Assembly (NCBI GenBank): GCA_007117755.1 | Contig: SKFY01000039.1 | Coordinates: 1 to 39,683, forward strand | Source of the DNA: Candidatus Woesearchaeota archaeon | Lineage (GTDB): Archaea; Nanobdellota; Nanobdellia; Woesearchaeales; 21-14-0-10-32-9 | DNA length: 39,683 nucleotides | Reading direction: 5' to 3' | Shown here: positions 1-39,683 of the stretch, in pieces | How positions within the stretch are numbered: position 1 is the stretch's first letter | Layout: each line of letters begins with the position of its first letter | Notes under the pieces: generated by a model | Database searches by the model: none | What the model was told of the DNA's origin: nothing | Seen by the model: the letters and a program-made list of their open reading frames with translations, nothing else | Made by a program: the position numbers and the translations under genes

Positions 1-30
1 AAAGAGTTAGATGAGATATTAAACCTGTAA
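1..30 (+). CDS. 3' end of an ORF entering from the left edge (possible antitoxin partner of the downstream toxin); partial
   Basis: Frame 1 is open from base 1 (..KELDEILNL) to TAA at 28-30, one base before the ATG of the RelE-like ORF. Only its position supports the antitoxin idea. Confidence 0.2.
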   Translation, partial: KELDEILNL

Positions 31-31
31 A

Positions 32-307
32 ATGTTCAATTACGACATAGAAGATCAACTGCAAAAGAAGTTAAAAGTACTCACAAGAAAAAACAAATCT
101 TTGGCTATGAATTTCAAAAAGAAACTTACAGAAGTTATACAACACGATCTGCATACAATTAACACATATAAAAATCTGAAAAGTCCTTTACACGAGTATA
201 AAAGAATCCATTTAACCAAAAATTACATTTTAATATTCAAAGTGAATTTAGAAAAAAGACACATCCTATTCATTGATATAAGTCACAGAGACAAAGTTTA
301 CAAATAA
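32..307 (+). CDS. RelE/ParE-superfamily type II toxin (mRNA interferase-like)
   Basis: 91 aa. The C-terminal pattern YKRIHLTKNYILIFKV...RHILFIDISHRDKVYK resembles the RelE/StbE/YafQ core. It is tightly coupled to an upstream ORF end. Confidence 0.6.
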   Translation: MFNYDIEDQLQKKLKVLTRKNKSLAMNFKKKLTEVIQHDLHTINTYKNLKSPLHEYKRIHLTKNYILIFKVNLEKRHILFIDISHRDKVYK

Positions 308-322
308 TAATTAATCCAAAAA

Positions 323-330
323 CTTATATA
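323..330 (+). promoter_or_regulatory. TATA-like box of gatE
   Basis: CTTATATA lies 23 nt upstream of the gatE ATG, with no SD in between. This is consistent with a leaderless transcript. Confidence 0.4.
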
Positions 331-353
331 CATATTTACTATTTCATTTACAT

Positions 354-1766
354 ATGGATTACACATCTTTAGGATTTAAAGCAGGTTTAGAAATTCACCA
401 ACAGTTAGAAGGTAAGAAATTATTCTGTAATTGCCCTACTGTTATTAAGAAAGATAAGTCCGATTATAATTTTAGAAGGGTTCTCCGAGCTAGCGCTGGA
501 GAGAGCGGAGCAGTAGATAAAGCTGCTCTTCACGAATTGAAGAAAAGTAAAGAGTTTGAGTATCACGGTTATGATGACGTTACTTGCTTGGTTGAGATGG
601 ATGAAGAGCCGCCACACAATGTTAACAATGATGCTTTAACTATTGCTTTGAAAGTTGGTAAGTTATTGAATATGAAGATTCCTGATTCTATTCAGTTCAT
701 GCGTAAAACAGTTATTGATGGTAGTAATACTAGTGGTTTTCAAAGGACTGCTTTAGTTGGTAAAGATGGTTTCATCACTGTTAAAGGCAAAAGAATAGGT
801 GTGGAGAGTCTTTGTTTGGAAGAAGAAGCTTGTCAAGTAATTAAGAGAGGTAAGGATAAGGATGTTTATAATTTATCAAGACTTGGTATTCCATTACTTG
901 AAATAGCCACTGCACCAGACATAACCAGTCCTGAGGAGTGTAAGGAAGTTGCTAGTCATATCGGTATGCTTTTAAGAAGCGTGGGTGGTATGAAGAGAGG
1001 TATAGGCACTATAAGGCAGGATGTTAATGTTTCTATTAAGAAAGGTGCTAGAACCGAGATAAAAGGTTTCCAGGATCATAAGAATATTCCTAAAGTTATT
1101 GAGAACGAAGTTAAACGCCAGTTAGATTTAATTAATAAAAATAAAAAAGTTGAGACGAGCGTTAGAAAAGCGGAACCAGATTTTACTGCTTCTTATTTGA
1201 GACCTATGCCTGGGGCTGATCGTATGTATCCAGAAACAGATGTTGACGTTATAATTCCTGAAAAAGTTGATTTTGATATTCCTGAAACTCTAGAAGAGAA
1301 AGAAAACAGAATTGTTAAAGAATACAAGATAAGTAATGACTTAGCTAAAAATTTGGTGAAGTATGAAAGTAAAACAGGTGATTCAGTTGAAGGCTTAATA
1401 AAAAAATATTCCAATAAAAACTTAAACGCAACAACAATTGTTGATACTTACTTAATACTAATACCCAGTATTGAAAAGAAACACGGCAAAATTAAAACAG
1501 ATGTTAAAGATTTGTTTGAAGAAGTGAAAAAAGGCAAGATTGCCAGTAGTGCCATACCTAAGATATTAGAAGATTCTACTAAGAAAAAAGTAAGTTTGAA
1601 AGATTATGAACAAGCTGACGAGTCAGAAATAGAAAACACTGTGAAAAATATAATCAAAAAGAATCCTTCAGCACCAACAGGAGCTTTGATGGGTATGATT
1701 ATGAAAGAACTGGGTGGCAAGGCTGATGGTAAGAAAGTTATGGAGCTTGTGAAGAATCATAAATAA
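354..1766 (+). CDS. gatE: Glu-tRNA(Gln) amidotransferase subunit E (GatE), short form
   Basis: GatE-type blocks are present: GLEIHQQL..KLFCNC, CLVEMDEEPPH, VIDGSNTSGFQRT, RLGIPLLEI, GIGTIRQDVNVS, KRQLDL, YLRPMPGADRMYPETD. The C-terminus has a YqeY/GatB-like tail (GALMGMIMKELGGKADGKKV). A TATA-like CTTATATA lies 23 nt upstream. Confidence 0.85.
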   Translation: MDYTSLGFKAGLEIHQQLEGKKLFCNCPTVIKKDKSDYNFRRVLRASAGESGAVDKAALHELKKSKEFEYHGYDDVTCLVEMDEEPPHNVNNDALTIALKVGKLLNMKIPDSIQFMRKTVIDGSNTSGFQRTALVGKDGFITVKGKRIGVESLCLEEEACQVIKRGKDKDVYNLSRLGIPLLEIATAPDITSPEECKEVASHIGMLLRSVGGMKRGIGTIRQDVNVSIKKGARTEIKGFQDHKNIPKVIENEVKRQLDLINKNKKVETSVRKAEPDFTASYLRPMPGADRMYPETDVDVIIPEKVDFDIPETLEEKENRIVKEYKISNDLAKNLVKYESKTGDSVEGLIKKYSNKNLNATTIVDTYLILIPSIEKKHGKIKTDVKDLFEEVKKGKIASSAIPKILEDSTKKKVSLKDYEQADESEIENTVKNIIKKNPSAPTGALMGMIMKELGGKADGKKVMELVKNHK

Positions 1767-1769
1767 TAA

Positions 1770-2423
1770 TTAGCTTAAAAAAAAGTTCACCAAAGATTTT
1801 ATTAAATCGTAAAAAGACATTTTTTTAGTAACAGTTTCATAATCCCTTTTTTTTATAGCTTTAAATAAGTCTTTTTCTTTACTAACAATGTAGTTATGAC
1901 CAAAATTTTCTAATTTGTGAGAATCACTAGTGGTGATTAAAGGCTTATCATATTTTTTAGCAATCTTAATAGCTTTTTTATTAAAATAATTTACAAAAAA
2001 ATGGTTAAAAAAAGATATTTCAATAGCATCAAATAAATCTATATAATCAATTAATTCTTTATTTAAAGAAGAAGGTGAAGGGTAAAAAGGATGAGGTGCT
2101 AATACGAATAATTCTTTATTAGATCTTTTTTCATCCAACAATTCTTTGAAAGTTTTTATCTCCCTACTAGGATTTAATAAAACAACGTCTTTACCTTCAA
2201 TACTAGCTTCAACACCCGGAATTAAAAAAATACCTTTAGACAAAGCATAATTTTTTAGAGCGTTATTAAAAAATATTTTTTTATGATGAGTTAAGCTTAT
2301 ATGAGTAAAACCTTTTTTTGCAGCTTCATTAATTAACATAATAGGAGAATAATCTACTATGTTTTTACCAAGTAATCCATCAATAGGATCCCTATCAGTA
2401 TGTATATGTATATCGGCTTTCAT
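1770..2423 (-). CDS. PHP-domain metal-dependent phosphoesterase
   Basis: The protein starts MKADIHIHT (HxH motif), with further THH, PGVE and TSDSH motifs typical of the PHP fold. I moved the start to the ATG at 2423 because the longer ORF-track N-terminus reads through a tRNA gene. Confidence 0.75.
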   Translation of the reverse strand: MKADIHIHTDRDPIDGLLGKNIVDYSPIMLINEAAKKGFTHISLTHHKKIFFNNALKNYALSKGIFLIPGVEASIEGKDVVLLNPSREIKTFKELLDEKRSNKELFVLAPHPFYPSPSSLNKELIDYIDLFDAIEISFFNHFFVNYFNKKAIKIAKKYDKPLITTSDSHKLENFGHNYIVSKEKDLFKAIKKRDYETVTKKMSFYDLIKSLVNFFLS

Positions 2424-2424
2424 A

Positions 2425-2514
2425 CGAACCTGGAGGGATTCGAACCCTCGACCTATTGCTAACTCCATATTAATTTAGGAGGCAATCGCGCTATCCAGAC
2501 TGCGCCACAGGTTC
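2425..2514 (-). tRNA. tRNA-Arg (anticodon CCU) with a 15-nt intron at the canonical 37/38 position
   Basis: On the reverse complement the acceptor is GAACCTG/CAGGTTC and the D arm GCGC..GCGC. The anticodon stem ATTGC/GCAAT encloses CTCCTAA plus 15 extra nt. The T arm is GAGGG-TTCGAAT-CCCTC and the discriminator is G. Intron GGAG can pair with CTCC of the anticodon loop. Confidence 0.85.
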
Positions 2515-2528
2515 AACACACAAAAAAG

Positions 2529-2545
2529 TTAAATTAAATAGTATT
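2529..2545 (-). promoter_or_regulatory. Candidate TATA box for tRNA-Arg embedded in the last codons and stop of nmd3
   Basis: The reverse complement reads TACTATTTAATTTAA, ending about 15 nt before the tRNA 5' end. The spacer leaves no other room for a promoter. Confidence 0.3.
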
Positions 2546-3473
2546 TTTCTTTTAACTTCACAACATTTTTTTTATCATTAATGTTAATATTTTTTTTATT
2601 TAAAGGATTTTTTAAAGTGATTTGTTGGTAATTATCATGAGGAATCGCTACTAAAGGATCATTTTTAATAATCAACGCTTTTTTTAAGGATAAAGGTTTT
2701 TTTTTATAATCTTCTTTTTTAAAACTTAAAGATACTTTTTTCGCATTTTCTAAATCAAAACCTTTTATTGTTTTACCCAAGCTTTTTATGAGAACAGGCT
2801 TATCAGAGTATTCTATAACGTCACCTTCTTTAAATAAAGGTAAAATTACCAAGGTATTAACCCTGAAAATTTCTTTACTAGTCATCCTGTCTTTACTAAA
2901 TAATTTAGCGTTATTCTCTATTAAGCCCCCAAAGTGATTAACAATTTTTTTAGCTATGATAACTTGTTCTTTTTTACTAGTTAAGTAAAAATCCACACTG
3001 CTTCCTTTATCAACTAATTTATTAACAAAAAAATCAGATTTATTAACATGATTTTTTACAAAGTCCTTAACTTCCATAGAAGCATTCCTTATTTGCAACA
3101 CGCCCTCGTAATATTCACTTCCCTCTTTAGCTTTCTGAGGAGAATAAGTTACTTCAACACTAATAGGTATCGTGAAATAATAATCATCTAATTTTATAGT
3201 AACAGGCAAATCTTTCTTTAAACCAGTTTTATCCAATACGTCTTTTTGTAATCCTTTTTCCAAAGAAATTTTTTTATTTAAAGAATCAGAAAGTATTTTT
3301 TGTAAAGACTCATCCAAATTATTAAAAGACACCCACTTATTTTTATAAAAAATTTTTTTGCTAGGACAAAGTTTTATTTTTACAGGCTTAAAACTTAACG
3401 AATTAACCTTACAATCATCACAAATCTTATCAGAACTTGTTTTTTTCCCACATTCAACACAAAATCTTGGCAT
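2529..3473 (-). CDS. nmd3: NMD3-family (60S export/ribosome biogenesis-like) protein
   Basis: 314 aa from MPRFCVECGKKTSSDKICDDCKV, an N-terminal CxxC...CxxC cluster typical of NMD3. The upstream 87 codons of the track ORF are hydrophobic junk overlapping the signal peptidase gene. Confidence 0.65.
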   Translation of the reverse strand: MPRFCVECGKKTSSDKICDDCKVNSLSFKPVKIKLCPSKKIFYKNKWVSFNNLDESLQKILSDSLNKKISLEKGLQKDVLDKTGLKKDLPVTIKLDDYYFTIPISVEVTYSPQKAKEGSEYYEGVLQIRNASMEVKDFVKNHVNKSDFFVNKLVDKGSSVDFYLTSKKEQVIIAKKIVNHFGGLIENNAKLFSKDRMTSKEIFRVNTLVILPLFKEGDVIEYSDKPVLIKSLGKTIKGFDLENAKKVSLSFKKEDYKKKPLSLKKALIIKNDPLVAIPHDNYQQITLKNPLNKKNININDKKNVVKLKEKYYLI

Positions 3474-3531
3474 AAAAAAACAGTATAATAAAATAATATA
3501 TAAATATAACCTGTATACCCAGTAATTAAAA

Positions 3532-4173
3532 ATGAAACAATTTTTGAAAAAAACATACGATTTCTTAGTAAAAGACGATAGTTGGCTAAGCTGGATCGTA
3601 GGCTTAGCATTAGCATACGTACTTATTAAATTCATAATATACCCAGGCATAGGCTTCGCATTCCAAACAGAATTACCAGTAGTAGCAATAGTGAGTGAGT
3701 CAATGGAACACCGAATGAACAATATTAATGACATGTATTATATGTGCGGATACAGATTTGAAGATAAAAGAAGAGTTAGTTTTGACAGGTGGTGGAATAT
3801 ATGCGGAGACTGGTACGTTAATAATACAGATATTAACAAAGACGTTTTTGAAGAGTTCAGATTTAAAAACGGCTTGAATAAAGGAGATATAATAATAGCC
3901 TTTGGAAAAAAACCAGAAGATATAAACGTGGGAGACGTTGTCATATTCGAAGCCAATAGACCAATACCCATAATACACAGAGTAGTAGCGAAAAACGAAC
4001 AAAGCCAAGAAATTATTTTTAGCACTAAAGGAGATAACAACGCGGATTACGAAACTAGTTTAGAAGAAGAAACCGTACACGAAGATAGAATCATAGGAGT
4101 TGCCAAGGCCAGGATACCCTACTTAGGTTATTTGAGAGTTTGGATGGCAGACCTAGTAAATCTTTTTAGATAG
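3532..4173 (+). CDS. Signal peptidase I, archaeal/eukaryal Sec11 type (S26B)
   Basis: An N-terminal TM segment is followed by the catalytic Ser box VSESMEH, an IIHRVV box and the TKGDNN box characteristic of Sec11/archaeal SPase I. Confidence 0.8.
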   Translation: MKQFLKKTYDFLVKDDSWLSWIVGLALAYVLIKFIIYPGIGFAFQTELPVVAIVSESMEHRMNNINDMYYMCGYRFEDKRRVSFDRWWNICGDWYVNNTDINKDVFEEFRFKNGLNKGDIIIAFGKKPEDINVGDVVIFEANRPIPIIHRVVAKNEQSQEIIFSTKGDNNADYETSLEEETVHEDRIIGVAKARIPYLGYLRVWMADLVNLFR

Positions 4174-4233
4174 TTAAGATAAATCATAATTGACGACTAA
4201 AAAAAAAAGGTTATGATAAGTTAAGAGGGAAAA

Positions 4234-4308
4234 GGGGTTGTGGTCTAGCTTGGTTATGATACGCGGCTGGGGGTCGCGTGATCGGGGGTTCAAATCCTCC
4301 CAACCCCA
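4234..4308 (+). tRNA. tRNA-Pro (anticodon GGG)
   Basis: Acceptor GGGGTTG/CAACCCC, anticodon stem CGCGG/TCGCG with loop CTGGGGG, T arm GGGGG-TTCAAAT-CCTCC, discriminator A. Confidence 0.85.
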
Positions 4309-4349
4309 TAAAAAAAAAATAATTGATTAATTTGGATATAAACAAAAAA

Positions 4350-4357
4350 TTTATATA
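4350..4357 (+). promoter_or_regulatory. TATA box of the GTPase triad operon
   Basis: TTTATATA lies 23 nt upstream of the ATG at 4381. Confidence 0.45.
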
Positions 4358-4380
4358 GGTATAACCTGGACTATATTTCT

Positions 4381-5016
4381 ATGATAAAGAGATTTAAAGA
4401 TTTCTTCAACAAGTATTTTAAAAACTTGTTCGGAAAGAAAAAAGAAGTAAAAATAGGTTTGTACGGACCACCTAACGGGGGAAAAACCACCCTGGCCAAT
4501 AGGATTTGTGAAGACTGGCTAGGTGAACAATTAGGAAATGTTTCTAGCGTAGCACACGAAACTAGAGAAGTGCAGATTAAAGAAAAAGTCGTTATTAAAT
4601 CAGGAAACAAACAAATAACTTTCAGCTTAGTAGATACACCAGGAATAGCTACTAAAATAGATTATGAAGAATTCGTAAAAGAAGGTATGAAAGAGAAAGA
4701 AGCTAAAAATAGGGCTAAAGAAGCTACTAAAGGCGTTATTGACGCAATAAAATGGTTAGATGATATGGAAACCGTAGTAGTTGTTTTAGACGCTACAAAA
4801 GATCCTTATAGTCAAGTAAATATTACTATAATGGGTAATTTAGAAGCTAGAAACATACCCGTTTTAGTAGTCGCTAATAAAGTAGATCTTAAAAAAGCCG
4901 ATTTGAAAAAGATAGAATCCGCATTCCCAAAATACGATATTGTAGGTATAAGTGCTAAGTACGGAAAAAACGTGGATAAGTTTTATGAAAAACTTATAGA
5001 GGTAGCAGGTAAATAA
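4381..5016 (+). CDS. Small P-loop GTPase
   Basis: G1 GPPNGGKT, G3 DTPG, G4 NKVD, G5 SAK. A TTTATATA box lies 23 nt upstream of the ATG. Confidence 0.8.
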   Translation: MIKRFKDFFNKYFKNLFGKKKEVKIGLYGPPNGGKTTLANRICEDWLGEQLGNVSSVAHETREVQIKEKVVIKSGNKQITFSLVDTPGIATKIDYEEFVKEGMKEKEAKNRAKEATKGVIDAIKWLDDMETVVVVLDATKDPYSQVNITIMGNLEARNIPVLVVANKVDLKKADLKKIESAFPKYDIVGISAKYGKNVDKFYEKLIEVAGK

Positions 5017-5018
5017 AG

Positions 5019-5399
5019 ATGATAACTTTACAATTCATACCATATAAAGAATTAGAAAATTTACCTAGTGAAAAAAGAATTAATAAAATACTTAGAGCAG
5101 TTAAATCAGATAAAATAGTATTGTTAGAAGGAAGTCTTGAAAGTAAAGAAGAAACTGATTTGATAAGTAGAACTATGGAACAAATAAACGAGAGTTTTAC
5201 AGGTATAGAAATAAGTGTTGTTAAAAGCGAACATTTAGAGACTAATTTTTTAGATAGAATAAGAAGTAAAATCGTCAGGCTATTAACAGGTAATAGACAT
5301 GGTTTTACCATTATAGGACCTGCAAAGATAGTGAAGGAAATAAAACAAGATCCTGGAAAGATACAGCTTCTCACAAATATTCCTTCTAATAAAAAATAA
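5019..5399 (+). CDS. Conserved archaeal hypothetical (DUF2073-like by operon context)
   Basis: 126 aa, starting 2 nt after the GTPase stop. I recall the GTPase/DUF2073/Zn-ribbon gene order from other archaea, but no diagnostic motif could be verified by eye. Confidence 0.4.
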   Translation: MITLQFIPYKELENLPSEKRINKILRAVKSDKIVLLEGSLESKEETDLISRTMEQINESFTGIEISVVKSEHLETNFLDRIRSKIVRLLTGNRHGFTIIGPAKIVKEIKQDPGKIQLLTNIPSNKK

Positions 5400-5411
5400 G
5401 GTGAATAAATA

Positions 5412-5795
5412 ATGCCCCACCAATGTGTTAAGTGCGGAGCTCTTTACGGAGACGCAAGCGAAGCTATTATTAAAGGTTGTAAGGATTGCGAATCTAAATT
5501 GTTTTTCTATGTCAAACAAGATTATTTAGATAAAGCTAAAGAACGCACTAGTAATTTGACTAAAGTAGAAAAGAATCAAATAGAAAAAGATGTTTATGAT
5601 ATAATAGGAGATGAAATAGATAAAGACATACCAGTAGTTTTAGATATTGAAAGCATAAATATAATTAAACCAGGAAAGTACGAGTTAGATTTAGTTAATC
5701 TTTTTAAGAAAAAACAACCTTTAATTTATAAGTTAGAAGATGGAAAATACGTTGTTGATATAATGGAAAGTTTTAGTAAGTTCTCAAAGAAATAA
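5412..5795 (+). CDS. Zn-ribbon protein (DUF2072-like)
   Basis: N-terminal CVKCG...CKDC four-Cys ribbon followed by a charged C-terminal domain. It is the third gene of the GTPase triad. Confidence 0.5.
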   Translation: MPHQCVKCGALYGDASEAIIKGCKDCESKLFFYVKQDYLDKAKERTSNLTKVEKNQIEKDVYDIIGDEIDKDIPVVLDIESINIIKPGKYELDLVNLFKKKQPLIYKLEDGKYVVDIMESFSKFSKK

Positions 5796-5800
5796 TTAAA

Positions 5801-6805
5801 ATGTTAAGTGAAAACGGAGTTTTTTTTGTTGGTGAAAAAAAAGAAGTTGTTAGTAAGAAATTACCTGTTTTTTATAATCCTGTTATGAAAGATAATAGGG
5901 ATTTGAGTATAAAAATTATTAATACTTTAAGAAAGGATTTGAGAATAGGCTTGCCCTTAGCAGGGTCAGGAATAAGAGGTTTGAGAATATATAAAGAGTG
6001 TTCTAATGTTAAGGAAATCGCTCTTAATGATGTTCGTAAAGATTTCAAAGAAGATTTGATAAAAAGTATAGAATATAATAATTTTAAGAAGACATTTTTT
6101 GAAATACATAATACTGAAGCTAATATTTTTTTGCATAGAGAGAAATATTTTGATTATGTAGATGTCGATCCTTTCGGTTCACCTAATAAATTTTTAGATT
6201 CGAGTATTCAATGCCTGAAAAATAATGGTGTTTTAGCAGTTACAGCTACGGATACAGGCGCTTTAGCAGGTAGTTTCCCAAAAGCATGTATGAGAAAGTA
6301 TTGGTCAAAGCCTTTAAAAAACGAGTTTATGCACGAATTTGGATTAAGGATTTTAATAAGTAAAATTCAATTAGTAGGAGCTCAACATGAAAAGTATTTA
6401 AAACCTTTAGTAGGGTATTTTAAAAATCATTATTACAGAGTTTTTTTTAAGTTGTATTCTAATAGGAATAAATCAGAAAAAGTTTTTGAAGAAAGAGCTT
6501 ATTATGAAGAACACGGACCTATTTACACAGGCAAATTAGGAGATATTGATTTTTTAAAAAAAATAGAGAAAGACGAATTTGTTGATTTGTTAAAAGAAGA
6601 GTATTCAATAAATACTATAGGTTTTTGTGATTTGCATAAAAGAGCAGAAAAACTAAAATTAAAAAAGTTACCAAAAACAAGTACTTTAATAGAAGAAATA
6701 AGAAATAAAGGATACGAAGCCTGCAGAACTCATTTTAATCCACACGGAATAAAAACTAATATGAAAGAAAAAGATTTGAACAAGCTTATCCAACAGCTCT
6801 CCTAA
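5801..6805 (+). CDS. trm1: tRNA (guanine26-N2)-dimethyltransferase Trm1
   Basis: FYNPVMKDNRDLS and DVDPFGSP motifs typical of the Trm1 family; 334 aa. Confidence 0.85.
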   Translation: MLSENGVFFVGEKKEVVSKKLPVFYNPVMKDNRDLSIKIINTLRKDLRIGLPLAGSGIRGLRIYKECSNVKEIALNDVRKDFKEDLIKSIEYNNFKKTFFEIHNTEANIFLHREKYFDYVDVDPFGSPNKFLDSSIQCLKNNGVLAVTATDTGALAGSFPKACMRKYWSKPLKNEFMHEFGLRILISKIQLVGAQHEKYLKPLVGYFKNHYYRVFFKLYSNRNKSEKVFEERAYYEEHGPIYTGKLGDIDFLKKIEKDEFVDLLKEEYSINTIGFCDLHKRAEKLKLKKLPKTSTLIEEIRNKGYEACRTHFNPHGIKTNMKEKDLNKLIQQLS

Positions 6806-7064
6806 CATCAATCACTTCTACAGAATTAACACTTTTTAAAGTCGCTAAGTCTTTTTCTAACTCTTCAGGACTTCCTAAGCTCTCATCCATTATAAAAGTT
6901 AATTTTAAAGCTTTTAAACCAAAAGCCACAGGTTCAGTCTCTGCTTTCACTTCTACTGTTTGAGAAAATTTTTCTATCTTACTAGAAGCTTCCTTTTGTA
7001 GTCCGTCTAAGTCTGTACTTGGAGACTCAGGCATTAATTTTATTGTTACTATTGCTTTTGCCAT
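6786..7064 (-). CDS. ef1b: Translation elongation factor aEF-1 beta
   Basis: 92 aa with a typical MAKAIVTIKLMPESP...GLKALKL...VEVIDVRR layout. It converges on trm1 with a 20-nt overlap. Confidence 0.8.
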   Translation of the reverse strand: MAKAIVTIKLMPESPSTDLDGLQKEASSKIEKFSQTVEVKAETEPVAFGLKALKLTFIMDESLGSPEELEKDLATLKSVNSVEVIDVRRAVG

Positions 7065-7117
7065 TTTTAAATAAGTTTTTTTTAACCTCCTTCACAAAAA
7101 AAAAATTTTTATGTATC

Positions 7118-7288
7118 TTAATTAGGACCAGTAAAGCCACATTTAGGACAAGTATATTTAGCCACTATTTGCCTTGCCTTTTTTGATCTGATTATTTCAT
7201 AATCACCGCAACCAGGGCATTTAAATGATACTGAGCCAACATTATTTGTTATTCTCTCATTAGTTGATATACATCTTTTAACTTCCAT
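7118..7288 (-). CDS. Small Zn-ribbon RNA-binding protein (COG2888-like), 56 aa; not in the ORF track
   Basis: My own translation is MEVKRCISTNERITNNVGSVSFKCPGCGDYEIIRSKKARQIVAKYTCPKCGFTGPN. It has CPGC and CPKC knuckles. It lies directly upstream of aEF-1beta, a known archaeal gene pair. TTTATAAA lies 23 nt upstream. Confidence 0.65.
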   Translation of the reverse strand: MEVKRCISTNERITNNVGSVSFKCPGCGDYEIIRSKKARQIVAKYTCPKCGFTGPN

Positions 7289-7311
7289 GGCATTGACGGA
7301 ACTAATAAATA

Positions 7312-7319
7312 TTTATAAA
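7312..7319 (-). promoter_or_regulatory. TATA box of the Zn-ribbon/aEF-1beta unit
   Basis: The palindromic TTTATAAA lies 23 nt upstream of the minus-strand ATG at 7288. Confidence 0.45.
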
Positions 7320-7342
7320 ACTATCGTTGGAAATACAAAACC

Positions 7343-7352
7343 TTTAAATAAA
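7343..7352 (+). promoter_or_regulatory. TATA box of tRNA-Ile
   Basis: TTTAAATAAA ends 26 nt before the tRNA 5' end at 7379. Confidence 0.4.
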
Positions 7353-7378
7353 TACATTAGGTCCTGAAAGTAAACTTT

Positions 7379-7455
7379 GGGTCCGTAGCTTAGCCTGGTG
7401 GAGCGCACGACTGATAATCGTGAGGTCCCGTGTTCAAATCACGGCGGACCCACCA
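7379..7455 (+). tRNA. tRNA-Ile (anticodon GAU), CCA encoded
   Basis: Acceptor GGGTCCG/CGGACCC, D arm GCTT..GAGC, anticodon stem CACGA/TCGTG with loop CTGATAA, T arm CCGTG-TTCAAAT-CACGG. ACCA follows in the DNA. Confidence 0.9.
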
Positions 7456-7483
7456 TTATACATTAAAAAAATAAAAAAAAAAG

Positions 7484-7490
7484 TTTTTTT
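7484..7490 (+). terminator. Oligo-T terminator after tRNA-Ile
   Basis: A T7 run follows an A-rich stretch, about 30 nt after the tRNA. Confidence 0.35.
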
Positions 7491-7511
7491 AATTGAGCGA
7501 GGGGATTAACT

Positions 7512-8711
7512 TTGGGTTTGTTTGAACATGTTGAGAAAGATATTTCTTTTATAGGTAAAAAGTATATGGGTTTAAAAGATAAAGAGATTAGTTATTTGTT
7601 AACTCCTAAGAATATTGTCAGGTTTGAAGCGAATGGTTTTGAAGGTTATAGAGTTCAATTTAATAATGACCTGGGTCCTTTTAAGGGAGGTATTAGGTTT
7701 CATCAAGAAGTTGATGAATCAGAGGTTAAAAGTCTTGCTTTCTGGATGGTTATAAAATGCGCACTTAATAATGTTCCTTTCGGAGGCGGAAAAGGAGGCG
7801 TGAATGTTAATCCAAAAAATTTTTCTGAAAAAGAATATGAGGAATTAAGCCGAGCAGTGGTTAGGGCTTTAAAAAACGATATAGGTGTTGATAAAGATAT
7901 TCCCGCACCAGATGTTTATACAAATAGTCAAGTAATGGCGTGGATGAGAGACGAATACGAAAAAATCTTTGGAAAACAAGAGCCTGGAGTAGTGACTGGA
8001 AAACCTATAGAATTAGGAGGGAGTAAAGGAAGAAGTGAAAGTACGTCACAAGGAGGGATTTACGTTTTGAAAGAAGTTTTGAAAAGAGAAGGAATCAAAG
8101 ATCCTAGGATAGGCATAGAGGGTTTTGGAAATGCAGGTATGAATGCAGCAAAGATATTAAGAAATCAAAGATACAAAGTGGTTTGTGTTTCTGATAGTAC
8201 AGGAGCTGTTTATAATAAAAGAGGTTTAGATATTAGTAAATTAATCAAGTATAAACAAGCCAAAGGGAAATTTGAAAATTATGAAGAAGATACCGTTATT
8301 AAAAAAGAAGATTTGATAGAACAAGACTTGGACGTTCTTATACCCGCAGCTATGGCCGAGAGTATTAATAAAGATAATGCTCATAAAGTTAAAGCTAAAA
8401 TAATTTTAGAACTCGCAAACGGGCCTTTAACTAAAGAAGCGGACGATATCCTAAAAGATAAAGCCTTAATCATACCAGACATATTAGCTAATTCAGGAGG
8501 AGTAATAGTTAGTTATTTTGAATGGATACAAAATAAAACAGGAGAGTACTGGACCGAAGAAGAAGTTCAAAATAAATTAAAAGAAAAAATATTAGGGACT
8601 TTAAAAGAACTTTATAACGAACAAGAAAAAGACGTGAGTATGAGAATAACAGCTTATAAAAAAGGAATAAGAAAAGTTTTGAAAGCAGCAAAGCTTAGAG
8701 GTGCACTATGA
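7512..8711 (+). CDS. gdh: Glutamate dehydrogenase (Glu/Leu/Phe/Val dehydrogenase family)
   Basis: GPFKGGIRFH, PFGGGKGG and GFGNAG (Rossmann) motifs. It has a TTG start with GAGGGG 7 nt upstream. Confidence 0.9.
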   Translation: MGLFEHVEKDISFIGKKYMGLKDKEISYLLTPKNIVRFEANGFEGYRVQFNNDLGPFKGGIRFHQEVDESEVKSLAFWMVIKCALNNVPFGGGKGGVNVNPKNFSEKEYEELSRAVVRALKNDIGVDKDIPAPDVYTNSQVMAWMRDEYEKIFGKQEPGVVTGKPIELGGSKGRSESTSQGGIYVLKEVLKREGIKDPRIGIEGFGNAGMNAAKILRNQRYKVVCVSDSTGAVYNKRGLDISKLIKYKQAKGKFENYEEDTVIKKEDLIEQDLDVLIPAAMAESINKDNAHKVKAKIILELANGPLTKEADDILKDKALIIPDILANSGGVIVSYFEWIQNKTGEYWTEEEVQNKLKEKILGTLKELYNEQEKDVSMRITAYKKGIRKVLKAAKLRGAL

Positions 8712-9307
8712 GTTATGAACAATTGTACACGCCAGGATACTTAGAAGTTTTTTGCGGACCTATGAAGAGTGGAAAAACACTTGAGTTAATACACAGAATT
8801 AATAAACTCGAGTACAGAGATGATGTTAATTTTGTTTTTTTTAAACCAAGCATAGATACAAGGGATAAAACTATCAAGAGTAGATTTGAAACTAAGATTT
8901 TCGAATGTGTTTTTGTTAAAGAAAACGATTTTAATGATTTGTTTAATAATTACAAAGGAGAAGAAGTTGTAGCTATAGATGAAGCACATTTTTTTGAAAA
9001 AGAAGTTTTAATAAAATTCGTTAATTATTTGCTAAAAAATAACAAGAATGTCTTAATAGCCGGATTAGAACTTGATTTTAGAGGAGAGCCTTTTGGTGCA
9101 ATGCCAGAGATTATATGTATGGCTGATAAGATTTACAAATTATCAGGAATATGTGATGTGAAAGGTTGTAATAATATAGCTCGTATGACTCAAAGATTAG
9201 TTAATGGAAAACCAGCTCATTACAGCAGTCCTTTAATATTAATAGGAGATGCTGAGGAAGGATACGAGACTAGGTGTAGAAAACACCACGCTGTTAAGAG
9301 GGATTAA
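8708..9307 (+). CDS. tdk: Thymidine kinase (TK1-like type)
   Basis: P-loop GPMKSGKT, DEAHFF box and a C-terminal Cys/His zinc lasso (CDVKGC...RCRKHH). It makes an ATGA overlap with gdh. Confidence 0.85.
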   Translation: MSYEQLYTPGYLEVFCGPMKSGKTLELIHRINKLEYRDDVNFVFFKPSIDTRDKTIKSRFETKIFECVFVKENDFNDLFNNYKGEEVVAIDEAHFFEKEVLIKFVNYLLKNNKNVLIAGLELDFRGEPFGAMPEIICMADKIYKLSGICDVKGCNNIARMTQRLVNGKPAHYSSPLILIGDAEEGYETRCRKHHAVKRD

Positions 9308-9336
9308 AAATTATAAATGAATATTCTAAAGATGAA

Positions 9337-10830
9337 GTGTCAAATTTTGTTATTGATACACTAGTTAATAAAAATAAACAAATACTAGTTTTTGTTTCAA
9401 CAAAGAGATCAGCTGAGGCAGTGGCTGATAAGATTTTATCAGAGTCAAAAAATTTCTTAAAAGAAGAATACGAAGATTTAGAAAAAAGCATTTTAAGTGC
9501 TTTGAGCAGTCCTACAAAGCAATGTCGCAGGCTTGCAAGACTTGTTAAAAGAGGAGTTAGTTTTCATCATAGCGGTCTTAATAGTAAACAGAGAAGTCTT
9601 GTTGAGAGGGAATTCAAAAAAGGACGTATAAAAGTTATATGCGCGACACCTACCTTAGCAGCAGGCGTTGATATACCTGCGTATAGAGTTTTAATAAGAG
9701 ATACTAAAAGATTTACGGATAGAGGCATGGTTTCTATTCCTGTCTTGGAGTATGAACAGATGAGTGGAAGAGCTGGAAGACCTAGTTATGATAAAATAGG
9801 AGAGTCTTTAATCTTGGCTAAAAGCATAGAGGAAAGAGAAAATCTTTGGCATAAATACGTTATGGGAGAACCTGAAGATATTATTTCTAAATTAGCAGTG
9901 GAGCCTGTTCTTAGAATTTACACTCTTAGTTTAATAGCGACTAAGTATGTTTCTAACTTTTCAGAGCTTAAAAAATTTATGTCTCGTACTTTTTATGCAT
10001 CACAATACGGGGATTATAAATCCTTAGAACATAATTTAGGAGGAATTTTAAGATCTTTAGAGAAGTGGAATTTTGTAGTTACAGAAAATAAAAAAAGTGA
10101 TTTTGTGAGTGCTAATAAATTAGATGATGACTATTCTTTGAAACCAACATCTTTAGGAGTTAGGGTTTCTCAATTATATCTGGATCCTTTAACAGCTAAT
10201 GATTTGATAAGAGGCTTAGAAAGTGGTGATAAAGGATATTTTGCCTTATTAAATCTTATTTGTTACACTATTGAGATGAAACCATATTTTAGACTTAGAA
10301 AAAAAGATTATGAGTTAGTGCAAGAAAAATTAATTAAAGAAGAGTTTATGTTTGAAGAACCTGACGAGTTCAGTATTGAGTATGATGATTTTTTAGATAG
10401 TTTGAAAACCAGTATTGTTTTAGAATCATGGATTGAAGAAGCTAGTGAAGAAAAAATCTATGAAGATTACGGAGTTAGTCCAGGAGAGCTACAAATGAAA
10501 CTTGAAAGAGGAGATTGGTTATTATATGCTTGTTCAGAGTTTTGTAGGATGAAAGGTTTGAAAGATGTTTTTAATAGAGTTAATAAGTTAAGAAGCAGGT
10601 TCAAAAACGGTGTTAAAGAAGAATTATTAGTTTTGCTAAAACTTAAAAATATAGGGCGGGTGAGAGCAAGAAAGCTGTTTAACAAAGGTTTTACTGATTT
10701 AAAGTCCTTAAAAAAAACCAAGCCTTCAGAACTAAAGTCTTTACTTGGAGAAAAAACTGGTTTGAATGTTATGAAACAATTAGGAATTAGCAATGAAGAA
10801 GATACTAAATTATTTTTTTCAAACCAATAA
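9337..10830 (+). CDS. hel308: Hel308/Ski2-like helicase lacking the N-terminal RecA1 (Walker A/DExH) domain
   Basis: The ORF begins in the RecA2 domain (ILVFVSTKRSAEAVA, HHSGL, TPTLAAGVDIPA, QMSGRAGRP). It continues through winged-helix/ratchet regions to an HhH tail (LKNIGRVRARKLF). The frame opens only at 9298, inside the end of tdk; putative GTG start. Confidence 0.7.
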   Translation: MSNFVIDTLVNKNKQILVFVSTKRSAEAVADKILSESKNFLKEEYEDLEKSILSALSSPTKQCRRLARLVKRGVSFHHSGLNSKQRSLVEREFKKGRIKVICATPTLAAGVDIPAYRVLIRDTKRFTDRGMVSIPVLEYEQMSGRAGRPSYDKIGESLILAKSIEERENLWHKYVMGEPEDIISKLAVEPVLRIYTLSLIATKYVSNFSELKKFMSRTFYASQYGDYKSLEHNLGGILRSLEKWNFVVTENKKSDFVSANKLDDDYSLKPTSLGVRVSQLYLDPLTANDLIRGLESGDKGYFALLNLICYTIEMKPYFRLRKKDYELVQEKLIKEEFMFEEPDEFSIEYDDFLDSLKTSIVLESWIEEASEEKIYEDYGVSPGELQMKLERGDWLLYACSEFCRMKGLKDVFNRVNKLRSRFKNGVKEELLVLLKLKNIGRVRARKLFNKGFTDLKSLKKTKPSELKSLLGEKTGLNVMKQLGISNEEDTKLFFSNQ

Positions 10831-10868
10831 TTTTATTTAAAGAAAGATAATTACTTTTTTTAATCAAC

Positions 10869-11819
10869 ATGATACTTAAACAAATACCAGAAGATTTTAT
10901 AGTTATTGAAATACCTAATGATTTTTCAGGAGAAGGACCATACCAGATTTATGAACTGACCAAAGTTAATTATAATACTGAAGACGCTGTAGAAGCAGTT
11001 GTTAAAGCTCTAGGTATTAAAAGAAAACAAGTTAGTTACGCAGGTAATAAGGATCGTAACGCCATAACAAAACAATTTATTTCTTTAAAAAAAGTCTCTA
11101 AAGAAAAAGTCGAAAGCATTAATTTGAAAGACATACAACTTGTTTTTAAAGGATATAGTAATAAACCAGTTTATTTAGGAGATTTGAAAGGTAATAAATT
11201 TGAGATAACCATAAGAGGTTTGAAAGAAAAAATAAATATAGAAAAAAATGTTAAAATACCTAATTTTTATGACACACAAAGATTTTCCGAATATAACCAT
11301 ATTATAGGAAAAGCATTAATTAAAAGAGATTTTGAAAAAGCAACTAATTACATAATTAAGAGTAGTACTAAGTACGGAAAAGTAATGAGAACTCATTTAG
11401 ACAATAATCCTAATGACTACGTTAATGCTTTAAAGAAAATACCCACCAGGGTTTTACAAATATATCTTTATTCTTATCAAAGCTTTTTATGGAATAAACT
11501 AGCAAATAAAAATTTAGGAGAAGAAAATAATTTTTTACCAATACCCGGATTCGGAACAGAAACAAAGGATTATAAAGATATTTTTAAGGAAGAAGAAATA
11601 AATGAGAGAGATTTTATCCTAAGAGAATTCCCAGAGATAAGTATGGAAGGTAGTCAAAGAAAACTATACAGCGAAGTAAATGATTTACGCATAAGTGATT
11701 ATGAAAAGGATGATTTGAACCCAGGATATAAATTAAAAATAAGCTTTAGCCTAGGAAAAGGCAGCTACGCAACAATGGTAGTTAAGCATTTGTTAAAGAA
11801 TGGGTCCTCTGGGATTTGA
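10869..11819 (+). CDS. truD: tRNA pseudouridine synthase TruD/Pus7 family
   Basis: Catalytic motif GNKDRNAITKQ and C-terminal GSYATMVVKHLL. The last 19 nt overlap the antisense tRNA-Phe. Confidence 0.85.
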   Translation: MILKQIPEDFIVIEIPNDFSGEGPYQIYELTKVNYNTEDAVEAVVKALGIKRKQVSYAGNKDRNAITKQFISLKKVSKEKVESINLKDIQLVFKGYSNKPVYLGDLKGNKFEITIRGLKEKINIEKNVKIPNFYDTQRFSEYNHIIGKALIKRDFEKATNYIIKSSTKYGKVMRTHLDNNPNDYVNALKKIPTRVLQIYLYSYQSFLWNKLANKNLGEENNFLPIPGFGTETKDYKDIFKEEEINERDFILREFPEISMEGSQRKLYSEVNDLRISDYEKDDLNPGYKLKISFSLGKGSYATMVVKHLLKNGSSGI

Positions 11820-11874
11820 ACCCAGGACACCACGGTCTTCAGCCGTGCGCTCTCCCAGACTGAGCTAAGGACCC
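11801..11874 (-). tRNA. tRNA-Phe (anticodon GAA)
   Basis: On the reverse complement: GGGTCCT TA GCTC AGTCTGGGA GAGC G CACGG CTGAAGA CCGTG GTGTC CTGGG TTCAAAT CCCAG AGGACCC A. Confidence 0.9.
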
Positions 11875-11907
11875 TTCAGAGAAAAGATAAAAAAGGTTTC
11901 TTTTATA

Positions 11908-12201
11908 TTATTTTTCATTTTTAATAATAAGAGAACCTTTATTCCCAACAGTAATTTGTAAGTTACCCCTATAATCCTTGACTTTAGCATTTTTTATCTC
12001 TACCAAATCACCTTCTTTAATATTTTCAGTCTGACCATCCCATAAAGTTAAATCTATACAACCAGTACTATCTTGTATAACAGCTATAGCTATTTTTCCA
12101 GGCTCGCCCATCCTAGGAAAAGTTTTTACAGGACTTAATTCTTTGACTTTAGCATTCAAAGTCGTTATTTTTTTACCAATATCAATGTCTTTTATATACA
12201 T
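11908..12201 (-). CDS. Single OB-fold nucleic-acid-binding protein (RPA/SSB-like)
   Basis: 97 aa. The pattern ...GKIAIAVIQDSTGCIDLTLWDGQ...GDLVEIKNAKVKDYRGNLQI is typical of short archaeal RPA-like OB folds. Confidence 0.55.
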   Translation of the reverse strand: MYIKDIDIGKKITTLNAKVKELSPVKTFPRMGEPGKIAIAVIQDSTGCIDLTLWDGQTENIKEGDLVEIKNAKVKDYRGNLQITVGNKGSLIIKNEK

Positions 12202-12224
12202 ACTTATAATAATAAAATAAAATA

Positions 12225-12232
12225 TTTATAAA
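12225..12232. promoter_or_regulatory. Palindromic TATA octamer possibly shared by divergent genes
   Basis: TTTATAAA lies 23 nt from the minus-strand ATG (12201) and 27 nt from the plus-strand ATG (12260), within a 58-nt intergenic region. Confidence 0.4.
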
Positions 12233-12259
12233 CATTGGCTTTTATACATTTAAATTAAG

Positions 12260-12892
12260 ATGGTGAAGATTATACCAACAATACTTACGAATAATAAAAA
12301 AGATTTCGAAGATAGATATAAAAAATTAAGTTTTAGCGATATGCTACAAATTGACTTTATGGATGGAAAATTTGTTAAGAATAAGTCAGTGAGTCTTGAA
12401 GAAATGCCTAGTTTTTTTAATAGAAGAGTGGAAGCCCATTTAATGGTGGAAAAACCTGAAGAATACATAAGTGCTTTGAAAAAGAAAGGATTTAAAAAAA
12501 TAATTTTTCACTATGAATCTTTTTCAGATAAATCAAAAATTAGGGATTTCGCCAAGGATTTGACAATTCAAGGTCTTAAACCAGTATTAGCGATAAATCC
12601 AGAAACTAAACTAGAAGATTTTTATGAATTAACAGGTTTATTCACAACTATAATGTTTTTAGGAGTTAATCCCGGAAAAGAAAATCAAGAGTTTCAAAAA
12701 AAGGTAATTGATAAAATTAAAAAATTAAGAGATAAAGATGATAAGATTTTAATCCAAGTTGATGGAGGAGTAAATCCCCAAACCGCAAAGAATTTGAAAG
12801 GTTTAGTCAATATTGTTAATTCAGGCTCATATATTAGTGAAAATGAAGATCCAGAGAAAGCTTTTAACAATCTTAGAAAGGTGTTTGAATGA
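12260..12892 (+). CDS. rpe: Ribulose-phosphate 3-epimerase family protein (divergent)
   Basis: Blocks IDFMDGKFVKN, EAHLMV, FHYE, GVNPG..NQEF and QVDGGV align by eye with the RPE barrel. It heads an operon with split transketolase. Confidence 0.7.
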   Translation: MVKIIPTILTNNKKDFEDRYKKLSFSDMLQIDFMDGKFVKNKSVSLEEMPSFFNRRVEAHLMVEKPEEYISALKKKGFKKIIFHYESFSDKSKIRDFAKDLTIQGLKPVLAINPETKLEDFYELTGLFTTIMFLGVNPGKENQEFQKKVIDKIKKLRDKDDKILIQVDGGVNPQTAKNLKGLVNIVNSGSYISENEDPEKAFNNLRKVFE

Positions 12893-13698
12893 AAAAGAAA
12901 GATTTGACAAAAAAATGCAAAGATATTAGGATAAAACTATTGAAAACATTAAACAAAGCAGGATCAGGACATACCGCAGGTCCTTTAGGAATGACAGAAG
13001 TGTTTACTTTTTTATATAACGATTTTTTAAAAATTAATCCAAAAAAACCAAAAGATCCAAAGAGAGATTATCTTATTTTATCCAACGGACATATTTGTCC
13101 TATACAGTACGTAGTCATGTCCGATAAAGGATTTTTTCCAGAGAAAGAACTTTATACTTTGAGAAAACTTAATTCTAGATTACAAGGACACCCACATAGA
13201 GAAGCCTTACCAGGATTAGAAACTACTTCAGGACCATTAGGTAGCGGATTAAGCCAAGCATGCGGAATAGCACTGGGTTTGAAAAGAGATAATAAAAAAA
13301 ATAAAGTTGTTTGCCTTACTAGTGACGGTGAACACGAAGAAGGAAATACGTGGGAAGCAATTTTATTCGCAGCAAAATACGACCTTAATAATCTTATACA
13401 AATAATAGATAGAAATAATATACAAATAGACGGTTATACAGAGGATATTATGCCTTTAAATAGCTTGTCAGAAAAGTATAAAAGTTTTAATTGGAACGTT
13501 ATCGAAATAGACGGTAATAATATTAAGCAGATAGAAAAAGCTTTGATAAACGCGGATAAGAAAAAAACAAAACCCACAGTTATAATAGCTAATACTGTTC
13601 CAGGAAAAGGAGTTAGTTTCATGGAAAACAAATATGAATGGCACGGTAAAGTACCCAATGACGAAGAATTGAAGAAGGCATTAGAGGAATTGAAATGA
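12889..13698 (+). CDS. tkt: Transketolase, N-terminal (TPP-binding) subunit
   Basis: GHTAGPLGMTEV and SDGEHEEGNTWEA motifs; ATGA overlap with rpe. Confidence 0.9.
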   Translation: MKKKDLTKKCKDIRIKLLKTLNKAGSGHTAGPLGMTEVFTFLYNDFLKINPKKPKDPKRDYLILSNGHICPIQYVVMSDKGFFPEKELYTLRKLNSRLQGHPHREALPGLETTSGPLGSGLSQACGIALGLKRDNKKNKVVCLTSDGEHEEGNTWEAILFAAKYDLNNLIQIIDRNNIQIDGYTEDIMPLNSLSEKYKSFNWNVIEIDGNNIKQIEKALINADKKKTKPTVIIANTVPGKGVSFMENKYEWHGKVPNDEELKKALEELK

Positions 13699-14630
13699 AG
13701 AAAGATTCTACACGAGCAGGATTTGGAAGAGGACTGGCTAAATTAGGCGAGAAAAACAAAAATGTATACGCACTCACAGCAGACCTAGGAGGAAGTACTA
13801 ATCTTACTAGTTTTAAAAAAGAATTTCCTGAACGCTTTGTACAAGTAGGAGTGGCTGAACAAAACCTAGTCACGGTAGCCAGTGGATTAGCACACATAGG
13901 TAAAATACCTTTCGCAACTACTTTTGCAGTGTTTAGCCCAGGAAGAACATGGGAACAAATAAGAACAACGATTTGCTATAATAATCAACCAGTTAAGATT
14001 TGTAGCACTCACTCAGGATTAGGAGTTGGTGAAGACGGAGCGACGCATCAAATGCTAGAAGACTTAGCATTAATGAGATCTTTACCTAATATGACAGTTA
14101 TACAACCATGCGATGGTTTGGAAGCTGAGAAAGCAGTTGAGAAAATTGCGAATCATGAAAAACCAGTTTATTTCAGGCTTAATAGACAAAAAACTAGTCT
14201 TTTAACAAATAAAAAAAGTAGTTTTGAAATAGGCAAAGCTAACATACTTAAAAAAGGAGAGCACATAACTTTAATAGGTATAGGTCCTGTATTAGTAGAA
14301 TCCTTGGAAGCGGCTAAAGAGCTGGAGGAAGAGGGTTTGTCAGTAGAAGTTATTAATATGCATACTTTAAAGCCATTAGATAAAAAAACAATCCTTAAGA
14401 GTATAAACAAGACAGATCTCGTCATTACAGTGGAAGATCATCAAGTCACAGGAGGTTTGGGAAGTAGCGTCGCGGAGTTTCTCAGCCAAGTTAAGCCCAC
14501 TCCTATGAAGATGTTAGGCGTGGAAGATACTTTTGGAGAGAGTGGGAGTTTTGAAGAGTTGTATGATAAATATGGCTTGTCAAAGGACAAGATTAAAAAG
14601 AGTATAAAAAAATTTGTTGAAGAAGCTTGA
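13695..14630 (+). CDS. tkt: Transketolase, C-terminal (pyrimidine-binding) subunit
   Basis: VGVAEQNLV and GVGEDGATHQ motifs; ATGA overlap with the N-terminal subunit gene. Confidence 0.9.
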   Translation: MKKDSTRAGFGRGLAKLGEKNKNVYALTADLGGSTNLTSFKKEFPERFVQVGVAEQNLVTVASGLAHIGKIPFATTFAVFSPGRTWEQIRTTICYNNQPVKICSTHSGLGVGEDGATHQMLEDLALMRSLPNMTVIQPCDGLEAEKAVEKIANHEKPVYFRLNRQKTSLLTNKKSSFEIGKANILKKGEHITLIGIGPVLVESLEAAKELEEEGLSVEVINMHTLKPLDKKTILKSINKTDLVITVEDHQVTGGLGSSVAEFLSQVKPTPMKMLGVEDTFGESGSFEELYDKYGLSKDKIKKSIKKFVEEA

Positions 14631-14673
14631 ATAACAAAGAGCTGAAATTTTATTTGTCGATACTTTTAAATAC

Positions 14674-15378
14674 GTGAATAAGGTGCTTTCTAAAGTGTTT
14701 ACTAAAAAAAAAGTTAAGTTATTATTATTGGAAAGCTTGTTAATAGTTGTAGCTGTGTACGCAATTATTTTTTATCTTACAGATGTATTGGATCAGGAAA
14801 GATTTAAAGAGTTAGAGAATCAATTAACTGTTTCTTCTTTAAAACAAGAATCTAGATATGTTATGAATGATTTTTTCTCTACTTTTAGTGAGAATGAATG
14901 TGAATTAATGCGAAATAGTATTTATGAAGAATATGATTATGTTAAGGATTTGTTCAGCGACATAAATAGGTATGTCATGTCAGGCTTGGGAAGAAACGAG
15001 CCTAGATACTCAGTTAATAAAAGAGAATATACTTTAAACCAATTAGATATGCTTAATATGATTAATTTTTATAATGAAGGATGTGAAGATGCGAAGATTT
15101 ACCCCTTATTATATTTTAACGACGGGGAGTCAAGCGGTATAGATACACAAGGACTTATTCTTAGTCAGTTTTACGAGGAAACAACCGATGTTATTGTTTT
15201 AATATTTGATAAAAATTATGAAGATGAACAATTACTTGTGAAACTTAGGAATTATTACAATGTCACCCAAGCACCTTTTATTGTTTTTGGAGATAAAAAT
15301 ACTAAAGATTTTACTAATAATGATATAGTGTATTTGAGAACATTGAGAAATGAATATGATAATATGAAAAATATTTAA
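14674..15378 (+). CDS. Single-pass membrane protein, paralog of 16641-17276
   Basis: N-terminal basic stretch plus TM (LLLLESLLIVVAVYAIIFYL), then a coiled segment and an alpha/beta-looking ectodomain with two Cys. The start is uncertain (GTG at 14674; other GTGs at 14683 and 14695). Confidence 0.5.
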   Translation: MNKVLSKVFTKKKVKLLLLESLLIVVAVYAIIFYLTDVLDQERFKELENQLTVSSLKQESRYVMNDFFSTFSENECELMRNSIYEEYDYVKDLFSDINRYVMSGLGRNEPRYSVNKREYTLNQLDMLNMINFYNEGCEDAKIYPLLYFNDGESSGIDTQGLILSQFYEETTDVIVLIFDKNYEDEQLLVKLRNYYNVTQAPFIVFGDKNTKDFTNNDIVYLRTLRNEYDNMKNI

Positions 15379-15387
15379 TGAAAAAAA

Positions 15388-16644
15388 ATGGTACTTAACG
15401 TCTTATTACACACGGTTATATTCACAGGATTTTTCTTAGCAGTATTTTGGTTAGTGGCCTTGTTAAATGTTAAGGAGTATAAAAGACGTATAGAGAATTA
15501 TCCTTCTGTTACTATAATAATACCTGCATATAATGAAGAAGAAGGTGTGGGCAGAACTATAGAGTCTTGTAAAAATTTGGAGTACCCTGGAAAGTTAGAT
15601 ATTCTTGTTGTTAATGATGCTTCTAAAGATAGAACGCTTGAAAAAATAAAGAAGTATAAAGGTATTAAGATACTCGATAATAAAAAAAATGAAGGTAAAG
15701 CTTCAGCTTTGAATAAAGCGTTGAAAGAAGTTAAAACAGAATACTTCGCAGTGATGGATGCTGATTCTTTAGTAGATAGATACGCTTTAAGAAATGCTAT
15801 AAAATATTTTATTATTAAGGATGGAGATGAAGTTGGAAGTGTAATGACTAAGTTAAAGCCGGAGAATGAAAGTGGTAATTATTTAGAAAGAGTTCAATTA
15901 ATAGAGTATATGTTTGTGGGTTTAGTAAGGTATTTGTCTGCTTCTTTAAGACTTTTACATATAGCACCAGGAGTTATGAGTGTTTATAAAACAAGAGTTG
16001 TTAAAAAATTAAAAGGTTTTGACAAAACTAATTTGACAGAGGATTTTGAGTTAGCCGTTAGATTAAGAAAAAATGGTTATTTGATTAATTACGCACATGA
16101 CAGCTTAGGATATACTAAAGTACCTAATAATTTTAAAGTTTTTTTAAAGCAAAGACTAAGATGGGGTAGGGGATTTTTTAGAACTATATTTAAACATAAA
16201 GATATAATATTTAATAAAAAGAAAGGTTTGTTCGGGATTTATGAATTCCCTATGAATATAATAAGTCCTTTATTGTTTTTCGTAGCGGTTTTTATACTGA
16301 CCATAAATATTGTTAGAAGCGTCTACGAGTTTTTATTTAAATTAATAGTCACGCCAGACGTTATAAAATGGTTCGAGTTTAATTCTTTCAGGGAGATGAT
16401 GCTTTCTTTTAATTCCCTAATATCTTTACCTATACTCGCGAGTTTATTATTGGTATTATTGTTTATTTATTTCGTGTTTAAATTTTACGATCACAAATTC
16501 TTTGAAAGAGACAAATTTAAAAAAGTAATAGCATTAGTTACTTACGTATTCATTTATAGCTATATATACGTTTATTTATTTTCAAAAGCGTTTTACATGG
16601 AAGTTGTGAATAAAGAATATGATTGGGGTACTAAAAAAAGATGA
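15388..16644 (+). CDS. Processive family-2 glycosyltransferase (NodC/chitin/cellulose/PNAG-synthase-like)
   Basis: IIIPAYNEE, VVNDASKD, MDADS, TEDFEL and QRLRWGRG (QxxRW) motifs, plus one N-terminal and several C-terminal TM helices. Confidence 0.85.
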   Translation: MVLNVLLHTVIFTGFFLAVFWLVALLNVKEYKRRIENYPSVTIIIPAYNEEEGVGRTIESCKNLEYPGKLDILVVNDASKDRTLEKIKKYKGIKILDNKKNEGKASALNKALKEVKTEYFAVMDADSLVDRYALRNAIKYFIIKDGDEVGSVMTKLKPENESGNYLERVQLIEYMFVGLVRYLSASLRLLHIAPGVMSVYKTRVVKKLKGFDKTNLTEDFELAVRLRKNGYLINYAHDSLGYTKVPNNFKVFLKQRLRWGRGFFRTIFKHKDIIFNKKKGLFGIYEFPMNIISPLLFFVAVFILTINIVRSVYEFLFKLIVTPDVIKWFEFNSFREMMLSFNSLISLPILASLLLVLLFIYFVFKFYDHKFFERDKFKKVIALVTYVFIYSYIYVYLFSKAFYMEVVNKEYDWGTKKR

Positions 16645-17276
16645 CTAAAAAATTTTATACAAAAAGTAGAAAGACATTATTAGTGACTTTATTATTAGTG
16701 AGTTTTATAATGGGATATATGAGTGGATGGCTAACTTCTGAACAGACAATTTCTGATTTAGAATTAGAAATAGAAAGTCTTAACTTAGATATAAGATCTG
16801 TAAATCAAAGAGTTCAGTTTTCTAAATATTTCGGGGATATATGTGAGCCAGAGCACATAGATTTTATAGGTCGTCGTATATACGAAACAGGTATAGAATT
16901 AGACCGTCTTGAAAGAAGAGGTTTGGAAGACACTAATGATTATATTATTTTAAAACAAAGACATAACGTTAACCAAGTATTGTTTTATACAGAGCTTAAA
17001 AAGTTTAAAGAAGAATGCGAATATGATAAAAACATAATTTTGTTCTTTTTTGACGGGTCAGAAGGAGAAGAAGCAAGAGCGCAAGGAGAAGAAATAAGTA
17101 TTGCGATAGAAGAAAGAGATGTTATTGTTTTACCTATGGATTATGGATACACAAACTATATAAGCTATTTCTATGACTACCACTCTATAAATGAATTACC
17201 AGCTTTAGTTATTAATTACGATACTACACTAGAAGGATTTAGTGAAGCTGATGTTATAGAGACTTATTTAAAATGA
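16641..17276 (+). CDS. Single-pass membrane protein, paralog of 14674-15378
   Basis: Same layout as 14674-15378, with alignable blocks: Cys1 context, KEECEYD vs NEGCEDA, ILFFFDGSEG vs PLLYFNDGES, DVIVLPMD vs DVIVLIFD, ELPALVINYD vs QAPFIVFGDK. ATGA overlaps on both sides. Confidence 0.5.
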   Translation: MTKKFYTKSRKTLLVTLLLVSFIMGYMSGWLTSEQTISDLELEIESLNLDIRSVNQRVQFSKYFGDICEPEHIDFIGRRIYETGIELDRLERRGLEDTNDYIILKQRHNVNQVLFYTELKKFKEECEYDKNIILFFFDGSEGEEARAQGEEISIAIEERDVIVLPMDYGYTNYISYFYDYHSINELPALVINYDTTLEGFSEADVIETYLK

Positions 17277-17974
17277 AACTGTCTATTATCATACCTGCTT
17301 ATAACGAAGAATCAGTTTTGAGAAGTAGTTTGCAAAAAACCAAGGATTATTTTAAACAAAAAAAGTATTCTTATGAAATAATAGTTATAGATGACGGTAG
17401 CGAAGATAAGACAAGAAAAATAGCTGAAGAAGAAAAAGCTGTGCTTAATAAGAAGAGAACTAATAAAGGAAAAGGATACTCTGTTAAAGAAGGAGTAAGA
17501 CTGGCTAAGGGAGATTATATTCTTTATATGGATGCTGATATGTCCACCCCCCTAGAAGAGCTAAAGATTTTTTTACAGTACATAAAAAAATATGATATTG
17601 TTATAGCTTCAAGAAAAACTCCTGATTCTTTAGTAAAAACTAGGTTTTACAAAAAAATTTTGGGAAGAATAAGCCATTTACCTATAAAATTATTATTAGT
17701 TAATGATATTAAAGACACACAATGCGGTTTTAAATTATTTAAGAAAGAAGTGGCTAAGAGACTTTTTAAAATGCAAAAGATAATGAGATGGGGTTTTGAT
17801 TTTGAAATTCTTTTTTTAGCCCAAAAAAATGGTTACGTAATTAAAGAGAAGGGAGTTAGATGGGTGGAGGATAAGAATAGTAAAGTTAAATTAATTGATT
17901 ATCCTAAGACTATGATTGAGCTTTTTAAAATAAAATATTATGATTATAAGGGTTACTATGATACAAAAAATTAA
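17273..17974 (+). CDS. Family-2 glycosyltransferase, dolichyl-phosphate sugar synthase (Dpm1/GtrB-like)
   Basis: SIIIPAYNEE, VIDDGSEDKT and MDADMS (DxD) motifs; 233 aa soluble catalytic domain. Confidence 0.8.
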   Translation: MKLSIIIPAYNEESVLRSSLQKTKDYFKQKKYSYEIIVIDDGSEDKTRKIAEEEKAVLNKKRTNKGKGYSVKEGVRLAKGDYILYMDADMSTPLEELKIFLQYIKKYDIVIASRKTPDSLVKTRFYKKILGRISHLPIKLLLVNDIKDTQCGFKLFKKEVAKRLFKMQKIMRWGFDFEILFLAQKNGYVIKEKGVRWVEDKNSKVKLIDYPKTMIELFKIKYYDYKGYYDTKN

Positions 17975-19526
17975 GGAATATGTTAAAGCAAATAAGTATT
18001 TGCTAATGCTTTTCTTATTTAGCACGGCATATTTTCTTTATCAAAAAAGCATGGGTAATTCATGGGATTTTAATGCTTTTGTTTTAAACGCGGAGTATTT
18101 GTTTGGAGACGGATTATATTTCGAAACTTTAAGACCTCCTTTAATGCCAGTTATTATAGGATTAATAAGTTTGTTAACAACTACCCTGGTTGCTGAGTAC
18201 ATATATATTATTTTAGTAGCAGTACTTTTTTTTATATCAAGTGTTTATTTGGCTAAGGCGTTAGGGTTTAACGAGGTTATTTATTATGGTTTGTCACTTA
18301 ACATTTTTGTATTGACGTGGGGCTTGGTTAATGGAACAGAATTGTTAAGTTATTCTCTTATGCAATTAATGATTCTTTTTTTAGTTAAAGAAAGAATCAC
18401 CGGAGGTTTTTTTCTTGGCTTAGCATCCTTAGCAAGATACAGTAACCTAATCTTTTTCCCTTTCTTGTTATTACAAAAAAATATTAAGAAAATAGTTCTT
18501 TCTTTATTTTTATTCGGCTTAACACTTATTCCATGGTTAACGTATAATTTTATTAAAACAGGTAATTTTTTAACGAGTATAGCAGATCAATACGCAAATA
18601 ATATTTTATTCAGACAAAGTTTTTTAAATAATTCTTATGATAATTACTTAATAGATTTTTTATCAGTGACTAATTTTTTATTAATACCTGCTTTGATAGG
18701 TATAGGAGGCTTTTTGTTTTTAATTTATAATTATTTAATTTTTAATAAAAATAAAAGCGTTAGGAATATTTGGGATTTTATCATAAAGAATAAAGTAAGT
18801 TTGGTTATGTTAATAATACTTATTTATACAACTTATAGTTATTTAGGAATACCTTTGAAACACGCGCGTTATTTGTTTTTAAATTTATTACCACTTACTT
18901 ACTTTGCGTATAAAGGCTTAGAAATAGTAAGTAATTTTTTTAAAACAAAAAAGTATTCTTTTAAGAAAATAATGACATACTTATTTTTAATCATCTTATT
19001 ATTAAATGTGACTAGTTTAGTATATTTAGAAAGTAGTAATACTATTTATTATGAAAGCATATTGGGATACGAGTATATGCGTGATAAAGTAGAGGAGTTA
19101 GGAATTAGTGATTGTGAGTTAATGTCTAATGTCTGGGTCCCCCTTAATTATTTGGGATTGAGTAGTCAACCATTCCCACGGGATTTTCAGATAAATAGTA
19201 AGTTAGATGAAGGTTATAATCTTTTAATAGTGCATTCAGTAGGCGACCCCGAGTATAGCAGTGATAAGGATTTTTTAGAAAGCTTTCCTATTTTATACCA
19301 AGCGCCACATTACATTATTTTAGGAACGGATAATTGTAAAGAAAGATATGTTTATGATATTACCTACACTGAAGAGATTAAAAACATTTATTTAGAGAGA
19401 GAAAACATTGAGTTAAATATTAATCCTTGTTTTTTAATGTTTAGAAATTATGGCTTATTAGAAAAAACTTGTAATTTCTTTAATATGAAAGGATTTGAAA
19501 AAGATGAAAACAGAGAGATATTATGA
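17940..19526 (+). CDS. Polytopic GT-C-type glycosyltransferase candidate (PMT/ArnT-like)
   Basis: 528 aa with ten or more hydrophobic segments in the first ~370 aa and a soluble C-terminal domain. Position between a Dpm1-like GT2 and GtrA supports the call. The real start may be the ATG at 17958 (MIQKIKEY). Confidence 0.55.
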   Translation: MIIRVTMIQKIKEYVKANKYLLMLFLFSTAYFLYQKSMGNSWDFNAFVLNAEYLFGDGLYFETLRPPLMPVIIGLISLLTTTLVAEYIYIILVAVLFFISSVYLAKALGFNEVIYYGLSLNIFVLTWGLVNGTELLSYSLMQLMILFLVKERITGGFFLGLASLARYSNLIFFPFLLLQKNIKKIVLSLFLFGLTLIPWLTYNFIKTGNFLTSIADQYANNILFRQSFLNNSYDNYLIDFLSVTNFLLIPALIGIGGFLFLIYNYLIFNKNKSVRNIWDFIIKNKVSLVMLIILIYTTYSYLGIPLKHARYLFLNLLPLTYFAYKGLEIVSNFFKTKKYSFKKIMTYLFLIILLLNVTSLVYLESSNTIYYESILGYEYMRDKVEELGISDCELMSNVWVPLNYLGLSSQPFPRDFQINSKLDEGYNLLIVHSVGDPEYSSDKDFLESFPILYQAPHYIILGTDNCKERYVYDITYTEEIKNIYLERENIELNINPCFLMFRNYGLLEKTCNFFNMKGFEKDENREIL

Positions 19527-19969
19527 AGCTGAAAAACGAATTAAAAAAAATTAATTTTTTCAATCCCCTAGATTGGTATAGGTTTTTTAGTAAAATAAGA
19601 TTTGTTAGTTTTTTATTAGTAGGCGGAACAGGAGTATTGCTTAATTTGACAATAGTTACTGTTTTAACAGAGTTTTTTTTAGGAAGAGAATTATATTTCT
19701 ATAGTTATTTAATAGGCTTATTCAGTAACTTAACATATAATTTTATTCTATTTACAAAAATAACTTTCAAAACTAAGAAGAACCATAAAAAAAGATATGT
19801 GGTTTATATTACGTATAGCTTAATTATGAGTTTTATACAAGCAATAACCGTGAGGCACATAGTGAACGTGGTAGGAGTAGATTTTTATTTAATAGTTATA
19901 GCCAGCATAATTTTTGTTTTCTCAATTATTAACTTTATGAATTTTAAATTATGGCTTTTTAAAGATTAA
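19523..19969 (+). CDS. GtrA-family small membrane protein (putative lipid-linked sugar translocation)
   Basis: 148 aa with four TM segments and the FLLVGGTGVLLNL signature near the N-terminus. Confidence 0.7.
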   Translation: MKLKNELKKINFFNPLDWYRFFSKIRFVSFLLVGGTGVLLNLTIVTVLTEFFLGRELYFYSYLIGLFSNLTYNFILFTKITFKTKKNHKKRYVVYITYSLIMSFIQAITVRHIVNVVGVDFYLIVIASIIFVFSIINFMNFKLWLFKD

Positions 19970-21411
19970 ATTTTTTCATCAATTATTTTCTTTAAATCTT
20001 TTATTTTTATTCTATCTTGCTCACTAGTATCCCTATACCTTATAGTAATAGAATCATCATCTAAAGACTCAAAATCTACTGTGAGACAAAGAGGCGTGCC
20101 GATTTCATCCTGTCTAGCATAACGCCTACCAATACTCCCTGTAGCGTCAAAAACAACATCATAATCCTTTTTTAAATCATCAAAAACTTGTCTAGCTTTA
20201 GAAACTAATTCAGGCTTGTTTTTTAACAAAGGAAAAACAGCTATTTTTACAGGACTTAAAAAAGGCGCCAAACTTAATAAGTTGTTACCATCTTTTTCTT
20301 TTAAATTTAAATCAATTAAAGCATAAATATTTCTATCAACACCAAAACTCAACTCTAATACGTGAGGAATATATTTTTTACCAGTTTTATCATCTAAAAC
20401 TTCTTGATTCTGACTGCTTTGTTTTTGATGACCTTTTAAATCATGATCTGTTCTATAATGAACACCACCTATCTCTGTCCAGCCTAAGCCTTTAAGATCA
20501 GCTTCTATATCGTAATGATACTTGTTATAGAATGCTTTTTCATCATCTTTTAACTCAGCAAATCTTATAACTTCTTTTTTAAAATTTAAAACTTCGTAAT
20601 AAAACTTTTGAACCATGACTAAATGATAAACGTAGAAAACAGGAATTTTTTTAGCTAATTCTTTAGCTTTGACTTCAATAACTTTTTTTCTATCATCACC
20701 AGGAAGTATTCTTAATACATAGTTCTCAACTGATTTAAAATCATCACATTCATTTATTTTTTCAGGATTAAAAAATATTTGTAGCTCGGCTTGAGTAAAA
20801 CCTCTTTGTCTAATTGTGAAGTTCCTAGGACTTATTTCGTTCCTATAAGCACGACCTATAGAGGCTAAGCCAACAGGTATTTTTTTTCTTAAGTATTCAT
20901 GCTGTCTTTTAAAATTAATATAAGGACTTTGAGCAGTTTCAGGTCTTAAATAAGCTTCTACACCTCGGCCCATGTTTATGGGGAACATTAAATTCATAAC
21001 ATCAACTTTTACTATATCAGAACCATCTACAGAAGATTTTATATTATTTTTTTTAATTAAATCAAATAATTTCTTAGTAGAATAACCCTCAACCATTTTT
21101 TTTAAGTGTTTGGATACTAAGTGATCTGCTCTTTCTAACTGACCAGTTTTGCTTATAGCAACAGGATCTACAAAGTTGTCTAAATGACCACTGGCTTTAA
21201 AAACATCTTTATGCATTATTTCACTTGCTTCAATCTCTACATAGTCATTACTTAGATTCAGGAAGTACTTTCTCCATTTATTCTCGAAATTATTTTTTAA
21301 AGATTTACCGTGATGACCATAGTCGTAAAAACCAGCTAATCCCCCATATAAGTCATTACTAGGGTACATGAATCCTTTTTTTTTACAAAAATCAGGTGTT
21401 GAAATTGCCAT
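19966..21411 (-). CDS. glyS: Glycyl-tRNA synthetase (archaeal/eukaryal alpha2 type)
   Basis: LYGGLAGFYDYGHHG, YRNEISPRNFTIRQRGFTQAE (motif 2) and SFGVDR (motif 3), followed by an anticodon-binding domain. Confidence 0.9.
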   Translation of the reverse strand: MAISTPDFCKKKGFMYPSNDLYGGLAGFYDYGHHGKSLKNNFENKWRKYFLNLSNDYVEIEASEIMHKDVFKASGHLDNFVDPVAISKTGQLERADHLVSKHLKKMVEGYSTKKLFDLIKKNNIKSSVDGSDIVKVDVMNLMFPINMGRGVEAYLRPETAQSPYINFKRQHEYLRKKIPVGLASIGRAYRNEISPRNFTIRQRGFTQAELQIFFNPEKINECDDFKSVENYVLRILPGDDRKKVIEVKAKELAKKIPVFYVYHLVMVQKFYYEVLNFKKEVIRFAELKDDEKAFYNKYHYDIEADLKGLGWTEIGGVHYRTDHDLKGHQKQSSQNQEVLDDKTGKKYIPHVLELSFGVDRNIYALIDLNLKEKDGNNLLSLAPFLSPVKIAVFPLLKNKPELVSKARQVFDDLKKDYDVVFDATGSIGRRYARQDEIGTPLCLTVDFESLDDDSITIRYRDTSEQDRIKIKDLKKIIDEKI

Positions 21412-21488
21412 GTTCTTATTAGTTGATAAGTTTTATATTATAATATTTTTGGTTTTCTGAAGATAAAATAAAAATAGAAAGATTTTTC

Positions 21489-22253
21489 TTGATAAACCAC
21501 TTACCCCTTATTGTAATGGTTAGGAAATCAAGAAAATCTCGAGAGGAATGGAAGATTTATAATAACGTATTTGACCAATTCACTACTAGACTTATACACG
21601 AGTTATCAGGAAAAGGATATTTTAAAGATTTGAAGAGTAATCTCGGACTAGGCAAGGAAGCTAATGTTTTCTTAGCAGATAAAGATGATGAATACATAAT
21701 TGTTAAGATTTACAGATTGGAAAATGCTAATTTTAACAAGATGTATAGTTATATTAATGCGGATCCGAGATTTACAGGTTTAGAAAATCAAAGAAGAAAA
21801 ATAATTTTTACGTGGGCTCAGAGAGAATACAGAAATTTAATGGTGGCTAGAGAATACATCAGGGTTCCTTTACCTATAGGTGTTAAGAATCATGTTTTGA
21901 TGATGGAGAGTATAGGTGGATTAAATCCTTCTCCTATGCTTAAAGATAAGTTCCCAGAGGATCCGGAGAGTTTCTATAAAGAAGTTTTAGTTAATGTTAA
22001 AGGTTTGTTAAAAGCAGGCTTAGTACACGGGGATTTGTCAGAATTCAATATTCTTAATCATCATGAAAAACCAGTTTTTATTGATTTTAGTCAAGGAACT
22101 AGTATAAAAACTTTTAATGCTTGGGAATTATTAGAGAGGGATTTGAATAATGTTAATAATTATTTCTCCAGAAAAAAAGTTGATGTGGATAAAGAAAAAG
22201 TTATTAGTGATTTTAAGAAAGAATTTGATAAATGTCTGACAACGTTTAAATAA
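21489..22253 (+). CDS. rio: RIO-type serine protein kinase
   Basis: GKEANVF (ATP loop), VHGDLSEFNIL (catalytic loop) and IDFSQ (metal loop). The track start is TTG; the in-frame ATG at 21516 (MVRKSRK) is an equally plausible start. Confidence 0.85.
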   Translation: MINHLPLIVMVRKSRKSREEWKIYNNVFDQFTTRLIHELSGKGYFKDLKSNLGLGKEANVFLADKDDEYIIVKIYRLENANFNKMYSYINADPRFTGLENQRRKIIFTWAQREYRNLMVAREYIRVPLPIGVKNHVLMMESIGGLNPSPMLKDKFPEDPESFYKEVLVNVKGLLKAGLVHGDLSEFNILNHHEKPVFIDFSQGTSIKTFNAWELLERDLNNVNNYFSRKKVDVDKEKVISDFKKEFDKCLTTFK

Positions 22254-22276
22254 TAGGTGTGATTTTCTATTGGTTT

Positions 22277-22828
22277 ATGGAGTATAGCTACGAAGTTAAG
22301 ATACCTAAGGAAAGAATAGCAGTTCTTATAGGTAAGAAAGGCTCTGAGAAGAAGGATTTGGAAGATATAAGTAGTAGTAAGATTGATGTTGATTCTAAAG
22401 AAGGAGATGTTAGGGTTACTGGAAGTGACAGTCTTAAAATATTTGCTCTTAGAGAAGTTGTTAAAGCTATAGGTAGAGGTTTTAATCCAGATATTGCAAA
22501 GTTATTGTTAAAACAAGATTATGTTCTTGAATTGATAAGCGTTGAAGAATTCGTTCCTAATAAGAATCATTTAGAGAGGATTAAAGGAAGAGTTATAGGT
22601 GCTAAAGGAAAGTCAAGGGGAACTATAGAGAAAATGACTGATACATTTATTAGTGTATATGGAAAGACCATAGGGATAATAGGTAGCGCGGACAAAGTAG
22701 GAGTGGCTAAGCAAGCAGTAGAGAGTTTGTTAAACGGAAGCCCTCATAGTAATGTTTATACTTATTTAGAAAAACAAAAAACTAATTTGAAGAAAAAAGA
22801 GAAGTTAGATTGGTATCATCCTTCTTGA
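22277..22828 (+). CDS. KH-domain RNA-binding protein (Dim2/Pno1-like), partner of RIO kinase
   Basis: Two KH GxxG loops (LIGKKGSEKK, VIGAKGKSRG). I placed the start at the ATG (MEYSYEVKIPKERIAVLIG) rather than the GTG at 22259. Confidence 0.75.
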   Translation: MEYSYEVKIPKERIAVLIGKKGSEKKDLEDISSSKIDVDSKEGDVRVTGSDSLKIFALREVVKAIGRGFNPDIAKLLLKQDYVLELISVEEFVPNKNHLERIKGRVIGAKGKSRGTIEKMTDTFISVYGKTIGIIGSADKVGVAKQAVESLLNGSPHSNVYTYLEKQKTNLKKKEKLDWYHPS

Positions 22829-23283
22829 AATAATATCATTTCTTTAGCTCTGTAACAAGCAGATCTTTCAACAACGTCTTCTAAGTAATAACAATCAAAA
22901 TCTTCTTCAACGATTTTATCCATGTAACAATCTTCTTTATCAAATACGTCTTCACATCTCAACCCAGTACTTTCCTCGTCACTAGGGATTTCCAAGTCAT
23001 CATTATTTATTATATCCGGACTGTTCTGAACAGAATTTATTTGTTCTCCATTAGGAACACTTTCATAATAAACTATTAGTAAAGAAGAAGACACTCCTAT
23101 AGTTATAACAAAAAATAATAGTAATACATATAATTTAGCATGTGATGTCTTTGTAGCTTTAGCAATAGCCTCATCTACTTCTTTAGGGGACCAACCATTT
23201 TGTACAAGGTTGTTTCTTATTAAAACTAAATCCACACCTCTTTTATACTCTTTTTTAACATACTTATAAATTTCTTTATTCAT
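22816..23283 (-). CDS. Hypothetical single-pass membrane protein with an acidic four-Cys ectodomain
   Basis: A small N-terminal cytoplasmic domain is followed by a TM (LYVLLLFFVITIGVSSSLLIVYY) and an acidic C-terminus with CEDV..DCYM..DCYY..ACYR. It converges on the KH gene with a 13-nt overlap. Confidence 0.5.
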   Translation of the reverse strand: MNKEIYKYVKKEYKRGVDLVLIRNNLVQNGWSPKEVDEAIAKATKTSHAKLYVLLLFFVITIGVSSSLLIVYYESVPNGEQINSVQNSPDIINNDDLEIPSDEESTGLRCEDVFDKEDCYMDKIVEEDFDCYYLEDVVERSACYRAKEMILFQEG

Positions 23284-23355
23284 AAAACTTATTTAGACAA
23301 ATGCTAATGGTTATTAAAATAGTTTTTGGATTGAATAAAGTTCTAACAACAAAAA

Positions 23356-23368
23356 GTTTATTAATAAA
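23356..23368 (+). promoter_or_regulatory. TATA-like box of top6BA
   Basis: GTTTATTAATAAA ends 22 nt before the ATG at 23391. Confidence 0.35.
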
Positions 23369-23390
23369 ACCCTAACAATCAATTAATTGA

Positions 23391-25034
23391 ATGGATAAAC
23401 AATACAAAGCTCACGAATTAGCTAAAGGACAAAGAGATATTAGTATAGCTGAGTTTTTCGAGAGGAATAGACACTTATTAGGTTTTGATAATAAAAGAAA
23501 AGCACTTTTAACCACTATTAAAGAAGCAGTAGATAATAGTATAGATGCATGTGAAGAGTCAGAAATTCTACCCGAGATCATTGTTGAAATAATAGATATG
23601 GGTAATGACAAGTACAGAGTAGTAGTTGAAGATAACGGACCCGGAATTGTTAAGGAGCAAATACCAAAGATATTCGCCAAGCTTTTGTACGGTAGTAAGT
23701 TTCATAAACTTAAAATGCAAAGAGGACAACAAGGTATTGGTATTAGCGCAGCTGTTATGTATGCACAGTTAACCACGGGTAAACCAGCGAGGATAACAAG
23801 TAAGATTCATAAAGACGAACCTGCTTTGTATATGGAAGTTAAAATTAATACGGATACTAATAATCCAGAAGTTTTGAGTTCTGAGAATAAAGAATGGTAT
23901 AAAGAACAAGGTACTAGAATAGAGATAGATTTGGAAGCTACTTATTTTAAAGGAAAACAGAGCGTGGATGAATATCTTAAACAAACAGCAATTATTAATC
24001 CACACGTAACCATTATTTACCAACCTCCTAAAGGAGATCAGATAATGCTTGTCAGAGTTAGTGAAGAAAAACCTGTGCTTCCCAATGAGATTAAACCTCA
24101 TCCTTACGGAGTAGAATTAGGCATGCTTATGAAGATGCTTGAGAAAACCCAAACTAAGACTGTTAAACAGTTTTTACGAGAGGATTTTTCTAAAGTAGGA
24201 AATAAGACTGCAGAGGATATTTTAGAAAATGCAGGTATACTAAGTAAGACTAAGCCTAAACAGATTAATAGGGATATGGCTGAGCGATTAATTAAAGGAA
24301 TTAGAGAAACAAAGATAATGATGCCACCTACTGATTGTATAGTCCCAATAGGCGCGGATTTGTTAGAAAAAGGTTTGAAAAAAGAAGTGAATGCAGAGTT
24401 CTACGCCACTGTTAGTAGAAGCCCAAATGTTTACAGAGGTAATCCATTTTTAGTAGAGGCAAGTTTAGCATTCGGAGGTATGATTGAGAAGGAAGGGAGT
24501 GTTGAGTTAATGAGATTCGCCAACCGGGTTCCTTTATTATACCAACAAGGAGGTTGTGGATTTACAGAAGGAGTTGTTAAGACCGGTTGGAAATCCTACG
24601 GAATACAACAAAGTAATGGGAGTATGCCACAAGGACCTGTAGTTTTAGTTTTACACATAGCTAGTGTTTGGGTGCCTTTTACGAGTGAAGCTAAGGAAGC
24701 TATTGCTCATTATCCAGAGATTATAAAAGAGGTTAAATTAGCTATTCAAGAATTAGGAAGAGATTTAGGCAAGTACATTAATAAAAAGAAAAAGGTAGGT
24801 GCTGAACTTAAGAAGAGAAGCTATATCGAAACATACATACCACATATAACAGAGGCATTGACTGAGTTAATAGATAAGCCAGAAGAGAAGGATTCCTTAA
24901 GTAAAAATTTAAGTGTTTTATTAGAGAAACAAAGAGGAGAAGTTGAAAGTTTAGATTTTGATCCTACTAAGAATACTGAGTACGATGAAGAATTGAAAAA
25001 AATAAGTATGGAAGAGGAGTATGATGAAGAATAA
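23391..25034 (+). CDS. top6B: DNA topoisomerase VI subunit B
   Basis: GHKL ATPase boxes EAVDNSIDA and DNGPGI, followed by transducer domain blocks; 547 aa. Confidence 0.9.
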
Positions 25035-26109
25035 AACTCTTGATGAAATAAAGAAGACAGCAGAGAGACTATATAATAATATAAAGAGGTTGGAAAAAGC
25101 AGAGTTAACCACCCCTGTTAGGAGTTTGTCTAACGTTACTTATAATGAAAAAGACGGCTTTTTTGATTTGAAAGGTAAGATTAAGAAGAGAACACTGACT
25201 GCTAATACTGTTAAAACTTTTGCTCAAACACTAAGAGTTATGACTCTTTCTAAAAGCCTAGTGGAGACTGAAGATATAGCTACTAAGAGAGAGGCTTATT
25301 ACGTTAGTAAGAATTGGTCAGAAGCACGCTTTAATGAACAGAACGAATCAGATAGTGTTATGGATGATTTGGAAGCTATGTTCGGTGTTAATCGTGAACA
25401 AATGGGTTTCATCGCTGATGAACACGGAGGTAGCGTAGCAGGTGAGCTAATAGTTGTTGATAAAGATGCTTCTACAGGTGAAAGGTTAGAAATTGATTGT
25501 ACTAAGTTTGGAAGCGGAGCATATAGTATTCCTAGTGACGTTGAGCATTTAGAGTTCAAAACTAAAGCTAAAGCCGTAATTGCTATTGAAACAAATGGTA
25601 TGTTTGAAAGGTTAAATAAGCATAGTTTTTGGAAGAAGGAACATTGTATATTAGTTAGTATGGGAGGAGTTCCTACTAGAGCCTGTAGGCGTTTTATTAG
25701 AAGATTGAGCGATTCTAATAATTTACCCGTTTATGTTTTTACAGACGGAGATTTTTACGGTTACTTTAATATTTATAGAACTTTAAAAGTGGGTAGTGGA
25801 AACGCTGCTCATATTAATGAATTTTTTTGTGTTCCCCGAGCTAAGTTTATAGGTATAACTCCTCAAGATATTAAGGATTATAAATTACCCACGCATCCTT
25901 TAAAAGATGTTGATATTAAGAGAGGTAAAGACGCTATTAAGAACGATCCTTTTGTTCATAATTATAAAGAATGGCAGGAAGCTATTAAGGAACAAACTAA
26001 GATGGGTGTTAGAGCTGAACAACAAGCATTAGCTAAACACGGATTGAATTTCGTAGTTAGTGATTATTTGCCTGAAAAACTAAAAAAACCTGTTACATGG
26101 CTACCTTGA
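25021..26109 (+). CDS. top6A: DNA topoisomerase VI subunit A (Spo11 homolog)
   Basis: REAYYVS (catalytic Tyr region), IAIETNGMF (Toprim Glu) and VFTDGDFYG (Toprim DxD). It overlaps the end of top6B by 14 nt. Confidence 0.9.
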
Positions 26110-26113
26110 ACAA

Positions 26114-26128
26114 AAAGCTTTATAAATA
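26114..26128 (+). promoter_or_regulatory. BRE/TATA of the P1 unit
   Basis: AAAGCTTTATAAATA, with its TTTATAAA core 24 nt upstream of the ATG at 26151. Confidence 0.45.
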
Positions 26129-26150
26129 ATATTCTTCAGTACTATTTATT

Positions 26151-27317
26151 ATGAACAAAAAAGGTCAAGATTCAACAGGTGCCGCAAGCATAATTTTTGT
26201 AATTACAGCCATATTAGTTCTTTATATTCTTTTAATACCTTCTGACGCTAGAGATTCTTTATTAGACGATAATCTTATTAGTAACGGAAATGATAATGGA
26301 AAAGAGGAAGATAGAGAGTACGTATTGGATGAACACGTGGGGAGATTAGATTATTTGGCTTCTTCAGAGAAGACTTATCCTATAAATTCTTTTATTATGC
26401 AAACTAAAACAGAGGCTAATATTTTAGTATCTAGAAGTGGTTTGAGCGTTATCAAAAGTGTTTTTGAAGATGAAAAAGCACGTGTTGATTTCCAAGCCAA
26501 TCCTGAATTAACAGGGGATTTGACTTTAGCTTTTAACATCGAGAGATCAGGCGGTATTTTAAGTATCACTCTTAATAATAACTTAATATTCAGAGGAGAG
26601 TTGAGTAGTGGTAATTCTCCACATATATTAATTGAGAATAGGCATTTACAAAGACATAACGAGTTAGTTTTTGAAGTTTCTAGTCCAGGATTCGTGTTTT
26701 GGAGAGTTAACCGTTATGATTTAACAAATATTAATGTAGTGGGAGACGTAACGGACGATAGTATGAGTAAGAGTAGTCAGAGTATTAATATTAGAAGTGC
26801 TGATTATGATTTATTTGATACTGCAAGACTTAGATTTTTACCAGTTTGTGATGATTCAGTTAGTGGTTTGAGTATTAGCATAAATAATAGAGAAGTTTTT
26901 AGAGGAAGCCCTGATTGTAATGTTTTTAACCATATAGAGTTTAGTAAAGATATTGTTTACCCAGGTGTTAACTTTTTAGATTTTAAAATTAGCAGAGGTC
27001 ATATTTTAATGGATCGTGTGGAGATTATAAGCAGTCTTGACGCTCCCGAACCTCCTGTTTATTATTTTGAAATTGACGAAGAAGAGTATTTTAGTAATGG
27101 AGAGTTGAACAAGTACGTTATTGCAGGTATAGAGTTTACAAATCCTGATAGGAAAAGATTAGAATTATTTGTGAATGGCAGGATAATAGGTATTACTACA
27201 ACAGATGTTAAAGTTGAAAGAGATATTTCTGAATTTGTAGAGCCAGGAATGAATTCTATAGAGATTAGACCTAGACAAGATCTTGATATTTCTAGTTTGA
27301 AAGTTTGGTTAGAATAA
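26151..27317 (+). CDS. Exported protein P1: pilin-like or signal-anchor N-terminus plus three internal beta-rich repeats; unknown family
   Basis: The N-terminus is MNKKGQ followed by a hydrophobic stretch (AASIIFVITAILVLYILLI). There are three roughly 80-100 aa repeats with a shared LSI(T/S)(L/I)NN..(I/V)FRG and ..N.(L/I)(E/D)F pattern. TTTATAAA lies 24 nt upstream. Confidence 0.6.
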   Translation: MNKKGQDSTGAASIIFVITAILVLYILLIPSDARDSLLDDNLISNGNDNGKEEDREYVLDEHVGRLDYLASSEKTYPINSFIMQTKTEANILVSRSGLSVIKSVFEDEKARVDFQANPELTGDLTLAFNIERSGGILSITLNNNLIFRGELSSGNSPHILIENRHLQRHNELVFEVSSPGFVFWRVNRYDLTNINVVGDVTDDSMSKSSQSINIRSADYDLFDTARLRFLPVCDDSVSGLSISINNREVFRGSPDCNVFNHIEFSKDIVYPGVNFLDFKISRGHILMDRVEIISSLDAPEPPVYYFEIDEEEYFSNGELNKYVIAGIEFTNPDRKRLELFVNGRIIGITTTDVKVERDISEFVEPGMNSIEIRPRQDLDISSLKVWLE

Positions 27318-27378
27318 CTAAAAAAAAAGAGTGTTATTTTAAAAAAATTAATAAAGACTTGATTCGTATGTTTAATTT

Positions 27379-28851
27379 ATGGCTTCAGAAAGTAGTGCGA
27401 GTAACGGCTTCACATTATTATTTATAGTAGCTATAGTGATTCATTTAATAGATATATTCTTGTTTAATTTCGGGACTAGCACAGGCATACTTTTTGCGAG
27501 AGCAACTATTTATTTAGTGGCTTTATCTTTGCCTTTTTATTTATCCATAGAAGGAGAAGCAGAACATAAACTAAAAGCTTCTTTGATACCAACAGGTATA
27601 GTTGTTTTGTTTTTCCCTATTTTTTTATGGATTATTAATTTAGCACCCGTTGATCATACTGTGCAAGAAACATTACATTTTTTAATGTTTATAATACCTA
27701 TTTGGCCTATTTATTTAGCTTTAAATTCGGGTTCGGGAGCTTTACAAACTTTGTTAAAAGCATATATATTCTTATTAGTTGCTGGAGCAATAGTAGTAAT
27801 TATAGGCTTATACGGTAGTGAAATTCCACAAACACCTGGATTAGATATTGGAAGAGTTGATTTTGAAAGAGCATGGACTGGTTTTAGAGAAGTTGTTATT
27901 GACAATACTTTTCAAGGAATAAGTAGTATAATAAGTGGTGCTAGAACCGAGATTGATACCAGGATTAACGAAAGTTTAGGTAGAGGTTATCAAGGAGATG
28001 TGGAAAGAGTTAGTTCTGATACTGGAATAACTATACAAAGACCTAATATTAGGAGTAGTTATAGCGAAGATGATATTATAAGAATATCAATTCCTGTCAG
28101 GGTTAGAACTTTCAAAGATAATGATACCGATATTGCTTTTGAGTGTAGCGCTACTAGTGGAAGAACAAGGGTTTTGGGTAACGTAACACCTAACATTGAA
28201 ACTTTTAGAGGTTTTGATACTAGAACAGTTTTTTGTGAATTCGAAAATCTTAGTAGGGGAACTTATCGTTTTGAGTTCACCGCTAATTTTGAATTTGAAA
28301 CGTGGGGTTATACCGAGCTTTATTTTGTAAGTGCCACGACTATAGAACAGTTATTCGAAGGAGGGGAAAGAATAGATGCTAGAGCCTTCGGTATTCCCAG
28401 GATGCCTAGAACAACATACACTACAGGCCCTGTGTTTTTAGGAACAAATAATAGTCAGGAAATGCCTTTAGAAGTTCATAGTGATAGAGACACTTATATT
28501 TATTTAGACTGGGGTGTTGAGAACGCTAATAGGCTATACGGAGATATTAACAGGATTAATCATTTTGAAGTGAGTTTACCTAGTGTTTTTAATTTGGATA
28601 GTGATAGGTGTAATTTACCTATTAGTAGCAGTGAAAGCGACACATCCGTTTCAGATTTATACACTTTACACAGATTTGAATATGACGGCACCGGGAGGAT
28701 TCTTAGTTTGGGTTGTGAAGTCACAATCCCTGTTAGTCAAAGAGGCGTTATTGTTAGTGATACTATAGGGAGTCTTACTGAAGTTACTGTTTTGTCAAAG
28801 GTTAATTATGATTATAGCTTAAGAGCTTTGGATACTATTAGGGTGACGTGA
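27379..28851 (+). CDS. Membrane protein P2: five TM helices plus a ~340-aa Cys-pair ectodomain; unknown family
   Basis: Five hydrophobic helices fall within aa 10-146. The ectodomain has two modules: FECSAT..VFCEF..FEFETWGYTELYFV and DRCNL..LGCEV..VNYDYSLRALDTIRV. Both resemble the C-terminal module of P3-P5. Confidence 0.6.
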   Translation: MASESSASNGFTLLFIVAIVIHLIDIFLFNFGTSTGILFARATIYLVALSLPFYLSIEGEAEHKLKASLIPTGIVVLFFPIFLWIINLAPVDHTVQETLHFLMFIIPIWPIYLALNSGSGALQTLLKAYIFLLVAGAIVVIIGLYGSEIPQTPGLDIGRVDFERAWTGFREVVIDNTFQGISSIISGARTEIDTRINESLGRGYQGDVERVSSDTGITIQRPNIRSSYSEDDIIRISIPVRVRTFKDNDTDIAFECSATSGRTRVLGNVTPNIETFRGFDTRTVFCEFENLSRGTYRFEFTANFEFETWGYTELYFVSATTIEQLFEGGERIDARAFGIPRMPRTTYTTGPVFLGTNNSQEMPLEVHSDRDTYIYLDWGVENANRLYGDINRINHFEVSLPSVFNLDSDRCNLPISSSESDTSVSDLYTLHRFEYDGTGRILSLGCEVTIPVSQRGVIVSDTIGSLTEVTVLSKVNYDYSLRALDTIRVT

Positions 28852-28854
28852 TAA

Positions 28855-29889
28855 ATGAAGAAGATAATACTTATGATTATGATACTAGGATTTTTAGTAA
28901 TCGCTGGTTGCGAACCTAGTCATCAAACTAGTCAATACGTAGGTACTAGAGGTGTGGATTTTGATTTTAGTACTAATATGCCACCTGACCAAGTTTATGT
29001 TAACGACGTTGTTTATTTCGGATTTGATGTTTTTAACAGAGGAGCACATGGCTTAGTAGGAGGTAAACAAGGTGTTTTAACTCTTGATTATAACCCTCTC
29101 TATTTCGAAATAGAAGGTACTCAACCAGATATTTTTTCTTTAACCGATCAGTCTAATAGATTATACACGACTTTTAACGTTGATGGGAGAAGAACGAGTT
29201 ACACACAAGGAGAAAAAACAGTGGTTAATCTTGGTTTGTTAAGAGCACAACTTCCAGGAACTAGAGAATCAGTGAATACTGCTTTGAACGCGAACATATG
29301 TTATCCTTATCGTACTTTCTTATCAGATGTTGTGTGTATAGACACTAATGTTTTTGAAGACGTCACAGATCCTTTGTGTAGAAGCACTCCCAAGACGTAT
29401 ACAGGGGGGCAAGGAGCTCCTATAAGTGTTTCTAGAGTTAATCCTTTAATGATGCCTATACGTGTAATTGAAGATGAAACCGAAACCACAGTTAGTATTG
29501 TTGATGAACACGGCCAATTCTGGGGTGTCGAGTCAGAAGTGGTTAGTACTAGACATGTTGTGTTAAAGCCTGTTTTTGAAATCCATATAAGGAACGTGGG
29601 CGGAGGAACTCCTTTTTATTCAGACGATAGAACAATTTTAGATGCTTGTCTTCGTAGTGATGAAACACGTCAGTTAAACAAGGTTTATGTAGAAGCTGAC
29701 TTGCAAGGTTTAGAACTTGATTGCACTCCTAGAATTGTTGATTTAAAAGATGGTATTACTCGTTGTGAAGTGAGAGATGATGATTTATCCGCTACTAGCA
29801 GTAGTTATAACGCTGTTTTAAATGTTGAATTAGAGTATTATTATGTGGATAGTCAAAGTAAAAGTGTATCTATTAGAAGATTAAGATAA
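28855..29889 (+). CDS. Lipobox protein P3, member of a paralogous triad; unknown family
   Basis: The signal peptide ends in VIAGC (lipobox-like). It has six further Cys (149, 161, 175, 265, 290, 304). Motifs are ICYPYRTF..VVCID..LCRS..GQGAPISVSR, IRNVGGG and the C-terminal ELEYYYVDSQSKSVSI. It starts 3 nt after the P2 stop. Confidence 0.65.
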   Translation: MKKIILMIMILGFLVIAGCEPSHQTSQYVGTRGVDFDFSTNMPPDQVYVNDVVYFGFDVFNRGAHGLVGGKQGVLTLDYNPLYFEIEGTQPDIFSLTDQSNRLYTTFNVDGRRTSYTQGEKTVVNLGLLRAQLPGTRESVNTALNANICYPYRTFLSDVVCIDTNVFEDVTDPLCRSTPKTYTGGQGAPISVSRVNPLMMPIRVIEDETETTVSIVDEHGQFWGVESEVVSTRHVVLKPVFEIHIRNVGGGTPFYSDDRTILDACLRSDETRQLNKVYVEADLQGLELDCTPRIVDLKDGITRCEVRDDDLSATSSSYNAVLNVELEYYYVDSQSKSVSIRRLR

Positions 29890-29902
29890 CTCACTAAATA
29901 AG

Positions 29903-29910
29903 TTTTTTTT
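29903..29910 (+). terminator. Oligo-T terminator after P3
   Basis: A T8 run lies 13 nt after the P3 stop codon, upstream of the P4 promoter. Confidence 0.45.
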
Positions 29911-29926
29911 AACTCGTGACTAATAA

Positions 29927-29940
29927 AAAGCTTTAAATAG
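29927..29940 (+). promoter_or_regulatory. BRE/TATA of the P4-P5 unit
   Basis: AAAGCTTTAAATAG ends 25 nt before the ATG at 29966. It is nearly identical to the P1 promoter. Confidence 0.45.
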
Positions 29941-29965
29941 TGTAGTTGTTAATAACTCTTATATT

Positions 29966-31258
29966 ATGGTTAATAATCGTGTAATCCTAGTGTTTTTACT
30001 GTCTTCAGTACTATTTTTAGCAGGGTGTATGCCCTTTGGCACTGATAAAGCTGCTAGGTGCGCCGATGATTTAGTAAATTGTAATTTTTATACAGGTAGT
30101 GAAGGCGTGGAGTTCAGACTACAAAATCCTCCCAGAACTCTTTATTTCCATTCTTATGACGCCCACCCAACAGACCCCGTGGGTAATAGAGTGGATTTTG
30201 ATATTAGAGTTGCTAACAGAGGAGCTAGTGAGACCTACGGAGCTACTTTTTTAACAGGTTTCGGAAGTAATTTTAGAATAATAAGACCTGACGGTACCGA
30301 AATTAGTAAGAGAGGAGTTCTGGATAGTTGTACATTTAATATAGGTGTGGGTGACGGAAGCATATTTTCAAGTTTCGCAATTAGATGTGAAGGTTTAGAT
30401 TTTCAAAGAAGCGACTGGGGAACTACTTTTAATGCTAGATTCAGCACTTTAAACGATATATTCGGATGGAACTTACCAGATGGACAAATAAGGATATTTG
30501 ATGACGGAGACGGATTAGATTTCACATTAGGACTTGAAGGTATGAGGTTAGATTTATATTATCACGGTAAAATATTATTAGGAATGATTAGTCATATAAA
30601 CTTAGATTATTACGGAGGAGCGGAGTTTTGGTTAAGAGGAGATAATCCTGAATACCCAGGAGGAGAGGAAGATTTCCAGACTTATACTGTTCAAATGTTA
30701 GGTAATTGGCCTGCAGGAACAGATAGGTATACCATGAATTATCAAGTAAAAAGTTGTTATGCTTATACTACTTTTGTAAGTCCTTTAGTTTGTGTAGATC
30801 CCAGTCCTTATTCAGGAGATGATAAGGTTTGTAGAACTAATCAAGCGGTTAATATGGGAACTCAAGGAGCTCCAGTGGCTGTTACTAGAATGGAACAGTA
30901 TAATACAGGAAGAACTTTAGAACTGATATTTACAGTGAGAAACGTCGGCGGAGGACAAGTTTGGGAAATAGGAAGCCTTGAAAGATGCAGTCCTTATTAT
31001 CCTGATACGAGAATAACCAGTGGTCATAAAAACATTATTTATGTAGGATATGCAGAGATTGGAGGAGTAGGTTTGAGATGTGACAGAAGAGAAATAAGAT
31101 TAAATGAGAGAGGAGAAGGTACTTTCCGCTGTACTTATAACTTGGCGGATTCAGACACCTTAGTAGGAAGTGCTTATGAAGCTCCTATTAGGATGGAGCT
31201 TTGGTATGGTTATGAAAAATCAATAACTAGATCTTTAGAAATAATGAGGGCTAGTTAA
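29966..31258 (+). CDS. Lipobox protein P4, member of a paralogous triad (with a ~110-aa insertion); unknown family
   Basis: The signal peptide ends in FLAGC. Motifs are SCYAYTTF..LVCVD..VCRT..TQGAPVAVTR, VRNVGGG and the C-terminal MELWYGYEKSITRSLEI. It has four extra Cys in two pairs, and its own TATA-like box 25 nt upstream. Confidence 0.65.
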   Translation: MVNNRVILVFLLSSVLFLAGCMPFGTDKAARCADDLVNCNFYTGSEGVEFRLQNPPRTLYFHSYDAHPTDPVGNRVDFDIRVANRGASETYGATFLTGFGSNFRIIRPDGTEISKRGVLDSCTFNIGVGDGSIFSSFAIRCEGLDFQRSDWGTTFNARFSTLNDIFGWNLPDGQIRIFDDGDGLDFTLGLEGMRLDLYYHGKILLGMISHINLDYYGGAEFWLRGDNPEYPGGEEDFQTYTVQMLGNWPAGTDRYTMNYQVKSCYAYTTFVSPLVCVDPSPYSGDDKVCRTNQAVNMGTQGAPVAVTRMEQYNTGRTLELIFTVRNVGGGQVWEIGSLERCSPYYPDTRITSGHKNIIYVGYAEIGGVGLRCDRREIRLNERGEGTFRCTYNLADSDTLVGSAYEAPIRMELWYGYEKSITRSLEIMRAS

Positions 31259-31264
31259 GGAGGT
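31257..31264 (+). promoter_or_regulatory. Shine-Dalgarno site of P5
   Basis: AAGGAGGT lies 8 nt upstream of the ATG at 31273. Confidence 0.6.
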
Positions 31265-31272
31265 AAAATAAT

Positions 31273-32232
31273 ATGAAAAGAACAGTATTAATAATGTTAC
31301 TCGTGGCGGTTTTATTAGTTGCGGGTTGTGAAGGAGACAGCGAAACTAGGTTAAGAGCAGATCCTTTTATAGGAGGAACAGAAGGTTTACAAGCTCGTTA
31401 CATAGAAGGTTATCCTCCATCTAGCGTATTAGATGGTGGAGAGGACGAGTTTAGCGTGATTGTAGAGTTAACTAATAAAGGAGAAGCTGAAATTGAACCT
31501 CAAAACGTTAAAGTTACTTTAGGAGGATTCTCAGCAAGACACTTCAACAAAGGCATTGAAGACTTAACAAGGTTTAATTCTGAGCTTATAGAAAAGAATC
31601 AGAAGAATCCTGATGGAAGTATTATAGAATCTTTCCCTTACGAGATAGAATTCGAAGGATTTTCTTACCAAGATAGGATTCAAGGAAATCAAGAATATCC
31701 TTTCAGAGCAGAAATTTGTTACGGTTACCAAACTAATGTTGTTTCAAGTGTTTGTGTAAAGGAAGACTTTAGAAGAGATACTGCCGATAGGGATATATGT
31801 ACTGTTAATAGTAGAAGAACAGTTCATAATAGCGCCGCTCCTGTTCAAGTTACTAACTTACAGCAAACAGCTGCTAGTACAGGCTCTGCAAGAGTCACGT
31901 TTAAAGTTGAAAACGTGGGTAGAGGAGATGTTTATAAGGTTGGTGCTGAAGAAACTTGTAATGTAGATAGTAGAGATATAAACATGGTACATGTTGAAAT
32001 TAGTGGTTTTGAAACCGGTGCTGGTGAAGAAGTCGATTGTAGAGGCTTAAGAGATGGCGATAGTACTAGTGGATTCTTAAATATTGGTGGAGACACAGGT
32101 GGAGAAGTTAGTTGTACTATTTCTTTCGCTGATGGTACCAGATCTGCTAGGATTCAAAACTTCGATATAACTTTAGACTACGACTATAGACAAACTATTA
32201 CTAGAAGTATCGTTGTAGAACACGGTTCTTAA
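31273..32232 (+). CDS. Lipobox protein P5, member of a paralogous triad; unknown family
   Basis: The signal peptide ends in LVAGC. Motifs are ICYGYQTN..SVCVK..ICTV..SAAPVQVTN, VENVGRG and the C-terminal LDYDYRQTITRSIVV. A strong SD, AAGGAGGT, lies 8 nt upstream. Confidence 0.65.
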   Translation: MKRTVLIMLLVAVLLVAGCEGDSETRLRADPFIGGTEGLQARYIEGYPPSSVLDGGEDEFSVIVELTNKGEAEIEPQNVKVTLGGFSARHFNKGIEDLTRFNSELIEKNQKNPDGSIIESFPYEIEFEGFSYQDRIQGNQEYPFRAEICYGYQTNVVSSVCVKEDFRRDTADRDICTVNSRRTVHNSAAPVQVTNLQQTAASTGSARVTFKVENVGRGDVYKVGAEETCNVDSRDINMVHVEISGFETGAGEEVDCRGLRDGDSTSGFLNIGGDTGGEVSCTISFADGTRSARIQNFDITLDYDYRQTITRSIVVEHGS

Positions 32233-32250
32233 GTGAAATAATTAAGAATC

Positions 32251-32257
32251 TTTTTTT
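32251..32257 (+). terminator. Oligo-T terminator after P5
   Basis: A T7 run lies 18 nt after the P5 stop codon. Confidence 0.4.
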
Positions 32258-32259
32258 AT

Positions 32260-33219
32260 TTATTTTTTTGTATTGATTATTACGAATGTTGCGAGTAAGC
32301 TTTCTAATTGTATGTATTCATCGCTTCCTTCTACTAGTTTGAATTCTACTTCTCCGCATTCTCTTATCATCCTCATTTTTTTAGGATTGTCTATTTCTAA
32401 GGACCATATTTCTTTTTGTAGTTGTTTTATGACGTCGCTTCCTGAAAGTCCTTGTTTTAGCATTACGTCTAGTAGTGATTTTTTTGCTTGTTCAAAGTTT
32501 TCTTTTAGACAGTGTTGTAATAATTCTTTTATTTCTCTTGGTTCTGCATAGCTTGATATTTCGTATATCGTGCTTTCTTCTATGTTATTGGTTACTGCGT
32601 GGGCGCTTTGCATTATGTTTTCTAGTTTCCTTACATCTCCGTTACTTACTTGGTAAAGTGCTTTTTTTGCGTCGTTTGTTAATGTTATGGATTCTTTTTT
32701 AGCTATGTTATCTATTATATTGTTAATTTCTTCTTCGTTTAAGGGTTTGAATCTGAAAAGTGTGCATCTGCTTTGTATAGGGTCTATTATCTTGCTGCTG
32801 TAGTTGCAGCTTAGTATGAAGCGACATGTTTGTGTGTAGTTTTCCATTGTTCTTCTTAGTGCTTGTTGTGCTTCTTTAGTTAGTGCGTCGCTTTCGTCTA
32901 AGTAGATTATTTTGAATGGTGCGTTTCCCAGGCTTTTTGTCCTGGCGAAGTCTTTTACTTTTTGTCTTACTACGTCTATTCCTCTTTCATCACTCGCGTT
33001 TAATTCCAAGAAGTTTTCTTTCCATTCTTCTCCGTATAGTTCTTTTACTATTACTAGTGATAAAGTGGTTTTTCCTACGCCTGGTGGTCCTGAGAATAGT
33101 AAGTGTGGTAAGTTTTTTTTGTCTACGAATGCTTTTACTCTTTTTACTATGTCGTCTTGTCCTTTTACTTCTGAGAATTTTTGTGGTCTGTATTTTTCTG
33201 TCCAGATGTTTGACTCCAT
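32260..33219 (-). CDS. rfcS: Replication factor C small subunit
   Basis: WTEKYRP, GPPGVGKTT (Walker A), IIYLDESD (Walker B) and the QSRC motif; 319 aa, no intein. Confidence 0.9.
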   Translation of the reverse strand: MESNIWTEKYRPQKFSEVKGQDDIVKRVKAFVDKKNLPHLLFSGPPGVGKTTLSLVIVKELYGEEWKENFLELNASDERGIDVVRQKVKDFARTKSLGNAPFKIIYLDESDALTKEAQQALRRTMENYTQTCRFILSCNYSSKIIDPIQSRCTLFRFKPLNEEEINNIIDNIAKKESITLTNDAKKALYQVSNGDVRKLENIMQSAHAVTNNIEESTIYEISSYAEPREIKELLQHCLKENFEQAKKSLLDVMLKQGLSGSDVIKQLQKEIWSLEIDNPKKMRMIRECGEVEFKLVEGSDEYIQLESLLATFVIINTKK

Positions 33220-33291
33220 GTCTTTTCGTTAATGTTGATTTGTTTATATTTGTTTTTATTAACAAATAAAAAAAGTAAAGAAAAAAAATTG

Positions 33292-33717
33292 TTATAAGTC
33301 AATACCTGAATTTGTACTCATATCATATAATTTTTTTGATATATATCTTTTATCTTTTATTTCATCTAAGTTCTCTATATATTTTGAGATTTTATTACGT
33401 GTTACTAAGCTAGTATCCCAAATCTGTTCTCTATAAGCCATATTTACTAACTGAGGAATAAGATCGCGACCGTTACGATAACTATTTAAAAATCCTTGTA
33501 TAACACCTCTTACCATCATTTTCCTAATAGGCAGTTCTACATGATTAAACTTTCCTTCTGCCTTTGAAGGAATGTACAACTCAGTATTTGTAAGTTCTAT
33601 ACCTTTTTTGTATGCTTCTTTTAGCTCGCTGAAAAAAAAATCATCTTTATATTTATGTACTACTTCATTAAGATTTGTTTTAAGTTTATCTTTTAAACAT
33701 AATCCTGGATCAATCAT
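33292..33717 (-). CDS. Hypothetical protein (141 aa), no family recognised
   Basis: I placed the start at the ATG at 33717 (MIDPGLCL), preceded by GGGAGGG 7 nt upstream. The track start at 33798 lies only 6 nt from the TTTATAAA box at 33805-33812, too close to be transcribed from it. Confidence 0.45.
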   Translation of the reverse strand: MIDPGLCLKDKLKTNLNEVVHKYKDDFFFSELKEAYKKGIELTNTELYIPSKAEGKFNHVELPIRKMMVRGVIQGFLNSYRNGRDLIPQLVNMAYREQIWDTSLVTRNKISKYIENLDEIKDKRYISKKLYDMSTNSGIDL

Positions 33718-33888
33718 GCTAATTCCCTCCCAATTTAATATAATTTCAAAGCTTAAACATTTGTTTTTTTTAAGCTTTGATATTTGATAGTGAAACAAAA
33801 AGAGTTTATAAATTTTTACTAATAAATAGTAACGGAATAATTTTTTTTAGTTAAATTTAAATATTATAGTTATTTCTATAGTTTTATT

Positions 33889-34104
33889 ATGGTTACTACA
33901 ATTCAAATCTCGGACAAAACAAAAAATAAGTTGAATATTATTAAATCAAATACTAAAAAGACTTATGACGAAATAGTTTCATCTCTTTTAGAGCATGAAG
34001 AAAAGTTATTGTTAAAAGAGCAAATAAGTAGTTATTATTCTAAGTATGCCGATGAAGATTTAGAAGAAGTTAATGAGTGGAAATATACCGAGGTAAGAGA
34101 TTGA
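33889..34104 (+). CDS. Antitoxin of a type II TA pair (short ribbon/VapB-DUF217-like N-terminus)
   Basis: 71 aa. TIQISDKTKNKLNIIK...TYDEIVSSLL resembles the archaeal putative-antitoxin family usually found with PIN toxins. The C-terminal tail is acidic. Its stop overlaps the toxin start (TTGA). Confidence 0.55.
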   Translation: MVTTIQISDKTKNKLNIIKSNTKKTYDEIVSSLLEHEEKLLLKEQISSYYSKYADEDLEEVNEWKYTEVRD

Positions 34105-34415
34105 AACAAGGAGAAATATACTTGGTTAACTTAGATCCTGTAGTTGGAAGTGAGCAGGCTAAAACAAGACCTTGTGTTATTATATCCACCGATATCGTAA
34201 ATGATTTTTCGAATACTTTAACTATAGCCCCATTATCTTCTAAAATTAGAGACAAGCCTTTTCCTTTTCACATTAAACTAGATAAAAAAGGTTTGATAAA
34301 AGTAGAGCAGCTTAGAACGATTGATAAGAAAAGAATTGTGAAGCGAGTTGGTAATGTAGATTTTGAAACTAAAAATAAAATCAAGAAAGCTTTAGCGCTT
34401 TATTTTGATTTATAA
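34101..34415 (+). CDS. mazF: MazF/PemK-family toxin (endoribonuclease)
   Basis: GEIYLVNLDPVVGSEQAKTRPCVIIS is the classic PemK/MazF N-terminal block. I prefer the TTG start at 34101, which has GAGGT 6 nt upstream and a TTGA overlap. The track start is the GTG at 34077. Confidence 0.8.
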   Translation: MKQGEIYLVNLDPVVGSEQAKTRPCVIISTDIVNDFSNTLTIAPLSSKIRDKPFPFHIKLDKKGLIKVEQLRTIDKKRIVKRVGNVDFETKNKIKKALALYFDL

Positions 34416-34501
34416 CTAGTCCTTATTTCTTGGATGATTAGAAGTTATATTTTCAAAACACATTTATTTTCCATATTGTAAATAATTATTGTTTCCGAGA
34501 A

Positions 34502-34509
34502 TTTATAAA
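34502..34509 (+). promoter_or_regulatory. TATA box of the DSHCT helicase gene
   Basis: TTTATAAA lies 25 nt upstream of the ATG at 34535. Confidence 0.45.
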
Positions 34510-34534
34510 TAAAAGACACACACCTAAAACCATT

Positions 34535-36475
34535 ATGAAAGAATTCAGAGGATTAAAACTAGACAGATTCCAAAAAGAAGCAATAAAAAGCATAGAAAAC
34601 AACCACAGCGTAGTCGTAAGCGCCGCGACAGGAACAGGAAAAACACTCATCGCAGACTATGTTATTGACAAATACATAAAACAAGGTAAACAAATAGTCT
34701 ACACAGCACCCATCAAAGCATTATCCAATCAAAAATATTCCGACTTCAAAAAACAATACGGAGAAGAAAAAGTAGGTATATTAACAGGAGACGTCACTAT
34801 AAATTCAGAAGCACCACTCCGAATTATGACAACAGAAATTTACAGAAACATGTTACTAGCCAAAGACCCAGCTATTAAAGACGTAGCATACACAATTTTT
34901 GACGAAATACATTACCTCGGAGACATAGAAAGAGGCACAGTCTGGGAAGAAAGCCTTATTTTTAGCGACGACCACATACGTTTTCTTTGTTTAAGCGCAA
35001 CCATCCCTAACGCTAAACAATTAGCTAATTGGATAAGCCACATTAAAAATCACGAAGTAGACGTAGTTCTTGAAAAAAAGAGAGCAGTACCTCTAGAAAA
35101 TCATTTTTACGACATAGAATACGGCTTTAAATCCATAGAAGAACTGAAGAAACTTAAAAAAAGTGATAAGAGAGGTATGAGACACGTCGCTAGACACGAT
35201 AAAAAAAGGATGATAAAAAACCTTCAAAACCTAAAAAATAACGCTCATTTAGACTTGGTAAGTGATTTGAAAAAACAAAATAAGTTACCAAGCATTTATT
35301 TCTGTTTCTCAAGAGAACAAACTATGAGGAAAGCAAATAGCTTAACTGTTAAAAATGATTTTTTAAACAATGAAGAAAGCATTAAAGTTAAAAGTATCGT
35401 AAGAGAAAAATTAGGAAACGCAGATAAATCCGTACTAGACCTGGAAACAACAAAAAACCTTAGATTATGCTTATCAAAAGGAGTTGCATTCCACCACGCA
35501 GGACTATTACCCATTTTAAAAGAGATAGTGGAGATCTTATTTTCCCAAGGATTAGTTAAGTGCATGTTCGCAACAGAGACCTTCGCAGTAGGAATTAATA
35601 TGCCCGCCAAAACCGTTTGTTTCGATTCCCTAGAGAAGTACGACGGCATAAATTTCAGATATTTACAAAGTAAAGAATTTTTCCAATTAGCAGGAAGAGC
35701 AGGAAGAAGAGGTATAGATGACAAAGGCTACGTAATATCCGTTTTAGAAAAGAACATGACAGATCTTGATAAAGTAGATTACATAACTAGTGAAGATCGC
35801 GATCCTTTAAAAAGCCAATTCAGACTTTCTTACAACACAATTCTTAATCTTATACATAGACATACACCAAAAGAACAAGAAACGATTCTCATGAGTAATT
35901 TTTATGCTTACCAACAAACAGGAAGAAAAAGCGCGAAGAGAATAATGAGTAGTTTCGCCAATAAAAAAAAGAAGCTTAAGAAAGAAAATTATATCCTAGA
36001 AAAACAAAACAAAGAGGAATTAACCGATAAAGGCTTATTCGGCATGAAAATATATACTGAAGAGTTATTAGTTAGTGAGATTTTCTGCAGTAAAGAAAAA
36101 TATTCACCTGAAGAAATACTAGTGATCATAGGCAGTATTGTTTATGAAGAGAAAAAAAATACGAAATTCGAAATAAAACAAAGACATATATCAGACAATG
36201 TTATGAGGAAGTTGAATAGTAGAGCAAGAAATTATTTTAAAAACACGCCTTTATTCGTATTAGAACATTTCTTAATAAAATGGTATAAAGGCTGTGATTT
36301 TTCAGATTTGCTAGAACTCACAACTATGCCAGAAGGAGATATTGTTCGTTTCATAAGACAAATACTTGATTTGTTACAGCAGATCTGGAGAGCTAGTGAC
36401 GATGAAGATTTGAAACACAAAATTGATTTTATCAAAGATAAGATAGACCGAGACGTTATAAGCGTTAGGTTTTAA
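34535..36475 (+). CDS. Ski2/Mtr4/HelY-like DExH helicase with a DSHCT-type C-terminal domain, compact form
   Basis: AATGTGKT, DEIH, SAT, HHAGLLP and QLAGRAGRRG motifs. The C-terminus has LTDKG..ELLVSEI..SPEEILVIIGSIVYEE and WYKGCDFSDLLELTTMPEGDIVRFIRQILDLLQQI...RDVI, which matches the DSHCT pattern. Confidence 0.8.
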   Translation: MKEFRGLKLDRFQKEAIKSIENNHSVVVSAATGTGKTLIADYVIDKYIKQGKQIVYTAPIKALSNQKYSDFKKQYGEEKVGILTGDVTINSEAPLRIMTTEIYRNMLLAKDPAIKDVAYTIFDEIHYLGDIERGTVWEESLIFSDDHIRFLCLSATIPNAKQLANWISHIKNHEVDVVLEKKRAVPLENHFYDIEYGFKSIEELKKLKKSDKRGMRHVARHDKKRMIKNLQNLKNNAHLDLVSDLKKQNKLPSIYFCFSREQTMRKANSLTVKNDFLNNEESIKVKSIVREKLGNADKSVLDLETTKNLRLCLSKGVAFHHAGLLPILKEIVEILFSQGLVKCMFATETFAVGINMPAKTVCFDSLEKYDGINFRYLQSKEFFQLAGRAGRRGIDDKGYVISVLEKNMTDLDKVDYITSEDRDPLKSQFRLSYNTILNLIHRHTPKEQETILMSNFYAYQQTGRKSAKRIMSSFANKKKKLKKENYILEKQNKEELTDKGLFGMKIYTEELLVSEIFCSKEKYSPEEILVIIGSIVYEEKKNTKFEIKQRHISDNVMRKLNSRARNYFKNTPLFVLEHFLIKWYKGCDFSDLLELTTMPEGDIVRFIRQILDLLQQIWRASDDEDLKHKIDFIKDKIDRDVISVRF

Positions 36476-36514
36476 GACATAATTATTTAAATCAGATAAG
36501 ACTTCTTTTTAAGC

Positions 36515-36934
36515 ATGAAATACTTCGTAATCACAATCTTAATAGGTGTTTTAATAATAATTGGTTTTTACTCCAATGGCATAACAGGAGCTGTTACTTA
36601 TAAAGAACCCGTACATGAACATATAAGCCTGGAAGAATTTGAAAAATTATTAGAACAAGACAAAGACGTCGTATTGCTAGATATTAGAACCTTGGAAGAA
36701 TATTCTAACGGTATAATAAAAGGAGCAGAGAATATAGATTTTTATAGTACTCAATTTAGACAAAACCTGAATTTCTTGGATAAAACTAAAACCTACCTTA
36801 TTTATTGTAGAACAGGAAGCAGAACTTCAGAAGCCATAAATATTATGGAAAACCTCGGATTTATTGAAGTTTACGGCTTAGAAGGAGGAATACTAAACTG
36901 GGCCAGTCAAGGAAAAACCATAACCACACCTTAA
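36515..36934 (+). CDS. Membrane-anchored rhodanese-domain protein
   Basis: An N-terminal TM segment, then a rhodanese fold with the active-site loop YCRTGSRT. Confidence 0.75.
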   Translation: MKYFVITILIGVLIIIGFYSNGITGAVTYKEPVHEHISLEEFEKLLEQDKDVVLLDIRTLEEYSNGIIKGAENIDFYSTQFRQNLNFLDKTKTYLIYCRTGSRTSEAINIMENLGFIEVYGLEGGILNWASQGKTITTP

Positions 36935-36952
36935 AAAAAAAAGCTTTTTTTT
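36933..36952. terminator. Bidirectional A10-GC-T8 terminator between convergent genes
   Basis: AAAAAAAAAAGCTTTTTTTT reads as an oligo-T run on both strands and can fold as an A/T hairpin. Confidence 0.4.
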
Positions 36953-37014
36953 AGAAAAAGATAAAATAAGAAAAAAAAATAAATAAATTAATTAATTTTG
37001 GTTAAGCAATAGTT

Positions 37015-37278
37015 TTAGATTATGTCTTCTTCAGCGACTACTAAGAAATCACCCATGGCAATAACCGCACTGAAAGGTATTAGTAAATCCCCTGTTTTAG
37101 ACTTTTCCAATTCTAATTTTTTAGAGTAAGAAGTAGGATTTCCTAGTATTATATGTATTAACTCGCCAGAATTAGTCTCAAATACCAAATCCCCAACGTC
37201 TCCAAAAGTCTTACCAGTTTTAGAAACTACTGTCTTTCCTATTAATTGTTTTGAATATTTTTTTTCTTCATCAGCCAT
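37015..37278 (-). CDS. PRC-barrel domain protein
   Basis: 87 aa. LIGKTVVSKTGKTFGDVGDLVFETNSGELIHII is a typical PRC-barrel pattern. GAGGGG lies ~10 nt upstream. Confidence 0.65.
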   Translation of the reverse strand: MADEEKKYSKQLIGKTVVSKTGKTFGDVGDLVFETNSGELIHIILGNPTSYSKKLELEKSKTGDLLIPFSAVIAMGDFLVVAEEDII

Positions 37279-37348
37279 TATAATAACCCCTCGAATATTA
37301 AATTAATAGTAGGAATTAGTATGCTTTAATATATAAAGATTTTGTTTT

Positions 37349-37367
37349 AAAAAAAAGAAAAAAAAAA
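37349..37367 (-). terminator. Oligo-T terminator after the acidic lipoprotein gene
   Basis: On the minus strand a T10-C-T8 run begins 7 nt after the stop codon. Confidence 0.45.
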
Positions 37368-37374
37368 GGAGTTT

Positions 37375-38052
37375 TTAACTCCAACCACTTATGAAAAGCT
37401 CATGTACATCAGGACACGCTGTTTCCAAACCATTTACAACGTCTGATAAAACCTCAGGGTTTTGAGCTGGGATCATTTCAGCTTCAGCCATATTTGCGAA
37501 TCCGTAAGTTCTTGCCATTTCATCCGCTTCAGCTCCTTCAAGAATGCTTATTCCCGGGTCGCAAGTCATGTGTACGTTCATCTGAACATACCTGTCATAA
37601 GCAGATGCTGTAAGATCTATCTCTGCAGGAGTATAATCTCCTAAATCAATTGTTTCTGTCATGCCTTCGCCCATACCTGTTACCCAGTCAATGTATTCAG
37701 GACAATTTTCCGTTAATAACTCCAAGTATTCTTCAGAATCTTGAATGCCTTGGTATTTTTCTCCTTCTAACTCTGCTTCTCGCATATTAGCATAACCATA
37801 CCTTTGTGCGAATGCATCTAATTCATGATCCTCCATGAACGCCATGTCTTCTTCACCATAAACTAGACATGTTAAATCGGCTGAGAATCTTAGATAATTA
37901 TCGCGGTCTGACGAAGCGACAGTCTCTGTCTCGACAGGTTCGTAATCTTCTAAAACTTCCTCTCCTTGTAATTCTTGATCTGATACTTCACTTGCGCAAC
38001 CAGTAACTATTAGCATTACTAATGCGATTAATAAATAATTTCTAACTTTCAT
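37375..38052 (-). CDS. Ultra-acidic lipobox protein with an internal two-fold repeat; unknown family
   Basis: The start is the ATG at 38052 with GAGGTG 6 nt upstream. The signal peptide ends in IVTGC. Two roughly 80-aa repeats each carry ..TC.., YG(Y/F)ANM.EAE and ..CP(E/D).. Only 2 Lys in 225 aa. Confidence 0.65.
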   Translation of the reverse strand: MKVRNYLLIALVMLIVTGCASEVSDQELQGEEVLEDYEPVETETVASSDRDNYLRFSADLTCLVYGEEDMAFMEDHELDAFAQRYGYANMREAELEGEKYQGIQDSEEYLELLTENCPEYIDWVTGMGEGMTETIDLGDYTPAEIDLTASAYDRYVQMNVHMTCDPGISILEGAEADEMARTYGFANMAEAEMIPAQNPEVLSDVVNGLETACPDVHELFISGWS

Positions 38053-39683
38053 TATTAACACCTCTGCTTCTTTTCAAATACTCTCTTCCTGCAAAGAAAA
38101 CAACTCCTAAGATCACCAGGATTATTATCGTCCAAAGCAACCAATTAGAACTTCTTTCTTCTTCCTCTAACTCTTCTGTTTCATCAACAATTTCTTCCTC
38201 TTCCACTACTTCTATTATGAAAAGTTCAACTTTTTCATCAAATATATTAACGATTTCTATTAATACATCGTTGTTTCCATCATTGTTAATATCTAATTTC
38301 CAAGTATCTCCTTTAGCTAATGTCTTATTTTGAGGGTTTAAAGCCAAAGTTACTGTAGCGTTTTCTTCACTAATATTTTGAATAGTTATGGAATAATTTT
38401 GACCGCTTAGATTAATAATTAATTCTTGTTCTTTTGTTAAATTTATAAAAACACCTTCTTTTAAATCATCCAATATAATTTGTTGATACTTTACTAAATC
38501 ATCTTCTTCCTCAACTTGTCGTGATCTTCTTCTACTGAGTGGAAGTAAGGTTTCTTCTTCCTCCACTTCAGGCTCTACATAAATCAACCAGACATATTCA
38601 TCAATATTTTCCTGCCATGCTAATAGAGGATAACCATTATTTAATTCCAAATTTATTGAAGTTATATTCCATTCTGGCAGGTATGAATTAATGTTTTTCA
38701 TTTCTTCTGTTGTGAGTCCTATTCCATCACCACTAGAAGCATGCCCTGAATCATCTATATCCCAATAACTATTTTCAACCTGACCAGTTATTCCACTTAT
38801 TCCTGAAAACCCTCCGCTATTTGTTCCCGTGGCATTGGAGTTCGTCCAACTGTTATTAATTCTGGCTGGAGAGTCACCTATTCCTCCTATAAATCCTCCT
38901 GCTTGCTCATTATTTGCATGTACTTTAACATCTATAGAATAACTATTTCTTATTTCTCCTACAATAGCTGAAAGAGTAGTCATACTTCCAATTACTCCTC
39001 CAACCCTGTACTCTCCTGTTACTTCCCCTCCAATTACTCCAACTTCTTGAACCAAACCATTCCTTCTTATAGAGCCAGATATTGTTCCTACTCTTTCATC
39101 TCCTGTTATGTTAGGTTGTATTAAAATAAAAGAGTTAACTCCCGCGCCTGTACTATCTGTTATATCTCCAAATAGTCCAACAGCTGTTTGGGAAGGTCTG
39201 TTTATGTATAGATAGCTGATGGTTTTGTTATTTCCTGAAAATTCGCCTGTATAAGCATTATTTAATTCTCCTATTGGCTCAAATCCAGCTCCTTCATTCC
39301 AGTTCTGAGTGTAACTGGCATTAATATCATTGATTAAAACATAATCAGCTGATAAGTCATCCTGCATACACTGCAAGTCATGAACGTTGCTTATTTCATA
39401 CGGCTCGCTATGTCCGCTCCACCAATTATTACAATCTGGTGAGTTCGAAAAGTTTTCCACATGTAAAGTTCTTAATTCGGTAAAATTTTCAGTACCAAAA
39501 CTATCGTTCACATAAGCATAATATTCATAAGTTCCAATTGAAAGGTTTTCTTTATTTACTAAGAATTGCCATCTATCCAAATCTATCTTTTTTAGGTTTG
39601 AAACATAAACTTTTTGAATTTCCTCCTCAGCTAGAGCTCTGTTCCAAATACGCAGTTCATCTACACTTCCATCCGATAAAGGA
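38042..39683 (-). CDS. Large surface protein (LamG-like end, GLUG-like repeats, beta-sandwich, acidic stalk, C-terminal TM anchor); 5' end outside the window
   Basis: The frame stays open to the right edge. Upstream of the track start it reads ..SVDELRIWNRALAEEEIQKVY, a LamG/concanavalin-like signature. Repeated VGLFG/VGGVIG/GGFIGG motifs (GLUG-like) and YWDIDDSGHASSGDGIGLTTEEMK follow. The C-terminus has an E-rich stalk, the TM WLLWTIIILVILGVVFFAG and a basic tail. Confidence 0.65.
   Translation of the reverse strand, partial: PLSDGSVDELRIWNRALAEEEIQKVYVSNLKKIDLDRWQFLVNKENLSIGTYEYYAYVNDSFGTENFTELRTLHVENFSNSPDCNNWWSGHSEPYEISNVHDLQCMQDDLSADYVLINDINASYTQNWNEGAGFEPIGELNNAYTGEFSGNNKTISYLYINRPSQTAVGLFGDITDSTGAGVNSFILIQPNITGDERVGTISGSIRRNGLVQEVGVIGGEVTGEYRVGGVIGSMTTLSAIVGEIRNSYSIDVKVHANNEQAGGFIGGIGDSPARINNSWTNSNATGTNSGGFSGISGITGQVENSYWDIDDSGHASSGDGIGLTTEEMKNINSYLPEWNITSINLELNNGYPLLAWQENIDEYVWLIYVEPEVEEEETLLPLSRRRSRQVEEEDDLVKYQQIILDDLKEGVFINLTKEQELIINLSGQNYSITIQNISEENATVTLALNPQNKTLAKGDTWKLDINNDGNNDVLIEIVNIFDEKVELFIIEVVEEEEIVDETEELEEEERSSNWLLWTIIILVILGVVFFAGREYLKRSRGVNNES

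Follow-up and report, generated by a model that had tools for sequence, protein, structure and literature searches.

We propose, with somewhat more confidence than doubt, that five adjacent genes (P1 to P5) encode a lineage-specific, constitutive, membrane-anchored and hetero-oligomeric surface complex of the Woesearchaeota (DPANN) type. The genes lie in the window, the whole stretch of 39,683 nucleotides that was analyzed, whose source is a tiny, probably symbiotic Woesearchaeota archaeon. One gene order is found in every related genome examined; therefore, the five products probably belong to one surface complex, and we infer that they physically assemble. Such a complex, undescribed so far, might be a sugar-binding or attachment device and may serve adhesion or envelope organization.

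P1 to P5 are real ORFs at positions 26151-32232 of the forward strand (Table 1), immediately downstream of top6B/top6A and followed by an oppositely oriented gene for the RFC small subunit. The original prediction had described five co-directional genes after top6A, arranged in two units with similar promoters and a T8 run between them, and this layout holds to the exact coordinates, as do nearly all the other sequence details given there. The spacers measure 61, 3, 76 and 14 nt in gene order, which reproduces the gaps given earlier for the inside of the units (61, 3 and 14 nt), and the strong Shine-Dalgarno sequence ascribed to P5 was also located. Both promoter boxes lie about 22-35 nt 5′ of an ATG. 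In a set of 16 loci, nearly all carry a counterpart, (A/C)(G/A)TTTA(A/T)ATA, 25-45 nt 5′ of P1 and another, TTTA(A/T)ATA, inside the P3-P4 spacer. This spacer is consistently the widest (median 67 nt, compared with -1 nt for P2-P3, whose coding regions abut or overlap).

Table 1. Genes and candidate expression signals of the P1-P5 module
Feature	Sequence or size	Positions	Strand	Remark
Promoter box 1 (BRE/TATA-like)	AAAGCTTTATAAATA	26114-26128	+	heads the P1-P2-P3 unit; 22 nt upstream of the P1 ATG
P1	388 aa	26151-27317	+	ORF
P2	490 aa	27379-28851	+	ORF
P3	344 aa	28855-29889	+	ORF
T8 run	T8	29903-29910	+	14 nt past the stop codon of P3; may terminate unit 1 (archaeal oligo-T type)
Promoter box 2 (BRE/TATA-like)	AAAGCTTTAAATA	29927-29939	+	heads the P4-P5 unit; 26 nt 5′ of the P4 ATG
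P4	430 aa	29966-31258	+	ORF
Shine-Dalgarno-like	GGAGG	31259-31263	+	9 nt 5′ of the P5 ATG
P5	319 aa	31273-32232	+	ORF

Besides the window, 17 complete related loci show the order P1-P2-P3-P4-P5 on one strand; the exceptions are a four-gene variant locus and a locus with an extra copy of P5. The remaining partial loci end at contig boundaries, and order was judged in loci long enough to show it. Every informative related locus repeats this order, which is more than expected by chance. In distant lineages, the upstream neighbor is Pelota instead of Top6A and the block is still intact, which indicates that P1-P5 form a self-contained unit; the block was also retained despite rearrangements that inserted genes around it. 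Synteny is thus strong even across a change of neighborhood. The P1-P5 proteins are 25-50% identical between loci whose Top6 and RFC proteins share 70-80% identity. Despite protein divergence to 22-40% identity, gene order, strand, overlaps and the position of the internal promoter are all preserved. The module is lineage-wide, chromosomal and fast-evolving.

None of the five proteins exceeds a Pfam or NCBIfam threshold, no PDB sequence relatives were found for any of them, and the profile search gave no confident match to a characterized family. The description of P1-P5 as family-less therefore stands as far as curated families are concerned, but not at the level of fold, which is recognizable in P1 (jelly rolls) and P4 (beta-sandwiches). 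As also foreseen, no ATPase, secretin, sortase or prepilin peptidase was found in the window; Pfam/NCBIfam searches and the window neighbors revealed no enzymatic or motor component in the module.

P3, P4 and P5 are paralogs (BLASTP E ~4e-13; hhalign 99.7%, E 1.6e-26), and their signal peptides end in ...VIAGC, ...FLAGC and ...LVAGC, with the lipobox Cys at positions 19, 21 and 19, respectively; both features had been predicted. Of 78 family members, 70 have a strict lipobox, and 8 deviate from it slightly but retain the Cys. P3, the most size-variable of the three (314-892 aa in other lineages), has six further invariant Cys besides the lipobox Cys, while the ectodomains of P4 and P5 have 8-10 and six invariant Cys, respectively. 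The AF2 model of P4 (pLDDT 84, pTM 0.77) consists of stacked Ig/CARDB-like beta-sandwiches with a lower-confidence insert at about residues 110-230, and its Foldseek matches are generic tandem Ig-like ones only (TM <=0.17). P3 and P5 are predicted to be stacks of the same kind by homology to this model. P5 has a sub-threshold CARDB match (residues 194-256, E 0.04), and one of 52 P4 relatives has an Integrin_A_Ig_3 match. All 192 P4 homologs lack a name, and no Pfam domain was found on the 120 of them that are listed.

N-glycosylation sequons have been purged strongly and specifically from P4, P5 and P3 and partly from P1, which is a new finding. The observed/expected ratio of N-x-S/T is 0.06 for P4 (computed over 52 homologs, with motif controls near 1), 0.17 for P5, 0.36 for P3 and 0.53 for P1, compared with 0.98 for the reversed motif and 0.88 for cytoplasmic proteins. 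The depletion is absent in the P2 ectodomain (1.19), and a neighboring C-terminally anchored surface protein reaches 2.3. An extracellular location is the sole sensible setting for selection against these sequons. Moreover, the ectodomain Cys of the module proteins are invariant and even in number. Judging from such motifs and statistics, including the conserved lipoboxes, the export of P1-P5 assumed in the original prediction is strongly indicated.

The sequon data also bear on the possibility that P1-P5 make up the S-layer, or else a stalk or anchor connecting a glycosylated S-layer with the membrane; the lectin domains of P1 would then grip S-layer glycans, with P2-P5 forming the membrane-proximal base. 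The module occurs throughout the lineage, apparently as a single copy flanked by housekeeping genes, and its promoter boxes are strong; the sequon-rich surface protein in the same window is a possible glycosylated partner, and archaeal S-layers are typically built from Ig-like domains. However, archaeal S-layers are typically heavily N-glycosylated, and the lipoproteins described here are nearly sequon-free. Additionally, sequence and fold searches revealed no match to an S-layer protein of solved structure, and there are five different proteins here, whereas archaeal S-layers are built from one or two (PMC5744192). In Woesearchaeota MAGs, S-layer genes are annotated separately and are highly expressed (PMC11606122). 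This observation and the sequon-free lipoproteins weaken the lattice option among the earlier suggestions of a lattice, an attachment organelle or a host-contact complex. We consider an identity as S-layer or S-layer anchor unlikely.

The predicted short basic N-terminus of P1 (MNKKGQ), with its (G/A)-Q motif, is indeed followed by a hydrophobic TM helix (residues 9-28/39). In the AF2 model (pLDDT 92.8), a disordered, flexible linker (residues 40-50) leads to an ectodomain of three repeated galactose-binding-like jelly rolls (about 55-182, 183-300 and 301-388; internal repeats by hhalign, 97% and 89%) with a single invariant Cys pair (C233 and C256). In this model, P1 crosses the membrane once, and the linker tethers its ectodomain flexibly. 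Its Foldseek PDB matches are GH35/GH2 CBM-like domains, BcsB, AftD and PNGase F, with E values down to 4e-8; whole-chain TM-scores are low (<=0.25), and the matches are at the domain level. The family comprises 688 clusters at 50% identity, and about 10/71 relatives have weak Pfam matches (Glyco_hydro_2_N, BetaGal_ABD2 and CBM_35) from the same clan. The model suggests that P1 may bind carbohydrate, although jelly-roll and Ig-like folds also serve pure protein-protein contacts.

P1 had been called pilin-like, which is right for its N-terminal motif and wrong for its fold. The combination of basic-(G/A/S)-Q, 5-8 small residues and a hydrophobic helix occurs in ~80% of 71 P1 relatives, and Q6 is invariant in 12/12 close orthologs. 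P1 could thus be a class III (prepilin-type) signal protein, processed by a peptidase and displayed by type-IV-filament machinery encoded elsewhere, akin to the Sulfolobus bindosome-type binding proteins and with P2-P5 as accessories. Binding proteins with class III signals outside pilus loci are reported to be widespread in archaea (bioRxiv 10.64898/2026.04.22.720090). However, not all P1 relatives have the (G/A)-Q motif, and it lies 6-9 residues ahead of the hydrophobic stretch. The modeled helix, linker and three independent jelly rolls include no pilin head and rule out P1 as a pilin-fold subunit. In the window and in loci L016 and L023-L026, the 10 kb to either side contain no ATPase, platform protein or peptidase, and none of the loci examined has type-IV-filament machinery in the vicinity of the module. 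A class III route for P1 is very unlikely.

In P2, a series of five hydrophobic segments (residues 11-29, 37-55, 68-86, 97-115 and 125-143) precedes a beta-rich ectodomain of ~340 aa, in agreement with the predicted five TM helices and ectodomain. The ectodomain contains four invariant Cys (256, 286, 411 and 446) and a C-terminal strand, Y477-x-Y479. The N-terminal extensions of P2 orthologs (80-260 aa) are charged, mostly net-positive and without a signal peptide, which argues for an N-in, C-out topology. No Pfam or PDB relatives of P2 were found. The Cys-pair module that P2 was thought to share with P3-P5 is unsupported: profile-profile comparison (E 0.006-0.3, probability <=6%) aligns only the last ~17-40 residues, containing the Y-x-Y strand, and the similarity is no better than that of d1 versus d3 within one lipoprotein. 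Homology of P2 to P3-P5 as a further paralog is not demonstrable.

Five membrane residues of P2 are invariant (D25, P80, P107, W109 and Y112), and the intramembrane Asp (D25) and the TM4 P/W/Y motif are conserved in 21-23 of 23 P2 sequences. Such conservation could mean that P2 is the active component of an uptake or processing system, a channel, transporter or intramembrane enzyme acting on the three lipoproteins, with the other module proteins as substrates or substrate-capturing partners. The P2 gene always lies immediately 5′ of a lipoprotein gene, often overlapping it, and DPANN rely on imported metabolites. However, there is a single invariant acidic residue, no similarity of P2 to transporter, peptidase or transferase families was found, and the module has neither an energizing ATPase nor an alpha/beta SBP fold. 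The lipoproteins are also far more widespread than P2, which indicates that P2 is not a general processing enzyme. We give this explanation little credence. It is likewise improbable that P1-P5 are mere neighbors, five independent secreted or anchored proteins (e.g., adhesins) kept by descent in a compact genome: the flanking Top6 and RFC genes are often conserved too, and with sampling confined to one clade, common descent should preserve a degree of synteny, but the block outlasts replacement of its upstream neighbor and nearby insertions, its architecture is kept despite divergence, and sequon treatment differs consistently by subunit (P2 versus P3-P5).

Returning to a single surface complex, we propose that it sits at the external surface of the cell membrane, where P2, on the basis of its topology, would act as the integral-membrane platform, with five TM helices holding the invariant Asp, an N-terminal tail that is cytoplasmic and variable, and a two-part, glycosylatable beta ectodomain. 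P3, P4 and P5 would be lipid-anchored, disulfide-stabilized Ig/CARDB-like paralogs that pack against P2, one another or a partner surface, their protein-protein contacts being kept free of N-glycans. Tethered by its helix and linker, P1 would project three lectin-type jelly rolls that may bind glycans, whether on the cell's own envelope or on a host or partner cell. Transcription of the P1-P2-P3 and P4-P5 units would start from two TATA boxes, both strong and alike in sequence.

Parts of the putative complex resemble known systems. Like archaeal type IV pilins and bindosome proteins, P1 starts with basic-(G/A)-Q and a hydrophobic helix, but it lacks the pilin fold and nearby filament machinery. 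P3-P5 share the n-region, h-region and [LVI][ASTVI][GAS]C of archaeal lipobox lipoproteins, whose lipidation depends on AliA/AliB in Haloferax volcanii; lipoproteins and AliA are reported to be prevalent in DPANN (PMC12462473). This likeness describes an anchoring route, not a function. Characterized archaeal lipoproteins are mostly substrate-binding proteins, to which the mature P3-P5 domains are unrelated. The "x-V-x-N-x-G-x-G" strands of P3-P5 are similar to those of CARDB (PF07705), and the stacked beta-sandwiches of P4 are like the integrin alpha calf/thigh and alpha2-macroglobulin MG domains. However, all CARDB/Ig-like scores fall below curated thresholds, and the three-Cys connector (P5 C149, C161 and C176) and terminal Y-x-Y strand have no described counterpart. 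P1 resembles galactose-binding-like jelly rolls/CBMs in its three jelly rolls (Foldseek probability 1.0, E 4e-8 to 1e-4; references GH35 beta-galactosidase 8qqh and BcsB 9fmt/4hg6_B) and its characteristic "...h-N-G-x-x-h-G...G-x-N-x-h-x-h" strands. BcsB, the periplasmic cellulose-synthase subunit, is likewise a membrane-tethered, extracytoplasmic stack of carbohydrate-binding-type domains, but its anchor is C-terminal and that of P1 is N-terminal; unlike BcsB and GH35, the P1 module has no catalytic domain, flavodoxin-like domain or partner glycosyltransferase. Bacteroides Sus-like lipoproteins (SusE/F and SGBP-B 7kwb) and the Gram-positive Csc/WxL systems (WxLIP 9i1y) are comparable as operons, and SGBP-B and WxLIP are among the weak Foldseek matches of the P4/P1 models. 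Although P1-P5 come from a single-membrane archaeon and have neither sequence homology to these systems nor a TonB transporter, glycoside hydrolase, sortase or WxL motif, they would follow, by analogy, the same concept, in which a set of anchored beta-sandwich proteins, with lipoproteins and lectin-like members among them, jointly captures a glycan or adheres.

The data are best explained if the five co-directional genes P1-P5 encode one hetero-oligomeric, membrane-anchored surface complex, a reading that we favor with modest confidence. The block lies between top6B/top6A upstream and a convergent gene for the replication factor C (RFC) small subunit downstream, in a window with a G+C content of ~31%. 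The original prediction had described two transcription units, each headed by a promoter box, and its details were recovered: the intergenic spacings measured 61, 3, 76 and 14 nt, both boxes and the T8 run proposed as a terminator are present, and the strong SD of P5 is a GGAGG. Pilus ATPase, peptidase, secretin and sortase are all absent among the window genes, as had been claimed, and so is a platform protein. The rest of the window is housekeeping (GatB, NMD3, Trm1, OapB/OapC, TruD, transketolase, ProRS, RIO kinase and a Ski2-like helicase) and additionally encodes a glycosyltransferase cluster. This upstream cluster (14.7-20 kb) was considered as a partner of the module and rejected because it does not accompany P1-P5 in other loci.

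Features of the P1-P5 block and of its surroundings in the window (forward-strand coordinates)
Feature	Coordinates	Strand	Length	Remarks
ORF with annotated start overlapped by tRNA	1770-2468			
tRNA	2424-2515	-	92 nt	Rfam 58 bits
OapB and OapC, adjacent	5019-5795	+		Pfam E 1e-19 and 5e-21
Glycosylation cluster	14674-19969	+		two GT2 glycosyltransferases (one with processive-synthase-like matches), GtrA-like protein
Protein in glycosylation cluster	17940-19526		528 aa	~7 TM helices; no Pfam match
Promoter box 1	26114-26128			AAAGCTTTATAAATA
P1	26151-27317	+	388 aa	
P2	27379-28851	+	490 aa	
P3	28855-29889	+	344 aa	
T8 run	29903-29910			
Promoter box 2	29927-29939			AAAGCTTTAAATA
P4	29966-31258	+	430 aa	
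GGAGG	9 nt ahead of P5 start			
P5	31273-32232	+	319 aa	
Type II toxin-antitoxin pair	33889-34415	+		
Small antitoxin-like ORF	33889-34104			overlaps toxin; weak VapB-antitoxin and DUF7557 matches
MazF/PemK-like toxin	34077-34415			Pfam E 1.5e-30
Predicted lipoprotein	37375-38061	-	228 aa	acidic; lipobox LIVTGC; apparent internal duplication; no Pfam match
Partial ORF	38042-39682	-	at least 546 aa	runs off window end; C-terminal TM anchor, short basic tail, weak GLUG motif

The description of P1-P5 as family-less was borne out, since all five stayed below cut-off in Pfam and NCBIfam scans. No match above threshold came from Pfam scans of relatives (71 of P1, 52 of P4 and 13 of P2), and PDB sequence-profile searches with P1, P2 and P4 retrieved no relatives. 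Searching 5.8 billion proteins with a P4 profile yielded 192 homologues, all named 'hypothetical protein' at source and all labeled Woesearchaeota or 'archaeon'; no Pfam domain occurred among the 120 of them listed. An exhaustive HMMER search with P1 produced 688 clusters at 50% identity, 278 of them at E <= 1e-30, and nearly all full-length (~390-400 aa). Even when a profile was used, the word-indexed search with P2 retrieved only 1-2 relatives, low-complexity words having probably swamped it. Literature searches found no description of the module. Judged by profile searches, P1-P5 form a set of undescribed families, none of them a member of a curated one. A viral or mobile origin was considered and rejected: P4 gave generic beta-sandwich noise only against BFVD, and the module is chromosomal, between housekeeping genes, on contigs up to 938 kb. 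A comparison of P1 with P4 found no link.

P3, P4 and P5 each start with a basic n-region, a hydrophobic h-region and a lipobox (VIAGC, FLAGC and LVAGC, respectively), as originally described. The strict motif [LVI][ASTVI][GAS]-Cys occurs in 10/12 P3, 49/52 P4 and 11/14 P5 members, or 70/78 in total; the other eight have a near-match, with the Cys kept in all. By this motif P3-P5 are predicted lipoproteins. The enzyme AliA has been reported in DPANN, with gaps, and lipoproteins together with AliA are considered prevalent in this group (PMC12462473). The three proteins are paralogues (BLASTP E ~4e-13; hhalign 99.7%, E 1.6e-26). An AF2 model of P4 built from a 52-sequence alignment is a beta-sandwich stack (pLDDT 84, pTM 0.77), in which an insert at residues ~110-230 is modeled with less confidence. 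Foldseek against PDB and BFVD matched this model to generic tandem Ig-like proteins only, such as integrin alpha legs, alpha2-macroglobulin/complement MG domains, cohesins and transglutaminase barrels; the whole-chain TM-scores are low (<= 0.17) because the matches are at the domain level. The modeled fold class therefore appears familiar and the family undescribed. The P4 model also has the Ig-like beta-sandwich expected of CARDB (PF07705). The only CARDB match among P1-P5, in P5, stayed below the gathering threshold (14.6 bits versus a cut-off of 22.7, E 0.04), and the Pfam scan of 52 P4 relatives contained none. Elsewhere in the window, the 37375-38061 product is predicted from its lipobox to be another uncharacterised lipoprotein.

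In keeping with export, the ectodomains of all five proteins contain invariant Cys in even numbers (two in P1, four in P2, six in P3 and P5, and eight to ten in P4, lipobox Cys excluded). Furthermore, the window copies of P1, P3, P4 and P5 contain no N-x-S/T sequons, compared with ~11 expected. Across homologues, the observed/expected ratio was 0.06 for P4 (9 observed versus 156 expected in 52 homologues), 0.17 for P5, 0.36 for P3 and 0.53 for P1, compared with 1.19 for the P2 ectodomain and 0.88 for 18 cytoplasmic window proteins; these statistics count related sequences, diverged to ~35-40% identity. The depletion in P4 is specific to the sequon, with control ratios of 0.98 for the reversed motif, 1.16 for D-x-S/T, 1.02 for Q-x-S/T and 1.70 for N-x-A/G. 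Such selection is sensible only under exposure to an external oligosaccharyltransferase, and the depletion in P1 and P3-P5 thus supports their export. The sequon purging suggests selection for glycan-free surfaces; the sequence pattern would imply that the lipoproteins, and in part P1, must keep their surfaces free of glycans and that P2 need not. At the window end, the partial ORF at 38042-39682 has 17 sequons versus 7.3 expected. Its product is thus a sequon-rich and probably N-glycosylated surface protein and an S-layer-like candidate; therefore, the organism appears to use N-glycosylation. That the P1-P5 module is itself an S-layer or S-layer anchor seems improbable, given its five-subunit composition, its sequon-free lipoproteins and the S-layer genes that are separately annotated in Woesearchaeota (PMC11606122).

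P1 starts with a basic-(G/A/S)-Q motif, 5-8 small residues and a hydrophobic helix ending in LPPxER. When P1 was tested for a class III signal peptide, basic-(G/A/S)-Q was present in ~80% of 71 relatives, with 6-9 small residues before the hydrophobic stretch; all 12 close orthologues have Q6, and the Q is missing from several members. Modeled by AF2 from 71 sequences (pLDDT 92.8), P1 comprises a helix (residues 9-39), a disordered linker (40-50) and three separate jelly rolls, which are repeats of one another (hhalign 97% and 89%). The pilin-like character originally assigned to P1 was not upheld for its fold, as the model contains no pilin fold. For many of the 42 PDB matches that Foldseek found at E <= 1e-3, the probability is 1.0; the matched domains are jelly rolls of the carbohydrate-binding type from GH35/GH2 beta-galactosidases, BcsB, AftD, PNGase F and reelin. 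Window P1 matched no Pfam family, and ~10 of the 71 relatives gave weak matches to the same clan (Glyco_hydro_2_N, BetaGal_ABD2, CBM-like, CBM_35; best E 9e-5, rest about 1e-3). As modeled, P1 has a galactose-binding-domain-like (CBM-type) jelly-roll fold and would cross the membrane once and carry a triple jelly roll on a flexible tether. In a subset of the family (L011 5040-6719 and L022 5526-7229 among the related loci, and many ~560-aa P1 representatives), ~170 aa are inserted between the second and third jelly rolls; the insertion is Cys-rich in L011. The partial motif would fit a 'bindosome-like' system dependent on pilus machinery only in part; the P1 model lacks a pilin fold and no filament machinery is nearby, making such a system very unlikely. 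In particular, pilus ATPase, platform protein and class III peptidase were found neither in the window nor within +/-10 kb of the module in L016 and L023-L026.

The five TM helices and ~340-aa ectodomain proposed for P2 agree with our analysis, which found five hydrophobic segments followed by a C-terminal domain of that size. Most P2 proteins from other species have an additional N-terminal region of 80-260 aa, which is highly charged, mostly net-positive and devoid of a signal peptide; this puts the N-terminus on the cytoplasmic side and the C-terminal domain of ~340 aa on the outer side. The extension occurs in most orthologues of L002-L015 and L019-L025 and is absent in the window, L001 and L026. 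It varies in sequence and is partly coiled-coil-like or zinc-ribbon-like; in L007 it has zinc-finger repeats of the DnaJ type (CxxCxGxG), and one DUF7895 match was obtained. In 23 sequences, D25 (TM1), P80 (TM3) and P107/W109/Y112 (TM4) are invariant or nearly so, and the ectodomain keeps its four Cys and the terminal Y477-x-Y479 without exception. We also considered P2 as a paralogue of P3-P5 and rejected this as unproven: full, domain-cut and enlarged profiles (23 and 21-67 sequences) gave at best E 0.006 and 6% probability, with an alignment essentially confined to the terminal strand. The original prediction had assigned a shared Cys-pair module to P2-P5; paralogy was confirmed for P3, P4 and P5, and homology of P2 to them was not demonstrable. 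The invariant intramembrane Asp would suit a channel or an enzyme, a function that we regard as highly doubtful for P2, which lacks both family similarity and an energising component.

The five genes stay together across the lineage. When each GTDB species, represented by one genome, was scanned with P4, 15 loci emerged, all in Woesearchaeota-type MAGs, which were compared by tblastn and family HMMs along with five loci from a metagenome scan with a 12-sequence P1 alignment and five distant-homologue contexts. A search for synteny found P1-P2-P3-P4-P5 in identical order and on the same strand in every locus whose contig permits, with 17 complete blocks besides the window. L016 and L017 represent a four-gene variant without P5, L024 has an additional P5 copy, and the remaining incomplete blocks all stop at a contig edge. 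The two-unit layout is also conserved: the P3-P4 gap is the widest (median 67 nt) and in nearly all loci contains a TTTA(A/T)ATA box 25-45 nt ahead of the P4 ATG, a similar box lies upstream of P1, and P2 and P3 abut or overlap (median -1 nt). In closer lineages the block is flanked by top6A and RFC; in distant lineages Pelota replaces top6A upstream, and further genes may intervene between the block and RFC. The upstream neighbor changes while the block remains intact, and therefore the block moves as a unit. Because the sampled genomes come from one clade, part of the synteny reflects shared ancestry. Mere co-location of P1-P5 is most unlikely, considering that the block is retained across rearrangements. 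Its proteins evolve fast, being 22-50% identical between loci compared with 70-80% for Top6 and RFC of the same loci; surface proteins usually evolve fast.

Several records deserve comment. Five GTDB records (L001, L006, L007, L012 and L014) are titled 'uncultured Methanosarcinales archaeon' yet carry the Woesearchaeota module, and their Top6/RFC are 67-94% identical to those of the window; on these sequences, the organism label looks wrong. The P3 orthologue of L014 (2294-4972) is a size outlier of 892 aa. In L016, which lacks P5, a P2 relative (P0123, 10001-12913) has 970 aa with ~320 additional C-terminal residues. The P3 orthologue of L004 (5785-6819) contains an in-frame stop, reflecting either a pseudogene or an assembly error. 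Within the window, a replication origin may lie near OapB/OapC, and the cumulative GC skew has no turning point within the window. ARAGORN assigns the tRNA an artefactual 4-base anticodon loop; this is probably an archaeal tRNA with an intron.

Overall, the analysis documents how the genes are organized and conserved, the folds, anchoring signals and topology of their products, and the selection on sequons; we infer that P1-P5 assemble, that P1 binds glycans and that the complex serves adhesion or envelope organization. P2 would be the membrane platform, P3-P5 would be lipid-anchored Ig-like subunits engaged in extensive bare protein-protein contacts, and P1 would be a lectin-like arm. We consider it quite improbable that the module is the long-sought host-contact apparatus of Woesearchaeota-type DPANN, in which the triple lectin arm of P1 would recognize host-envelope glycans, glycan-free P3-P5 would clamp two cell surfaces together, and polytopic P2, which has an invariant Asp within the membrane and a variable tail in the cytoplasm, would form or gate a conduit for host-metabolite uptake. 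If true, such an intercellular machine for attachment and uptake would be of a new kind, with no relation to pili, secretion systems or S-layers, and the complex would be lineage-wide and near-essential.

Among DPANN archaea, Woesearchaeota rank with the most abundant and diverse, and none of them is known from pure culture. Five 'hypothetical proteins' now become a defined target, a lineage-wide (about 690 P1 clusters at 50% identity) and self-contained block with modeled folds for two components and predicted anchoring routes and topology. Sequon purging in the lipoproteins and not in polytopic P2 offers a cheap computational marker of bare surfaces and candidate interfaces. If the surface complex acts in adhesion or envelope organization, it would provide a basis for fluorescent or affinity probes to find hosts, aid the interpretation of cryo-ET densities and give a comparative view of reduced-genome archaeal surfaces built without classical machineries. 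If it is merely a structural accessory, P1, P2 and P3/4/5 are still a well-delimited new family set for curation.

P1-P5 combine known anchoring (lipobox, signal-anchor) with common folds (Ig-like sandwiches, galactose-binding-like jelly rolls). Type IV pilins have a long N-terminal helix packed on a beta-sheet head, whereas the P1 model (pLDDT 92.8) lacks that fold. In BcsB, two CBD jelly rolls alternate with two flavodoxin-like domains, the anchor is a C-terminal TM and the BcsA synthase is adjacent; in contrast, P1 consists of jelly rolls only, its anchor is N-terminal, and no GT2 synthase lies in or adjoining the module in any locus examined. An archaeal S-layer glycoprotein system has one or two lattice proteins, typically rich in N-glycosylation sites, whereas P1-P5 are five distinct proteins with sequon ratios of 0.06, 0.17 and 0.36 in P4, P5 and P3; solved S-layer proteins gave no match in sequence-profile searches or P4 Foldseek. 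The nearest analogues, in concept, would be multi-subunit surface clusters for glycan binding or adhesion, such as the Sus-like SGBP lipoproteins of Bacteroides and the Csc/WxL surface clusters of Gram-positive bacteria, with which P1-P5 have neither homology nor machinery in common. P1-P5 are a lineage-specific surface-protein operon, clade-wide and sharply delimited, with an unusual glycosylation-avoidance signature.

What the first reader, a model, noticed from the sequence alone, without database searches (positions are those of the whole stretch)
28855..32232. Triad of paralogous lipobox proteins with six invariant cysteines and two V-x-N-x-G beta-sandwich signatures
P3 (344 aa), P4 (430 aa) and P5 (319 aa) align by eye along their whole length. 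The shared elements, in order, are listed here. (1) A lipobox Cys at residue 19, 21 and 19. (2) G(T/S)xG(V/L) just after the anchor. (3) A first h-x-V-x-N-(R/K)-G strand: FDVFNRG, IRVANRG, VELTNKG. (4) The block (I/S)CY-x-Y-x-T...VC(I/V)...(L/V/I)C(R/T)...APhxV(S/T). (5) A second (R/E)NVG(G/R)G strand. (6) Three more Cys. (7) A C-terminal (L/M)(E/D)hxYxY...(S/T)hxh strand. Cys149 and Cys161 have the same residue numbers in P3 and P5. P4 carries a ~110-aa insertion with two extra Cys pairs. Six conserved Cys suggest three disulfides, which fits an extracellular location. The V-x-N-x-G strands recall CARDB-like sandwiches, but the Cys block does not match anything I know.
Basis: seen in the sequence. 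Interest (0 to 1): 0.65.

Follow-up and report, generated by a model that had tools for sequence, protein, structure and literature searches.

The report
Woesearchaeal disulfide-stapled surface lipoprotein operon
Three neighbouring genes of an uncultivated soda-lake DPANN archaeon (Woesearchaeota) encode anciently duplicated, lipid-anchored, disulfide-braced two-domain Ig-like surface proteins from a large undescribed family, and in related genomes the first of the three carries an enzyme head that cuts bacterial cell wall, so the conserved five-gene operon they sit in may be the cell-contact apparatus of these archaea.

Summary
P3, P4 and P5 are paralogues (BLASTP 1e-13, 6e-14). They belong to a large family with no Pfam, NCBIfam or PDB match (3361 cluster representatives). 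In 172 members the lipobox Cys and all six further Cys are essentially invariant. In 167 of 169 members the mature protein has an even number of Cys, which supports disulfides. AlphaFold (pLDDT 88) gives two Ig-like beta-sandwiches, and Foldseek finds only generic tandem-Ig matches.

New findings:
- The trio is the 3' part of a conserved five-gene operon in Woesearchaeota. P1 has a prepilin-like or signal-anchor N-terminus. P2 has about 5 TM helices plus an ectodomain.
- Orthology is position-specific, so the triplication is ancient.
- All ten family members found with a peptidoglycan lytic-transglycosylase head (5 SLT, 5 3D) are P3-type. Two related bases carry different heads.
- N-glycosylation sequons are five-fold depleted (z = -21).
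- The operon evolves about three times faster than its housekeeping neighbours.

Best reading: a membrane-anchored, probably heteromeric, surface scaffold for cell-cell contact, with P3 as the effector-carrying subunit. The head is absent in this window. Structure and conservation are shown. Complex formation and function are inferred.

The parts
26113..26126 (+). BRE/TATA-like element AAAAGCTTTATAAA, 24 nt upstream of the P1 ATG; probable operon promoter with a leaderless or short-leader transcript
   Evidence: The exact 14-mer AAAAGCTTTAWAWA occurs only twice in the window, here and upstream of P4 (0.08 expected). The pattern was chosen post hoc from these two sites. TATA-like elements also lie upstream of P1 in five other loci.
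26151..27317 (+). P1, 388 aa. The N-terminus is [KR][KR][GA][QE] followed by a hydrophobic helix (prepilin-like class III signal or signal anchor). The ectodomain is beta-rich with one conserved Cys pair (C233/C256). It has 0 N-x-S/T sequons.
   Evidence: Conserved as the first gene of the cluster in the related loci that reach far enough upstream. N-termini are listed, Cys. No Pfam, NCBIfam or PDB match.
27379..28851 (+). P2, 490 aa. It has about 5 N-terminal TM helices (conserved His22, P107-x-W109), a long helix, then a beta-rich ectodomain with two conserved Cys pairs. It ends in a V-N-Y-D-Y strand like the strands that end both domains of P3-P5.
   Evidence: Alignment and hydropathy. hhalign places the C-terminal strand on the family's CYxYxT strand with E 4e-4 but only 34% probability. 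The AF2 model is unusable (pLDDT 41). It is conserved as the second gene.
28855..29889 (+). P3, 344 aa lipoprotein. It is the P3-type paralogue, the class that carries SLT or 3D lytic-transglycosylase heads in other genomes. Here the protein ends right after the Y-x-Y strand with no head.
   Evidence: The start lies 3 nt after the P2 stop, which suggests translational coupling.
28855..28911 (+). P3 Sec-type signal peptide and lipobox (MKKIILMIMILGFLVIAG-C19)
   Evidence: Sequence. The lipobox Cys is present in 169 of 172 family members.
29299..29379 (+). P3 Cys block: C149-Y-x-Y-x-T ... V-C161 ... C175
   Evidence: All three Cys are 172/172 and Y152 is 172/172.
29452..29574 (+). Insertion of about 40 aa in domain 2, specific to P3-type proteins
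   Evidence: Present in P3, P0004, P0010 and P0012, and shorter in P0020 and P0023; absent from P4 and P5 types.
29903..29910 (+). T8 run after P3; possible archaeal terminator or pause before the internal promoter
   Evidence: Read directly from the sequence. Function not tested.
29926..29939 (+). Second copy of the BRE/TATA-like element (AAAAGCTTTAAATA), 26 nt upstream of the P4 ATG; probable internal promoter
   Evidence: Similar TATA-like elements lie upstream of P4 in L001 and L004.
29966..31258 (+). P4, 430 aa lipoprotein. Lipobox Cys21. Domain 1 is expanded by about 110 aa. Extra Cys pairs are C32/C39 (tether) and C122/C141 (expansion).
   Evidence: The best hit in other loci is always the second paralogue.
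31273..32232 (+). P5, 319 aa lipoprotein. Lipobox Cys19. It is the most conserved and most numerous subfamily. A GGAGG Shine-Dalgarno sequence precedes the ATG.
   Evidence: The AF2 model has pLDDT 87.7 and pTM 0.80.
31366..31767 (+). P5 beta-sandwich domain 1 (about residues 32-165). It contains the V-x-N68-x-G70 strand and ends in the long C149-Y-x-Y-x-T...C161 strand.
   Evidence: DSSP of the AF2 model and conservation data.
31819..32223 (+). P5 beta-sandwich domain 2 (about residues 183-317). It contains the x-N-V-G-x-G strand and Cys229, Cys256 and Cys281, and ends in the long L-D-Y-D-Y strand.
   Evidence: A sub-threshold CARDB match covers residues 194-256.
32251..32257 (.). T7 run between the convergent P5 and RFC genes; possible shared terminator
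   Evidence: Read directly from the sequence. Not tested.

Best explanation
P3, P4 and P5 are three anciently diverged paralogues of an undescribed family that so far appears specific to Woesearchaeota (GTDB Nanoarchaeota).

What each protein is (shown unless marked):
- Each is exported by a Sec-type signal peptide.
- Each is presumably lipid-anchored through a canonical lipobox Cys (inferred).
- A short disordered tether links the anchor to two Ig-like (E-set/CARDB-like) beta-sandwich domains.
- Each domain ends in a long h-x-Y-x-Y strand.
- The six further invariant Cys are read as three disulfides (inferred).

Operon context (shown): they are co-encoded, in fixed order, with P1 (prepilin-like or signal-anchored ectodomain protein) and P2 (about 5 TM helices plus an ectodomain) in a five-gene operon conserved across Woesearchaeota.

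Function (inferred): the five disulfide-stabilised, largely glycan-free ectodomains assemble into a membrane-anchored hetero-oligomeric surface scaffold or stalk that mediates contact with another cell. P3 is the distal, effector-carrying subunit. In many lineages its C-terminus continues through a Cys-rich linker into a peptidoglycan lytic transglycosylase. That head is either an SLT (lysozyme-like) or a 3D (MltA-like) domain, and the two are interchangeable. This points to bacterial cell walls as the target surface.

In this window P3 has no lytic head. Here the operon would encode the bare attachment or structural scaffold.
For: Shown:
- Paralogy.
- Family size: 3361 representatives at E<=1e-3 and 1757 at E<=1e-30.
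- Invariance of the lipobox and the six Cys.
- Even Cys parity in 167 of 169 members. P1 and P2 ectodomains have one and two conserved Cys pairs.
- A two-beta-sandwich model with pLDDT 87.7 and only generic tandem-Ig structural neighbours such as integrin alpha, MSCRAMM adhesins and VPS26.
- Gene order P1-P2-P3-P4-P5 in L001-L005, L010 and L013, with a variant middle gene in L007, L008, L011, L012 and L015.
- Position-specific orthology.
- SLT domains in P0023, P0045, P0073, P0122 and P0165, and 3D domains in P0020, P0044, P0062, P0074 and P0130, all above Pfam thresholds. All ten are P3-type.
- P0020 and P0023 share 41% identity over the base and a linker of about 100 aa, then carry different heads. 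They sit in the same gene position with the same upstream synteny.
- A P2 homologue (P0172) has a sub-threshold SLT-like C-terminus.
- Sequons are five-fold depleted, 93 observed against 466 +/- 18 expected, while control patterns lie near expectation and all three subfamilies show it. This fits tightly packed or interaction-dedicated surfaces.
- P1-P5 are 62-68% identical to L004 while the flanking Topo VI, RFC and helicase are 85-95% identical. This is typical of exposed interaction proteins.

Literature: large extracellular LT proteins of Woese- and Pacearchaeota have been proposed to bind or degrade bacterial walls (PMC8204110, PMC9723730). Lipobox proteins are prevalent in DPANN (PMC12462473).
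Against: - No direct evidence shows that the five proteins interact. Co-transcription and fixed order are only suggestive.
- The window's own P3 lacks any lytic domain. The operon sits among housekeeping genes in every genome examined, so its core role may be structural rather than host-directed.
- The share of P3-type proteins with LT heads (10 of 17 in the top list) is inflated. The search profile contained positions from the P0020 and P0023 extensions.
- The hosts of Woesearchaeota are unknown.
- No expression data exist (no RNA runs).
- Lipidation and disulfides are inferred from sequence. Disulfide geometry could not be checked.
- The homology of P2 to the family is only hinted at (34% probability).
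Confidence: 0.5

Rival explanations
1. Constitutive cell-envelope layer. The five proteins build a membrane-proximal protein coat or pseudo-periplasmic spacer (an S-layer substitute or S-layer anchor) needed for envelope integrity. The lytic-transglycosylase heads are lineage-specific decorations displayed on it, and the core has no role in host contact.
For: - The operon is present in every sufficiently long Woesearchaeota locus retrieved. It is embedded between Topo VI and RFC in several of them.
- Ig-like domains are the usual building blocks of archaeal S-layers (general knowledge).
- The window's P3 has no effector head.
- Fixed stoichiometry-like gene order.
Against: - N-glycosylation sequons are five-fold depleted, whereas archaeal S-layer proteins are typically heavily N-glycosylated.
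- The same window encodes a different protein with 17 sequons and a C-terminal TM anchor that looks more like a glycosylated coat protein.
- Known S-layers use one or two proteins, not five separately anchored ones (PMC5744192).
- The fast divergence and repeated head-swapping on one specific paralogue point to an interaction function.
Confidence: 0.25
2. Accessory or platform components of a pilus-like or secretion-like surface machine. P1 is a type-IV-pilin-like subunit processed by a prepilin peptidase. P2 is the polytopic membrane platform. P3-P5 are lipoprotein accessory or tip factors.
For: P1 orthologues share a [KR][KR][GA][QE] motif followed by a hydrophobic helix of about 20 residues, resembling class III signal peptides. 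P2 has about 5 TM helices with conserved His and Trp.
Against: - There is no assembly ATPase, PilC/FlaJ-type platform protein or prepilin peptidase in the window or next to the operon in any locus.
- In P1 4-12 polar residues separate the putative cleavage site from the helix, which is atypical.
- P1 is large (388 aa) with a globular beta-rich domain.
Confidence: 0.1
3. Three independent, partly redundant adhesins or ligand-binding lipoproteins (for example glycan-binding or nutrient-scavenging proteins) that do not form a complex with each other or with P1 and P2.
For: Tandem Ig-like surface proteins are often stand-alone adhesins; MSCRAMMs are among the Foldseek neighbours. Some family members carry other C-terminal modules, such as NPCBM_assoc or unknown Cys-rich domains.
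Against: - Redundant paralogues would not keep strict position-specific orthology and gene order across deep divergence.
- There is no transporter next to them.
- The fold is not that of a solute-binding protein.
- The P2/P3 gene junction is only 3 nt.
Confidence: 0.12
4. The conserved Cys bind a metal or cofactor (an extracellular redox or metal-binding protein) rather than forming disulfides.
For: Six invariant Cys. The habitats are anoxic, where extracellular disulfides are less expected.
Against: - There are no CxxC or CxxCH-type spacings.
- Cys counts are even in 167 of 169 members, including members with 8-28 Cys.
- The extra Cys of P4 come in conserved local pairs.
- The Cys are spread over both domains and strands.
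Confidence: 0.03

Closest known systems
CARDB (PF07705) and related E-set Ig-like beta-sandwich domains (DUF11, NPCBM_assoc/NEW3)
   Same: Both are beta-sandwich domains with an h-x-V-x-N-x-G strand-turn near the start. Sub-threshold CARDB hits fall on domain 2 in 7 of 24 members. The fold is Ig-like in the model.
   Different: No member reaches the Pfam threshold. The C-Y-x-Y-x-T...C...C block, the six-Cys framework, the terminal Y-x-Y strands and the fixed two-domain lipoprotein architecture are not CARDB features.
Bacterial membrane-bound lytic transglycosylase lipoproteins (MltA with a 3D domain; MltC/D/E and Slt-type with an SLT/GH23 domain; RlpA)
   Same: In P3-type relatives (P0020, P0023 and others) a lipobox anchor is combined with a murein-cleaving SLT or 3D domain. 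P0023 keeps the catalytic Glu, the GLMQ motif and the Y-N-G motif. P0020 keeps the D-x-G...I-D-V-Y 3D motif (sequences).
   Different: The proteins are archaeal, and the producer has no murein of its own to remodel. A two-Ig-domain stalk plus a Cys-rich linker lies between anchor and enzyme. The window's P3-P5 lack the enzyme domain altogether.
Large extracellular lytic-transglycosylase proteins of Woesearchaeota and Pacearchaeota (fam00969 and 'module 98' families, Castelle 2021 PMC8204110; GH23 proteins, Vigneron 2022 PMC9723730)
   Same: Same lineage, same enzyme domain and the same proposed target (bacterial walls). The P3-SLT fusions found here are probably a subset of what those surveys counted as GH23 genes.
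   Different: Those papers report the LT domain and list lineage-specific families of unknown function. They do not describe the Ig-like lipoprotein base, the paralogue trio, the Cys framework or the five-gene operon, as far as the searched library shows.
Archaeal lipobox lipoproteins (Haloferax volcanii AliA/AliB substrates; PMC12462473, PMC13631571)
   Same: Canonical [LVI][ASTVI][GAS]C lipobox after a Sec-type signal peptide. Lipoproteins are predicted to be prevalent in DPANN.
   Different: Characterised archaeal lipoproteins are mostly solute-binding proteins. This family is a tandem-Ig structural or adhesive module. Lipidation has not been shown for any DPANN protein.
Tandem IgG-like adhesins and stalks (staphylococcal MSCRAMMs ClfB/SdrG, integrin alpha thigh/calf domains, enterococcal WxLIP)
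   Same: These are the best Foldseek neighbours, all surface proteins with two consecutive beta-sandwiches.
   Different: TM-scores are only 0.11-0.24 and sequence identity is about 10%. There is no LPXTG signal or latch strand, and the anchoring differs. The resemblance is fold class only.
Archaeal S-layer glycoproteins (for example Haloferax csg, Nitrosopumilus SLP)
   Same: Surface-exposed chains of Ig-like domains. Some, such as Haloferax csg, are lipid-anchored.
   Different: Sequons are strongly depleted instead of enriched. There are five different, individually anchored small proteins. No S-layer domain matches.

Membership tests
Lipobox lipoproteins (bacterial-type signal II / archaeal lipobox proteins) | N-terminal signal peptide with a basic n-region and a hydrophobic h-region | tested here: met
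   The N-termini are MKK..., MVNNR... and MKR..., each followed by 13-16 hydrophobic residues. Hydropathy segments span residues 1-23, 1-26 and 1-24. There is no twin-arginine motif, so export would be Sec-type.
Lipobox lipoproteins (bacterial-type signal II / archaeal lipobox proteins) | Lipobox [LVI][ASTVI][GAS]-C at the end of the h-region | tested here: met
   IAG-C19, LAG-C21 and VAG-C19. The Cys is present in 169 of 172 family members. LPAM_1 matches 11 of 24 members below threshold.
Lipobox lipoproteins (bacterial-type signal II / archaeal lipobox proteins) | Covalent lipid on the +1 Cys and cleavage of the signal peptide | not testable with these tools
   This needs mass spectrometry or labelling of the native or heterologously expressed protein.
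Lipobox lipoproteins (bacterial-type signal II / archaeal lipobox proteins) | Lipidation machinery (AliA/AliB-type, arCOG02177) encoded in the genome | not tested
   Only a 40-kb window is available. PMC12462473 reports the family in DPANN 'with some gaps'.
CARDB (PF07705) | Score at or above the Pfam gathering threshold (22.7 bits) | tested here: not met
   P5 scores 14.6 bits (E 0.04); P3 and P4 have no hit. Across the family 7 of 24 members hit, with a best E of 0.0078.
CARDB (PF07705) | Ig-like beta-sandwich with a V-x-N-x-G strand-turn | tested here: met
   The AF2 model shows two beta-sandwiches. N61 is kept in 170 and G63 in 172 of 172 in domain 1. In domain 2 the N is variable while the two G are kept in 145 and 157 of 172.
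Membrane-bound lytic transglycosylases (SLT PF01464 / 3D PF06725) | Presence of a catalytic lytic-transglycosylase domain | tested here: not met
   The window's P3, P4 and P5 have none. The feature is met only in P3-type relatives: 5 with SLT and 5 with 3D.
Archaeal S-layer glycoproteins | Multiple N-glycosylation sequons / heavy glycosylation | tested here: not met
   P1, P3, P4 and P5 have 0 sequons. Across the family 93 are observed against 466 expected.
Archaeal S-layer glycoproteins | Match to a known S-layer domain family | tested here: not met
   No Pfam or NCBIfam hit.
Archaeal S-layer glycoproteins | Very high abundance and formation of a 2-D lattice | not testable with these tools
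   No RNA or proteome data exist for this organism. It needs cryo-ET and proteomics.
MSCRAMM-type tandem IgG adhesins | Close structural superposition of the two DEv-IgG domains and a cell-wall sorting signal | tested here: not met
   Foldseek TMq is 0.11-0.19 and RMSD exceeds 20 A for ClfB, SdrG and SdrD. There is no C-terminal LPXTG; the proteins end at the Y-x-Y strand.
Type IV pilin-like proteins (class III signal peptide), for P1 only | [KR]-[GA] cleavage motif directly followed by a hydrophobic helix of about 20 residues | tested here: inconclusive
   KKGQ, RRGE, KKAQ or KRAQ is conserved in 10 P1 orthologues, but 4-12 polar residues precede the helix.
Type IV pilin-like proteins (class III signal peptide), for P1 only | Neighbouring assembly ATPase, platform protein or prepilin peptidase | tested here: not met
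   None is found in the window or in the flanks of L001-L003.

The most novel reading that the evidence does not exclude
The five-gene operon encodes a previously unrecognised archaeal cell-contact organelle. It would be a glycan-free, disulfide-stapled heteromeric stalk (P1, P2 and three lipoproteins) with which Woesearchaeota dock onto bacterial cells. The P3 subunit would act as an exchangeable 'warhead carrier' (SLT or 3D murein lyases, or none) that breaches the partner's peptidoglycan. If so, it would be the first defined molecular apparatus for cross-domain (archaeon-on-bacterium) episymbiosis or predation.
Probability: 0.3. Interest if true: 0.85.

Novelty: new variant of a known kind. 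Interest (0 to 1): 0.6.

Why it matters
Woesearchaeota are among the most widespread uncultivated archaea. Their hosts and their mode of cell-cell interaction are unknown.

The only molecular hint so far has been scattered 'large lytic transglycosylase' genes. This analysis shows that at least some of those enzymes are the variable distal end of one specific subunit (P3-type) of a conserved, fast-evolving five-protein surface system. That subunit has an unusually rigid design:
- a lipid anchor;
- two Ig-like domains;
- three invariant disulfides;
- almost no N-glycosylation sites.

This gives a concrete, testable target set. It can be used for antibodies or FISH-coupled imaging of contact sites, for muramidase assays of the heads, and for predicting which lineages attack bacteria. 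It also defines a large protein family (more than 3000 clusters at 50% identity) that current domain databases lack.

Tried and rejected
- Sequence databases. Pfam, NCBIfam and PDB sequence searches of P1-P5 and of family profiles found nothing above threshold.
- Structure search. Foldseek of the P5 model against PDB and BFVD gave only generic tandem beta-sandwich hits with TM <= 0.26.
- P2 homologues.
- P2 structure. The resulting model is unusable (pLDDT 41, pTM 0.24), so I did not run Foldseek on it.
- Remote homology.
  - Profile-profile tests of P1 and P2 against the family were not significant: E 0.77 for P1 and E 0.31 for P2.
  - With larger alignments, the last strand of P2 aligns at E 4e-4 but with only 34% probability.
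  - An internal duplication of domain 1 and domain 2 is only hinted at (E 0.027).
- Related loci. The search for related loci on the broad alignment failed because no conserved stretch was available. The P5-subfamily alignment found 13 loci.
- Expression. Only the source soda-lake DNA run holds the sequence, and there are no RNA runs.
- Taxonomy. The listing of cluster members gave no organism names for distant members.
- Hypotheses rejected.
  - Solute-binding lipoproteins: wrong fold and no transporter nearby.
  - Metal or cofactor-binding Cys: ruled out by parity and spacing.
  - Mobile or viral origin: the operon is syntenic between Topo VI and RFC in several genomes.
  - Chance ORFs: ruled out by the 3361 homologues.
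- Not possible. Disulfide connectivity could not be derived because model coordinates are not exposed.

Full report
**1. What is in the window**

The window has about 31% G+C. It carries archaeal housekeeping genes:
- Topo VI B and A at 23391-26109;
- the RFC small subunit at 32260-33219 on the minus strand;
- a RIO kinase, GatB, TruD, Trm1 and OapB/OapC.

Its only public source is a soda-lake metagenome. Its closest relatives are MAGs labelled Candidatus Woesearchaeota, which GTDB places in Nanoarchaeota.

The finding covers three consecutive + strand ORFs:
- P3, 28855-29889, 344 aa;
- P4, 29966-31258, 430 aa;
- P5, 31273-32232, 319 aa.

**2. Check of the observation**

BLASTP gives P3-P4 E = 1e-13 and P4-P5 E = 6e-14. 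P3 and P5 match directly only at the N-terminus, but they are linked through P4 and through profiles.

All three proteins start with a basic n-region, a hydrophobic h-region and a canonical lipobox (IAG-C19, LAG-C21, VAG-C19).

A profile search of 5.8 billion proteins found 23 relatives. All are hypothetical proteins, and the named ones come from Woesearchaeota. An exhaustive HMM search of 1.84 billion cluster representatives found 3361 at E <= 1e-3 and 1757 at E <= 1e-30.

In the 24-sequence alignment the invariant columns are C19, G30, G33, N61, G63, G119, C149, Y150, Y152, T154, C161, C175, P189, G251, C265, C290, C304, Y328 and Y330.

In 172 sequences the counts are as follows:
- lipobox Cys, 169/172;
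- C149, C161 and C175, 172/172;
- C265, 171/172;
- C290 and C304, 170/172, with the misses being gaps in fragments;
- N61, 170/172, and G63, 172/172.

In the second 'N-V-G-x-G' element the N is variable (72 H, 53 N).

There are also two minor corrections:
- P4's roughly 110 extra residues are several segments that expand domain 1.
- Only one extra Cys pair (C122/C141, conserved in all five P4 orthologues) lies in that expansion. The other (C32/C39) is in the tether.

**3. Disulfides**

Of 169 members with a lipobox Cys, 167 have an even number of Cys after it: 6 in 145 members, and 8 to 28 in 22 more. The two exceptions are a fragment (3 Cys) and one protein with 7.

Among the 23 proteins with more than six Cys, 22 are even. 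Random parity would give that result with a probability of about 3e-6.

The ectodomains of P1 and P2 have one and two conserved Cys pairs. Pairing of all non-lipobox Cys into disulfides is therefore well supported. The connectivity remains unknown.

**4. Fold**

AlphaFold2 on P5 with the 24-sequence alignment gives mean pLDDT 87.7 and pTM 0.80. The model has these parts:
- a signal helix;
- a disordered tether at residues 18-31;
- two beta-sandwich domains, at about residues 32-165 and 183-317.

Each domain ends in a strand of 23-24 residues that carries the (C)Y-x-Y motif.

Foldseek against PDB and BFVD finds only generic tandem Ig-like proteins: integrin alpha thigh/calf, MSCRAMM adhesins, VPS26/arrestin, WxLIP and the STT3 soluble domain. 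E-values are about 1e-5 to 1e-3, but TM-scores are at most 0.26.

CARDB matches stay below threshold, with P5 at 14.6 bits against a 22.7-bit cut-off and 7 of 24 members matching.

**5. Context: a conserved five-gene operon**

Two same-strand genes precede the trio.

- P1 (26151-27317) starts with KKGQ followed by a hydrophobic helix. The [KR][KR][GA][QE] motif is conserved in ten orthologues and resembles a class III (prepilin-like) signal. Polar residues intervene, however, so a plain signal anchor is equally possible.
- P2 (27379-28851) has about five TM helices, with conserved His22 and P-x-W, and a beta-rich ectodomain ending in V-N-Y-D-Y.

HMMs for P1, P2 and the trio, run over 16 related loci, show the order P1-P2-P3-P4-P5 in L001-L005, L010 and L013. 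In a groundwater clade the middle gene is replaced by a Cys-rich TM protein. One locus has extra paralogues of 664 and 1028 aa.

The best hit of window P3, P4 and P5 in other loci with all three paralogues is always the paralogue in the same position. The triplication is therefore ancient and the copies are not redundant.

The gene junctions suggest one or two transcription units:
- P2 and P3 are 3 nt apart.
- P5 has a GGAGG Shine-Dalgarno sequence.
- A 14-nt BRE/TATA-like element occurs exactly twice in the window, 24-26 nt upstream of P1 and of P4. I chose this pattern post hoc from these two sites.

**6. The functional clue**

Every long family member with a recognisable extra domain carries a peptidoglycan lytic transglycosylase at its C-terminus.
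- SLT (PF01464): P0023, P0045, P0073, P0122 and P0165.
- 3D (PF06725): P0020, P0044, P0062, P0074 and P0130.

All ten score above Pfam thresholds. Subfamily HMMs classify all ten as P3-type. P0023 and P0020 sit in the third gene position of the operon.

P0020 and P0023 are 41% identical over the two-domain base and a shared Cys-rich linker of about 100 aa. They then continue into unrelated catalytic folds, in genomes with the same upstream synteny. The head is therefore exchangeable on a conserved carrier.

A distant P2 homologue (P0172) has a sub-threshold SLT-like C-terminus with E-S and G-I-M-R motifs.

Published surveys noted 'large extracellular murein lytic transglycosylases' in Woese- and Pacearchaeota and proposed binding to, or attack on, bacterial walls (PMC8204110, PMC9723730). 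I found no description of the base module or the operon in the searchable literature.

**7. Two further properties**

First, N-x-S/T sequons are five-fold depleted in the family. I observed 93 against 466 +/- 18 in composition-preserving shuffles (z = -21). Control patterns lie near expectation: S/T-x-N at 0.89, Q-x-S/T at 1.35 and D-x-S/T at 1.19. The depletion holds in all three subfamilies.

Window P1, P3, P4 and P5 have no sequon at all. By contrast, an ORF at the window edge (38042-39580, minus strand) has 17 sequons and a C-terminal TM anchor. Glycosylation is evidently selected against on these proteins. This argues for tightly packed or recognition-dedicated surfaces and against a typical S-layer glycoprotein.

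Second, P1-P5 are 62-68% identical to their L004 orthologues, while the flanking Topo VI-A, RFC and helicase are 85-95% identical. The same roughly three-fold rate difference appears against L001 and L005. P2 and P3 diverge fastest.

**8. Interpretation**

Shown:
- a very large, undescribed family found here only in Woesearchaeota-labelled genomes;
- a lipobox signal;
- a two-Ig-domain fold;
- an invariant six-Cys framework with even parity;
- a conserved operon with position-specific orthology;
- P3-specific, exchangeable murein-lyase heads in relatives;
- sequon avoidance;
- fast evolution.

Inferred:
- lipidation of the +1 Cys;
- three disulfides per protein;
- assembly of the five ectodomains into one membrane-anchored scaffold;
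- a role in contact with bacterial cell walls.

In this window P3 has no head, so the local function would be the scaffold or adhesion part.

The main rival is a constitutive envelope layer that merely displays enzymes in some lineages. Sequon depletion, five separate anchors and head-swapping argue against it, but it is not excluded. Pilus-accessory and independent-adhesin readings are less likely, because no assembly genes are nearby and because orthology is strict.

**9. Novelty and score**

The fold class, the lipid anchor and the enzyme heads are all known kinds. The family, its Cys framework, the trio-plus-two operon and the carrier role of P3 are not described. I rate it a new variant of a known kind, with interest 0.6. 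The main reason is that it turns the vague 'DPANN have lytic transglycosylases' observation into a defined, testable surface system.

Noticed in passing
window 38042-39580 (-): A 512-aa ORF at the window edge has 17 N-x-S/T sequons (33 per 1000 aa, against about 5 per 1000 in neighbouring genes). It has GG[FV]IG (GLUG-like) repeats, an acidic stretch and a C-terminal TM anchor with a basic tail. It has no Pfam hit. It is probably a heavily N-glycosylated surface protein, in contrast to the sequon-free P1, P3, P4 and P5.
   Followed up: partly
window 33889-34415 (+): A PemK/MazF-type toxin (34077-34415, E 1.5e-30) overlaps a small upstream putative antitoxin (33889-34104, VapB-like, below threshold). 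The pair lies between RFC and the Ski2-like helicase. In L004 the RFC and helicase genes are only about 175 bp apart, so there is no room for such a pair; in L001 a single 128-aa gene lies between them.
   Followed up: partly
window 5019-5795 (+): Adjacent OapB and OapC (origin-associated protein) genes suggest that a chromosomal replication origin may be nearby, for example in the roughly 700-bp non-coding gap at 6806-7511 that also holds tRNA-Ile.
   Followed up: no
window 14674-19969 (+): A same-strand cluster contains two GT2 glycosyltransferases, a GtrA-like membrane protein and three membrane or unknown proteins. It is probably a surface glycan or N-glycosylation-related locus. This fits the view that the organism glycosylates some surface proteins.
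   Followed up: no
window 2424-2515 (-): ARAGORN reports a 92-nt tRNA with a four-base anticodon (ccta). It is most likely an intron-containing archaeal tRNA that was mis-parsed.
   Followed up: no
L008 5436-6956; L009 3632-6718 and 8338-10332: The operon varies between lineages. In a groundwater Woesearchaeota clade the P4 position holds a 506-aa protein with 24 Cys and an N-terminal TM. One 'Nanoarchaeota' MAG has four family paralogues, including proteins of 1028 aa and 664 aa (the latter with 23 Cys) whose C-terminal parts have no Pfam match.
   Followed up: partly
P0172 (P2 homologue, 970 aa), residues 677-774: A distant P2-type protein carries a C-terminal extension with SLT-like motifs (A-T-V-E-S-N, C-G-I-M-R-I). 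The SLT match is below the Pfam threshold (E 0.026). More C-terminal sequence follows, which I did not analyse. This hints that lytic heads can also sit on P2.
   Followed up: partly
L001 3698-4140; L002 5931-6480: P2 orthologues in other genomes have N-terminal extensions of 100-190 aa that are absent from the window's P2. The extensions are charged and low-complexity or coiled-coil-like, and presumably cytoplasmic.
   Followed up: no
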